Assembly: GCA_043228905.1 (NCBI GenBank)
Contig: JBHGNT010000012.1
Location: forward strand, 11,594,001-11,658,000
DNA length: 64,000 bases
Reading direction: 5' to 3'
Origin: Azolla caroliniana
Taxonomy: Eukaryota > Plantae > Polypodiophyta
The notes under the pieces were generated by a model. It had not been told where the DNA came from and ran no database searches. It was given only the letters and a program-made list of their open reading frames with translations. This document shows positions 1 to 64,000 of this stretch, piece by piece (position 1 is the stretch's first letter; each line of letters begins with the position of its first letter). Both the position numbers and the translations under genes were made by a program.

Positions 1-3000
1 GAGGAGTACCCGACTTCGAAGAGCCGGATGATACAGACCCAGTATGAACCGGATGAGGAGTACCCGGCTACGGAGAGCCGGATGGTGCAGACCCGGTATG
101 AACCGGATGAGGAGTACCCGGCTTCGGAGAGCCGGATGATAAAGACCCGGTATGAACCGGATCAGGAGTACCCAGCTACGGAGAGCCGGATGGTGCAGAC
201 CCGGTATGAACCGGATGAGTACCCGGCTTCGGAGAGCCGGATGATACAGACCCGGTATGAACCGGATGAGGAGTACCCGGCTACGGAGAGCCGGATGGTG
301 CAGACCCGGTATGAACCGGATGAGGAGTACCTGGCTACGGAGAGCCGGATGGTGCAGACCCGGTATGAACCGGATGAGGAGTACTCGGCTTCGGAGAGCC
401 GGATGATACAGACCCGGTATGAACCGGATGAGGAGTACCCGGCTACGGAGAGCCGGATGGTGCAGACCCGGTATGAACCTAATGAGGAGTACCCGGCTTC
501 GGAGAGCCGGATCCTACAGACCCGGTATGAACCGGATGAGGAGTACCCGGCTTCGGAGAGCCGGATGATACAGACCCGGTATGAACCGGATGAGGAGTAC
601 CCGGCTACGGAGAGCCGGATGGTGCTGACCCGGTATGAACCGGATGAGGAGTACCCGGCTTCGGAGAGCCTGATGATACAGACCCGGTATGAACTGGATG
701 AGGAGTACCCGTCTACGGAGATCCGGGTGATACATACCCGGTATGAACCGGATGAGGAGTACCCGGCTACGGAGAGCCGGATGGTGCAGACCCGGTATGA
801 ACCGGATGAGGAGTACCCGGCTTCGGAGAGCCGGATGATACAGACCCAGTATGAACCGGATGAGGAGTACCCGGCTACGGAGAGCCGGATGGTGCAGACC
901 CGGTATGAACCGGATGAGGAGTACTCGGCTTCGGAGAGCCGGATGATACAGACCCGGTATGAACCGGATGAGGAGTACCCGGCTACGGAGAGCCGGATGG
1001 TGCAGACCCGGTATGAACCTAATGAGGAGTACCCGGCTTCGGAGAGCCGGATCCTACAGACCCGGTATGAACCGGATGAGGAGTACCCGGCTTCGGAGAG
1101 CCGGATGATACAGACCCGGTATGAACCGGATGAGGAGTACCCGGCTACGGAGAGCCGGATGGTGCTGACCCGGTATGAACCGGATGAGGAGTACCCGGCT
1201 TCGGAGAGCCTGATGATACAGACCCGGTATGAACTGGATGAGGAGTACCCGTCTACGGAGATCCGGGTGATACATACCCGGTATGAACCGGATGAGGAGT
1301 ACCCGGCTACGGAGAGCCGGATGGTGCAGACCCGGTATGAACCGGATGAGGAGTACCCGGCTTCGGAGAGCCGGATGATACAGACCCAGTATGAACCGGA
1401 TGAGGAGTACCCGGCTACGGAGAGCCGGATGGTGCAGACCCGGTATGAACCGGATGAGGAGTACCCGGCTTCGGAGAGCCGGATGATACAGACCCGGTAT
1501 GAACCGGATGAAGAGTACCCGTCTACGGAGATCCGGATGATACATACCCGGTATGAACCGGATGAGGAGTACCCGGCTACGGAGAGCCGGATGGTGCAGA
1601 CCCGGTATGAACCGGATGAGGTGTACTCGGCTTCGGAGAGTCGGATGATACAGACCCAGTATGAACCGGATGAGGAGTACCCGGCTACGGAGAGCCGGAT
1701 GGTGCAGACCCGGTATGAACCGGATGAGGAGTACCCGGCTTCGAAGAGCCGGATGATACAGACCCGGTATGAACCGGATGAGGAGTACCCGCGTACGGAG
1801 AGCCGGATGGTGCAGACCCGGTATGAACCGGATGAGGAGTACCCGGCTTCGGAGAGCCGGATGATACAGACCCGGTATGAACCGGATGAGGAGTACCCAG
1901 CTACGGAGAGCCGGATGGTGCAGACCCGGTATGAACCGGATGAGTACCCGGCTTCGGAGAGCCGGATGATACAGACCCGGTATGAACCGGATGAGGAGTA
2001 CCCGGCTACGGAGAGCCGGATGGTGCAAACCCGGTATGAACCAGATGAGGAGTACGCGGCTTCGAAGAGCCGGATGATACAGACCTGGTATGAACCGGAT
2101 GAGGAGTACCCGGCTACGGAGAGCCGGATGGTGAAGACCCGATGTGAACCGGATGAGGAGTACCCGGATTCGGAGAGCCGGATGATACAGACCCGGTATG
2201 AACCGGATGAGGACTACCCGGCAACGGAGAGCCGGATGGTGTAGACCCGGTATGAACCGGATGAGTACCCGGCTTCAGAGAGCCGGAGGATACAGACCCG
2301 GTATGAACCGGATGAGGAGTACCCGGCTACGGAGAGCCGGATGATACATACCCGGTATGAACCGGATGAGGAGTACCCGGCTACGGAGAGCCAGATGGTG
2401 CAGACCCGGTATGAACCGGATGAGGAGTACCCGGCTTCGGAGAGTCGGATGATATAGACCCCGTATGAACCGGATGAGGAGTACCCGGCTACGGAGAGCC
2501 GGATGGTGCAGACCCGGTATGAACCGGATGAGGACTACCCGGCTTCGGAGAGCCGGATGATACAGACCCGGTATCAACCGGATGAAGAGTACCCGTCTAC
2601 GGAGATCCGGATGATACATACCCGGTATGAACCGGATGAGGAGTACCCGGCTACGGAGAGCCGGGTGGTGCAGACCCGGTATGAACCGGATGAGGAGTAC
2701 CCGGCTACGGAGAGCCGGATGGTGCAGACCCGGTATGAACCTAATGAGGAGTACCCGGCTTCGGAGAGCCGGAGGATACAGACCCGGTATGAACCGGATG
2801 AGGAGTACCCGGCTTCGGAGAGCCGGATGATACAGACCCGGTATGAACCGGATGAGGAGTACCCGGCTACGGAGAGCCGCATGGTGCAGACCCCGTATGA
2901 ACCGGATGAGGAGTACCCGGCTTCGAAGAGCCGGATGATACAGACCCGGTATGAACCGGATGAGGAGTACCCGGCTTCGGGGAGCCGGATGGTGCAGACC

Positions 3001-6000
3001 CGGTATGAACCGGATGAGGAGTACCCGGCTACGGAGATCCGGATGGTGCAGACCCGGTATGAACCGGATGAGGAGTACCCGGCTTCGGAGAGTCGGATGA
3101 TACAGACCCAGTATGAAACGGATGAGGAGTACCCGTCTACGGAGAGCCGGATGGTGCAGACCCGGTATGAACCGGATGAGGAGTACCCGGCTTCGAAGAG
3201 CCAGATGATACAGACGCGGTATGAACCGGATGAGGAGTACCCGGCTTCGGAGAGCCGGATGATACAGACCCGGTATGAACCGGATGAGGAGTACCCGGCT
3301 ACGGAGAGCCGGATGGTGCAGACCCGGTATGAACCGGATGAGGAGTACCTGGCTTCGGAAAGCCGGATGGTGCAGACCCGGTATGAACCGGATGAGGAGT
3401 ACCCGGCTACGGAGAGCCGGATGGTGCAGACCCGGTATGAACTGGATGAAGAGTACCCGGCTTCGGAGAGCCGGATGGTGCAGACCCGGTATGAACCGGA
3501 TGAGGAGTACCCGACTACGGAGAGCCGGATGGTGCAGACCCGGTATGAACCGGATGAGGAGTACCCGGCTTCGGAGAGTCGGATGCTACAGACCCGGTAT
3601 GAACCGGATGAGGAGTACCCGGCTACGGAGAGCCGGATGGTGCAAACCCGGTATGAACCGGATGAGGAGTACGCGGCTTCGAAGAGCCAGATGATACAGA
3701 CCTGGTATGAACCGGATGAGGAGTACCCGGCTACGGAGAGCCGGATGGTGCAGACCCGGTATGAACCGGATGAGGAGTACCCAGCTTCGGAGAGTCGGAT
3801 GATACAGACCCAGTATGAACCGGATGAGGAGTACCCGGCTACGGAGAGCCGGATGGTGCAGACCCGATATGAACCGGATGAGGAGTACCCGGCTTCGGAG
3901 AGCCGGATGATACAGACCCGGTATGAACCGGATGAAGAGTACCCGTCTACGGAGATCCGGATGATACATACCCGGTATGAACCGGATGAGGAGTACCCGG
4001 CTACGGAGAGCCGGATGGTGCAGACCCGGTATGAACCGGATGAGGTGTACTCGGCTTCGGAGAGTCGGATGATACAGACCGAGTATGAACCGGATGAGGA
4101 GTACCCGGCTACGGAGAGCCGGATGGTGCAGACCCGGTATGAACCGGATGAGGAGTACCCGACTTCGAAGAGCCGGATGATACAGACCCGGTATGAACCG
4201 GATGAGGAGTACCCGGCTACGGAGAGCCGGATGGTGCAGACCCGGTATGAACCGGATGAGGAGTACCCAGCTACGGAGAGCCGGATGGTGCAGACCCGGT
4301 ATGAACCGGATGAGTACCCGGCTTCGGAGAGCCGGATGATACAGACCCGGTATGAACCGGATGAGGAGTACCCGGCTACGAAGAGCCGGATGGTGCAGAC
4401 CCAGTATGAACCGGATGAGGAGTACCTGGCTACGGAGAGCCGGATGGTGCAGACCCGGTATGAACCGGATGAGGAGTACTCGGCTTCGGAGAGCCGGATG
4501 ATACAGACCCGGTATGAACCGGATGAGGAGTACCCGGCTACGGAGAGCCGGATGGTGCAGACCCGGTATGAACCTAATGAGGAGTACCCGGCTTCGGAGA
4601 GCCAGATCCTACAGACCCGGTATGAACCGGATGAGGAGTACCCGGCTTCGGAGAGCCGGATGATACAGACCCGGTATGAACCGGATGAGGAGTACCCGGC
4701 TACGGAGAGCCGGATGGTGCAGACCCGGTATGAACCGGATGAGGAGTACCCGGCTTCGGAGAGCCTGATGATACAGACCCGGTATGAACTGGATGAGGAG
4801 TACCCGTCTACGGAGATCCGGGTGATACATACCCGGTATGAACCGGATGAGGAGTACCCGGCTACGGAGAGCCGGATGGTGCAGACCCGGTATGAACCGG
4901 ATGAGGAGTACCCGGCTTCGGAGAGTCGGATGATACAGACCCAGTATGAACCGGATGAGGAGTACCCGGCTACGGAGAGCCGGATGGTGCAGACCCGGTA
5001 TGAACCGGATGAGGAGTACCCGGCTTCGGAGAGCCGGATGATACAGACCCGGTATGAACCGGATGAAGAGTACCCGTCTACGGAGATCCGGATGATACAT
5101 ACCCGGTATGAACCGGATGAGGAGTACCCGGCTACGGAGAGCCGGATGGTGCAGACCCGGTATGAACCGGATGAGGTGTACTCGGCTTCGGAGAGTCGGA
5201 TGATACAGACCCAGTATGAACCGGATGAGGAGTACCCGGCTACGGAGAGCCGGATGGTGCAGACCCGGTATGAACCGGATGAGGAGTACCCGGCTTCGAA
5301 GAGCCGGATGATACAGACCCGGTATGAACCGGATGAGGAGTACCCGCGTACGGAGAGCCGGATGGTGCAGACCCGGTATGAACCGGATGAGGAGTACCCG
5401 GCTTCGGAGAGCCGGATGATACAGACCCGGTATGAACCGGATGAGGAGTACCCAGCTACGGGGAGCCGGATGGTGCAGACCCGGTATGAACCGGATGAGT
5501 ACCCGGCTTCGGAGAGCCGGATGATACAGACCCGGTATGAACCGGATGAGGAGTACCCGGCTACGGAGAGCCGGATGGTGCAAACCCGGTATGAACCGGA
5601 TGAGGAGTACGCGGCTTCGAAGAGCCGGATGATACAGACCTGGTATGAACCGGATGAGGAGTACCCGGCTACGGAGAGCCGGATGGTGCAGACCCGATGT
5701 GAACCGGATGAGGAGTACCCGGATTCGGAGAGCCGGATGATACAGACCCGGTATGAACCTAATGAGGAGTACCCGGCTTCGGAGAGCCGGAGGATACAGA
5801 CCCGGTATGAACCGGATGAGGAGTACCCGGCTTCGGAGAGCCGGATGATACAGACCCGGTATGAACCGGATGAGGAGTACCCGGCTACGGAGAGCCGCAT
5901 GGTGCAGACCCCGTATGAACCGGATGAGGAGTACCCGGCTTCGAAGAGCCGGATGATACAGACCCGGTATGAACCGGATGAGGAGTACCCGGCTTCGGGG

Positions 6001-9000
6001 AGCCGGATGGTGCAGACCCGGTATGAACCGGATGAGGAGTACCCGGCTACGGAGATCCGGATGGTGCAGACCCGGTATGAACCGGATGAGGAGTACCCGG
6101 CTTCGGAGAGTCGGATGATACAGACCCAGTATGAAACGGATGAGGAGTACCCGTCTACGGAGAGCCGGATGGTGCAGACCCGGTATGAACCGGATGAGGA
6201 GTACCCGGCTTCGAAGAGCCAGATGATACAGACGCGGTATGAACCGGATGAGGAGTACCCGGCTTCGGAGAGCCGGATGATACAGACCCGGTATGAACCG
6301 GATGAGGAGTACCCGGCTACGGAGAGCCGGATGGTGCAGACCCGGTATGAACCGGATGAGGAGTACCTGGCTTCGGAAAGCCGGATGGTGCAGACCCGGT
6401 ATGAACCGGATGAGGAGTACCCGGCTACGGAGAGCCGGATGGTGCAGACCCGGTATGAACTGGATGAAGAGTACCCGGCTTCGGAGAGCCGGATGGTGCA
6501 GACCCGGTATGAACCGGATGAGGAGTACCCGACTACGGAGAGCCGGATGGTGCAGACCCGGTATGAACCGGATGAGGAGTACCCGGCTTCGGAGAGTCGG
6601 ATGCTACAGACCCGGTATGAACCGGATGAGGAGTACCCGGCTACGGAGAGCCGGATGGTGCAAACCCGGTATGAACCGGATGAGGAGTACGCGGCTTCGA
6701 AGAGCCAGATGATACAGACCTGGTATGAACCGGATGAGGAGTACCCGGCTACGGAGAGCCGGATGGTGCAGACCCGGTATGAACCGGATGAGGAGTACCC
6801 AGCTTCGGAGAGTCGGATGATACAGACCCAGTATGAACCGGATGAGGAGTACCCGGCTACGGAGAGCCGGATGGTGCAGACCCGATATGAACCGGATGAG
6901 GAGTACCCGGCTTCGGAGAGCCGGATGATACAGACCCGGTATGAACCGGATGAAGAGTACCCGTCTACGGAGATCCGGATGATACATACCCGGTATGAAC
7001 CGGATGAGGAGTACCCGGCTACGGAGAGCCGGATGGTGCAGACCCGGTATGAACCGGATGAGGTGTACTCGGCTTCGGAGAGTCGGATGATACAGACCGA
7101 GTATGAACCGGATGAGGAGTACCCGGCTACGGAGAGCCGGATGGTGCAGACCCGGTATGAACCGGATGAGGAGTACCCGACTTCGAAGAGCCGGATGATA
7201 CAGACCCGGTATGAACCGGATGAGGAGTACCCGGCTACGGAGAGCCGGATGGTGCAGACCCGGTATGAACCGGATGAGGAGTACCCAGCTACGGAGAGCC
7301 GGATGGTGCAGACCCGGTATGAACCGGATGAGTACCCGGCTTCGGAGAGCCGGATGATACAGACCCGGTATGAACCGGATGAGGAGTACCCGGCTACGAA
7401 GAGCCGGATGGTGCAGACCCAGTATGAACCGGATGAGGAGTACCTGGCTACGGAGAGCCGGATGGTGCAGACCCGGTATGAACCGGATGAGGAGTACTCG
7501 GCTTCGGAGAGCCGGATGATACAGACCCGGTATGAACCGGATGAGGAGTACCCGGCTATGGAGAGCCGGATGGTGCAGACCCGGTATGAACCTAATGAGG
7601 AGTACCCGGCTTCGGAGAGCCAGATCCTACAGACCCGGTATGAACCGGATGAGGAGTACCCGGCTTCGGAGAGCCGGATGATACAGACCCGGTATGAACC
7701 GGATGAGGAGTACCCGGCTACGGAGAGCCGGATGGTGCAGACCCGGTATGAACCGGATGAGGAGTACCCGGCTTCGGAGAGCCTGATGATACAGACCCGG
7801 TATGAACTGGATGAGGAGTACCCGTCTACGGAGATCCGGGTGATACATACCCGGTATGAACCGGATGAGGAGTACCCGGCTACGGAGAGCCGGATGGTGC
7901 AGACCCGGTATGAACCGGATGAGGAGTACCCGGCTTCGGAGAGTCGGATGATACAGACCCAGTATGAACCGGATGAGGAGTACCCGGCTACGGAGAGCCG
8001 GATGGTGCAGACCCGGTATGAACCGGATGAGGAGTACCCGGCTTCGGAGAGCCGGATGATACAGACCCGGTATGAACCGGATGAAGAGTACCCGTCTACG
8101 GAGATCCGGATGATACATACCCGGTATGAACCGGATGAGGAGTACCCGGCTACGGAGAGCCGGATGGTGCAGACCCGGTATGAACCGGATGAGGTGTACT
8201 CGGCTTCGGAGAGTCGGATGATACAGACCCAGTATGAACCGGATGAGGAGTACCCGGCTACGGAGAGCCGGATGGTGCAGACCCGGTATGAACCGGATGA
8301 GGAGTACCCGGCTTCGAAGAGCCGGATGATACAGACCCGGTATGAACCGGATGAGGAGTACCCGCGTACGGAGAGCCGGATGGTGCAGACCCGGTATGAA
8401 CCGGATGAGGAGTACCCGGCTTCGGAGAGCCGGATGATACAGACCCGGTATGAACCGGATGAGGAGTACCCAGCTACGGGGAGCCGGATGGTGCAGACCC
8501 GGTATGAACCGGATGAGTACCCGGCTTCGGAGAGCCGGATGATACAGACCCGGTATGAACCGGATGAGGAGTACCCGGCTACGGAGAGCCGGATGGTGCA
8601 AACCCGGTATGAACCGGATGAGGAGTACGCGGCTTCGAAGAGCCGGATGATACAGACCTGGTATGAACCGGATGAGGAGTACCCGGCTACGGAGAGCCGG
8701 ATGGTGCAGACCCGATGTGAACCGGATGAGGAGTACCCGGATTCGGAGAGCCGGATGATACAGACCCGGTATGAACCGGATGAGGAGTACCCGGCAACGG
8801 AGAGCCGGATGGTGCAGACCCGGTATGAACCGGATGAGTACCCGGCTTCGGAGAGCCGGAGGATACAGACCCGGTATGAACCGGATGAGGAGTACCCGGC
8901 TACGGAGAGCCGGATGATACATACCCGGTATGAACCGGATGAGGAGTACCCGGCTACGGAGAGCCAGATGGTGCAGACCCGGTATGAACCGGATGAGGAG

Positions 9001-10342
9001 TACCCGGCTTCGGAGAGTCGGATGATATAGACCCCGTATGAACCGGATGAGGAGTACCCGGCTACGGAGAGCCGGATGGTGCAGACCCGGTATGAACCGG
9101 ATGAGACTACCCGGCTTCGGAGAGCCGGATGATACAGACCCGGTATGAACCGGATGAAGAGTACCCGTCTACGGAGATCCGGATGATACATACCCGGTAT
9201 GAACCGGATGAGGAGTACCCGGCTACGGAGAGCCGGGTGGTGCAGACCCGGTATGAACCGGATGAGGAGTACCCGGCTACGGAGAGCCGGATGGTGCAGA
9301 CCGGGTATGAACCTAATGAGGAGTACCCGGCTTCGGAGAGCCGGAGGATACAGACCCGGTATGAACCGGATGAGGAGTACCCGGCTTCGGAGAGCCGGAT
9401 GATACAGACCCGGTATGAACCGGATGAGGAGTACCCGGCTACGGAGAGCCGGATGGTGCAGACCCCGTATGAACCGGATGAGGAGTACCCGGCTTCGAAG
9501 AGCCGGATGATACAGACCCGGTATGAACCGGATGAGGAGTACCCGGCTTCGGAGAGCCGGATGGTGCAGACCCGGTATGAACCGGATGAGGAGTACCCGG
9601 CTACGGAGATCCGGATGGTGCAGACCCGGTATGAACCGGATGAGGAGTACCCGGCTTCGGAGAGTCGGATGATACAGACCCAGTATGAAACGGATGAGGA
9701 GTACCCGGCTACGGAGAGCCGGATGGTGCAGACCCGGTATGAACCGGATGAGGAGTACCCGGCTTCGAAGAGCCAGATGATACAGACGCGGTATGAACCG
9801 GATGAGGAGTACCCGGCTACGGAGAGCGGGATGGTGCAGACCCGGTATGAACCGGATGAGGAGTACCCGGCTTCGGAGAGCCGGATGATACAGACCCGGT
9901 ATGAACTGGATGAGGAGTACCCAACTACGGAGAGCCGGATGCTGCAGACCCGGTATGAACCGGATGAGGAGTACCCGGCTTCGAAGAGCCGGATGATACA
10001 GACGCGGTATGAACCGGATGAGGAGTACCCGGCTACGGAGAGCCGGATGGTGCAGACCCGGTATGAACCGGATGAGGAGTACCCGGCTTCGGAGAGCCGG
10101 ATGATACAGACCCGGTATGAACCGGATGAGGAGTACCCGGCTTCGGAGAGCCGGATGATACAGACCCGGTATGAACCGGATGAGGAGTACCCGGCTACGG
10201 AGAGCCGGATGGTGCAGACCCGGTATGAACCGGATGAGGATTACCCGGCTTCGGAGAGCCGGATGATACAGACCCGGTATGAACCGGATGAGGAGTACCC
10301 GGCTACGGAGAGCCGGATGGTGCAGACCTGGTATGAACCGGA
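1..10342. repeat. 54-bp tandem satellite, left arm (about 190 monomers; continues beyond the window start)
   Basis: Consensus CAGACCCGGTATGAACCGGATGAGGAGTACCCGGCT(A/T)CGGAGAGCCGGATG(GTG/ATA); 4 CCGG per monomer; two alternating monomer types; occasional 51-bp variants missing one GAG. Confidence 0.98.
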
Positions 10343-10475
10343 TGTCAGGAACTCTATTAAGGCAGAGAAGGAATTAGTACTAAAAGAAGGATTAGTACTA
10401 TTGTTGGGGAATAGTACTAAGACAGAGAAGGATTAGTACTATGAGAGGTGTCGAACTTTGAGAGAAGGAATGAGT

Positions 10476-10517
<42 letters not shown>

Positions 10518-10807
10518 TGATGCGAAAGATATATGTATTATATGACGGAAGATATACAACAGTAGTTAGAAGGCTTAAGACTGGCGTTGAACCGATTTGG
10601 TTCGAACTAATGCCCTGTGCCTCCTTTTATAGTGTCTTCAGGAATACTCCTGAAGTTTCTAGAATGTTCCAGAGAAATCTGGAATATACATCAATTTCCT
10701 AATAAAACCTAAATGAAAATAATATCCTTCAAATTACAACTCATAACCTAATGGTAAAGTCTCGACCCGTGTAACAAAAGGTTATGGGTTCGAGTCTAGT
10801 TATGACA
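10343..10807 (-). repeat. 3' LTR of the chromovirus (465 bp)
   Basis: TGTCAGG...TATGACA; by eye identical to 15607-16061 except 5 extra AG units in the microsatellite. Confidence 0.96.
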
Positions 10808-13800
10808 CTATCCCCCCTTTAAAACGACGAGTTTCACGAGTCGTTTTGGATTGAGGACCCGGTTTCTCGGGATATCGTCGATGGAAGTCTTCTAGAAGAG
10901 CACGAGCATTGGTCACATTCTCGATCGGTTCCCAAGTACGCTCGCTGGGACTATATCCTAGCCAATCGACTAGATAGTAGAGCTTGTTGCGAACAATCTT
11001 GGAATCGAGGATGGCAGCGACCTCATACTCAGGTCCATCTTCGAGCTCGATAGGAGGTGGAGGTTGTATAGTACGTCCTGGGATAGTGCTCTCGTGATAG
11101 GGTTCGAGGAGAGAACTATGAAACACCGGGTGTATCCGAAGTTGCGGAGGTAGCTCGAGACGAAAAGCGACATCATTAATCTTCCCGATAATACGGAAAG
11201 GACCTAATCGTCGATAATCCAACTTCTCACATGGGCGAGTAGTCTTGATGTGTCGTCGTAGCAGCCACACCCGATCTCCAATGTTAAAACTGGATGGAAG
11301 TCGATGACGATCTGCGTAGTCCTTGTGTGATTGTTGAGCTTGCTGGAGTTGAGTAGATAAATCCGCTTGTATCTTGCGTAACCGCTCCAAACGATCCTCC
11401 GCGTAAGGATTTGTGGACACTTCTGGGGTTTCAAGGACACACCACCGGGGATGATATCCCGTATAAGCGTAGAATGGCGTGACTTTAGTCGATGCGTGGA
11501 TAGCGTTATTATAGGCAAATTCGGCGAACGGAAGAATATCTGCCCAGTCATTCTGATGATAGTTGAGAAAGCACCGCAGATACTGCTCCAGTGTTTGATT
11601 TGTTCGTTCGGCTTGACCGTCGGTTTGTGGGTGGTAGCCGGAGGAGAGGTTACAAGTGACCTTCAGCATTTTAAAAAGGTGCTTCCAGAATTTTGACACA
11701 AACTGGGGTCCACGATCGCTGATGATATTATCAGGGAGTCCATGATGCCGACATACTTCCCGCATGACAATTTCGGCGGTGTCTTCACTAGATATTTCTT
11801 TAGTACATGGTAAGAAATGAGCCATCTTCGTATATCGATCCACGACTGTGAGAATCGCACTGAATCCCTTAGAGACTGGAAGATCTGTAATGAAGTCAAG
11901 AGCAATGGATTGCCATGGCTTGCTTGGAATTGGTAATGGTTCTAATAAACCATATGGATGATGTCTTGGCATTTTCGCTCTGCAGCATGTATCGCAAGTC
12001 CGAACAAAATCTTCGACAAATTGTCGCATACGGGGCCACCAGAATGATCGTTGTACTAAATCTAATGTTTTAGTACTACCAAAATGTCCTGCTGTATATG
12101 TGTCATGGCAGTTTTGTACTACTCGAAGGCGGCAAGAACCATTAGGAACATACAAAAGTTCTTTAAAGAAGAGTAATCCATCACAGTATTTGAATTGCCG
12201 ATAATCCGTACCTGGTGATTGTGATTGTGAACATGACGCTCGAGAGGGGTCAATTTGTGCTAGTATAGCTTGGGCGAAAGCGTCAGTCTTCAAGTCCTCA
12301 CGTATAGTATTGGTAATGTCGGAATCCACGGGCATGTCAAAGATCTGTGCTGCTTGCAGTCGTGCTGGACCCAAGATTACTTGCTTCTGGTTATCGAAAG
12401 CTGGCTCACCGGGACGTGGTGTTAGAGACGAACGCCGTGATAATGCATCTGCCTTCCCTTGGTGCTTCCCCGGACGATATGTAATTTTGAAGTCGAAGCG
12501 TGTGAGGAAATGGGCCCACCGAGCTTGACGTCGATTCAGTACACGAGCATCTTGAAAGTAGGCAAGGTTCTTGTGGTCACTGAATACAGTGACCTGATGA
12601 GGAGATCCCTCCAGGAAATGCCTCCATTGCATAAAAGAATCAACTATTGCTAATAGCTCTTTATCATGAATTTCGTAGTTGATTTCGGCGGCGTCAAACT
12701 TACGGGAGTGGAAAGCCACAGGATGTAGCTTCTCGTCGTTACCCTGTTGTGACAGAATGCTCCCCAATGCGAAATCCGATGCATCAGCTTCGATAATGAA
12801 TGGTTTTTCCAGATCCACATGACCTAAAATTGGAGCTGATGTAAACGCCTTCTTAAGACTCTCGAAAGCCATGTCCGTCTCTTTAGACCAAATGAATGAT
12901 TGTCCCTTCCTGGTGAGCTGTGTGAGAGGCAGCACAATTTTTGAGTAATTTTGTATGAACTTCCGGTAGAAATTTGCAAAGCCTAGGAAGCATTGCACAT
13001 CCCGCACCGAACGCGGAGTGTGCCATTCTATCACCGTTTTGACCTTGGCTGGGTCCATAGATATGCCTTCTGAGGAGATGACATAGCCGAGAAACTCCAC
13101 TTGGTTGCACCCGAAACTACATTTCTCTAACTTTGCATACAGACCATGTTCTCGAAGTCGTTTTAGTACTAATAGTACATGAGAATCATGTTCTTCTTGG
13201 GTCTTTGAATAAACCAGTAGATCATCCAAATAGATGATCAAAAAATCATCCAAGAGGTCTCGAAATATATCATTCGCCATGTGCTGGAAGACTGCCGGCG
13301 CATTAGTGAGTCCGAACGGCATGACCGTATACTCGAAGTGCCCATATCTGGTGCGAAACGCGGTCTTCCATTCATCTCCTGGTCGGATCCGTACGAGGTT
13401 ATAGGCTCCTCGTAAGTCGATCTTCGTGAAGAACCTGGCACCGTTGATCCGTTCTAAAAGACTTGAGATAAGGGGAAGAGCATACCTATTTCTTACTGTG
13501 ACCTTATTCAAGCCACGGTAATCTACAACGAGTCGAAGCGAGCCATCTTTTTTCTTGACGAAGAAAATGGGTGCGCCGGCTGGAGATTTCGAATGCCGAA
13601 TGAAACCGTTCTCCAAATTCTCCTCTATATAGGCTCGAAGGACTTCTAGCTCGGTTGGTGACAAATTGTAGATCGGCCCCCATGGCGGCTCTTTTCCCGG
13701 TTGTAAGTCGATGGCGCAGTCGTACGGCCGATGATGAGGAAGTGTGTTGGCTTGTACTTTATCGAACACATCAGCATACTGACGATACTTCTCGGGAAGT

Positions 13801-14396
13801 TGAACGGTGGACTCCTCTTTGGTGGTGCTGGAGGGTTGTACTGATATTGCAAAGAGAAACATTTCCTCCTTGCGCCCTTCCTCACGCAACTGACGTAGCG
13901 AAATGGTTGCAACCTTCTGGGTAGATCCTTGGGTTTGTCGCAACCGGATTTCCCTTGTCCTCCAATCTATGTCTGGGTCATGTAACTCGAACCATGGTAA
14001 TCCTAAAACTATGGGATGTTCTGGAATACTAATAATATTAAATGATACTACACATGTTAAGTTATCTAGGACAATATTAACGGGTTCCGACTCTTCTATG
14101 ATATTACCAGAAGCAATGGGACGACCATCAATGACTACTACTGAGGCTGGACATGGGAGCTTTCTTAGAGATATCTGATGAGCTCGGGCAAAATTCCTAT
14201 CCATGAAGCAAGAATTAGCTCCGGAATCTAGAAGGGCTAAGGTATGTACTGGAGGGGTTCTTTTAGTACTAACTGCTACTTGGACTACGAACACATCACT
14301 AACTTGCTTAGAGGGAATGGAACCACTAATGGGCTGCACAGATCTAGGGCTGTCCAACCAAACGGCTCCTATTTTGGCTGGACTTAGTCGTTTAAC
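10800..14396 (-). CDS. pol: Pol polyprotein (aspartic protease, RT, RNase H, integrase, chromodomain), probably made as a Gag-Pol fusion by -1 frameshift
   Basis: LLDSGA protease; YLDD RT; EADASDF RNase H; HHCC zinc finger and DDE integrase (SDRGPQF, DGQAER); GPF motif; chromodomain YEVAAILD..YYLVDWLGY...TWEP. The ORF-track start at 14357 is TTG, and the frame stays open upstream across the gag stop. Confidence 0.95.
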   Translation of the reverse strand, partial: VKRLSPAKIGAVWLDSPRSVQPISGSIPSKQVSDVFVVQVAVSTKRTPPVHTLALLDSGANSCFMDRNFARAHQISLRKLPCPASVVVIDGRPIASGNIIEESEPVNIVLDNLTCVVSFNIISIPEHPIVLGLPWFELHDPDIDWRTREIRLRQTQGSTQKVATISLRQLREEGRKEEMFLFAISVQPSSTTKEESTVQLPEKYRQYADVFDKVQANTLPHHRPYDCAIDLQPGKEPPWGPIYNLSPTELEVLRAYIEENLENGFIRHSKSPAGAPIFFVKKKDGSLRLVVDYRGLNKVTVRNRYALPLISSLLERINGARFFTKIDLRGAYNLVRIRPGDEWKTAFRTRYGHFEYTVMPFGLTNAPAVFQHMANDIFRDLLDDFLIIYLDDLLVYSKTQEEHDSHVLLVLKRLREHGLYAKLEKCSFGCNQVEFLGYVISSEGISMDPAKVKTVIEWHTPRSVRDVQCFLGFANFYRKFIQNYSKIVLPLTQLTRKGQSFIWSKETDMAFESLKKAFTSAPILGHVDLEKPFIIEADASDFALGSILSQQGNDEKLHPVAFHSRKFDAAEINYEIHDKELLAIVDSFMQWRHFLEGSPHQVTVFSDHKNLAYFQDARVLNRRQARWAHFLTRFDFKITYRPGKHQGKADALSRRSSLTPRPGEPAFDNQKQVILGPARLQAAQIFDMPVDSDITNTIREDLKTDAFAQAILAQIDPSRASCSQSQSPGTDYRQFKYCDGLLFFKELLYVPNGSCRLRVVQNCHDTYTAGHFGSTKTLDLVQRSFWWPRMRQFVEDFVRTCDTCCRAKMPRHHPYGLLEPLPIPSKPWQSIALDFITDLPVSKGFSAILTVVDRYTKMAHFLPCTKEISSEDTAEIVMREVCRHHGLPDNIISDRGPQFVSKFWKHLFKMLKVTCNLSSGYHPQTDGQAERTNQTLEQYLRCFLNYHQNDWADILPFAEFAYNNAIHASTKVTPFYAYTGYHPRWCVLETPEVSTNPYAEDRLERLRKIQADLSTQLQQAQQSHKDYADRHRLPSSFNIGDRVWLLRRHIKTTRPCEKLDYRRLGPFRIIGKINDVAFRLELPPQLRIHPVFHSSLLEPYHESTIPGRTIQPPPPIELEDGPEYEVAAILDSKIVRNKLYYLVDWLGYSPSERTWEPIENVTNARALLEDFHRRYPEKPGPQSKTTRETRRFKGGIVS
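10808..10820 (-). other. Polypurine tract (PPT)
   Basis: Minus strand AAAGGGGGGATAG immediately before the 3' LTR. Confidence 0.9.
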
Positions 14397-15553
14397 TCTT
14401 CTTCTAATTGGCTAAGGACATCAAATTTGTTTGCGAGATTCGGACTATTAGTACTATTAGGACTATTATGACTATGAGGATTATCAGAGATTCCTACTGA
14501 CATAGACTCGGGTTTAGTATAGTCAGAACTAACAATGACTTGGTTTACCTGCCTTCTTGGTCTATGGGGACAGTTTATCGCGATATGCCCTGGTCCACCG
14601 CAATAAAGGCATAATCGGTTTGTTCGGCGTCGTTGCTTTTCCTCCTCCGATAGCGGCCCACGACGACGTGTAGTGTCAATTTCCATTGGAGTTGGAGTAC
14701 TTACTGGAGGCGCATTATGTGACTCCCTTTGAAAAGGTTTCGCTACCATTGAGGCATAGGTAGGCTCGGATCTTGCCCTCGGCATCTGAAATTGTCGTTC
14801 CGAACGTCGCTCGAAGAGGCGGTTGTCACATCTGACCGCTCGACTGATTGCTTCTGTTAATGATTTTGGCTCTTCAGGGAAAGTCAAGAGTAAATCCTTG
14901 ACATCGTTGCGTAGACCATAGCGGAACTGCTCCATCAATGCTTGATCATCCCAGGGGATATCGGCGGCGAGTAGGCGGAAATCTGCAGCATATGCGGAGG
15001 CTGGACGGTCACCTTGGCGTAATCGCCGGATTTTGTTGATTGCAGTCCTTATGCTGTCAGTATCTCCAAAACATGCTTTAAACTCACTTATGAATTCTTC
15101 AAAATTATTTAGTACTGGAGATTCCTTTTCTAGTAGCGGTGCGAACCATGCTAATGCTGAGCCAGTTAACAACGTGCCTACTAAACCCACTCGTGATGCA
15201 TCGGTGGGATATCGGGACGGATGCATTTGAATAACTAACCGTACCTGGTTAAGAAACCCTCTAAACTGCGATCGCGTTCCATCGAACTTCGTGGGAAGGC
15301 CAATCTTGGGTTCTTTATGAATCCCTTGTGCTCCGTGCCCTTGTTGTTGCATTGCTACGATGGTTGCTTCGAGTTGTTGTACGCGTAACGCAAGTTCCCC
15401 ATGCTGTTGTTGCGTTTGCTGCTTTTCTAAGGAAATTTGCTGAAGATCCCCCAACAAGCGTTGATTTTCTTGTTCCAAAGCATGAAACTTCTCTTTCAAG
15501 CATTGAAATTCCGAAAAAACGGATTGATACTCTTCAGCGCTAACGGTGGCCAT
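14384..15553 (-). CDS. gag: Gag (coiled coil, retrotransposon capsid, CCHC zinc knuckle), PEG10/sushi-like, 389 aa
   Basis: PTKFDG, LRQG...YAADF, PTPMEID and [14 protein letters not shown] motifs. Confidence 0.95.
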   Translation of the reverse strand: MATVSAEEYQSVFSEFQCLKEKFHALEQENQRLLGDLQQISLEKQQTQQQHGELALRVQQLEATIVAMQQQGHGAQGIHKEPKIGLPTKFDGTRSQFRGFLNQVRLVIQMHPSRYPTDASRVGLVGTLLTGSALAWFAPLLEKESPVLNNFEEFISEFKACFGDTDSIRTAINKIRRLRQGDRPASAYAADFRLLAADIPWDDQALMEQFRYGLRNDVKDLLLTFPEEPKSLTEAISRAVRCDNRLFERRSERQFQMPRARSEPTYASMVAKPFQRESHNAPPVSTPTPMEIDTTRRRGPLSEEEKQRRRTNRLCLYCGGPGHIAINCPHRPRRQVNQVIVSSDYTKPESMSVGISDNPHSHNSPNSTNSPNLANKFDVLSQLEEELND

Positions 15554-15591
15554 GGGATGAAGGAAAAGGGAAATAAGAGACTAGTAGGAGG

Positions 15592-15604
15592 CAAATCGGT
15601 TCAA
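15592..15604 (-). other. Self-priming primer-binding site (not tRNA-complementary)
   Basis: Minus strand TTGAACCGATTTG, 2 nt after the LTR, is the exact complement of LTR 15841-15853; no TGG tRNA-type PBS is present. Confidence 0.85.
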
Positions 15605-15889
15605 ACTGTCAGGAACTCTATTAAGGCAGAGAAGGAATTAGTACTAAAAGAAGGATTAGTACTATTGTTGGGGAATAGTACTAAGACAGAGAAGGATTAG
15701 TACTATGAGAGGTGTCGAACTTTGAGAGAAGGAATGAGTGAGTGAGAGAGAGAGAGAGAGAGAGAGAGTGATGATGCGAAAGATATATGTATTATATGAC
15801 GGAAGATATACAACAGTAGTTAGAAGGCTTAAGACTGGCGTTGAACCGATTTGGTTCGAACTAATGCCCTGTGCCTCCTTTTATAGTGT

Positions 15890-15929
15890 CTTCAGGAATA
15901 CTCCTGAAGTTTCTAGAATGTTCCAGAGA
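15890..15929. promoter_or_regulatory. Heat-shock-element-like array just upstream of the LTR TATA box (second copy at 10636-10675)
   Basis: cTTCa gGAAt aCTCc tGAAg tTTCt aGAAt gTTCc aGAGa: alternating nGAAn/nTTCn pentamers, 6 of 8 perfect. Confidence 0.65.
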
Positions 15930-15997
15930 AATCTGGAATATACATCAATTTCCTAATAAAACCTAAATGAAAATAATATCCTTCAAATTACAACTCA

Positions 15998-16051
15998 TAA
16001 CCTAATGGTAAAGTCTCGACCCGTGTAACAAAAGGTTATGGGTTCGAGTCT
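15998..16051 (+). promoter_or_regulatory. tRNA-like Pol III A-box/B-box pair at the outer U3 end of the LTR, antisense to the element (second copy at 10744-10797)
   Basis: TAACCTAATGG(TAAAG) and GGTTCGAGTCT, starts 43 nt apart as in tRNA genes. Confidence 0.55.
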
Positions 16052-16061
16052 AGTTATGACA

Positions 16062-19000
16062 CCGGATGAGGAGTACCCGGCTTTGGAGAGCCGGATGATA
16101 CAGACCCGGTATGAACCGGATGAGGAGTACCCGGCTCCGGAGAGCCGGATGATACAGACCCGGTATGAACCGGATGAGGAGTACCCGGCTTCGGAGAGCC
16201 GGATGGTGCAGACCCGGTATGAACTGGATGAGGAGTACCTGGCTACGGAGAGCCGGATGGTGCAGACCCGGTATGAACCGGATGAGGAGTACCCGGCTTC
16301 GGAGAGCCGGATGGTGCAGACCCGGTATGAACCGGATGAGGAGTACCCGGCTACGGAGAGCCGGATGGTGCAGACCCGGTATGAACCGGATGAGGAGTAC
16401 CCCGCTACGGAGAGCCAGATGATACAGACCCGGTATGAACCGGATGAGGAGTACCCGGCTTCGGAGAGACGGATGGTGCAAACCAGGAGTACCCGGCTAC
16501 GGAGATCCGGATGATACATACCCGGTATGAACCGGATGAGGAGTACCCGGCTACGGAGAGCCGGATGGTGCAGACCCAGTATGAACCGGATGAGGAGTAC
16601 CCGGCTACGGAGAGCCGGATGATACAGACCCGGTATGAACCGGATGAAGAGTACCCGTCTACGGAGATCCGGATGATACATACCCGGTATGAACCGGATG
16701 AGGAGTACCCGGCTACGGAGAGCCGGATGGTGCAGACCCGGTATTTTAACCGGATGAGGTGTACTCGGCTTCGGGGAGTCGGATGATACAGACCCAGTAT
16801 GAACCGGATGAGGAGTACCCGGCTACGGAGAGCCGGATCGTGCAGACCCGATATGTGAACCGGATGAGGAGTACCCGGCTTCGAAGAGCCGGATGATAAA
16901 GACCCGGTATGAACCAGATGAGGAGTACCCGGCTACGGAGAGCCGGATGGTGCAGACCCGGTATGAACCGGATGAGGAGTACCCGGCTTCGGAGAGCCGG
17001 ATGATACAGACTCGGTATGAACCGGATGAGGAGTACCCAGCTATGGAGAGCCGGATGGTGCAGACCCGGTATGAACCGGATGAGTACCCGGCTTCGGAGA
17101 GCCGGATGATACAGACCCGGTATGAACCGGATGAGGAGTACCCGGCTACGAAGAGCCGGATGGTGCAGACCCAGTATGAACCGGATGAGGAGTACCTGGC
17201 TACGGAGAGCCGGATGATGCAGACCCGGTATGTGAACCGGATGAGCAGTACTCGGCTTCGGAGAGGCGGATGATACAGACCCGGTATGAACCGGATGAGG
17301 AGTACCCGGCTACGGAGAGCCGGATGGTGCAGACCCGGTATGAACCTAATGAGGAGTACCCGGCTTCGAAGAGCCGGATGATACAAACCCGGTATGAACC
17401 GGATAAGGAGTACCCGGCTTCGGAGAGCCGGATGATACAGACCCGATATGAACCGGATGAGGAGTACCCGGCTACGGAGAGCCAGATGGTGCAGACCCGG
17501 TATGAACCGGATGAGGAGTACCCGGCTTCGAAGAGCCGGATGATACAGACGCGGTATGAACCGGATGAGGAGTACCCGTCTACGGAGAGCCGGATGGTGC
17601 AGACCCGGTATGAACCGGATGAGGAGTACCCGGCTTCGGAGAGCCGGATGATACACAGACCCGGTATGAACCGGATGAGGAGTACCCGGCTTCGGGGAGC
17701 CGGATGATACAGACCCGGTATGTGAACCGGATGAGGAGTACCCGGCTACGGAGAGCCGGATGGTGCAGACCCGGTATGAACCGGATGAGGAGTACCCGGC
17801 TTCGGAGAGCCGGATGATACAGACCCGGTATGAACCGGATGAGGAGTACCCGGCTACGGAGAGCCGGATGGTGCAGACCCGGTATGAACTGGATGAAGAG
17901 TACCTGTCTTCGGAGAGCCGGATGGTGCAGACCCGGTATGAACCGGATGAGGAGTACCCGGCTACGGAGAGCCGGATGGTGCAGACCCGGTATGAACCGG
18001 ATGAGGAGTACCCGGCTTCGGAGAGCCGGATGGTGCAGACCCGGTATGAACCGGATGAGGAGTACGCGGCTTCGAAGAGCCGGATGATACAGACCCGGTA
18101 TGAACCGGATGAGGAGTACCCGGCTACGGAGAGCCGGATGGTGCAGACCCGGTATGAACCGGAAGAGGAGTACCCGGATTCGGAGAGCCGGATGATACAG
18201 ACCCGGTATGAACCGGATGAGGAGTACCCGGCAACGGAGAGCCGGATGGTGAAGACCCGGTATGAACCGGATGAGGAGTACCCGGCTACGGAGAGCCGGA
18301 TGGTGCAGACCCGGTATGAACCGGATGAGGAGTACCCGGCTTCGGAGAGCCGGATGATACAGACCCGGTATGAACCGGATGAAGAATACCCGTCTACGGA
18401 GATCCGGATGATACATTCCCGGTACGAACCGGATGAGGAGTACCCGGCAACGGAGAGCCGGATGGTGCAGACCCGGTATGAACCGGAAGAGGAGTACCCG
18501 GCTACGGAGAGCCGGATGGTGCAGACCCGGTATGAACCGGATGAGGAGTACCCGGCTTCGGAGAGCCGGATGATACAGACCCGGTATGAACCGGATGAAG
18601 AGTACCCGTCTACGGAGATCCGGATGATACATTCCCGGTATGAACCGGATGAGGAGTACCCGGCTACGGAGAGCCGGATGGTGCAGACCCGGTATGAACC
18701 GGATGAGGTGTACTCGGCTTCGGAGAGTCGGATGATACAGACGCAGTATGAACCGGATGAGGAGTACCCGGCTACGGAGAGCCGGATGGTGCAGACCCGG
18801 TATGAACCGGATGAGGAGTACCCGGCTTCGGAGAGCCGGATGATACAGACCCGGTATGAACCGGATGAGGAGTACCCGGCTACGGAGAGCCGGATGGTGC
18901 AGACCCGGTATGAACCGGATGAGGAGTACCCGGCTTCGGAGAGCCGGATGATACAGACCCGGTATGAACCGGATGAGGAGTACCCAGCTATGGAGAGCCG

Positions 19001-20273
19001 GTTGGTGCAGACCCGGTATGAACCGGACGAGTACCCGGCTTCGGAGAGCCGGATGATACAGACCCGGTATGAACCGGATGAGGAGTACCCGGCTACGAAG
19101 AGCCGGATGGTGCAGACCTAGTATGAACCGGATGAGGAGTACCTGGCTACGGAGAGCCGGATGGTGCAGACCCGGTATGAACCGGATGAGGAGTACTCGG
19201 CTTCGGAGAGGCGGATGATACAGACCCGGTATGAACCGGATGAGGAGTACCCGGCTACGGAGAGCCGGATGGTGCAGACCCGGTATGAACCTAATGAGGA
19301 GTACCCGGCTTCGAAGAGCCGGATGATACAAACCCGGTATGAACCGGATGAGGAGTACCCGGCTTCGGAGAGCCGGATGATACAGACCCGGTATGAACCG
19401 GATGAGGAGTACCCGGCTACGGAGAGCCGGATGGTGCAGACCCGGTATGAACCGGATGAGGAGTACCCGGCTTCGAAGAGCCGGATGATACAGACGCGGT
19501 ATGAACCGGATGAGGAGTACCCGGCTACGGAGAGCCGGATGGTGCAGACCCGGTATGAACCGGATGAGGAGTACCCGGATTCGGAGAGCCGGATGATACA
19601 GACCCGGTATGAACCGGATGAGGAGTACCCGGCTACGGAGAGCCGGATGGTGCAGACCCGGTATGAACTGGATGAAGAGTACCCGGCTTCGGAGAGCCGG
19701 ATGGTGCAGACCCGGTATGAACGGGATGAGGAGTACCCGGCTACGGAGAGTCGGATGCTACAGACCCGGTATGAACCGGATGAGGAGTACCCGGCTTCGG
19801 AGAGCCGGATGGTGCAGACCCGGTATGAACCGGATGAGGAGTACCCGGCTTCGGAGAGTCGGATGATACAGACCCGGTATGAACCGGATGAGGAGTACGC
19901 GGCTTCGAAGAGCCGGATGATACAGACCTGGTATGAACCGGATGAGGAGTACCCGGCTAGGAAGAGCCGGATGGTGCAGACCCAGTATGAACCGAATGAG
20001 GAGTACCTGGCTACGGAGAGCCGGATGGTGCAGACCCGGTATGAACCGGATGAGGAGTACTCGGCTTCGGAGAGCCGGATGATACAGACCCGGTATGAAC
20101 CGGATGTGGAGTACCCGGCTACGGAGAGCCGGATGGTGCAGACCCGGTATGAACCGAATGAGGAGTACCCGGCTTCGAAGAGCCGGATGATACAGACCCG
20201 GTATGAACCGGATGAGGAGTACCCGGCTACGGAGAGCCGGATGGTGTAGACCCGGTATGAATCGGATGAAGAG
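16062..20273. repeat. 54-bp tandem satellite, right arm (about 78 monomers)
   Basis: Same monomer, resuming in register after the TSD; ends at ...ATCGGATGAAGAG|ACATATT. Confidence 0.98.
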
Positions 20274-20735
20274 ACATATTCGTAAATATGTTTCTGAGAG
20301 TCCATCGAGGCTATATTTGAAAATAGCCGAAAAGTCATATTAGTATAAATATGACTTAGGGCAAACTTTGAGGAGTTGTTGTTGGTGTTGTCATTTTCTT
20401 GTTGGTGCAAGAAGAAGAGAGAGCACGTAACTGTACAGAGAGAGAGAGAGAAAGAGGTCGTTGCCTCTGTTGTAACCGCTGCCTGTGGCGAAGATCTGTG
20501 AGCATGAGGTCGGTGCCTTAGTAAACTCACTGTTGTATATTCTTACAGAGTGACAGTTTGCAGCCTGTGGGTTGTCGTGGTTTTTCCCCTAGTTTGGGGT
20601 TTTCCACGTAAAGCTCCTGTTTTACCTTTTTCTCTTATTTGCGTCGTGTGTTTTCTTTTCCTGGTTTTTTTCTATGTATGAAAGAATCTCGGTTGTTGCC
20701 GAGCGTTGGACATAAGGAGCGTTAAGTTCCCGTCA
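20271..20735 (+). repeat. Non-satellite part (promoter, R, U5) of a Ty1/copia 5' LTR
   Basis: TATAAAT at 20344; ends in CA before PBS TGGTATTAGAGC (20738-20749, initiator-Met type); recognisably homologous to the Copia LTRs at 33397-34040 and 43379-43987. Confidence 0.85.
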
Positions 20736-20764
20736 AGTGGTATTAGAGCGAAACGACACAGAAA

Positions 20765-23700
20765 ATGGACGAATCGTTTGGCGGCATGTTCAAGCTCACC
20801 GGCTCCAACTATTCAGTGTGGAAGTCAAAGATGAGGGACATGCTCGTGGTTAGAGACCTCTGGCTGCCGGTTCAGTTCGGGGACAAGAGAGCGGACAAAA
20901 TCGACGCCGGAATATGGGAGGTGATGCACATTAAGACAACGGCATACATACGGTGCTTCATCGACATGAGCCTGTACAACAACTTCAACGAGGAGAGCAA
21001 GGCTCATGAGCTCTGGGAGAAGATCGGCATAATGTTTCAAAACAAAAATGTTGTTAATCAGGTTTCGGTATTCCGGAAGCTAGTAAGACTCCGATACCAA
21101 GATGGCTCCAGCATGGCGGAGCACATGAATGCCTTCCAGGGGCTGATACACCAGGCAACATCATTGGAAGTACCTCTCGCCGACGAGGTACTAGCGCTAC
21201 TCCTGCTCGGTTCCCTCCCGAATAGCTGGGAGACGTTGGTTGTCACTTTGGGCAACGCCGGGCCGAAAGGAAAGCAGTTATCCCTAGCAAGAGTAAACTC
21301 GAGCTTGCTAGATGAGGACGCGCATCGGAAAGATAAAGATACGAGCTCCAACTCCAAAGCGCTCATTACCGAATCGGAATGCGGAAGACAAAGAAACCGT
21401 AGTCCCCAGAACCGGGAGAAGTCGGGGACACGGTCAAAGTCAAGGGGGAGGCCCACTTGCTTCTATTGCGGCAAGCCGGGTCACTTCCAAAAGAACTGTC
21501 GGCATTTCCATAAAGACAAGGAAACCAACGGTACCGATTCGAAGCGGACCCCGGAACGGAACGGTAAAGACTGGAAGGGGACGGACCGGAAGGGAACGAC
21601 GGCAATCGTGGCAAGTGAAGAAGAGTTTATGCTCATCACCGAGGAGAGTGAGATAAACCTTGCCGGCGACGAGATGACCTGGGTGGTAGACTCCGGAGCA
21701 TCGTTCAACCTTACCCCGGACCGGAAATGCTTCTCATCCTACTCAGCCGGTGACCACGACTGTGTCCGGACGGGGAATGAAGGTACATGCCGAATTGTCG
21801 GCATAGGAGACGTGTGGCTGTCAACACCAACCAGATGCAAGTTGCTGCTGAAGGATGTCTGACACGTTCCGGAGGTTCGTCTGAACCTGATATCAGCCGG
21901 TCGGCTAGATGATGAAGGCTACACGGGTAGCATCCGGAATGGTGTCATGAAGTTCAGCAAAGGGAGCCTGATTGTGGCTCGGGCCCGGAAGGTCAACACA
22001 CTGTACCTGATGAATGCCCGGTTATGTCCGGAAGAAGTGAACGTGGCATCTGACACTGCCGGTGAGCTGTGGCACAAGAGACTGTGTCATATGAGCGAGA
22101 AGGGGATGAAGAGGCTTGCAGACGACAACCTCATTCCAGTGAAGAACGTGCACTTGGAGAAGTGCACTGATTGTCTGGCCGGTAAACAAAACCGGACCTC
22201 CTTCTGACCAAGGCCACCAATGAGACATAATGCACCACTGGAGTTGGTGCATACGGATGTGTGTCAGGTAGACACAAAGTCACATGCCGGAGCGCAGTAC
22301 TTCGTGACGTTCATAGATGATCACAGCTGGAAGCTGTGGGCCACACCGTTGAAGACGAAGGATCAGGTGTTATCCGTCTTCAAAGAGCTCCACGCGAGAG
22401 TGGAAAGAGAAACCGGCCGGCAGCTGAAGGCGGTTCGAGCAGATAACGGAGGAGAATACCGGGGGCAGTTCGAGGAGTACTGCCGCTCGAAGGGAATCCG
22501 GCTCGAATTTACTGTGCCGAAGACGCCAGAACTAAACGGACTAGCCGAGAGGATGAACCGGACCATAATGGAGAGGGTCCGGAGTATGCTAGTGCATGCA
22601 AAACTTCCCAAGAAGTTTTGGGCTAAGGCATTGTCGACGGCGACATACGTGATAAACAGATCACCCTCAGTACCCTTGGACGGAGACACGCCACAAAGAG
22701 TATGGACCGGTAAGGAAGTATCCTACCGGCATCTGAAGGTGTTCGGGTGTCTCACGTACGTACATGTAGCAAAGGACCGGAGAGGAAAGTTAGATCCAAA
22801 GACCCGGCCATGCATATTCCTCGGTTACGGTGACGATGAGTTCGGCTACCGAGTGTGGGACCCGGTCGACAAGAAGGTATTCCAGAGTCGAGATATTATC
22901 TTCATGGAGGACAAGACGCTCGCCGACTGGGAGTCGGAGAAGAAGATAATGCACTCCGAGTCGACCAATAAGGACCGACTCTACGATGAGCAGACCCAAC
23001 CGGCGAGAGACCGGTTAGCACTCGAAGAACCAGCCGGATACGGTGAGGATACCGAACCGGCAGAAGAAGAGGTAGAGGAAGCCGAAACCGAAACCGGCCA
23101 AGACCCCGAATCGGATTCGGATGAAGAGCAGATGGAGGAGCCGGTCACCGAAGCCCAGAGACGGAGATATCCTCTCAGAGAGAGAAGGGCCCCCCGGAGA
23201 TTTCCGGATGCAGAGCATGTTCTACTGACCGATGAGGGGGAGCCGGAAAGCTTCAAAGAAGCGAAGGATGACACCCACAGCCGAAAATGGTTAAGTGCCA
23301 TGCAGGACGAGATGGATTCCCTGCATGAGAACCATACGTACGAATTGGTGGAGTTGCTGAAAGGAAAGCGGGCACTTCGAAACAAGTGGGTCTACAAGTT
23401 GAAACCGGGAGATGCCGGGAACCCCCCGAGATACAAAGCCAGGATCGTGGTGAAGGGGTTCCAGCAGAAGAAGGGCGTGGACTTCGACGAGATATTTGCC
23501 CCGGTAGTAAAGATGACCTCTATCCGGACGGTGCTGAGTATAGCGGCAAGCATGGACCTTGAGGTAGAGCAGCTGGACGTGAAGACGGCATTCCTTCACG
23601 GCGACCTCAAAGAGGAGATCTACATGCAGCAACCGGAAGGATTTGTGGAGAAAGGGAAGGAGCACCTGGTATGCCGGCTGAAGAAGAGCCTGTACGGACT

Positions 23701-24655
23701 AAAGCAGGCTCCCCGACAATGGTACCGGAAGTTCGATTCCTTCATGACCGATCAAGGGTACCACAAGACGCAGGCCGATCACTGTGTGTTTGTGAAGAAG
23801 TTCAAAGGAGGCGACTTCTTGATACTCCTCCTGTACGTGGATGACATGTTGATCGTTGGACGTGACCAAGTCAAAATACGGATGCTGAAGAAGGCTCTCA
23901 ACCGGACCTTCTCAATGAAAGACTTGGGTCCGGCAAGACAGATGCTGGGGATGCACATCATTCGAGACCGGTCAAAGAAGCAATTATGGTTGTCACAGGA
24001 GAAGTACGTGACAAAGGTGCTTCACCGGTTCAACATGTCAGAAGCAAAACCGGTCGGATCGACACTTCCGGCAAACTGCAGGCTATCCGGTAAGCAAAGC
24101 CCGAAGACGAAAGCAGAGAAGGCGGATATGATGAAGATTCCATATGCCTCTGTCGTCGGGAGCTTGATGTACGCAATGGTTTGTACCCGACCGGACATAG
24201 GATACGCAGTCGGAGTGGTGAGCCGGTTCATGAGCAATCCCAGCAAGGAGCACTGGAACGCGGTCAAATGGATACTCCGGTATTTGAAGGGCACTTCAAA
24301 CATGTGTCTCTGATTCGGCTCCGGGAAACCTCAACTTGACGGTTTTACCGATTCAGACATGTCAGCTGATGTGGATACCAGCTGGTCTACATCCGGGTAT
24401 GTAATGACATATGCAAGGGGAGTTGTTTCGTGGCAGTCGAGGCTGCAGAAGACGATTGCATTGTCAACCACAGAGGCGGAGTACATGGCGGCTGCGGAAG
24501 CCGGTAAGGAAATATTATGGATGACGGACTTCATCGGAGAGCTCGGTATCCGGCAAGAGGAATACCGACTCTATTGCGACAGTCAAAGTGCCATCCACCT
24601 TGCTAAGAATGCGGCCTACCATTCTCGGACGAAGCATATCCAGCGAAGATATCAT
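20765..24655 (+). pseudogene. Ty1/copia gag-pol (Tnt1-like), one frame broken by 3 stops, truncated in RNase H, no 3' LTR
   Basis: CFYCGKPGHFQKNC, WVVDSGAS, LWHKRLCH, RADNGGEY, QLDVKTAFLHG, LYVDDML, ALSTTEAEY; ORF pieces starting at 20765, 21947, 22220 and 24359 share a frame; homology stops at HIQRRYH. Confidence 0.93.
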
Positions 24656-24959
24656 TCTCACTGAAGTGATTCAAGACTCGATTGTGGCTGAGCAATATTC
24701 CACGCTATTCTCTACAACCGGAACTCCATCGGTCTTCTCTCACGATCGGAAATTCCTTGATCGGATTACTGCTCGATGATTGATAACTTCGATCGGAGCT
24801 GGCTTGACACAAACCTTCTCGTTCAGTCAACATAATCGCACGATTAAATCCACTGTGGTACCGTCATTTAGGTTTATCGATAATTGTGGGTGTGTATATA
24901 TAGATATAGATATGTTCTTTTTCCTTGGTATGTGTAGTGATGAGTTGTGTTTCCGAAAA

Positions 24960-25090
24960 TTTATGTCCTACCCCTCAAGTTTTTTTCTAAAATTATATTA
25001 AGTACCCTCCAATTTTAGAAATCTCGTGTCCTACCCTTCTATTTCCAAAATTTGTTTGTGTGTCCTCGAGTTTTTGAAATTTTCCTTTCT
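24960..25090. repeat. Possible Mutator-like terminal/subterminal repeat (spaced TACCC motifs in AT-rich DNA)
   Basis: Spaced TACCC(C/T) motifs; similar reverse-oriented AAGGG(T/C)A arrays at about 43050-43170 and 63880-63990. No TSD or transposase seen. Confidence 0.25.
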
Positions 25091-25692
25091 GCCCCATTCT
25101 CTTTCTCTCTTGCTTTCTTGTTCATCCTTTGTTCTCCTCTCCATCTTCTTCGACTAGTATTTTGGCAACGATTGCGGCGACGATTGCGGCGGCAGCTGCG
25201 ATGACCAAGTGGCCCCACAAAATTCTCTTATAGGGAGCTAAAGAAAGCCACCAAATGGTTTAGCGAAGAGAACACAAGCTTGTTTGAGCAAGAAGTCATA
25301 AAAGAAAGGGACTGCTTTGCTGCTTTCTCCTCTCTATTGTCACCTTCTTGTACTTGGGAATCCAAATTTGACGTGATGATTTGCACATTTATTAAGAAAA
25401 TATTATTCATCAATCTTTATATTATCAAGTTCCCTATATCCGTAGAGATGGAGATCTCTATCATTCTAAACATGGTATCCTTCTTTTTCTTTTTCAACAC
25501 TTACACCTTCAAACAAGATCTCCAAAACCATGGCAAGCTTCATCCAATAAACTTTTCTATAAACAAATTGGCCAATGCTAAAATGTTGGAGATCAAGTTG
25601 AAGAAAGCCATTGAAGCCTCTAGCAGTTAGCAATGGTTTCTTCTTGCTAATGTTCCATATACCAAAATTTCATATGAAAAGCTTTCTTTAGC

Positions 25693-25795
25693 TGTCCTTC
25701 AGATTTGATTGTCCAATGAGCTTTTCATAAACAAGATTTGTCCATCTTTAGGTGTTCTTCAGATTTGACTGTCCCATGAACTTTTCATAAACAAG
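25693..25795. repeat. Two-copy direct repeat, 60-bp period
   Basis: GT(C/T)CTTCAGATTTGA(T/C)TGTCC(A/C)ATGA(G/A)CTTTTCATAAACAAG occurs twice. Confidence 0.8.
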
Positions 25796-26179
25796 TTGAG
25801 ATGTGGCCAGATCGACAAGGGCATACGATCTATTTAAACATTGTGATATCAGTCGAGTTCCTTCTACCTGGTCTCTCTCTAGAGAGGAGGAGGGAACAAA
25901 GAATCACCTTCTTCTATATTCCACTCTCTTCTTTCCTCCACCTCTCTTCCCCTTTCCTTCATGTATTTAATTAAGAAAGCACAAAATTTCATAAATGACC
26001 CTATGATTTGCCCACAAAAAACTAGCTAAACAAATAGCTAAATACCTATGGCCATTTTAGCATCTACCTAGCTATAATAGTGTTTCCACTCGAATGCTTT
26101 CGCCCTTATCTGCTATTGTAGTGCCACTACATAGCTCGTGTCTAAGGAAGAAGAAGACAAAGAAGGAAATCTTAATTGA

Positions 26180-28285
26180 CATAATGAATACTCAAATGGG
26201 TAACTCTCTCCTTAGAGAGAAGTTGGACTGAAACAACTTTGCATCTTGGGAGTACAAGATGCACCAATACTTTGTCGGCCAAACTTATTGACGCTACATC
26301 AAAGGAGCTAAAGAAAACAAACCCGACCCAAAAGAAGTCAACTACTCAACATTGAAGCAAGCGTCTAGTCGAGTAATGTATGGCTTGGTGACATGTGTCC
26401 ATTCGACTACATTCGAGAAGCCAAGATGCCGAAGGAAGCGTGGAAGAATGTAAGGAAGATTTTTGCGACCAACACAACTGCAAGAAAGCTTCAACTCCAC
26501 CAAGAGTTGAACAACATCCAAGAAAGGGACATATCCATCACAAACGACACCTTGAAGATCAAGAAGCTTTGTGATTCTCTCAACTCAATAAGTGTCAATG
26601 TGGAGGATGATGAGATGGCGGAAATATGCCTAGGCGAACTCGCACCACGTTTCGACGCAATGAGAACCACCATCCTAACAAGAGAGAATCCTCTCACTTT
26701 CTTCGATCTTCAATCAATGTTGTTGGTTGAAGAAAACCATGTTCGAACAAGGGGCAACACCTCGAAAGGCCACATGATCTACACACACTCAAACGGAGGA
26801 AGAGGATGCGATCATGCAAGAAGAGGTCGATTCAACTAAGGATGAGGCAAATGAGCTTCGACCTATGAAAACAACTCCCATTACTAACAAGACCGTGAAA
26901 ACTCAAGAGGAATGTTCGAAAGAAGGGGGAGCTTCCATGTCGGTCCAAGCCGACAAAATAACCCCATCAAATGTGGATATTGTGGCAAAATCGGCCACCA
27001 TGAAGAGGAGTGTCGAAAGAAAAAGAGTGAGTCAACTTCTACAAGTCGGCAACTCACCAATTATGCCACCAATGCCGAATACAACAACTATGGTGGATTA
27101 TTCGTAATGAGACATAGAGCGAACTCTATGTTGGCCTCCGGCCCAACCAACAACTCAACACCTCTAATCCGGAAGATGTATGGTTTGTCAACTCCGGCAC
27201 ATCAAACCATATGACGTCACATCAAGAATGGTTCCGAGACCTACAAGAGCTAGATCATCCCGGCTATGTCCCATTCGAGAAAGAAGGCAAAGAAACTTGC
27301 ATCAAAAACGTCTTGCATGTACCGACCATAATGAAGAATTTGGTCTTGGTCGGCCAAATTGTTGAGCAAGGCATGCAAGTCCCATTCAACCAAGGTGGTT
27401 GCTTCATTGAGAAGGAAGGCAGAAGCATAGCTCGTGGTCGAAGGGAAGGCAGAATGTTTATTCTCGGGTCGAACAAGGTAAAATTGGCCATGTTCGCAAA
27501 GGACCATAAAGTCGCCACCAATATAAAGCTATGGCATAAAGGAATCGACCATATCAACCTTCAAAAGCTCAAGGGGATGCAATAAAAAGGAGTCATCATT
27601 GAACTCCCTACATTGAAAGAGAAAAAGATTGAAGGTGTATGTGAAGCTTGCCAATTCAACAACAGCATCGACACCTATTTCCAAAAGAACAAAACGTGAG
27701 CAAATGCCTCCTAGATGTGATCCACTCATACGTTGTGGACCAACATAGACGACAACATTCGGAGGATGCCGATACTAATTCACCTTTATCAATGACTTCT
27801 CCAACCACACATAGATCTTTCCCATGAGGCAAAAGAGTGAAGTGTTTACACACTTCCAAAAATTCAAAAGCGACGTCGAAAAGACAACCGCTCGACATGT
27901 ACAATGTCTTCGGTCAAATGGAGCTAAGGAATACTTCTCCAATGCATTCCCGGTATACCTTCAACAAGGAATCCAACGAGAATTTTCATGTCGAAATACA
28001 CAACAAAATGGATTAGGTGAACGAAAGAATAAGCATATCCTCAAAGTAGCACGGACCATGCTTAACAAAAGGCACATTCTAAAGTCTTATTGGGCCAAAA
28101 CAACATGCAAAGCCGTCTATCTAATGAACCGATGTACGACATCTAGTGTGCACAAACTTACCCCTCACGAGAAGTAATATGGAAAGAAGTCGAAGCTATC
28201 CATGGAAAGATATTCGGCTCTATTGCATACGCGCACATCCTCGACGAAAAGGGGCAAAAGTTAGATCCCAAAGTAGAAGAAATGT
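26180..28285 (+). pseudogene. Degenerate Ty1/copia gag, protease and integrase
   Basis: CGYCGKIGHHEEEC, NVLHVP, LWHKGIDH, CLRSNGAKEY, QQNGLGERKN; many stops and frameshifts; RT absent. Confidence 0.88.
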
Positions 28286-28289
28286 ATGA

Positions 28290-28655
28290 GGTTCCACATT
28301 CCCATGACACATGAGCTTCTATAGTTAATATAGAGAGACTGGGCGTTTGAATGTAGAGAGAGGGTGACTTTATATAAAGCACCCTCCTTGCTTTGTATTG
28401 ATTGGTTGTTTTCTATTGTATTTCTTACTCCTTGTTAATATACATCTTGAGTATTCTATTTTCCTATCTACCTTGTGTCTCCAACACACTTGTGCCTCTT
28501 CTCTTTCACACACACACATAACACACATCTCCTTGTTAATATATATATCTTGAGTATTCTATTTTCCTATCTATCTTGTGTCTCCAACACACTTGTGTCT
28601 CTTCTCTCTTTCACACACACACATAACACACATCTCTAATCTATTTCGCATAACA
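28290..28655 (+). repeat. Partial Copia LTR with an internal ~100-bp tandem duplication
   Basis: TATATAAAGCACCCTCCT..TTGTATTGA is shared with the LTRs at 35277 and 38668; 28428-28530 is repeated at about 28529-28635. Confidence 0.7.
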
Positions 28656-29280
28656 TAATTACTCTAGCTAATTATTTGCACCAAAGAATACACATCCAAT
28701 ATCAATTCTGTGTACTAATATTGGGAGGTACCAAGATTTTTCCAAGCTTTTGCATTGCTAATTGTAAGATAGGCCACACTCATAAATATTTGTACTCTAC
28801 CTGAACCCAAATGAGACAATCGTGCGTCAATATACCGTGTTACTCCACTGGCAACCCCTAAGAAACAACATGAATCAAACTTCTTTTGTTAAAAAGATGC
28901 AATTTATGGAGAAATTTGTCTTTATGCTCTTGATTACAATTGAAATGAACATATTGAACAAAATCATCTCGAAAAACCCCACATAAGCATTAATTTACCC
29001 TCTTAAGACAATATGATAAGGAATTAGCATATGACCATTTGGAAAACATTATGCTAACCATTAGTTAACCCATGGAAAATAATATGACCCCGGTATTAAT
29101 TAACACTAGGATAGAGTAGTAATTCATGTCAGAAGTGTTTGGATATTTAGCGAGAATTGAATGATAATGCATCACGATTTGGTTGGCCTGGCCTAACAAA
29201 GGCAGCAGCAACCAATCCTCCATCAGATAACGCATGCGTTGTTACAGCACCAACAGTTGAATGTTCTGCTTTTTAATTAT

Positions 29281-31050
29281 TTACACACACACACACACCA
29301 ACAGTGTGTTCATGGAACCATCGGAAGCACCGCTAATAATTCCACCTTCATTCAACACAGCTTTTAGGTAATGAATGGCTTCTCGACTGATCTTCTCACC
29401 TGGCACAAGAACAGGGATACCTGGAGGGTAGGGGCATATAAGTTCACAGCAAACTCTCCCACATGCAAGTTCTGTGTCCACCCTCTCACTGGGAGAAAAG
29501 AAAGCATCCCTAGGACTCCATCTTTCTTCTGATAATGACCATGATTCGAATGTGGGGAGGCATACAGGAACTTTACTTTGGGATTCCCCTGAGTTGGACT
29601 TGGCGATGGAAACAAATGCTTCGATAAGCCTAGTAATGTCTTGAGATATTGTGCCTAGGCTTATTGCGAAGGTGATGGAGCGGAGTGACGGGAGCTCAGC
29701 GACTACATGATGCTCAAGACGAAGCTTCTCATCGACTTCAAATCCTGATAGCCCTAAACCCCAGACACCCACAGTTATTCGGAGAGGATCCACTGCAACT
29801 GCATCATCAAAACTTATATTCCTTATGTCTAAAACCTTTAGCCCTTTGATCTGACTCAGTCCATCTCTTACCTCTTTCGCATATTGCAAAGCCCTTGAAA
29901 ACCCAGCCCTACCATGCATGCTTGCTTGTTGCCTCGAGGCATCCAATGAAGTGAGAAGAAGATAGCTTGGGCTTGAACTCTGCAATGTTTGCAAGCATTT
30001 GGCCAAGAAATCCCTGTTCACCCTATCCCCTTGCACATGAAGCATAGCCGATTGAGTGAGGGAGGTGAGAACCTTGTGTGTAGACTGAACAACAACATCC
30101 GCACCTTGCTGTATGGCAGATTCTGGGAGGTTATCATGGAAGCAGAAATGGGCTCCGTGAGCTTCATCTACGATAAGAGGCACATTGTAACTATGGCAAA
30201 TCTCAGCTATCCTCCGCACATCACTACACACACCATAGTATGTGGGCGAAGTTATAAGGACAGCACCAACCTTAGTCTTAAGTTTACCCCCAGTGAGGTT
30301 TGCAAAAGCTTGTGATAAATCATGGGGTCTGATACCATGTGCAATATCCCAATGGGGATCATAAGAAGGCATTATATATGCTGGTTGCGTGCCAGAGAGG
30401 ATCATGCCCGAAATCGCGCACATATGAGAGTTTCTTGGGAGGATTAGGGTTTGACCAAGGGAGCATGTGGCCATGATCGCAGCTTGAATACCACACGTGG
30501 ATCCATTGACGAGGAAGAAGGATGATTCAGAACCAAAGAGACATGCAGCCATTTGTTGAGCGTTGGCGATGGCAGCTTGGGGGTTGAAGAGATTATCTAG
30601 TTCAGGAAGTTCGGGGAGATCGTGAGCGAACACAGGATGGCCAAGTAAGTGAGAGAGCGAATCCGGAGCTCCAGTGCCACGCCGGTGGCCTGGGAAGTGA
30701 AAGGATGCAAGTCCCTCTTGCGATGCACAAGCAAATAAGGCTTCCACTAGAGGTGCACCTGATGTTATGCAACTGCTCAATCTCTCATTACTTACTTCTT
30801 CTGGACTTGCTGATTCTGATTCTGATTCTGATTCTGATTCTGATTCTGATTCCTCATGGACATGGCGGATGTGGCAAGATGCCGCACAGACAATGAGAAT
30901 GGGCGGCTTCTGCTTCCAAGGTAGTAGTATGGCATGCGAAGGCCGCCATCGGAGTGGGAGTGGGAGAGGAAGTGGTCGGGGGAACAGAGTAGGAAGAGGA
31001 ACAGCAGCAGCATACTCCATCGGAACGAAGGAAGGGAAGGAAGAAGGCAT
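29281..31050 (-). CDS. PLP-dependent Orn/Lys/Arg decarboxylase (fold type I), 589 aa, probable plastid transit peptide, apparently intronless
   Basis: FHFPGH, DLPELPELDNL, FLVNGSTCG, PRNSH, ITSPTYYG, VDEAHGAH, QSTHK (PLP lysine), SSSPSY, DPLRIT, PYPPGIP motifs. Start most likely ATG 31050 or 31020; the longer ORF-track N-terminus is low-complexity. Confidence 0.92.
   Translation of the reverse strand: MPSSFPSFVPMEYAAAVPLPTLFPRPLPLPLPLRWRPSHAILLPWKQKPPILIVCAASCHIRHVHEESESESESESESESASPEEVSNERLSSCITSGAPLVEALFACASQEGLASFHFPGHRRGTGAPDSLSHLLGHPVFAHDLPELPELDNLFNPQAAIANAQQMAACLFGSESSFFLVNGSTCGIQAAIMATCSLGQTLILPRNSHMCAISGMILSGTQPAYIMPSYDPHWDIAHGIRPHDLSQAFANLTGGKLKTKVGAVLITSPTYYGVCSDVRRIAEICHSYNVPLIVDEAHGAHFCFHDNLPESAIQQGADVVVQSTHKVLTSLTQSAMLHVQGDRVNRDFLAKCLQTLQSSSPSYLLLTSLDASRQQASMHGRAGFSRALQYAKEVRDGLSQIKGLKVLDIRNISFDDAVAVDPLRITVGVWGLGLSGFEVDEKLRLEHHVVAELPSLRSITFAISLGTISQDITRLIEAFVSIAKSNSGESQSKVPVCLPTFESWSLSEERWSPRDAFFSPSERVDTELACGRVCCELICPYPPGIPVLVPGEKISREAIHYLKAVLNEGGIISGASDGSMNTLLVCVCV
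30811..30852 (-). repeat. (GAATCA)7 coding microsatellite giving an (ES)7 linker
   Basis: TGATTC x7 on the plus strand. Confidence 0.95.
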
Positions 31051-31204
31051 GAGCTTTTCTTGATCACACATAGATACGTATATGTACATACATGTATTGT
31101 ATGAATAGACATTTAAATACATACATAATGTATGTAAATATGTGGTGCACTCAAAGATTTCCAACCGGAAACCACTCCCACCAAAGGGAGAGAGGACGGA
31201 CCCT

Positions 31205-31560
31205 AGGAGCCCCAATCCAAATTGGGAGAAGCACAAGGAAGCATAATCAAAGTTGGGACAAGGCCAGGGTGTCCCAACTTGAGTTCAAGTTGGGACAATC
31301 TCAAAAGTGTTTAGGGGCCAAGACCCCCAATTGAAATTGGGAGAAGCACAAGGAGGCATAATCAAAGTTAGGACAAGGCCACACAATCCCAAACTTGAGT
31401 TGGGATAGTCTCAAAAGGGTTTCGGGTTTATGGTTCCAACCCTAAACCCCTGTGCTCAGTCCCAATCCAAGTTGGAACCCAAGAAAAGAACTAGTGCCAA
31501 TCACAGTGCCAGTCTCAAAAGGGGCACCACCCTTGAGTTGGGACAACTCGGTCCCAACAG
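31205..31560. repeat. Cluster of GTTGGGAC/GTCCCAA motifs with a ~115-bp-period duplication, upstream of the decarboxylase
   Basis: AAATTGGGAGAAGCACAAGGA.GCATAATCAAAGTT.GGACAAGGCC occurs twice; the motif is repeated in both orientations. Confidence 0.6.
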
Positions 31561-31659
31561 GCAGTACCAAGGGACTGTCCTAACGGCCATATTTGGCCTA
31601 CAAAAAGAGGACCACGCCTCATTTGGTGCTCATTCCCTGATATACCACTTTCTAAGAAG

Positions 31660-31694
<35 letters not shown>

Positions 31695-33017
31695 TCTCTC
31701 TCCCCTAAATCATCTTCTTGGCTCAATCTATTCTAGTCCTAATCATGGACTTAGTGTAACCAGTAGGCCATTAGAGGCCTACTATCCTAGCCTAGTACGT
31801 AGGCATATTTTTAGGAGTTAGTGTCAGTTGTTCATACGAGCATTGAGCATTGAAGTACATGTCAGTACGTCTATCAATCCTTTTAAGGACTTGTATAAAA
31901 GTGCTCAATAAGCACATTGTATGTACAGAGTGTTCATTATTTTGGAATTGAGGTTTTGTTGTCTTGCTCTCTCTCTCTCACACACACCTACTCTGTGTAT
32001 TCCATTCTCTGTGTTTTCTGTTGGTATCCGGTTGAGCCAGTTGTGGTCTGGTTAGTTTTCGTGTTATCTTTACATGGTATCAAAGAACAGACAAAAACCT
32101 AAAACCCGATAAGAACAGACTAGATGAGAAATGGACAGAGCTATAGGAAGCTCGACAGAAACAACTACGCATCTTGGTCATACAAGATGCACCAATATCT
32201 GTTAGGATATTCCGTCTTGGGAACCGTTGGCAAGCAAGGTTCTCTACTACTTTGCATCCAGTGTCAGTGACAACTATTGAGCTACATCCGGGATGCCAAG
32301 ACACCAAAGGAAGCTTGGGGAAATGTGAAGAACATTTTCGCCGCAAGCACCACAACCAAAAAGTTTCAACTCAAGCAGGAATTGAGCAACGTCTAATAAA
32401 GAGACATGTTTGTGGCTGACTACACCTCCCGGATCAAGGACATCAACGACTCTCTCATCTCCATCAACGTGAGCATCGAGGAGGACAAAATGGTGCAGGT
32501 CTGTCTCAGAGGATTGGCACAGAAGTTCGGATCATTCCGAACGACGATCTACACGACAGAGAATGCGTCGTCATTCTTCGAGTTGCAATCAATGCTTCTC
32601 GTTGAAGAGAACCACGCGGGTGCGTCAACAAGTACGCACACTGACAACAAGATGTTGTACACAAAGGAAGATAGGCCTCATAGTCGTGGTGGACGAGGCG
32701 GGTTGGCATGTAATGGAGGCGTTCGACACGAGAAAAACCGAAGGCATAATCGAAATGCCAACAAAAATTCCGAAGCCTTCGGAAACAGGGGGAGTCAAGG
32801 CGGTGCAGGAAACCGGCAAGCAAAGCTTGCACTATGCTGGAGGATTGGAGGGATCCGAAACCAAACCGGAAATGGATAATGCATAGCCTTTGTGATGAAG
32901 CACAAAGCAAACTCGATGAAGAAGAACACCTCTCAATAGAATGAGGTGTGGTACGTTGATTTGGGTGCATCAAATCACATGACGAGCCATGAAGAATGGT
33001 TCTCATATCTAGAGAAA

Positions 33018-33152
33018 CCGAAGCAACTGAGATTGGTTGAAATTGGAGACGACACTCCGTACCCAACCGAACATGTGGATGAAGTTCCGAAGCAACTGAG
33101 ATTGGTTGAAATTGGAGACGACACTCCGTACCCAACCGAACATGTGGATGAA
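33018..33152 (+). repeat. 69-bp in-frame tandem duplication in the Copia A protease region
   Basis: PKQLRLVEIGDDTPYPTEHVDE occurs twice. Confidence 0.9.
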
Positions 33153-33396
33153 CATGTCGGACAGAAGGGAGAACTCATGAACGTGTTGCACGTCCCGACA
33201 ATAACAAAGAACTTGGTGTCGGTCGGGCCGACCGTCGATTGGGGGGTTGCAAGTTCGATTCACACATCTTGGGTGCTTCATTGAGGAAGAGGGCCAAGTT
33301 ATTGCGCGTGCCAGGACAGGAGGATGTTCATCCTCGACGCCAATGAAGTCAGAATCGCGATGTTTCCAAAAGGGCAAAACGTTGAGTTGAATATCG

Positions 33397-34677
33397 TGTC
33401 GAGAAATCGTTGCGGAATTTAAATCACAATGAACACACAATGCTGAAATACGAATCACAGAAAGACAAGATAGACAACTATGCCCAGAGATTTACGTGGA
33501 AACCCTAAAACAGGGAAAACCACAAGAACAAAACTTCACTATAGATAGTGGATATACAATATAGAGAGAATTACAACACTCTTGCGAGTGGATCAGCCGC
33601 ACAGGGCTCTTCGCATCTGTTGTTGCTCACACAGCTATGGCGCGACTCATGCTTCTCTCTCTCACTCTCTGCACACACAGTTATGTTTTCTTCTATTCTC
33701 CACTTCTCAAAGTTTTCCCTAGTTGCATATATACTTACATAACTTTCTGGCTATTTACATATCTAGCCCTCATGGGAGCGCACATTGAGACTATTTACAA
33801 GTATAGTCTCCCAAGTTGGCTATATACACGATTCTGGTTTCGGTAGAGGCCTATCGGCCTCGAACGAGTCCCTCATCAACTCGGCTCCTCTCTCTTCCCA
33901 TTTGGAGTGACCTGTTACCTAACATCATCATTATTATTACCATAATAATAATAACAGTCGAATCACTGTATTCGACCCTTCGACAGTTGGCTTTCCGAAC
34001 AGTTAGCTCATCCTCCCACTAGAGGGACATATTCCCAACAAACTCCCCCTTCACTCCTATGGGAGGAAATCTGTCAGTCATGTATTCTGTCGATAGACTC
34101 TAAGTCTGTCCATAGGTAGGTTCTTTGTCAACATGTCAGATCCATTGTCGTCAGTATGGATCTTCACAAGAGCAAACTCTCCATCTTTGACTCTCCCGTA
34201 ACCAGTGATACCTTCTCTTTATGTGCTTGGTCCGGGAGTGGTATGTCGCGTTCTTGGCTAGGTGTATGGCGCTTTGGCTGTCACAATGAAGCAAGAACTC
34301 CTTTTGCTTCATGCCTAGTTTAGTGAGAAAATTTCTCATCCAAATCAACTCTTTTCCGGCTTCTACCGTTACCATATACTTTGCCTCTGTAGTCGACAAA
34401 GCTAGAGACTTCTGCAGTCGTGACTGCCACGACATTGCTCCCCCTGCATAGGTTTCGGCCGAGTTGGCTATATACACGATTCTGGATTCGGCCTCATCAA
34501 CTCGGCTCCTCTCTCTTCCCATCCTGAGTGACCTGTTTCCTAACATCATCATCATTATTACCATAATAATAATAACAATCGAATTCTCAAACAGTCGAAT
34601 CACTGTTTTCGACCCTTCGACAGTCAGCTTTCCAAACAGTCGGCTCATCCTCCCACTGGAGGGACATATTCCCAACA
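33397..34677 (-). mobile_element. Internally deleted Ty1/copia 'B' nested in Copia A
   Basis: Full 3' LTR 33397-34040; PPT 34041-34050; RNase H tail to about 34452 fused to the first ~225 bp of the 5' LTR; TSD TATCG/AATCG. Confidence 0.85.
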
Positions 34678-35276
34678 AATCGACCTACGACACAAACCGT
34701 TCGGCCATATCAATTACCGGAATCTTCAGGAGATGCAATCGAAATATGTGGTTTTCGGACTACCAAGGTTTAGTGGCCAGAAGGGCTAGATTTGTAAAGC
34801 TTGCCAGCTCAGGAAGCAACATAGGCTTCTATTCCCCAATGAAAAGAATCGGAGCCAGAACCGAGTCGATCTTATCGACTCGGATGTGTGGGGACCAACA
34901 CAGAATGTGAGCATCGGAGGAAGTTGTTACTTTGTAACCTTCATCGATAACTACACTCGGCACACTTGGGCGTGCTTGATCATGAAGAAGAGTGAAGTAT
35001 TCTCCTGTTTCCTGAAGGTGAAGAGCAAGGTTGTTAGGTACGGTACGGATACCATACGTATATAACATATTAATACGCGTATAGTACCTCCCAATTTAAA
35101 AATACGTTAAATACATTTTCTTAATATGTTAAATACTTATAAAATACGTATTTTACGTATAGTACGTTAAATACTTCTAGAATTTGAAAATTATTTACCT
35201 TTCTAAAAAATATCTATAATATTGTAAAAAACATCTATGTTTACACAATTTTGTGATGTAGAGAATAATTCTAAAT

Positions 35277-35942
35277 TGTTGAGAATCAAGCTCAACTTGG
35301 TCTAGTGTGTGAACTCACCTTGAGAGTGAATAGACACTCCAACGGTCAAGAGTCACCATTATGTCACCTCTTTGTATTCTAGCATTTAGTATGAGTCATA
35401 GAATCATATTCTATGACACATAACTTATGAGCTTTCACATTCCCCATGCTCCATGAGTCTTGTAGTTAATGAAGAGAGAAGGTAACTATATAAAGCACCC
35501 TCCTCCCACCTTGTATTGAGTTGTGTCTTTCTCCTTTGTTAATATACTTAACCTTGCGTATACTCTGTCACTCTCTGTCACTCTCTCTCTCATACACACA
35601 CACACACACACACATTTCACACCTATTCTACTTCACAAGAATCGCCATTGATTCTTTACATGATGTGCCGACTTTTGCGCTTAGCTACCCCGTTTTGTTG
35701 TGGAGTGTGTCCGCAAGTGAATTCTCGCCGAATTCCTTCCTTTCGGAGATACGCCGTGTGTTGTAGGTTTTAGGGCTAGGGTTAAGGACGATGATAATCA
35801 TGATAAAGATAGACATGGTGGTTATGATGATGATGGAGAGTATGGGATTGATGGCGAGAGAGATCATGTGCATTGAGAAGCATTGCGGGGTGGGGGGTGG
35901 TGCCTAGAATGGATCCACCCCCCTCCCAAGGGGGTTCAACGT

Positions 35943-35984
<42 letters not shown>

Positions 35985-38900
35985 AAAGAGAGATAGAGAG
36001 AAATAGTTCATTCATGTTTCATTCATTCCCCATAAGGGGGTTAAATAGTACAAGAGGGGGTAGATACAAAGGGGTGTAAGCCCCCAAGAGCATTCATACT
36101 GGACACTCACTCATACCTCCTCGTATCCATCCACATGCACACACGTGTGCATGTGTTCACATATGTATCGACTCACAATTACATTTATGCCCCCTACACA
36201 TACACAACATTATGATAACATTCGACCCTCGCTCATCACACTTGACTCTCCGTACATCTCGTACGAGGTAACACCGTGAAGTCGTCTGAGAAGTACTCCT
36301 TGCCGCCATCCGATCGAAGACAACGTACATGTCGGCCCGTGGCTTTCTCGACTTCATTCTTGAAAGTTTGGAAGTGTCCGAACACTTCGCTCATTTGCCA
36401 CATCGGGTAGATCCAAGTGTGCCTGGAGAAGTTGTCAATGAAGAGCACGTAATATCGGCATCCGCCGAATGTAGCCGTCTGCACCGGTCCCCATATGTCA
36501 TAATGGACTATGTCGAGTAGACCTTTGCTCATGTTCCGCTCTTTCGAGAATGGGTGTTGGTGTTGCTTGCCGAATTGGCACGCTTCGCATACACCTTCAA
36601 TCTCCTTCTCTTTGAATGTTGGGAGTCCGATGACAACTCCTTTCGATTTCATTGCTTTGAGCTTTTGGAGATTTATATGGCCAATCCGCTTGTGCCATAA
36701 CTCTATGTCGGAATACGAAGACGATTGCTTCAACGACGATGAGTCGACTCACTCACTTGACAGTGAGTTCGGCAGTTTCGAGGTACCAATCGGAGCTAAG
36801 AAAGCCCTCATCTCTGCAAATGAAAAGCTCCGCCAATCCACCCGTGAAAAGAACATTGTAAGCCGATTCAACTACAACGATTATATGGCGTACCATTACG
36901 CCTTTATGATGAACGTAGCGACAGTACGGGAGCCGGAAACCTTTTCGGAATCAGTGAAGGACCCGCGATGGATCGAAGCAATGAACGAGGAGATGCAGGC
37001 ACTACGGAAGAATGAGATGTGGGATCTCGTTCCCACCTCACCACACAAAAAGGCGATCGGATGCAAATGGATCTACAAGGTGAAGTATAACGCTGATGGC
37101 TTTGTAAACCGCTACAAAGCTCGACTTGTAGTGAAAGGATACGCTTAGACGCATGGCAAAGATGATGACGATGCGGACGGTAATTGCGATTGCCACGGCG
37201 AAAGGGTGGCACCTCCATCAAATGGATGTCAAGAACGCCTTTTTAAAAGGAGAATTAGAAGAGGAGGTGTACATGATCCAACCACCTGGCTTCAACTCAA
37301 GCACCCATCCGAAAGTTGTTTGCCGACTCAAGAAACCACTCTACAGCCTCAAGCAAGCACCGCGTGCTTGGCATTCGAAGATAACGCAATATCTTCATCA
37401 AATCGGCTTCCGTATGTCAAAATCGGACAACTCCCTCTACATACGAAGCAATTCCGCAAGTCCGATTGTCATCATCTTATATGTGGATGACCTAGTCATT
37501 GAAGGTGAGCATCTCGTCGAAATCAATAAAGTCAAATCCCTCCTTTCCGACAAGTTTGAGATGACGGACATGAAGGAGCTCCACTACTTCCTCGGCATCG
37601 AGGTAATTCGGACTCCGGCCAGAATCATGATTTCTCAACGGCACTACATCCTCAACTTGTTATACAAGTTCGGTATGGCTCAGTGCAAATCCGTGGCAAC
37701 CCCGCTTGATTGTAATCTCAAACTAGATGCGAACTCCGGCACCAAAGCGTGTGAGCCGACTCAGTATCGACAACTCATCTGGAGTCTCATCTACCTCATG
37801 ATCACTCGACCCGATCTCAATTATTGTGTCGGTCTCCTTAGCCAATTCATGCAAACACCGCGTGATACTCACTTGGATTGCACTAAGCGAGTTCTACGAT
37901 ACGTGAGCAGCACAATGGATTGCGGCATCCTCTACAAGACCGCGATGCCAATATGACTTGAGGGGTACACAAACGCCGATTGGGCCGGCTACAAAGCCGA
38001 TAGAAGATCAACCTCCAGATTTGTTTTCTCCCTCGGCAGCGAAGCAATATCCTAGAGTAGCAAGAAGCAACCTATCGTCGCTCTTTCGAGTACGGAGGTG
38101 GAATACAGGGGCGCAGCCATAGCTGCGTGTGAAGCCGTATGGCTTAAGAGGATTTTAAAGGATCTAGGCGTACCCATCAAGGATCTGACTTCCCTTTACT
38201 ACGACAACATGAGTAGTATCTATCTGGCTCGGAACCCGATGTTCCACATGCGGACAAAGCACATCGAAGTGCACTATCACTTCATCCGAGAGCGCGTTCT
38301 AGCTGGCGATGTCGACCTACAACACATTAGCACAAATCTTCAAACGGCCAACATCTTCACTAAAGCCTTAGGAGCCGACAAGCTGTGGCAATTCATGACC
38401 GATCTCGGATTGACGATCCCTGACCTGCCAAGCTTGAGGGGGAGTACTGAAGACATTAGGCAATAATGCGTGGATTACGCAACCGCGCAATAAAGCCGCG
38501 AAGAAAGACACAAGCCGAAGCACAGACTTCGCAACTACGCACAACGCAAGCTGGAGCACAGATTCCGCAACTCCGCATAAATGCGAGTCGATGCGGACTC
38601 CGGAACGCGAGTCGAAGCGGATTTCAGATACCGTCTGAAACCGAGTCGGCTTGAGCTTGAGGGGACGTGTTGAAAATCAAGCTCAACTTGGTCTAGTGTG
38701 TGAACTCACCTTGAGAGTGAATAGACACTCCAACGGTCAAGAGTCACCATTATGTCACCTCTTTGTATTCTAGCATTTAGTATGAGTCATAGAATCATAT
38801 TCTATGACACATAACTTATGAGCTTTCACTTTCCCCATGCTCCATGAGTCTTGTACTTAATGAAGAGAGAGGGTAACTATATAAAGCACCCTCCTCCCAC

Positions 38901-38989
38901 CTTGTATTGAGTTGTGTCTTTCTCCTTTGTTAATATAATTAACCTTGCGTATACTCTCTCTCTCTCTCTCGCTCTCTCTCTCTCTATCT

Positions 38990-39056
<67 letters not shown>

Positions 39057-39099
39057 CACACCTATTCTGCTTCACAAGAATCGCCATTGATTCTTTACA
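35277..39099 (+). mobile_element. Rearranged Ty1/copia 'C' nested in the hAT element
   Basis: LTRs 35277-35660 and 38668-39099; TSD TAAAT/TACAT; RT-RNase H on plus 36710-38466; PPT 38659-38667; gag missing; integrase fragment inverted at 36274-36710. Confidence 0.88.
35664..36273 (-). repeat. Unrelated LTR-like segment inside Copia C
   Basis: TGT...ACA ends, (GA)n tract, minus-strand TATTTAA; no matching TSD. Confidence 0.5.
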
Positions 39100-40917
39100 T
39101 ACATCCTAAAATGCATATAAGACATTTGAACATTTCACATCCTAAAATACTTGTAGTAATATGGATTTTGACATTCCCTTATTCTATAAATGAGTGTAAG
39201 TGTGTATCACAATGCTCTACCTCAAATTGTAATTATTTACAATTATGCCTTCATAGATTGAGGAATCGTCTACGATTATCACACTCATGATAGGTTTCTC
39301 TTTTCTTCATTTTCTTCTTCTTCTTTTTCTATCTTCTGCGATTATCACACTCGGAATCAGGACGGGTTTATGTCTTCTTTTCTCTCTACTTCTTCTTCTT
39401 CATCGTCGTTTCTTCTATTCTTCTTTCTTCCTTTGTTTGGCTTCTTTTTCACTAAAATCTTTTTTTTCTTTTGCTTTTTGTTGGGGTTTTACTTACATTT
39501 TCTTTATAATTACGTATTATACTTGTTTTTTTATAAATACATTAAATACCATATTGTGATATTTAACCAAACAACATTGAGGTATAGTACGTACTATACA
39601 AATGATGAGGTATTATACATATTTAAACGTTAAATACGGGTATGTAAACAACCATGGTGAAGAGCCTTGCCGAACGGGAAACCGGAAGAAAAATCAAGTG
39701 CCTATGGTCCGATGGTGGAAAGGAGTACTTTTCCGATGTGCATGTGCCGAAGGAGAAACGGAGGAAGCTGGATGCGAAAGCCGAGAAGTGCATTCTCATT
39801 GGCTATTTGGATGAGCAAAAGGGTTATAAGTGTTATAACCCCCGAATGAAAGAAGTTCGAGTAAGCTGAGATGTCATTTTCAACAAATCAGCGTCATGGT
39901 ACTTGCCCTCATCTCCAACCCCTGACAACTCCAGTCCGATCTAAGAGGATGACGTCAATGAGGTTGAAATACCTCAGGACGAAGAAGGAATCGGAGCTCA
40001 AGAAGAGAGTTTGATCTCATTCCAGTTAAGTGGGCCGAATGAGCGATTGAGTCAAAACGACCAGTCGAATGATGTGTCGGTGAGTAGTAGAGACTTGGTC
40101 GTGTTGTCCCCGCGCAAGGAACTGAGGAGATGGTGTTCACGCACAAAGAGAAGGGGAAGAAGAAGATGCCAAAATACAACACGGACAAGGACGAGTTAGC
40201 TCGGTGCAAATCCGACTCTGGAAACAAGAAGATGGGCCTTCGGAGAGACGGTCGGATTCGGCCAAGAGGGCCATCAAATCGGTAGAGCGGAAATTGTGAT
40301 GATCTACCCGCCAGAAGTACCCTATAGTTTAGTATGGGTACAACGAGTACATGGTGCATCATTATGCGTACATGACTAAAGTGGCGGAAGTGCATGAGCG
40401 AGAGAGCTACGTTGATGCGACGAAGGACGCAAATTGGCATGCCGCGTTGGAGGAAGAGATGCACGCTCTCACGGAGAACGAGACATGGGACCTGGTTGAC
40501 GTTCCGAAGGGAGTGAAGCCGATCGGATGCAGGTGGGTGTACAAGGTCAAGTACAATACCGATGGCTTTGTCAACCGTTACAAGGCCCAATTAGTGGCAA
40601 AAGGCTATGCGTAGTAACATGACATCGACTACGATGAGACCTTTGCGCTAGTCGTGAAGATGACGACCGTCTATGTCCTGCTCGCGGTAGCAAAGGGGGT
40701 AACATTTACATCAAATGGATGTAAGGAATACATTCCTACAAGGTGAGCTTCAGGAACAGGTGTACATGGTACAACCCCCGTATTTCAATTTGGATTGAAC
40801 ACGTTGATTGTCTACCGACTGAAAAATTCTCTTTACGGACTAAAGCAAGCCCCGCATGCCTAGAACGCGAGGATCACACAGTGACTATGTCAAATGGGGT
40901 TTGCCATGTTGTCGCGT

Positions 40918-42990
40918 TGTTACGCGCGTGCGTGTAAAAGGGGCGAGACCATGGGGGTCTCAGACTACGGAGTAGAGGAGAAAGAATAAGATATGATTTG
41001 GAAGCTTAGCTCAAGAGGAGAAGAGGAAAGAATAAGACCATGACATAGAAGGAGAGATCGGCCGAGGCAAGATGCTCAACAAGTTATATTAAAACAAACG
41101 AATGATTACAACAATGGTGGCCGCATGGGCCGCACCAAACAACTATGAGAAAACCCTAACCGAAGATGAATAAGGAAACCCTAAACAAAACCCTAATCCT
41201 AAAACGATAAGAACTCTAGACTAAGTGGTATACCTCCCATACACAAAATAGGCAACCCTTCAAATCGGACCCCTCACTCCCTTTTATAGTGGTAAGGGGT
41301 GAGGCACAATACAATAGGAGTGGTCAATTCCCCTTTCATTCAAAGGAGAATATTTGCCCCGATCTCGAGATTGATGGGCCTTAACTCTCTCTCCTCTAGC
41401 CGTCCTACTCAATGCCCATCACTCTAACACTCATTCTCTATGTACCTCCCTCTAGTCCACAAAGTGCACATCACAATTACACTTAACAACTTTGTAGAGC
41501 ACCTTAACTCCTTACACTTTACATTTTCTTATTTGTCCCTATGTTACAATTTCCCTAAATGCATGTGCAATGTTGCACATCTCCGTTTTCTCTATCCCGC
41601 TTGGTTTTCTCACCATGGAAGAAAAACATCACGACATTCGCCCCCACCAAACCGCACATCCACCGGTATGTGCCAAGAAAGGAGAAGAGGTGAGATTTTC
41701 GGCCATGGCGATAAAGTCGAGGCCCGTCGCATCCTCGTTGGCCTTGCTCACCTTTGTCTTCCATTTCGAGCATGCCCGTCCCTTCCACACGAACCACCAT
41801 AGCCTCCCGATCCGCCGTATCCGTCGTACGCCCCCGAACCATCGGCTCCATCCAATTCACCATGTCCGTCGCGTGTACCCGAAACACCGACTCCATCCGA
41901 TCTGCCATGTCCGCCGCATGCGCCTTCTTCTTCGACCGGCCCTCCCGAACGTTGTTGCCGACCCGGTTGCTCTTCCTTTGTCTGCCTCGTATGTCCTTTG
42001 GATGCGCTCCCGATCTCTCTGATTGCACTCCGGATTCCACCCTTTGCGTGCCGCATATGTTCCTCCTTTGGTTTTATTGTCTCCGCATGCCGAACACCTC
42101 GGCGTGTCGACTCTTCCCGCTCCACGCTTGCCTTCCGTAGGCTCTTCCCATGCGCCGATGTTGTCCCCCGAATATGCGCTCATTCTTTGGCCCTTAGGCG
42201 ACCCCATTCCGCGCTCCTTGCTTCTCCTTTGCTCGATGTGCTCTCTTGCCATAGAGCGTACCGTCATCCCGACCTCCATGTCGGTGTCCCTCGAGGCTCT
42301 TGTTACCGCCTCGCCTCGACTTGCGCCCTCTTGGCCCGCTTGGCCTTGCATGCCCTCCGGGAAGCCGCCGCGTTTTCTCTTCCCGGTGTGTACCCCGTTG
42401 TTCTCCGCACACCATCCTTCGCTCTCGCCGCCCATCCACCGATCCCGGCATCTCGCCGCTTCGTCTCTCGCCACGCTTTTGCCTCTCAAAGGCTTGGTCG
42501 GACCGCTTGCACTGGTCACTCGTTGTGGCTCTTCCGAATACATGCTCGTTTCTTGGCCCTCGAGCGGCTGTAGAGCATGCTCCGTTTTACGCTGTAGTGC
42601 ATACTTCTTATTACGCGCCTCATCCGCCGTAGACCTGACCTCCGCGTCGGTCTCTTCGTCCTTTGTTGTCGTAGCCCCTTCTGACTCCGGCTTGCCGTCT
42701 TGGTCGTGCTCGTCCGTCTTCACGCACCGGGTACCCGTTCCGGTAGCCTCATCCGTTCCGGTCTCTGACTCCTCGCCGCCACCCGCCGTCTCTCCGGTCT
42801 TATGTTGATCCGCAACCATCGAAGTCTCTAGAATAGGCAGGGAGGGTCCCTCTTGCTCTTGGCCTCTCACCGATCCGTACTCGTCGTCCCCGGTTAGCCT
42901 CCTCGCTCTCACCGGCTCCCATCGTAACCGTAACCGGCCGGTAAGGAGTCGATCAAACAATCCCGGTCTTGCCGGCTTCTTTATCAATTG
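40918..42990 (-). mobile_element. Probable Gypsy-type LTR plus adjacent GC-rich internal region
   Basis: TGTTACG start truncates the Copia A RT; minus-strand TATAAAA near 41285; the following pyrimidine-rich region has domain-less ORFs. Confidence 0.4.
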
Positions 42991-43378
42991 TTAAGACGGT
43001 CATTGAGCCCTTCTAGGATTGGAAACTATGTGTGCATGTATATTTTATATGTAAGGGTATTTAAAATGGGTGGTTATCAAAAAATATATTGGTAGTAAGG
43101 GGTATTTTTATTAATTTTTTTTCTACAAAAGGGTCACTAAAATAGTACAAACCATACGTATAAGGGGTTTATAAATGATGTCATGAACGCATGTGATATA
43201 ATTGTCTTATATATAGTGGAATCCCAGGGTTATGCAGGTGTTTCTAGATGATTTTGTTGTGTACAGTTCGAGAAGCGACCATTTCAAACATCTTCGACTC
43301 TATTTCGAAAGAGGTTGGCAAGGTCAGTTAAGCTTAAATCCAGCAAAATGCGCATTTGGGGTGACAAGTGGAATGTTG

Positions 43379-44545
43379 TGTCGAGAAACGAACCATAGAT
43401 GGACGAACTAGACAAATCAAAGTGTACAAATAGAAAGCAGAAAACAGAAAAATACACAAGTGCACAATACTTTAACATGGAAACCCTAAAACGGTGAAAA
43501 CCACGGACAACAGAGAATCACTATATCAAATATATACAAGAAAAAGTAGGTTACCACACTCTCTATACTGAGTGTATCAGCCACACAGGGCTCTTAGCGT
43601 CTAAGCTCACACAACTATGGTGCCGCTCACACTCTCACTCTCTTTTCCTACTCTCACAATCTATTATTTTTCTTTTGCAGACCGCACTTATTACCTCTTC
43701 TGCACTACAAACACTTTACGTTTGCCCTAGGTGTATTTATACTCATACACAATATGGGCTATTTACAAATATAGTTGTTATTATGATTATTATCAATAAT
43801 AATAATCTCAGTTAAAACAACCGACAAATCAACTCCTATGTTGATTTTCCAGTCGGCCCGACTAGTCGACCTTGTCTTCGACTTGGATTTGTCAGTTCAC
43901 CACGTTGACTCTTTCTTGTCTTCAATTGTCGGCTCGTCCTTGAACCGACGAGTCAGCTCCTCTCATAGGAGGGACATATTCCTAACAAACTCCCCCTTCA
44001 CTCCTATGGGTGGAGTCGGCTAGTCCATTCCTCTATCGACAGGCTCTAAGTCTATCCATAGATAGGTTCTTGGTGAGCATGTCGGATCCATTGTCGTCAA
44101 TATGAATCTTCACAAGAGTAAAATCCCTTAATCTACTTTCTCCCGTAACCAGCGATAGCTCCTCTGTATATGCTTGGTTTGGGAGTGGTAAGCAACGTTC
44201 TTGGCTAGATGCATGGCACTCTTAGTATCACAATGAAGTAAGAATCCACTTTGCTTCATTCCCAACTCACTAAGAAAATTTCTTATCCATATAAGCTCTT
44301 TGCCGGTCTCTACCACAACCATATACTCTGCCTTTGTGGTTGACAATGCCACAGATTTCTACAGTCTCGATTGCCATGACATTGCCCCCCCTACATAGGC
44401 GATCACATAACCTGATGTGGATTGGTTTGAGTCTACATCCCCCGACATGTCCGAATCAGTGAAACCTTCAAGCATAGGTTTTCCGGCACCATACCTAAGG
44501 CACACCCCCGAGGTGCCTTTCAAGTACTTGAGTATCCACTTCATG
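43379..44545 (-). mobile_element. Ty1/copia 3' fragment (3' LTR 43379-43987, PPT, RNase H), family of Copia B
   Basis: TGTCGAGAAA...CCTAACA followed by AACTCCCCCT; GFTDSDMSGD and ALSTTKAEY motifs. Confidence 0.88.
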
Positions 44546-45186
44546 TTGGCATAAAAGGACAACTTCTTCCGCTTTGTATCCTAGTGTGAACACGTCTTGA
44601 AGCTAGGGCTTGAGTATATAAGCTCAACCCTAACATTGTCACAATCATCTTGTATCTTGAGTCTTGGAGAGAGTTACAGAATAATAGAGAACTTCCATTG
44701 AAGTTCAAACTGTGTCCATCGTCTTTCTTCCTCCTCTTCCTATTGCTACATATCTGTGTCATTTGCTGAGCATAGATCGACAGGTCCTTACAGACATACT
44801 TTCAAATATCAGACAACAACAACTATTATTAGAGTGACTTGTTGTTCAATAGCGACAAAAAGACATGTTGTTCGGCATGTTAGTCGAAGACGGGTACAAA
44901 ACAACTCCCAATCAGTCAACAGAGAAAATCTAAAAGTGGAGAATGGATACAAGTATAACAACTTATATCCATTAATAGAGATCAATCTAGAAGGGTCCGT
45001 GAATGTAGCCAAATTGACTTACCCGAACTTGTGACATATGTCGCAAGTCGGACTAGACCGGCTAACAACGGTCAGCTACATCCTAAAACTCTAGACAAAG
45101 ATGGACTTCTGCCAACATTGTTATAGTGGGAAATAATGAATCCCGAAGTCCGCACTCTCTCCACTATGAGATGGTACCCAATACTG

Positions 45187-45747
45187 TGTCATGAACACAT
45201 GACCATTATGGCGTCACCCGGACTTGAACCTCAAACCTTGTAATCCATAGTTGAAAAACTCAACCATTAAGATAGCTTATAGTCATAAAAAAAGATAAAA
45301 GCTACTTTATATATTACATTTATTATTGTTAAAACTCTAGATCATTCTAGAATGTTCTAGAATGTCCTAGAACATTCGAACATTCTAGAACATTATAGAT
45401 ATCTCTAAGCTATTCTATAGGAACCTATAAATAAGGGCATACATGTATCCTCAAATCAATTCGAATCAAACTACCAGAACAAAGTAAGCGATTGAATGAT
45501 TGAAGAAGGTATAAGAGAATAGTAGAAGAGAGGAGAATGGATTGATAAGAGAAGAGTGGGTTTATTCGAATAGAATGATTGCAAGGATGAATTGGATACA
45601 AGGTGGGCTTGGAGCTAAAGACTCACTCATTCTATTCTAATAAACCCACTCTTCTCTTATCAATCCATTCTCCTTTCTTCTTCTATTCTCTTATACCTTC
45701 TTCAATCGTTCAATCTCTTACTTTGTTTTGATAGTTTGATTCGAATT
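45187..45747 (+). mobile_element. Orphan Tcn1-like 5' LTR with self-priming site and long R-U5 hairpin
   Basis: TGTCA start; antisense A/B box 45220-45274; HSE array 45344-45395; TATAAATA 45426; ends TGATA|GTTTGATTCGAATT, compared with TGACA|GTTTGAACCGATTT in the intact element. Confidence 0.65.
45458..45747. repeat. 121-bp inverted repeat with 48-nt loop
   Basis: Arms 45458-45578 and 45627-45747, about 7 differences. Confidence 0.93.
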
Positions 45748-45921
45748 TTTCTCCTTTACCCTCGTTTGTTTTGATAGTTTGATAACAACAACAAACAAGA
45801 TCAAGATTTACGCCAACTTATCCATCAGTGACGACACAATCTCCAAGGCAACAATATAGCCCTGTCCCAACTCCATAGAAAGCACATAGCCCAACACCAA
45901 TGGAGATTAATATGACCCGGC

Positions 45922-46004
45922 TATTGGGGACAAGGCCGACAATGCGGAAGTGCAAGCAACATTCGCGATGAAGAAGAACCTGTGTATGCGCATAAGCAAG
46001 ATAG

Positions 46005-46052
<48 letters not shown>

Positions 46053-49000
46053 GCACAAAGGGAACGTTATATTCCAATAGCAATAGTTACAAAGAATGAC
46101 AACCAACCGACCTTTTCTAAAGGTTACAAAGTCACTTTATATAGTGACTGTCCTAGGGCAACTGCCCTTTATGCTATTTACAGAAATAGCCCAAACTTGG
46201 GCTGTCCAAAGGGACAGTGTGAATACGGCCATTATACACTCGTATTCAACACTCCCCCGTAATGGGCGTATACATGGGTTATCTAAAAAAATACAGGTAT
46301 ATACAAGGTTTATCGGACAGATCGGTTTTGTTAGAGTCGGCAAGATCCGAAGATAGAAGACCGAACCAGTCAGGTCGGAAGAGCTAAAGCTGATCCTCAA
46401 AGAACTGATGTCGGTGGTCCGAAACCATCTTGTGATGTGTGTCCAACTTTAACCGGACCGATTTTTCGTTACGCTCATCTGGTGCCGAAGGGACCGGAAA
46501 CGATCCGCCGAAAGACACTTGGTCATTCCATCTACGACATTATCTGTTGTGGATATTTTCTCTAGACCGATTTTCCCTGAAATGACGCAGTCCCGAACGA
46601 AGTGATATCGAATGTCGATATGCTTGGAGGCATTGTGGTGAACCGGATTCTTTGACAAAGCAACAACACCCTGACTGTCGATGTAGACAACTAGAGTCGA
46701 GTCGAGGTCGACCTGTCGAAACGTGTGCGCCAGCCGACCGAGCCATAAGGCTTCTTTTGCCGCGTCGGACGTAGCTACATATTCTGCTTCGGTTGTTGAG
46801 GTGGCTGTGCACTCCTGAAGTTTCGACTTCCACGAGATTGCTCCATTGCCAAATTTGAAACAATATCTGGTTGTTGATTTCCAACTGTCCACGCAGCCGG
46901 CGAAGTCCGAGTCAGTGTAATCGACTACGCTTCAGGTTGAGTTCAGGCCAAAAAGAATGTCATGGTCTTTTGAGCCAGCTAGATATCTGAACACATGCTT
47001 GACTGCGTTCCAGTGCGATCGGCCTGGGTTGTGCATGAATTTGCTGACGACTCCTACGGCGTGAGAAATATCAGGCCGTGTCATGACCATCGCATACATG
47101 AGGGAGCCGACTGCCGGTGCATACGGTACCGACTTCATATCTTCCCCCTCCAGATCAGATGTCGGGCAATCTTGCTGAGACAGCCGAAGGTTGATGGGGA
47201 GCAAGGTCGAAGCAGACTTGGCCGAGTGCATGTTGAAGCGTTTCAAGACACGTCCGATGTAGTCGGTTTGAGACAAGAAAAGTTGTCGTTTATCGCGATG
47301 CCGACAAATCTTCATACCAAGTATGTGTCTTGCCGGACCGAGGTCCTTTATGGCAAACTTCAACCGCAGTTTCCGAACGAATTTAGTGAGTTCTCCGGCA
47401 TGCCGACCGGAGAGTAGCATGTCGTTCACGTAGATGATTGTAGATGATGAGGAAGACAGGAGACCCTTCTTGAGCTACTTTGGTGAAGAGACAGTGGTCC
47501 TCATCGCTCTTTGAGAAACCGACCGAGTGGATGAAGTCGTCGAACTTCTTGTACCACTGTCGGGGTGCCTGTTTCAGGCCGTAGAGACTCTTCCTGAATC
47601 GGCAAACTAGATGTTCCTAGCCGGATGCCACAAAGCCTTTCGGCTACTCCATATAGATTTCCTCCTGTAGGTCACTGTGGAGGAATGTTGTTTTTACATC
47701 TAGCTGAATCAACTCTAAGTTGTCGGCGGCCACGACGCCAAGCATGAAACAAAGGGTCGTCATTTTCACCACTTGTGAAAAGATTTCGTCGAAGTTGACG
47801 CCATATTCTTGTCTAAATCCCCTCGCAACTAATCTGGCCTTGTACTTTGGGTTGGTCGAGTCGGACGTCTCTTTTAGTCGATAGACCCACTTACATGGAA
47901 GAGCATGTTGATTCTTCGGTAATTCGACCAAGTCCCAAGTCTTGTTTGCTTGAATGGAGCGCATTTCCGACTCCATCGCCAGATGCCATGTGGCTGAATC
48001 GGCAGATGTCGATGCTTCTTCGTAAAATGTCGGTTCGCCGATGTCGGTAAAGAAAATTCTAGGAGAGTACCTCTCCGGAGGTTGCGACAGTCTCTCGGAT
48101 CTACGAGGTATGACTGGACTAGTCGCACCGGGTGTTAATGTCGGATGGTCGGAAGCCGAGTCACTCGGCTCTGCTGAATCGGTGGATTCAGTGTGGGAGG
48201 TGTCGGTTACCCGTAAAACCGATCTCGTGTTGTGGGCTGGGCCTTCATGAAGGGTGGGCACTTCGGAAAATATTACCCTTCGGACTTCAATAGGCCTTTC
48301 GGCCGTTTTATGCATAGCCAACTCGTTGAACACGATGTCTGAACTTCGGACGATTTGTTTGTGCTCGGGGTCCCAAAGTCGGTATCTGATCTCGCCGTCG
48401 GGTCCATATCCAAGGAAAACACATTTCCTTGATCTTGGTTCAAGTATCCGGCGGTCGTTTTTCGGTATGAGGGCATACGCCTCGCAGCCGAAGATCCTCA
48501 GCTTGTCATAATTCGGCTTACTACCGGTCCATGTTTCCTGAGGTATTTTAAGTCCTAGAGGTCTACTTGGCGACATATTTATTATGTGTACTGCCATAAG
48601 TAGAGCCTCCGCCCAGAAGCCATCCGACAGTCCGAAGTGTTGGAGCATGGATACTATGCGTTCTTGAATCATCCGATTCATGCATTCTGCAATTCCGTTC
48701 TGCTCCGGACTATAAGGTGTCGTATATTCACGTCGAATGCCACGTTCCCGGCAAAATTTTACGAATTCTTCAAAGTTGAATTCTCCTCCATTGTCGATTC
48801 GAAGACATTTCAGTTTCCGATCGGTCTGATTTTCGACCATTGCAAGCCATTCGGAGAAGATCGAGAACACCCTATCTTTGGTTCTGATGGGGTAAGCCTA
48901 CACCTTCTGAGTCAAGTCGTCAATAAAATTGACGAAGTACGAAGCACCGCCGAGAGACTGATGTGGCATCGGGCCACAAACGTCCCAGTGGACCAAATCG

Positions 49001-51254
49001 AGGGGACTCGATTCTCTTGGTGCTGATGTCAGGTGTGATGTGGCTACTTGTTTGCCGTATTGGCAATGCTCGTAGAATTGGTGATTCAAGAAGGAGAGTT
49101 TGGGGATGTAACCAGCTCTGGATAGTTGCGTTATGCCAGCCTTGCTGAGGTGTCCAACTCGTCTGCGCCATAACGATGACATGGGGATATCAACCAAAAA
49201 TAAGTCACCCTCTTTGAGTGTGACATATAAAGGATACAAGGAATGTACCTTTGGTCCTCGAGCAAGCAGGAGGTTCCCTTTGTGGAGTGTCCACCCTCCT
49301 GTTGAGAACCCGGCACAGATGCCGGCTTCGTCAAGTTGTCCGACTGAGATCAAGGGTCTTGAAAGCTCAGGATCGTGTTGGACGTTGTGTAGTACGAGTG
49401 TGGAACCACCCAGAAGGTTGAGCTCTACGGTGCCGATTTTGATTATAGCACAATGCTACGAGTTTCCGACTCGAACTGAGTCGGAGTGTCGGTCCGAGTA
49501 TTGCCAAAACTGAGATTGGTGAGGTGTCACATGATACGATGCGCCCGAGTCCAGGAGCCATGTGCTCGATTCCTCGATCATAAGCAGAACTTCTTATTCG
49601 ATTGGGTTCTCTATGGACAGTATGTTCGGGTCGGTCATCAAAATTTCGGCTAAAGAGCCGACGTAGTTGACCTCCTCATGCCGGCTACTCTTCTGATCCG
49701 CTCTCTGAGCTTTGTCGGTTTTTGCTTTGAGTGCCCGACAGTCAGCTTTGATGTGTCTCGGTTTCTTGCAGTAGTTGCAGATTCAGTTGTCTCGGGACTT
49801 GATCCGACTTCGCTGATTGTTCGGCGGTCGGGAATAACTTCTTCCCCGGTTGTTCGATCGGTCGGTTGAACCTTGTACTACGTAAGCTTCATCTGCCAAG
49901 TCTTTGGTGAAAGACTTTCCCTGAGCTGCTTCAGTCAGGATTGCGCTCATGACTTCGGAGTACTTAACAGCAACTGTTGAAGCATTGCATGTCACGGTTG
50001 TAACGAAAGCTTCCCATGAAGAGGGGAGACTATTTATGAGTATCATTGCTCTGAGTTCATCCTCGATTGCTGTCCCCTGAGACGAGAGTTGGGAGCTTAT
50101 GCTTTCTTACTCGTTGAGGTGTGCCTGAACCGGATCAGATTCTTTCATCCGCAAGTTGTAGAGGCGCCAGATTGGATACATCTTCGTTGCCGCGACCTTC
50201 TTTTCATACGTTTCGGATAATGTTTTCCAAAGTTCAAAAGTTGTCGAGCATGATTGCACTATGAAGTACATTGACTCCGACAAGTGCATCCGAATCATGG
50301 TGCGGACAATTCTGTCCAGCTTTAGCCACTCGTTTGCCTTGTATGCTTTTGGAGGATTTTCATTCTCAATCGGGTCTATCTGACCCTTGACTATGAGATA
50401 GTCCTGCATTTGTTCCTTCAAGAAGTTGAAGTTCAAACCGTTGAACCTCCTTAGACTCATTTTCGATGAGCCGGATGTTGATGCCATCTGATTCGGTTTC
50501 GGTTGGGAAGACACGGTTCGGAGTTGACTACGAACCTTAGTGGGGTGCAGCCGGTCGGCTCACCCGATATCGTTCTAGTCAATTTTGAACCAGAGTTGGT
50601 TTGGTTTCGGATACTTGTTGCTGAACTTTGCTCGGAGTGACTCCGGTAACTTGAGGGATAGAACCGGCTGGTCTTCCTGAATGTTGCCGAGTCGGAGTGA
50701 GCCCGGTCAGCTTCCGATTGTATGCCGAATACCGATTACAAAAAACCGATTGTTTGGGCCGATTCTGCTTCGGATGACTGCAGCGAAGAGAGGGACGGAT
50801 CCAACCGATCCTTGCAAATATCGATCAGCTGAATGAAGCATGAATTTGGTTGTTTCCAGGAGACCAATCTACAGCGGGTGGTTACAACAAGCGGGTGAAT
50901 AGCATCCGGTGACCTATTCGGATGTCGTTTAACCGAATGAAGCACGATTGGGTCGGGTGTTGCACAAGGAGCTCACCTCAAGTGGTTACAGACACAGGAA
51001 CAGAGTATGACCGGCTAGCTTACTCCAATTAGTGATTTAACACAGTGAGATGCAAACTTCTTGTTTGTCTTCTCTCTTCTCTGTTCTTCAAGAAGTTACA
51101 AAAACAGAATGTTGTGGTGTACAATGATAGCTGGCAGCGGGTTGAAGAACCCCCAACGCTCTGACACCAAATGTTGGGCACAAGGCCATCAATGCGGAAG
51201 TGCAAGTAACATTCGTGATGAAGAAGAACCTGTGTATGCGCATAAGCAAGATAA

Positions 51255-51300
<46 letters not shown>

Positions 51301-51499
51301 GCACAAAGGAAACGTTATATTCCAATAGCAACAGTTACAAAGAATGACAAACAACCGACCTTTTCTAAAGGTTACAAAGTCACTTTATATAGTGACTGTC
51401 CTAGGGCAACTACCCTTTATGCTATTTACAGGAATAGCCCAAACTTGGGTTGTCCAAAGGGACAGTGTGAAGACGGCCATTATAGACTCGTATTCGACA
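45922..51499 (-). mobile_element. Full-length but decayed Ty1/copia 'D'
   Basis: LTRs 45922-46251 and 51172-51499 (roughly 5% diverged by eye); TSD CCGGC; PBS TGGTGTCAGAGC 51169-51158; PPT next to 46252; fragmented gag-PR-IN-RT-RH at 50514-46449. Confidence 0.93.
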
Positions 51500-51924
51500 C
51501 CGGCGACCAGGACCTCTATCGGATGAAGAGAAACAACGTCATCGAGCAAATCGACTATGCTTATATTGTGGAGGTCCGGGACATATCGCCATTCACTGCC
51601 CGCATAGACCGAGACGTCAAGTACATCACATTAACTATGATAATAGAAATGAGTCTAACATTGTTGAAACTGTGCCAACTAGTGTTTCTAGTAATCAAAC
51701 TCTATCCAATAAGTTTGAGGTCCTAAGCCAAATAGAGGAGTCAAACGAATAAGTCCGGACAAAATTGGAGCCATTTGGTTAGACAGTCCTAGATATGTAC
51801 AACCTAGTGTCAGTTTCATCTCTTCCAAGTATATTAGTAGAGTTTTCTCAACCCAAGTACAAGTTAGGACACCAAGTTGTCAACTTCATGTCCCAACTCT
51901 CTTACATACCGGAGCCAATTTTTG

Positions 51925-52185
51925 TTTCATGGATAGAGATTTTGCCCGAAAACATCAAATGCCCTTGCATAAACTTCCTGACCCAGTTTCCATAGTAGTG
52001 ATTGATGGTCGTCCCATAGCTTTTGGAAAGATATTCGAGGAGTCTGAGCCGATACACATACTCTTAGGTGATTTAGGGTGTGTAGTTTCCTTTAATATAA
52101 TCCGTAGCCCTGAGCATCCAATAGTCCTTGGTTTGCCGTGGTTCCAGCTACACAACCCAATAATTGATTGGAGACGATGAGAAAT
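51925..52185 (+). pseudogene. Tcn1-like protease fragment related to the element at 10343-16061
   Basis: MDRDFARKHQ..VIDGRPIA..PEHPIVLGLPWF..IDWR aligns with the pol N-terminus. Confidence 0.88.
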
Positions 52186-52239
52186 TAGGTGCCCTTCAAA
52201 AGGAAACATAGTAGTCAAGGGTCGAACCCAGGATCCTCG

Positions 52240-53740
52240 CTGGCCCTTTACTAGTCTTCCCGGTTCTGGATTTTTCCGATCCTTCTGCATAGTGCGAGCT
52301 TTGCCGGTTTTCCCGACTGGCCTTGCCGGATCCGGATTTGTCCGAATCGACACGCTTCTTCCAGCACTCGCTTTCCCTGTGGCCCTTTTTGCCACAATAC
52401 CAGCATTCCGTGTCGGTTTTTCCTTGCCGGCTTCCGGTGCCGCTTTGGCTCCCCCTAGTTGTGGAGGGTCCGGAACTGCTTTCGGCACTACTTCTGTGCC
52501 TCCGGTCCTGCTCTTGTCAGCCGTCTCCATTGCGTGCCGACCCACCTCATCCACCACGTCCATGGGGCCGATCCGTCTCCGTGTACAACATCCAATCGTC
52601 CGATTGAGTGGTCCTCGACCCACTCGCGTGGTTTTCTTCGATCATTAGCATCGATTGCAAGTCAAAGAAAGTCGGTGGCTTCTCCCGAGTGCAGATCGTT
52701 GTCTGGATTGGCCCGTACCTTTGCGCTAGACCACCAAGGCAAATTTGTACCATCTCGTCCTCGTCCACCATCACGTTGATGGACACGAGTGCGTCACAAA
52801 TATCCTTTATCTTGTTGGTGTAATCCGTAACAAACATGTCTCTTTGCCAGATGTTGTTGAACTCTTGCCGAAGTTGCAACTTACAGGATGTGGTACTCGT
52901 GGCGAAAATCTTCCTCAGATTTCCCCAGGCCTCCTTCGGCATTTTTGCATCCTTTATGTAGTCGAGTATTTGGTCGTGCACACAGGACGTGAGGCGGTAC
53001 AATACTCGGTCGCTCCTTGCTCCCATACTGGGATGTCCTCATGTGCCGACTTCGGCGCTACCTCGTTCCTTCCTTCCACGAAGCTCCAATATTCGTGCCC
53101 CAGCAGGTACTGGTGCATCTTGTATGACCAGGACACGTAGTTGCTCTAGTTGAGCTTCTCTATTGGAAATGAACTTGCCATTCCTCTGTCCATATCTTCT
53201 CTCTGTCTATTGTTACCGGGTTCTAGGGTTCGTCTACAAAAAGAAGTATCGATTGCAGAGGTTCTCAACCCTCGCGCTCTGATACCATGTGAATGTTAAC
53301 GTGCGGAATCGTTAGACAGAACGGGCTCAGCCAGATAGCAACAGAGAATAAGATGAAGGTTTGATGGAGAAGCTTAATACACAGAGAGTATACGCGTGGG
53401 AGAGACAGAGAGAGCAGAACATAAATGTAGATTCAAAATAAAAAATACTCTGTAACTCCGTACATACAACGTGCTAAACAACACTATTTATACAAGTTCA
53501 TAAAGGACTGACATAAGTACTGACAGGTACTTCAATATTCCTACGTGCGACTGGCACTAACTACGAGACAATGATTACCTAGTAGTCTAGGCTATTACTA
53601 GGTTTCTGGTTCCCGCTCGAATTCGTCTCCCCGATCTGGCCGGTTGTTTCCGAATACTGATCCGGCTCATCCTTCCAGATGCCAATCCGGCTCATGCTTA
53701 TTCAGCCAATCCGGATCCGGTTAAGCTTGCTCGCTGAACA
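52240..53740 (-). mobile_element. Ty1/copia 5' fragment (LTR from 53288, PBS 53276-53287, degenerate gag), family of Copia A
   Basis: PBS TGGTATCAGAGC; SWSYKMHQYL and EAWGNLRKIF motifs; zinc knuckle; far LTR boundary approximate. Confidence 0.85.
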
Positions 53741-53744
53741 TATA

Positions 53745-53920
53745 TCTTAGTATATTATTATTAGATTATCTATTTCAAGTTCTAGGAGTTTTTAGAAAGT
53801 TCTAGAATTAGAAGGTTCTAAAGGGTTCTAGAATATTCTAATGCATGTACTTCAACTCGTAGTATAAATACTTGTAACCTCCTTAGTCCCTTTCAAGGGA
53901 TTCAACGACAGTCATTGACA
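53745..53920 (+). promoter_or_regulatory. LTR promoter fragment with HSE-like array and TATA box
   Basis: aGAAa gTTCt aGAAt ... gTTCt aGAAt aTTCt followed by TATAAATA near 53863. Confidence 0.5.
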
Positions 53921-53929
53921 TATCAATCT

Positions 53930-55700
53930 AGTATTCTCGTTTTGCCCCATCTTGTCTCCTTAATCTTTATCTTTGTCTTCATGCTCTTGTGTTGTTCCAA
54001 GCTTCCTAAGTTACATGCTCTTAGTCCCATCATCCGTGCTTCGTCCGAGTCAGCAATTTGTGTGTCATGACATTTCCTAACAGTGGCCTGGATAATAGTT
54101 TCCCTATCCAATGATTGTCAAAGTTCTGCTCGCAACCGATTGATCTCCATCTCGAGGGTGGTTGTCGTCTTTTTCATTTTCTCCGTTATAGCTTGCTAGG
54201 CTTCTAGATCTTGCAATTCGGTTGTCGACGGCCCAACTATGTGGGCACTATCGACTGCTTCCCTAGTTTCCCGCAATTGTTGCACTAATTGTTGGATTAT
54301 CGCTCGAGCTTCCTGCAACTGTTGTGCGGTATCCGCAGCTGCCTTTCTCGCCCAATTGCTCTTCTAAGCCTGTTGTAGTTTCCCGATGAGTGTCATCTTG
54401 GCTGTTGATACCTGAGTGGCAGTCTATGTGGATCAGTCATCAGTTTCGATGTTGCTCCCGCATTTTTAGCCACTCCTTGGCCGTTCTTCCTATTGATTCG
54501 TCGGCACTTTGCTTGTGAGCTTCGCTCTCCCTCCTACTTCTGCTTGTCTCCATGTTAGCGGATAGTGTTGTTGGCATGTCGCGGCAAGTTTGTCGGCCGG
54601 ATGACCTCCTCCTCCCATTCTAGATGCCCGATTGGAGATGCATGTTGTTGTCGGTCGATTTCTTCGACGACGCTAAGGACTCGGTTTGTAGGCCTTCGAG
54701 ACGCATCTTCCGCTCTAACTATGGCGGTTGTGTTGAGGGCGGTCTAGCACCGATGTTGTTGGGATTGCAGACGCTGGAGGAAATAGTATTGTCAAATACT
54801 ATGCAATGATCGGCAGGAACTTTTTCCCGGCCTGCAAGGCAAGGATGCCTGCTCATAAGGCCGCTCCTGTGAAAAACTCCCAATCGATCACAATGCCTTG
54901 GTAGGTCGCTATAAATAGTTTGGCCTTGTGTTTTGGCATCCTGTAAGACTTGGGATGAACACTAGAGATTTCTAACAGGAACTTTACGATGTCCCAGAAA
55001 AAGACATCAGGACCCAACTATGCCTTGTATGCCTTGGCAGTGGTTGAGTACTCATCAAAATACTTCTCTAGGACCTCAAAGGGCGGGATGTGAAATTTCC
55101 ATTCAGCAATTCAGCCCCAACTTTTTTCAAATCGTGTCACTGGTGAGGGCATCTACCTAGATCTGCATTCCCACTTCTCTAGCATTCGGGTTCCAAAAGT
55201 GTTACCAGCTTATGGTAACATGGTGCCGGATACTCGTTCCTTTGGTATCCGGCTGAAGGTCTTGTGGTAGGGAGATGATGGTATAGACAAGTTCTCTACC
55301 TTAGCAAAACCTAACACGCATACGAGTATGATTACTTGTCTCACTGCGAATAAAACTACCATGATTGTGGAGACTAGGACCCAAGCTGGCTACAACCGAC
55401 TAGTTACGTGCACGATACATAGAGCACTTAAAGACACTCAACACAGATAAGACTCTCGACACAAAGATAGAGACAAAGTATAAGCAAATCAATTTTCTAT
55501 TAGCATACACAACTTAGTACATTGTTATATTCAATTACCCTTTACATTCTTCCCATGCCCCTTTTTATAGGGATCATGGGTAGTTATGTTTAGAACGTGA
55601 ACCACCACTACTTATAATATTTTGTGCCATTTAGTTACTCCTCGTCCGGCCCCACCCGTCCCGTAACCGTCCTTTAGCCTTTTCACACATGGGTCCTCTG
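53930..55700 (-). mobile_element. Probable retrotransposon accessory-ORF relic followed by an LTR-like segment
   Basis: Decayed minus-strand coding-like sequence with coiled-coil-like composition; LTR-like region with minus-strand TATAAAA near 55565. No diagnostic domain. Confidence 0.3.
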
Positions 55701-56679
55701 GACCGGCCAACAATTCAAACCAACGAAGTACGGGAACTGTTGGAGGATTTTGAGGATGATCAACTGCAGTTGTCATTGGAACTAGAAGCTTACAAGCAGG
55801 AGAGAGCTCAACTGGCAAAGCAACATATGGTGGAAAACCAACTGGAGCAAATAAATATTTGCTATGAGGAGCAACTGCCAGTTGGGCCGGAACCAATACT
55901 CATGAAGGAGGAACAATTGAAGAAACGGGTGGAGCAGCCGGTGGAGCTACAACCGCTACAACAATGGAACAAAGAGGAGGAACTGCCACGAGCAACAGAG
56001 GAAGAATAGTTGTTTGACGAGAGTCAATCACAACTTGCGGAAACCCAATAAGACGCGATGGAGGACAGACAACCAAATATTTTGGATATATTGGATGATA
56101 GCTAAGGGCATGTGGGTATGACATGCAAGGCATTGTCCCACCAGCATTCCAAGTGTTGCTCAGAGAATCAGAGTCGAAGGATTGGAGATCCAGAAGATAG
56201 TCGAGAAAGAATGTGAATCCAAATACCGGATAATTAGGAATATTAATAGATACGAAGAGATATTATGTAAAGGGGTGTCGGATCTAGAAGGATATACGGG
56301 TTCAGATGGACACCATTTTGTGTCAGAACTAGCTACTGATATAAGGAGTCCAGATTGTATAGTTCTTATGCGCAAGTGATCTAATATAATTGGAATATTT
56401 GTGTACTTGCCATCTTGTGTACTTGAATGTTTTACCTTATGGGTGAGTGTATTAATGTTTGTTGTTTGATTTGTATATGTTGCCCCGATTGTGGGATTGT
56501 ATATGTGGATTAATACCATACGTCTGACCACACCTTTGGATTGTATTCCGGTTCGGAGTACTTATGTGTTTGTGACTAAGATCTAGTCCAGGATAAACAT
56601 TGACAAAAAGTCCAACAACCAACTTTGAATCGGCTAAAAGATTGTCTAGAGCCCAATTCGCTAAAGTGACCATTGGTCA

Positions 56680-57915
56680 ATATGAGCCAGCCAACATACG
56701 AACAACATGGTCAATCACTCCCGAAGAAGAGGATTATCCAACAACAACGCATGACAATTGCGAGAGCAAATCATCTCAACAGACTCCTTACAACGACGGT
56801 TCAAAGCATGCCAATCGGTCGGACACGCCAATTGAAGAATCCAAATCAACCACATCTGCACCACCAAGATCCAAACGAGTCCGAAAGCCGATAGAGATAT
56901 ATCAACTAGGCGTGGACGATGTCAACTACATGAATGCAAGCCAACCAAGCTCCTACGAGGAAGCAATCACCGCACCAAACGCCAACACATGGCAACAAGC
57001 CATGAGATCCAAGATGGTCTCAATTAGAGAGAACGACACATGGGAGTTGGTTGAACTACAATCTGGAAGGAAGCCGCTACCCTACAAGTGGTTCTACTGA
57101 TACAAATATGTATCCGGTTCGGATAAATCCAAGTACAAAGCTCGGCTAGTCGCCAAGGGATTCAAACAAGAATACGGTGTCGACTACAACGAGATAATAT
57201 TCTCTCCGGTAGTCAAGGTGACAACCCTTCGGCTCCTACTCAAATTCGTGGCGATAGAGGGCCTAAAGCTCGAACAATTGGATGTGAAAATGGTATTCCT
57301 CCATGGAGACCTCGAAGAAGACATATATATGTCGCAACCGGCAGGCTTTACGGCAATTGAGGAGCAAGATCACCTCATTTCTCGGCTAAATAAGAGCCTT
57401 TGCAACCTAAATCAAGCGCCAAGAATGTGGTATCAGATATGTGATACCTACATCTGGCAGCTTGGATGTGGTCATTCGTACTTCAACCCATCCATGTACA
57501 TCCGGAAACTGGCCAACAAGTCCCGGATCTAGCTGATCATTTACATCGATGACATGCTCATCGTCGGTAGTGACAGAGTAGAGGTCGGAAAGCTGAAACA
57601 GACCTCTCATGAGAAATTCCCAATGAATGAACTCAGACAAGCCCAACATATACTAGGCATGAGGATAGAGAGAAATCAGACTGAAAAGATCCTTCGGCTC
57701 TCCCAATCCAACTACATCCGAAAGGTGCTAAGGCACTTCAATATGGAGAGCATGAAGTTGGCATCGACACCGCATCCGACATCGCATCGACTATCGGATA
57801 GAGACTATACATCCACAGAAGAGGAGAGAAATCCCATGAGTAGAATACCGTATGCATCGGCCATAGGAAGTCTTATGTATGCAATGGTGGGGACCCGATC
57901 AGACCTTGCTTACGT
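56680..57915 (+). pseudogene. Ty1/copia RT fragment
   Basis: SIRENDTWELVEL, QLDVKMVFLHGDLEEDIYM, YIDDML, PYASAIGSLMYAM. Confidence 0.9.
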
Positions 57916-60900
57916 TGATCAGACAATGCTTCTTGGGACGCAGTCGGTGTGTCTTATCAAACCGAATCTTATTCTTCACGCGGGCTGTCTCCATTATCTT
58001 TCGCGCATTCTCTAGGTCTTTGTGTCTTCTTTCGAGTTGCCTAATTCGTGCCGCCAATAATTCTTCCCGGCTCATCTCATTCTCCCATGGTATTGCTACC
58101 CATGAGGCGATCCTCCTCTCGATGGGCATTACTAGTTTATGTCCATACATGAGCTCTGTTGGCATATAGCCTGTCACGGAACTGTGCGTAGTTCTATCGG
58201 CCCACAATTCATAGGGCAATAATCGCGGCCAATTCCCAACTCGACCATCGCATGCTCGTACGATGGCTTTGACTATCAGCCCATGCCCTCGCTCGATTTT
58301 CCCATTTGCTTCCGGATTATAGGCAGTTGTGAGGGAGAGGTTTACGCCTAGTCACTCGAAGAGCACCATTGCTTCATGTGCATCTAGCTCTCCTCGGTCG
58401 GCCACTATCTTTCCCACACATCCATATCCGTAGACAACCTCTTCGAGTAGAAATTTGCATACGGTTGTCGTGGTCTTATTTGCTAAGGCTCGTCCTTCTA
58501 CCTGGTTTGTCAGGTCTTCCCTCGCTAGTACCTAGTACTTCATCTATCCCACTCCCATTGGCATCGAGACTAGATCCACCATCCATTTAAAGTGTATGGT
58601 GAGTGGGTATGTTGGTCGCAACCCATCACGGTGACGTACGTTTGAATGTACTTGACAACTTTCGCATGTGGACACGAAATGTAGTACATCTTTATACATG
58701 CTCGGCCACCAATACTTTTCGTTTAGCTTTTCAAATGTTGCCCACGTTCCTCTATGACCTGGCCATGGAATTTCGTGGAATTCAGACATCAACGTTGTTT
58801 GGTCATCTTTCTTCACCACTACTCGTCATGGCATCCCGGCCCTTCTCTTTGGATGCCGCCAGAGGAATCCTCCCTTCAAAACGTACTGGTAAGCTTTCTT
58901 TCGTATTTGTAGAGCCTCCTCCTTCATCCATGAAGCATCTGCCATCATCGTTCTCAAGAATCTGCCGATTAGTAACCACTCCCCTTCATACTCGTTCTCA
59001 TTGAAAGCGTGGAGGGTTGGTGTGACTCTATCTTTTGCCGATAGTTGGGTTGCCTTGAAGAAGTCGAGGGCGACGTTTTCATTTTCTGAAACCATATCAC
59101 TTTCATCCTCGAATCTTACTCTTGACAGCATATCAGCCATGGCATTGTTCTTCCCATCAATGTGGCGGATTTCTGGGTTCAAAGACTTTATATAAGCGAT
59201 CCACCTTAACATAGCCAGATCTGGTGTCGCACATCCGGAGATCATCCCAAGGATTGGGAGGCAATCCGTTTCAATTACCACCTCTGACCCGATCAAGTAG
59301 TCCTTATTTGCTTTTACTGCAGACACGATACCCCAGAGTTCCCGCTTTACTTGGGCGTATCCTCGTTGTCATTCGCTAAGAACCTTTGCTCTGAACCGGA
59401 TGGCATACCATATGCTATCTTCTCCTTCTTGGTTGATGACCCATCCAATTCCCGTTGGACTCGTATTTACCATGATGTAGATGGCTTTCCTTAAAGCTGG
59501 TGCTGCCACCAGTAGCCCTTTTAACCTCTTCATCGCCTTTGTGGGTATTGGTTCCCATATGAATTTTCTCCCTTTTTTCAGTAAGCTATACAAGGGTTCG
59601 GCCACATGAGCATAGTGTGGAATCCAAATGTGGTAGAACGCACATGCTCCTAAGAATCTTCAGACCTCTGTCTGCGTTCCACACTCCTCTCGCATCTCTT
59701 GAATAGCATTCACCTTCTCGGGAGAGGGTTTTCGTCCATATGGTTCACAAAGATGTCCCACTACTAGGATCTCGCATTGGCCAAATGCTGATTTTTCTCC
59801 GGAGAATGTGAGCCCTGCACCTTCTAGTCTTTTTAGCACTCTTCCACAGTCTTTAATATGGTTTGAGACAAATCTTTGACATCCATCTTGATCTAAAGAC
59901 ACGTCCTTCTCTGATTCGGGGCACCCCTTTATAGGGATATCATCGAGGAAAGGCATCGTAATATCTAGGATGCAGTCTCTTAGTACTTTGTTCATGGCAT
60001 TCATCATGTGGGCCACCGAGTTAGTTGCCCCTTGCAGTAATGTACACATTCTTACTAGCCCGATGGGAGTCTGCATCGTTGTGATGTCTCGACTATCCAA
60101 AGACAATTGAAATTGGTCATATCCAGAATACAAGTCTCCAATCGAGTAAATTGACCTTCCTGCAAAAGCTTTAGCAAACTCATCAACACTAGGTCCAATA
60201 CCAACATTACGAATGGTGACCGTGTTTACCGGTTGCAGATCTTGGATAAATCGAAGCGCTCCATTCTTTTTCGGCACTGTGAACCACCTATTTGAATAAG
60301 GCGCATTAGATGGCTCAAGGATTCCCATTCTAATCTTTTCTTTTAACAGCTCCAACAATCTTGGAATGTGAGCTCTTGGAACGGAAATTGGCTTCAAGTT
60401 CCATGGCACATGGGGTATTGTAAAGATAACCATTGGTTCCACAAGCATTGGGTCAACACATCCCCATTTCTCCATTTCCCCAAGAGTATCATCAAATGAT
60501 ATCATCTCCATGTACCCCTTTATTGCCTCTTCCTCGCTTATATTCCCGATTTCTCTAAATTGTTCATCTAGGATTCCTATTTTAATATCTCCTCTATTTA
60601 TGTTGTTAAATTTACACATCCCATTTTCAGAAAACAAGACTTCATTTTCATTAATGGCTTGACAACTTTTATTACACTGAATTGGGGACATAGTTAGATA
60701 TCCCGGACTATTGTTGTCCCTCTCCCTAATAGCCCGAATTAAAAATCCTCCCTAACTTCTTTCCCTAAGCTATGCCTATTTCTTTCATGGTTCGGTCGTA
60801 CCGTGAGGAATTGAACCGAGCTTGTCCCATCTTGACTTCGTATCTGCGCATATGCTAAATCATTATAAGTACCTTTGTCTCCATCCGGGATGCTGTTATG

Positions 60901-62890
60901 TAAGGCTCGCCAAGGATGACAAGATGTGATGCCGATTCTTGTACAAAAAAGTGTTGATCATGCTCAACGTCACCAATAGTTACCTTAACGTTAGGGCAGG
61001 CCCCATGAAGCTCTTCCATCGCCCTAGTTGCCGCTCGAATCTTCCACCCATGCCTAGTATTAATGGGCCAACGACCCTTTCAATAGAAGTCAAGAGACAT
61101 GAGGTTGATCTCCGAGCCATGATCAATGAGTGCCACCATTGAATCTTTCAAATCTCCCATCCGCACCAGTGTCTCGGTAGTAGCCCTAGCCCAATGTGGC
61201 CTTGCAAAATGGCTATCGACAAATTCTTGTTCAGTTTCAAGACCTTCCATTCTGATAGAGCTCATCGAGACATTTGTTGGTCTAGTCCCTTCTTCACTTG
61301 TCGTTAGTCTCTTCCTTTTTATTAAGTCAATGATGATATCATGAAATTCTTTCTTTGCAATTCCTAAGACCTCTCGTAGTGTGAACTCGATTCGGCTATC
61401 TAGGATTCTTTCTTCCATCACACGCTTAAGGTCGGTGGATTGCTCTATCTCCGAGCGTAGTTTGAATGTTGGTATGATTCTTTCCTTCCCTCTTTCGGTT
61501 ATCGTTTGGGGCGGTGATGATTCCTCCCTTCTTCGAACAGCTTCTCTTGTGTCATGTTTCTTTGAAGGGCCTGTTTGGTCATTTGGTCTTTTTCGTTTCT
61601 CTTCAACTAGGACGTCGTAGTTTTGACACATGGCCTCGACGAAGCTAGACTTCTCCTCCACAGGGTCCTCCCATCCCGTCATTTCTTGAACTCTTCGTTC
61701 TACTTTGAGTGCCTCGTTCATGCGGAGCTTCCCTTTTCCGACTTGATTCGATATGATTGGCTAAAATTCTCCTACTTGAGATTCTTGGGCTCTCGTCTCG
61801 TGTCCAGCCCGAATTCCAACTGATGAGGAATAGTAAAAACTTCTTCCATTTCCTCCATCAACTTCTTCATACCTCCTCAGCCGAAGTTGGTGTTGAGAGG
61901 ACGTTGTGTAACCGAGGAGTGAATCCGATTGTTGGAGAGATAAATGATATCTCGTCGGAGGGCATTTTGGAAATTCTGAGCCATCTCTCCGCTGGTGTTC
62001 CAAGGAATCACACCAAATACACCTACGAGGAAAGTCCAAGCGATGACCCGGAAAACTTTGAGTTTCCTCCTTTCTAATTTGAGAAATTCTCATCTCGCGA
62101 AGCATGTCTACAAGTTCATCCATTCTGGCTCCATCTATGGGTTGAGCCACTTCATCATCCCTCAGTCTTTGGGCTTGTGGTTCTTGTCTCGCATTGTGAG
62201 CTTGTCGGCCAATTTGAGTTGCAACATTTGATCTTGTCTCGTTGTCCCATTGTCGACGCTTATCAAAACGTCCACATGCTCTCTTCACTACTGCCAAGTC
62301 AGAAATGAGGCCTTCATCATTCTCTAATAGTAGCCCAAGATCTCTTCGATCTTTCTCATCTACTGATTTAATAAATAGGAGTACCTTGCTAGAATCAAGA
62401 ATTGTTTTGTCAAGTGCAGGCAGACGATCAAATCTTTGCTTGAACTCGTGGAGCGTCGCACTCGCACTCAACTCTTTGTTAGAAGACTCCACCCAGTCCA
62501 TTAAATATTTCTTCGTCATTCGAGATGAGTCACCAAACCCATATTCTTCAAGTAAACTTTGTTCGAAAGATGACCATTCAGGATTGACCTCTTGTAGCTC
62601 TAGGACCCGAGAGTAAAGACTTGAAGTTACAATCCTTGAGAAGCTTGCCACTTGTCTTGCCATAAAAATACCCTTTTTCCGCATTTCTGTTTTGCAGGTT
62701 TCAAGGTATCATGTCACATCTCTACCATCAAAGCATCTGTTGGCATCCACGATCCTATCGATGGCAACGTCAAGGCCTGCGACGTTGTCTCTCTCTTGAA
62801 GCATTTGGTCCATCATCCTCGCCATTGCTTGTGCTAGACTATCATTAGAGTCTCTAGCACTTGAAGTTCCGGCCATCCTCCCTTGTCGTT
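57916..62890 (-). pseudogene. Degenerate non-chromovirus Ty3/gypsy gag-pol
   Basis: CIWCDSLEHQRRD knuckle relic, LIDHGSEINL protease, DLYSGYDQ and PFLDDIPIKG RT, ETDCLP RNase H, GHRG..YWW..CESCQ integrase. Confidence 0.9.
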
Positions 62891-63423
62891 CTTCACGTTG
62901 GGTTCACCAATTAATGTCGCGGAAATCCGCGCCTGCGGGTCGGTCGAACGGGACCACCGGGATCTTTGACCAAGGAGGATGAACAGGCACTAGACAGCAC
63001 CGGACACAGACGAAAACGGAGAAGAAGATAAAAACACATAGAGACGGCGATCGAGACAACCAGACGCAAAAAAGGAACGGCCGGAATACTCGGACACAGA
63101 GATGGGAACATCGGCGGCCAAACAACGCTACAATTAAGATGGCCTTCACAACAGCCAGAGCGGCGGCGGCCAAGCAGAAGCAATCGGATAAATGACGACC
63201 AGACGAACAGAAATGTCCCGGAATGGCGGGAAACCAGCCGGAATACCCGGACATTGGCCCGAGTGGTCATGGCAGCCAGATAGTGGCTGGAGGGTCGGAC
63301 AAGGCCTGGGAAACAGTCAAGAAGACTAACGACCAGATAGCGACCAAGAAGACCGACGATGGAACGACGCCGACGGTGCTAGAGATGGCAACCACAGATG
63401 ACAACAGATGGATGCCTGGAAAG

Positions 63424-63466
63424 TCGAATGGCCGGCCGAATGGATGGCCGAATGGATGGCCAAACG
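63424..63466. repeat. 12-bp minisatellite GGCCGAATGGAT, about 3.5 copies
   Basis: Directly visible. Confidence 0.8.
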
Positions 63467-64000
63467 GTAGGAGCGATGAACAACAGCGGCCAACACAGAA
63501 CGACAGAAATGAAAATGGGCAAAGAAAGACGGTTGAATAGAGGCTGGATAACGACCATACTGACAACCTCCGATTGAGAAAGAGAAAAACGACCACCATC
63601 CAGACATGGTTGTTGATTATGGCGGCCGCATGGATGACGGCTAAACAAATATGCAGAAGTAGACGGACAGAGAACCAACTCAGAGCGATAGAGAAGGTGA
63701 AGGAATAGTTGAGATGAGGAAAATGGAACAGAAGAAGTAGAAAGAGGAGGAAGAGGAAGTTAAAAGCTGAGGCAAACGGCTAAGAAGGAACGGCAAGAAT
63801 GAGAGAGCATAAGAAGAAACAGAACCAGGAGAGAAAGAGAAGAAAAGCAGACAGAAAACAGAAAAAAGAGGGCAAAATGAAGATAAGGGCATCTGAAGAA
63901 TTTCGAAAAATGTGATGGCAATGTCAAAATTTTAATAATCTAAGGGCATAACACGCAAATTTCATAAATATAAGGGTACAAAATTTTTAAAAACAAAAAA

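Follow-up and report, generated by a model that had tools for sequence, protein, structure and literature searches.

Outward-facing tRNA-type promoter boxes at the U3 edge of autonomous chromovirus LTRs as a candidate TFIIIC site

The 64,000-nucleotide stretch of Azolla caroliniana DNA analysed in this study (contig JBHGNT010000012.1, positions 11,594,001 to 11,658,000; hereafter, the window) carries an intact Ty3/gypsy chromovirus of 5.7 kb on its minus strand (10343-16061), with open gag (14384-15580) and pol (10800-14411) frames, the latter specifying protease, RT, RNase H, integrase, SH3 domain and chromodomain. The element lies entirely within a 54-bp satellite (16062-20273, also 1-10342) and has a CCGGA target-site duplication at both ends. 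The satellite is rich in CCGG, comprises about 270 copies of ∼90% identity with a 15-bp sub-period, and possibly represents centromeric or other heterochromatin. Between the 5' LTR (15607-16061, minus strand) and the 3' LTR (10343-10807, minus strand) there are no substitutions, and because 10 nt of a GA tract constitute their sole difference, the copy is considered young. The polypurine tract (PPT) is found at 10808-10820 and the primer binding site (PBS) at 15592-15606, both on the minus strand; over 10800-10820, the pol frame runs across the PPT to a stop codon inside the 3' LTR's att end, as it does in many relatives. The element is predicted to prime itself: a self-primer of 13 nt (15841-15853, minus strand), placed ∼30 nt behind the predicted TATA box of the Pol II promoter (15879-15885, minus strand), is complementary to the PBS directly after the 5' LTR, and 20 related loci have the same layout with complements of 9-12 nt. 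Four repeats of the form GAAnnTTC/TTCnnGAA (15891-15923), which we take to be HSE-like units, accompany the promoter. Self-priming in place of a tRNA-matched PBS, the gypsy domain order with C-terminal chromodomain and the aromatic cage (Y, W, Y at the expected places, with positions presumed equivalent to those of HP1) together suggest a probable Tcn1-type element.

At the U3 start of the 5' LTR, on the plus strand and hence antisense to the element, an A box (15998-16008, one mismatch to TRGYNNARYGG) is followed at a start-to-start distance of 43 nt by a B box (16041-16051). Ahead of the B box, 16033-16037 (plus strand) corresponds to tRNA positions 44-48, which form the most conserved unscored block across 23 families. 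An identical unit in the 3' LTR (10744-10797, plus strand; A box from 10744, B box from 10787) faces the PPT and the end of pol. A third unit (45220-45274, minus strand; A box 45274-45264, again with one mismatch, and B box 45230-45220, 44 nt apart) belongs to the LTR of a second family. The antisense pairs that an initial annotation had pointed out in the two LTR types are therefore both real features of the sequence, as is the common order of boxes, AT-rich spacer, HSE-like repeats, TATA box and self-primer that it had read in both. Its statement that the boxes have the same position holds for their location at the start of U3; the distance from the end of the B box to the LTR end differs (10 nt versus 33 nt). 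Exactly three A+B pairs exist on both strands of the window (at most one mismatch per box, spacing 38-62), compared to a mean of 0.11 and a maximum of 2 in 100 shuffles of the sequence outside most of the satellite, and the scan of both strands detected none in the window's copia LTR pairs. No tRNA was called at the window LTRs by ARAGORN or Rfam, and ARAGORN located no tRNA gene in the whole window.

The second LTR (45187-45733, plus strand, with the PBS following at 45734) is understood as a rearranged 5' LTR, carrying an internal inverted duplication of 124 nt and, behind it, a mere scrap of internal sequence. Its identity as chromovirus LTR of a second family, kin of the loci L045, L028 and L016, follows from the relatives, which place the 45187 sequence right after chromodomain and PPT (L045 and L028: directly adjoining, 86-88% identity over 284-292 nt). 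The A/B unit is present at the corresponding LTR position in L045, L028, L016 and L008-L013 and across the clade. A possibility raised by the initial annotation, that 45220-45274 is an independent SINE insertion, would have the unit absent from sister LTRs and is rejected on this evidence. The inverted duplication (45458-45747) has its first base precisely where the self-primer starts, and U5 and R follow in reverse complement. Primer linked to minus-strand strong-stop DNA should have just this sequence, and judged from this arrangement the duplication may be the fossil of a self-priming intermediate. Transcription across it would yield a 124-bp hairpin RNA; miRNA-like Rfam matches at 45513-45700 are below the gathering scores and reflect the inverted duplication. 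Elsewhere in the window, a further chromovirus gag-pol fragment (51510-52173) is 67% like the intact element and has the opposite orientation, and an intronless Orn/Lys/Arg decarboxylase frame (29281-31284) lies amid retroelements, its best named matches being Adiantum and Ceratopteris (61-63%) as compared to 50-57% for other plants, so that this one gene points to a fern as the likely host.

Relatives were gathered by alignment of the integrase C-terminus and chromodomain, the region just before the 3' LTR, resulting in 78 loci; the metagenome source consisted of the best 80 of 487 confirmed stretches. A search of viral contigs gave no relative. A search of genome contigs gave two stray loci, L077 and L078, which were used as outgroup; both are chromovirus sequences deposited under a bacterial MAG (Dysgonomonas) and most likely represent eukaryotic contamination. 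Four loci in which no U3 start was called (L023, L042, L049, L060) and five with less than 100 nt (L007, L022, L059, L070, L071) were left out, so that 69 loci together with the two window LTR types provided 71 U3 starts of at least 100 nt, which formed 35 clusters, or families, at 75% identity. The U3 start of L073 was set by hand; that of L052 is doubtful, and a scan of the whole L052 locus gave no match. In both L052 (5280-5800) and L060 (3000-3500), the purine tract is not followed by a normal LTR start, and extra coding-like sequence seemingly lies 3' of pol.

Scored against a consensus fixed beforehand, 24 of the 35 families carry an antisense A+B pair with at most four mismatches over both boxes, and 18 of 35 still do so at a stricter cut-off of at most two. 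The sense strand, used as control, showed at least five mismatches in all 35 families, and shuffled sequences (30 per family) gave means of 5.9-6.7. Orientation is antisense in every carrier (24/24), and the A-to-B distance from start to start is tRNA-like throughout, 44 nt in 17 families, 43 in 6 and 45 in one (L073, omitted from the 23-row alignment used below). Unlike this fixed spacing, the stretch separating the B box from the LTR end is variable in the 24 carriers (11-64 nt). For comparison, the commonest gap between the boxes in yeast is given as 32 bp (PMC11724288). A matrix trained on the LTR boxes and scanned over 830,034 bases produced 68 matches, 54 of them at called U3 starts; of the other 14, three are the copies in the window, two are real tRNA genes in L040 and nine fall within loci, mostly at further LTR starts. 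The locus L020 contains a full tRNA-Asp copy (128-201) with damaged B box that abuts GC-rich LTR-like sequence; instead of a gene, this copy may represent a primer that was reverse-transcribed.

The pair is missing from 11 of the 35 families. In a Pol tree of 35 rows (a quick tree, supported by SH-aLRT only), the carriers fall into two supported clades: a larger one of 23 rows, 21 of them carriers and the other two (L029, L038) damaged-looking, and a smaller one of five rows, with three carriers besides L047 and L058. The remaining seven rows, outside both clades, are without pair. Because families such as L047/L048 and L058 lack the pair within a carrier clade, yet retain normal LTR ends and self-primers, the unit must be dispensable. 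Monophyly of the carriers was rejected (p-AU 0.018, on a quick tree and for a group chosen once a tree had been inspected). The cause is L052, which groups with the larger clade, hence either the unit was lost in L052 or it had two origins. Self-primers and PBSs co-vary between families (e.g., L009, L015, L047, L050, L058, L074); they are 9-12 nt long and nearly all end in CAA, box-less families included. The initial annotation had tied the boxes to a stress-inducible promoter. Where the sequence suffices, arrays of at least two HSE units are indeed present in 9 of 18 carriers, as compared to 0 of 11 non-carriers, so this part applies to about half of the carriers; such arrays are not general, and the association with the boxes is not significant (3/5 independent pairs, p 0.25).

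Alignment of 23 family representatives, numbered as a tRNA, reveals where the sequence is kept. The A box has an information content of 0.99 bits, the B box one of 1.44 and positions 44-48 one of 1.68, compared to 0.22-0.33 bits upstream, between the boxes and downstream. The A box is held mainly at T8 (21/23), A14 (22/23), G18 (20/23) and G19 (22/23), with G10 in just 6/23. The B box conforms to GTTCRANYC, with G53, T55, C56, A58 and the purine at 57 present in all 23 families and C62 kept in 8/23; G46 and T47 are likewise fixed (23/23). Between the clades (60 pairs at 53% amino acid identity), the B core is 0.92, positions 44-48 are 0.82 and the A box is 0.66 identical, whereas the spacer (0.29) and four-fold codon sites (0.30) are saturated and the upstream sequence has a value of 0.32. 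This agrees with the earlier claim that the boxes are kept while the intervening sequence and the tRNA stems are not, and it disposes of the counter-proposal that they are conserved no better than neighbouring U3. Changes per site amount to 0.7 in the B core versus 8.6 in the spacer. Among 88 windows of five columns, positions 44-48 have the fewest changes; their conservation is not circular because they formed no part of the score. C56 is unchanged in 23/23 families and G57-to-A, the tolerated CpG product, occurs in six, a weak contrast built on few events; by locus, CpG decay gave 19 CA versus 4 TG of 56, the loci not being independent. Within families, the five variant sites in the A box all keep or improve the consensus. 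Among the variant sites listed none falls at 16033-16051, but none falls at 15930-15962 either, so that end effects may account for the gap at the B box; in a second set, none of the 40 rows listed (73 more belong to it) lies in the B box. Positions 63-74, downstream of the B box, lack conservation. A reading of positions 44-48 as W-box in the sense direction (TGACC, which we take to be that motif) was rejected, position 49 being A in 14/23 and position 48 C in 17/23 while G46 and T47 are fixed. For yeast TFIIIC, a base contact at G47 and effects of changes at 44-47 on binding or transcription have been described (PMC11724288). On comparative sequence grounds, the A/B unit is a selected tRNA-type promoter signature that faces outward in autonomous elements having their own Pol II promoter.

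To judge from the alignment, the unit probably acts as a DNA site and not as an RNA gene. Covariation is absent from the D, anticodon and T stems (p 0.50, 0.23 and 0.56 by column shuffles of the 23 rows), and pairing in the acceptor stem is slightly above shuffle (p 0.021). RNAalifold returned no consensus structure on either strand, with two families folding well singly (z -5.2 and -4.1). The covariance search that the initial annotation had proposed thus ended without an Rfam tRNA match and without supported stems, and a tRNA gene or tRNA mimic is rejected from the lack of ARAGORN or Rfam match, covariation and shared fold. No T-run position is conserved among the carrier families, and a run of four or more T occurs between A box and LTR end in 7/23 of them, so the suggestion of a functional outward RNA is weakened.

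We propose that the conserved antisense unit at the U3 edge is a DNA site for host TFIIIC and a portable barrier or anchor for the element's promoter, a proposal whose chances we hold to be even. Binding of TFIIIC to the A and B boxes appears quite probable. TFIIIC would then load TFIIIB on the spacer that separates the A box from the Pol II promoter and has an AT content of 76-87%; an AT-rich upstream region is also found at plant tRNA genes (PMC11700998). In the 5' LTR, the complex would sit between flanking chromatin and the TATA box. As the weakest step of the proposal, it might there act as barrier, or as nucleosome-free anchor, such that the promoter stays usable in heterochromatin, for example in the satellite of the window. 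Outward Pol III RNA, if made, would be incidental, and the unit would likely go back to the ancient capture of either a tRNA gene or the head of a tRNA-SINE. The barrier role is suggested by analogy to yeast, in which tRNA genes and ETC sites are TFIIIC-dependent barriers (PMC12409998); the cited cases of tDNA barrier activity come from yeast and mammals, none of them from plants. The intact copy residing in a satellite array and carrying a chromodomain is consistent with the proposal. Because a pure barrier would not need an A box kept in fixed orientation, the data also suggest that transcription may matter.

The latter consideration leads to the explanation that survives best beside TFIIIC-dependent barrier function, namely an active Pol III promoter whose transcription is the point, be it through outward RNA from the 5' LTR, a short RNA from the 3' LTR antisense to the PPT and the end of pol, or interference damping the element's own Pol II promoter. 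Adjacent tRNA genes repress Pol II promoters in yeast. The retention of A box, orientation and spacing in 24/24 carriers and the AT-rich region upstream of the boxes are as expected of such a promoter, and the 3' LTR unit of the window would give an RNA of ∼105 nt, with the T4 at 10844 as its terminus. Transcript ends would otherwise be haphazard: the first T4 past the 3' LTR is found at 9 to 530 nt or is absent from the sequence at hand, T4 or longer runs interrupt the unit itself in the 7/23 families noted above, and in the 45187 copy a T5 run (45258) follows just after the A box. From the 5' LTR, the first TTTT past the boxes is at 16744, exactly as the initial annotation had put it. Taken together with the lack of a shared fold and with a CAA near the start in 5/23 families versus 3/23 in a control stretch, these features render the explanation rather unlikely.

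Improbable, in our assessment, is a role at the RNA level, in which the unit, within the genomic RNA, is where a host tRNA anneals by its D and T arms, comparable to the U3 half of the bipartite PBS in Ty3, and aids dimerisation or strand transfer. The sense RNA of the element is complementary to D- and T-loop sequence of tRNA, many variable positions change by transitions, and in Ty3 the T and D arms of the tRNA are described to pair with U3 (PMC5371799). However, the elements self-prime, and pairing between RNAs would be expected to permit G:U, yet none of 115 cells at G18, G19, G45, G46 and G53 has changed from G to A and none of 69 cells at T47, T54 and T55 from T to C (0/184 over the eight core positions). 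The positions that do vary freely (12, 50, 59) fall where the consensus for protein readout is free or unconstrained.

We accord a comparably low probability to a TFIIIC site in the service of integration, either as landing pad for retrotransposons that target Pol III genes, as Ty3 and Tj1 are reported to do, or as tether for a host factor on the cDNA end. Among 66 box-bearing copies, a small sample on short contigs, homology breaks off upstream of the A box in 15 places, at scattered distances, and no nested element was seen starting at a shared position; the window copy itself is inserted in satellite, in a window without tRNA gene. A functionless relic of old tRNA or SINE capture, as loss of the unit in several families might suggest, is very improbable and largely refuted by the between-clade conservation, considering boxes 0.66-0.92 identical where four-fold sites and spacer are saturated at 0.29-0.30, the changes per site (0.7 in the B core versus 8.6 in the spacer) and the invariance of C56 beside six G57-to-A changes.

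There exist clear likenesses between the unit conserved here and Pol III-type sequences in other LTRs, and equally clear distinctions. Helenus (TRIMp3) has tRNA-derived A and B boxes in both LTRs, but is described as non-autonomous, 311-1263 bp long and tRNA-primed, as opposed to the autonomous, self-priming element of 5.7 kb that keeps a Pol II TATA promoter (Kojima 2024, PMC10886601). In Helenus-1_SMo, the tRNA-like part is in sense with a T-run behind it (as read by eye) and is thought to transcribe the element, whereas the boxes in the chromoviruses face outward (PMC10886601). Cassandra and Ajax TRIMs likewise feature a small-RNA-derived Pol III promoter in both LTRs; theirs is of 5S type, in a non-autonomous element, and transcribes the element itself, as shown for Cassandra (PMC10886601). 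The same paper mentions other LTRs with tRNA-like parts, confines its analysis to TRIMs and considers it unlikely that autonomous partners share such Pol III-promoter LTR sequence (PMC10886601). Elements of the Tcn1 clade/Tf1-Sushi type resemble the one studied here in gag and pol with chromodomain, TG...CA LTRs of ∼450 bp, 5-bp target-site duplication, self-priming, predicted by Neumann et al. for the majority of Tcn1 elements (PMC6317226), and a non-seed plant host; the accessible descriptions note TATA and CAAT boxes, with Pol III boxes unmentioned (PMC2864245, PMC6317226). With tDNA and ETC barriers, the unit shares the A and B boxes, an extension upstream of the B box and the possibility of action without RNA product (PMC12409998, PMC11724288); it differs in that the predicted site rides on a mobile element and is present in every LTR. 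The B-box extension of yeast ETC sites, as far as described, is downstream, where positions 63-74 are unconserved in the LTRs. The likeness to the bipartite PBS of Ty3 lies in U3 complementarity to the T and D arms (PMC5371799); Ty3 is tRNA-primed, in contrast to self-priming elements with substitutions unlike those of G:U-tolerant pairing. The initial annotation knew of no such description for Tcn1-type LTRs, and our literature search agrees: among listings and starts of abstracts, with few subscription papers or Repbase reports covered, it returned no account of Pol III boxes in autonomous chromovirus LTRs. Text searches in the available versions gave no Pol III boxes within PMC2864245 and no match for 'polymerase III' or 'B box' within PMC3601003. 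Antisense Pol III-type boxes in autonomous chromovirus LTRs are thus apparently undescribed in this form.

Lastly, the study has importance in that Pol III promoters in LTRs were earlier known from short non-autonomous elements. Silent chromatin is the presumed insertion target of chromoviruses with canonical chromodomain. For how such insertions get transcribed, the conserved TFIIIC-type site, located as it is between flank and Pol II promoter, presents a concrete, mutable candidate. If active, the high-copy LTRs would supply TFIIIC sites in large number and allow tDNA-type barriers to be examined in plants. We offer the tentative suggestion, held at somewhat less than even confidence, that a lineage of autonomous, heterochromatin-seeking chromoviruses has long carried an outward TFIIIC/TFIIIB site and used it as a portable anti-silencing barrier, on a time scale sufficient to saturate synonymous sites (four-fold identity 0.30). 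Should the barrier interpretation be true, thousands of mobile tDNA-type insulators would exist in a plant genome.
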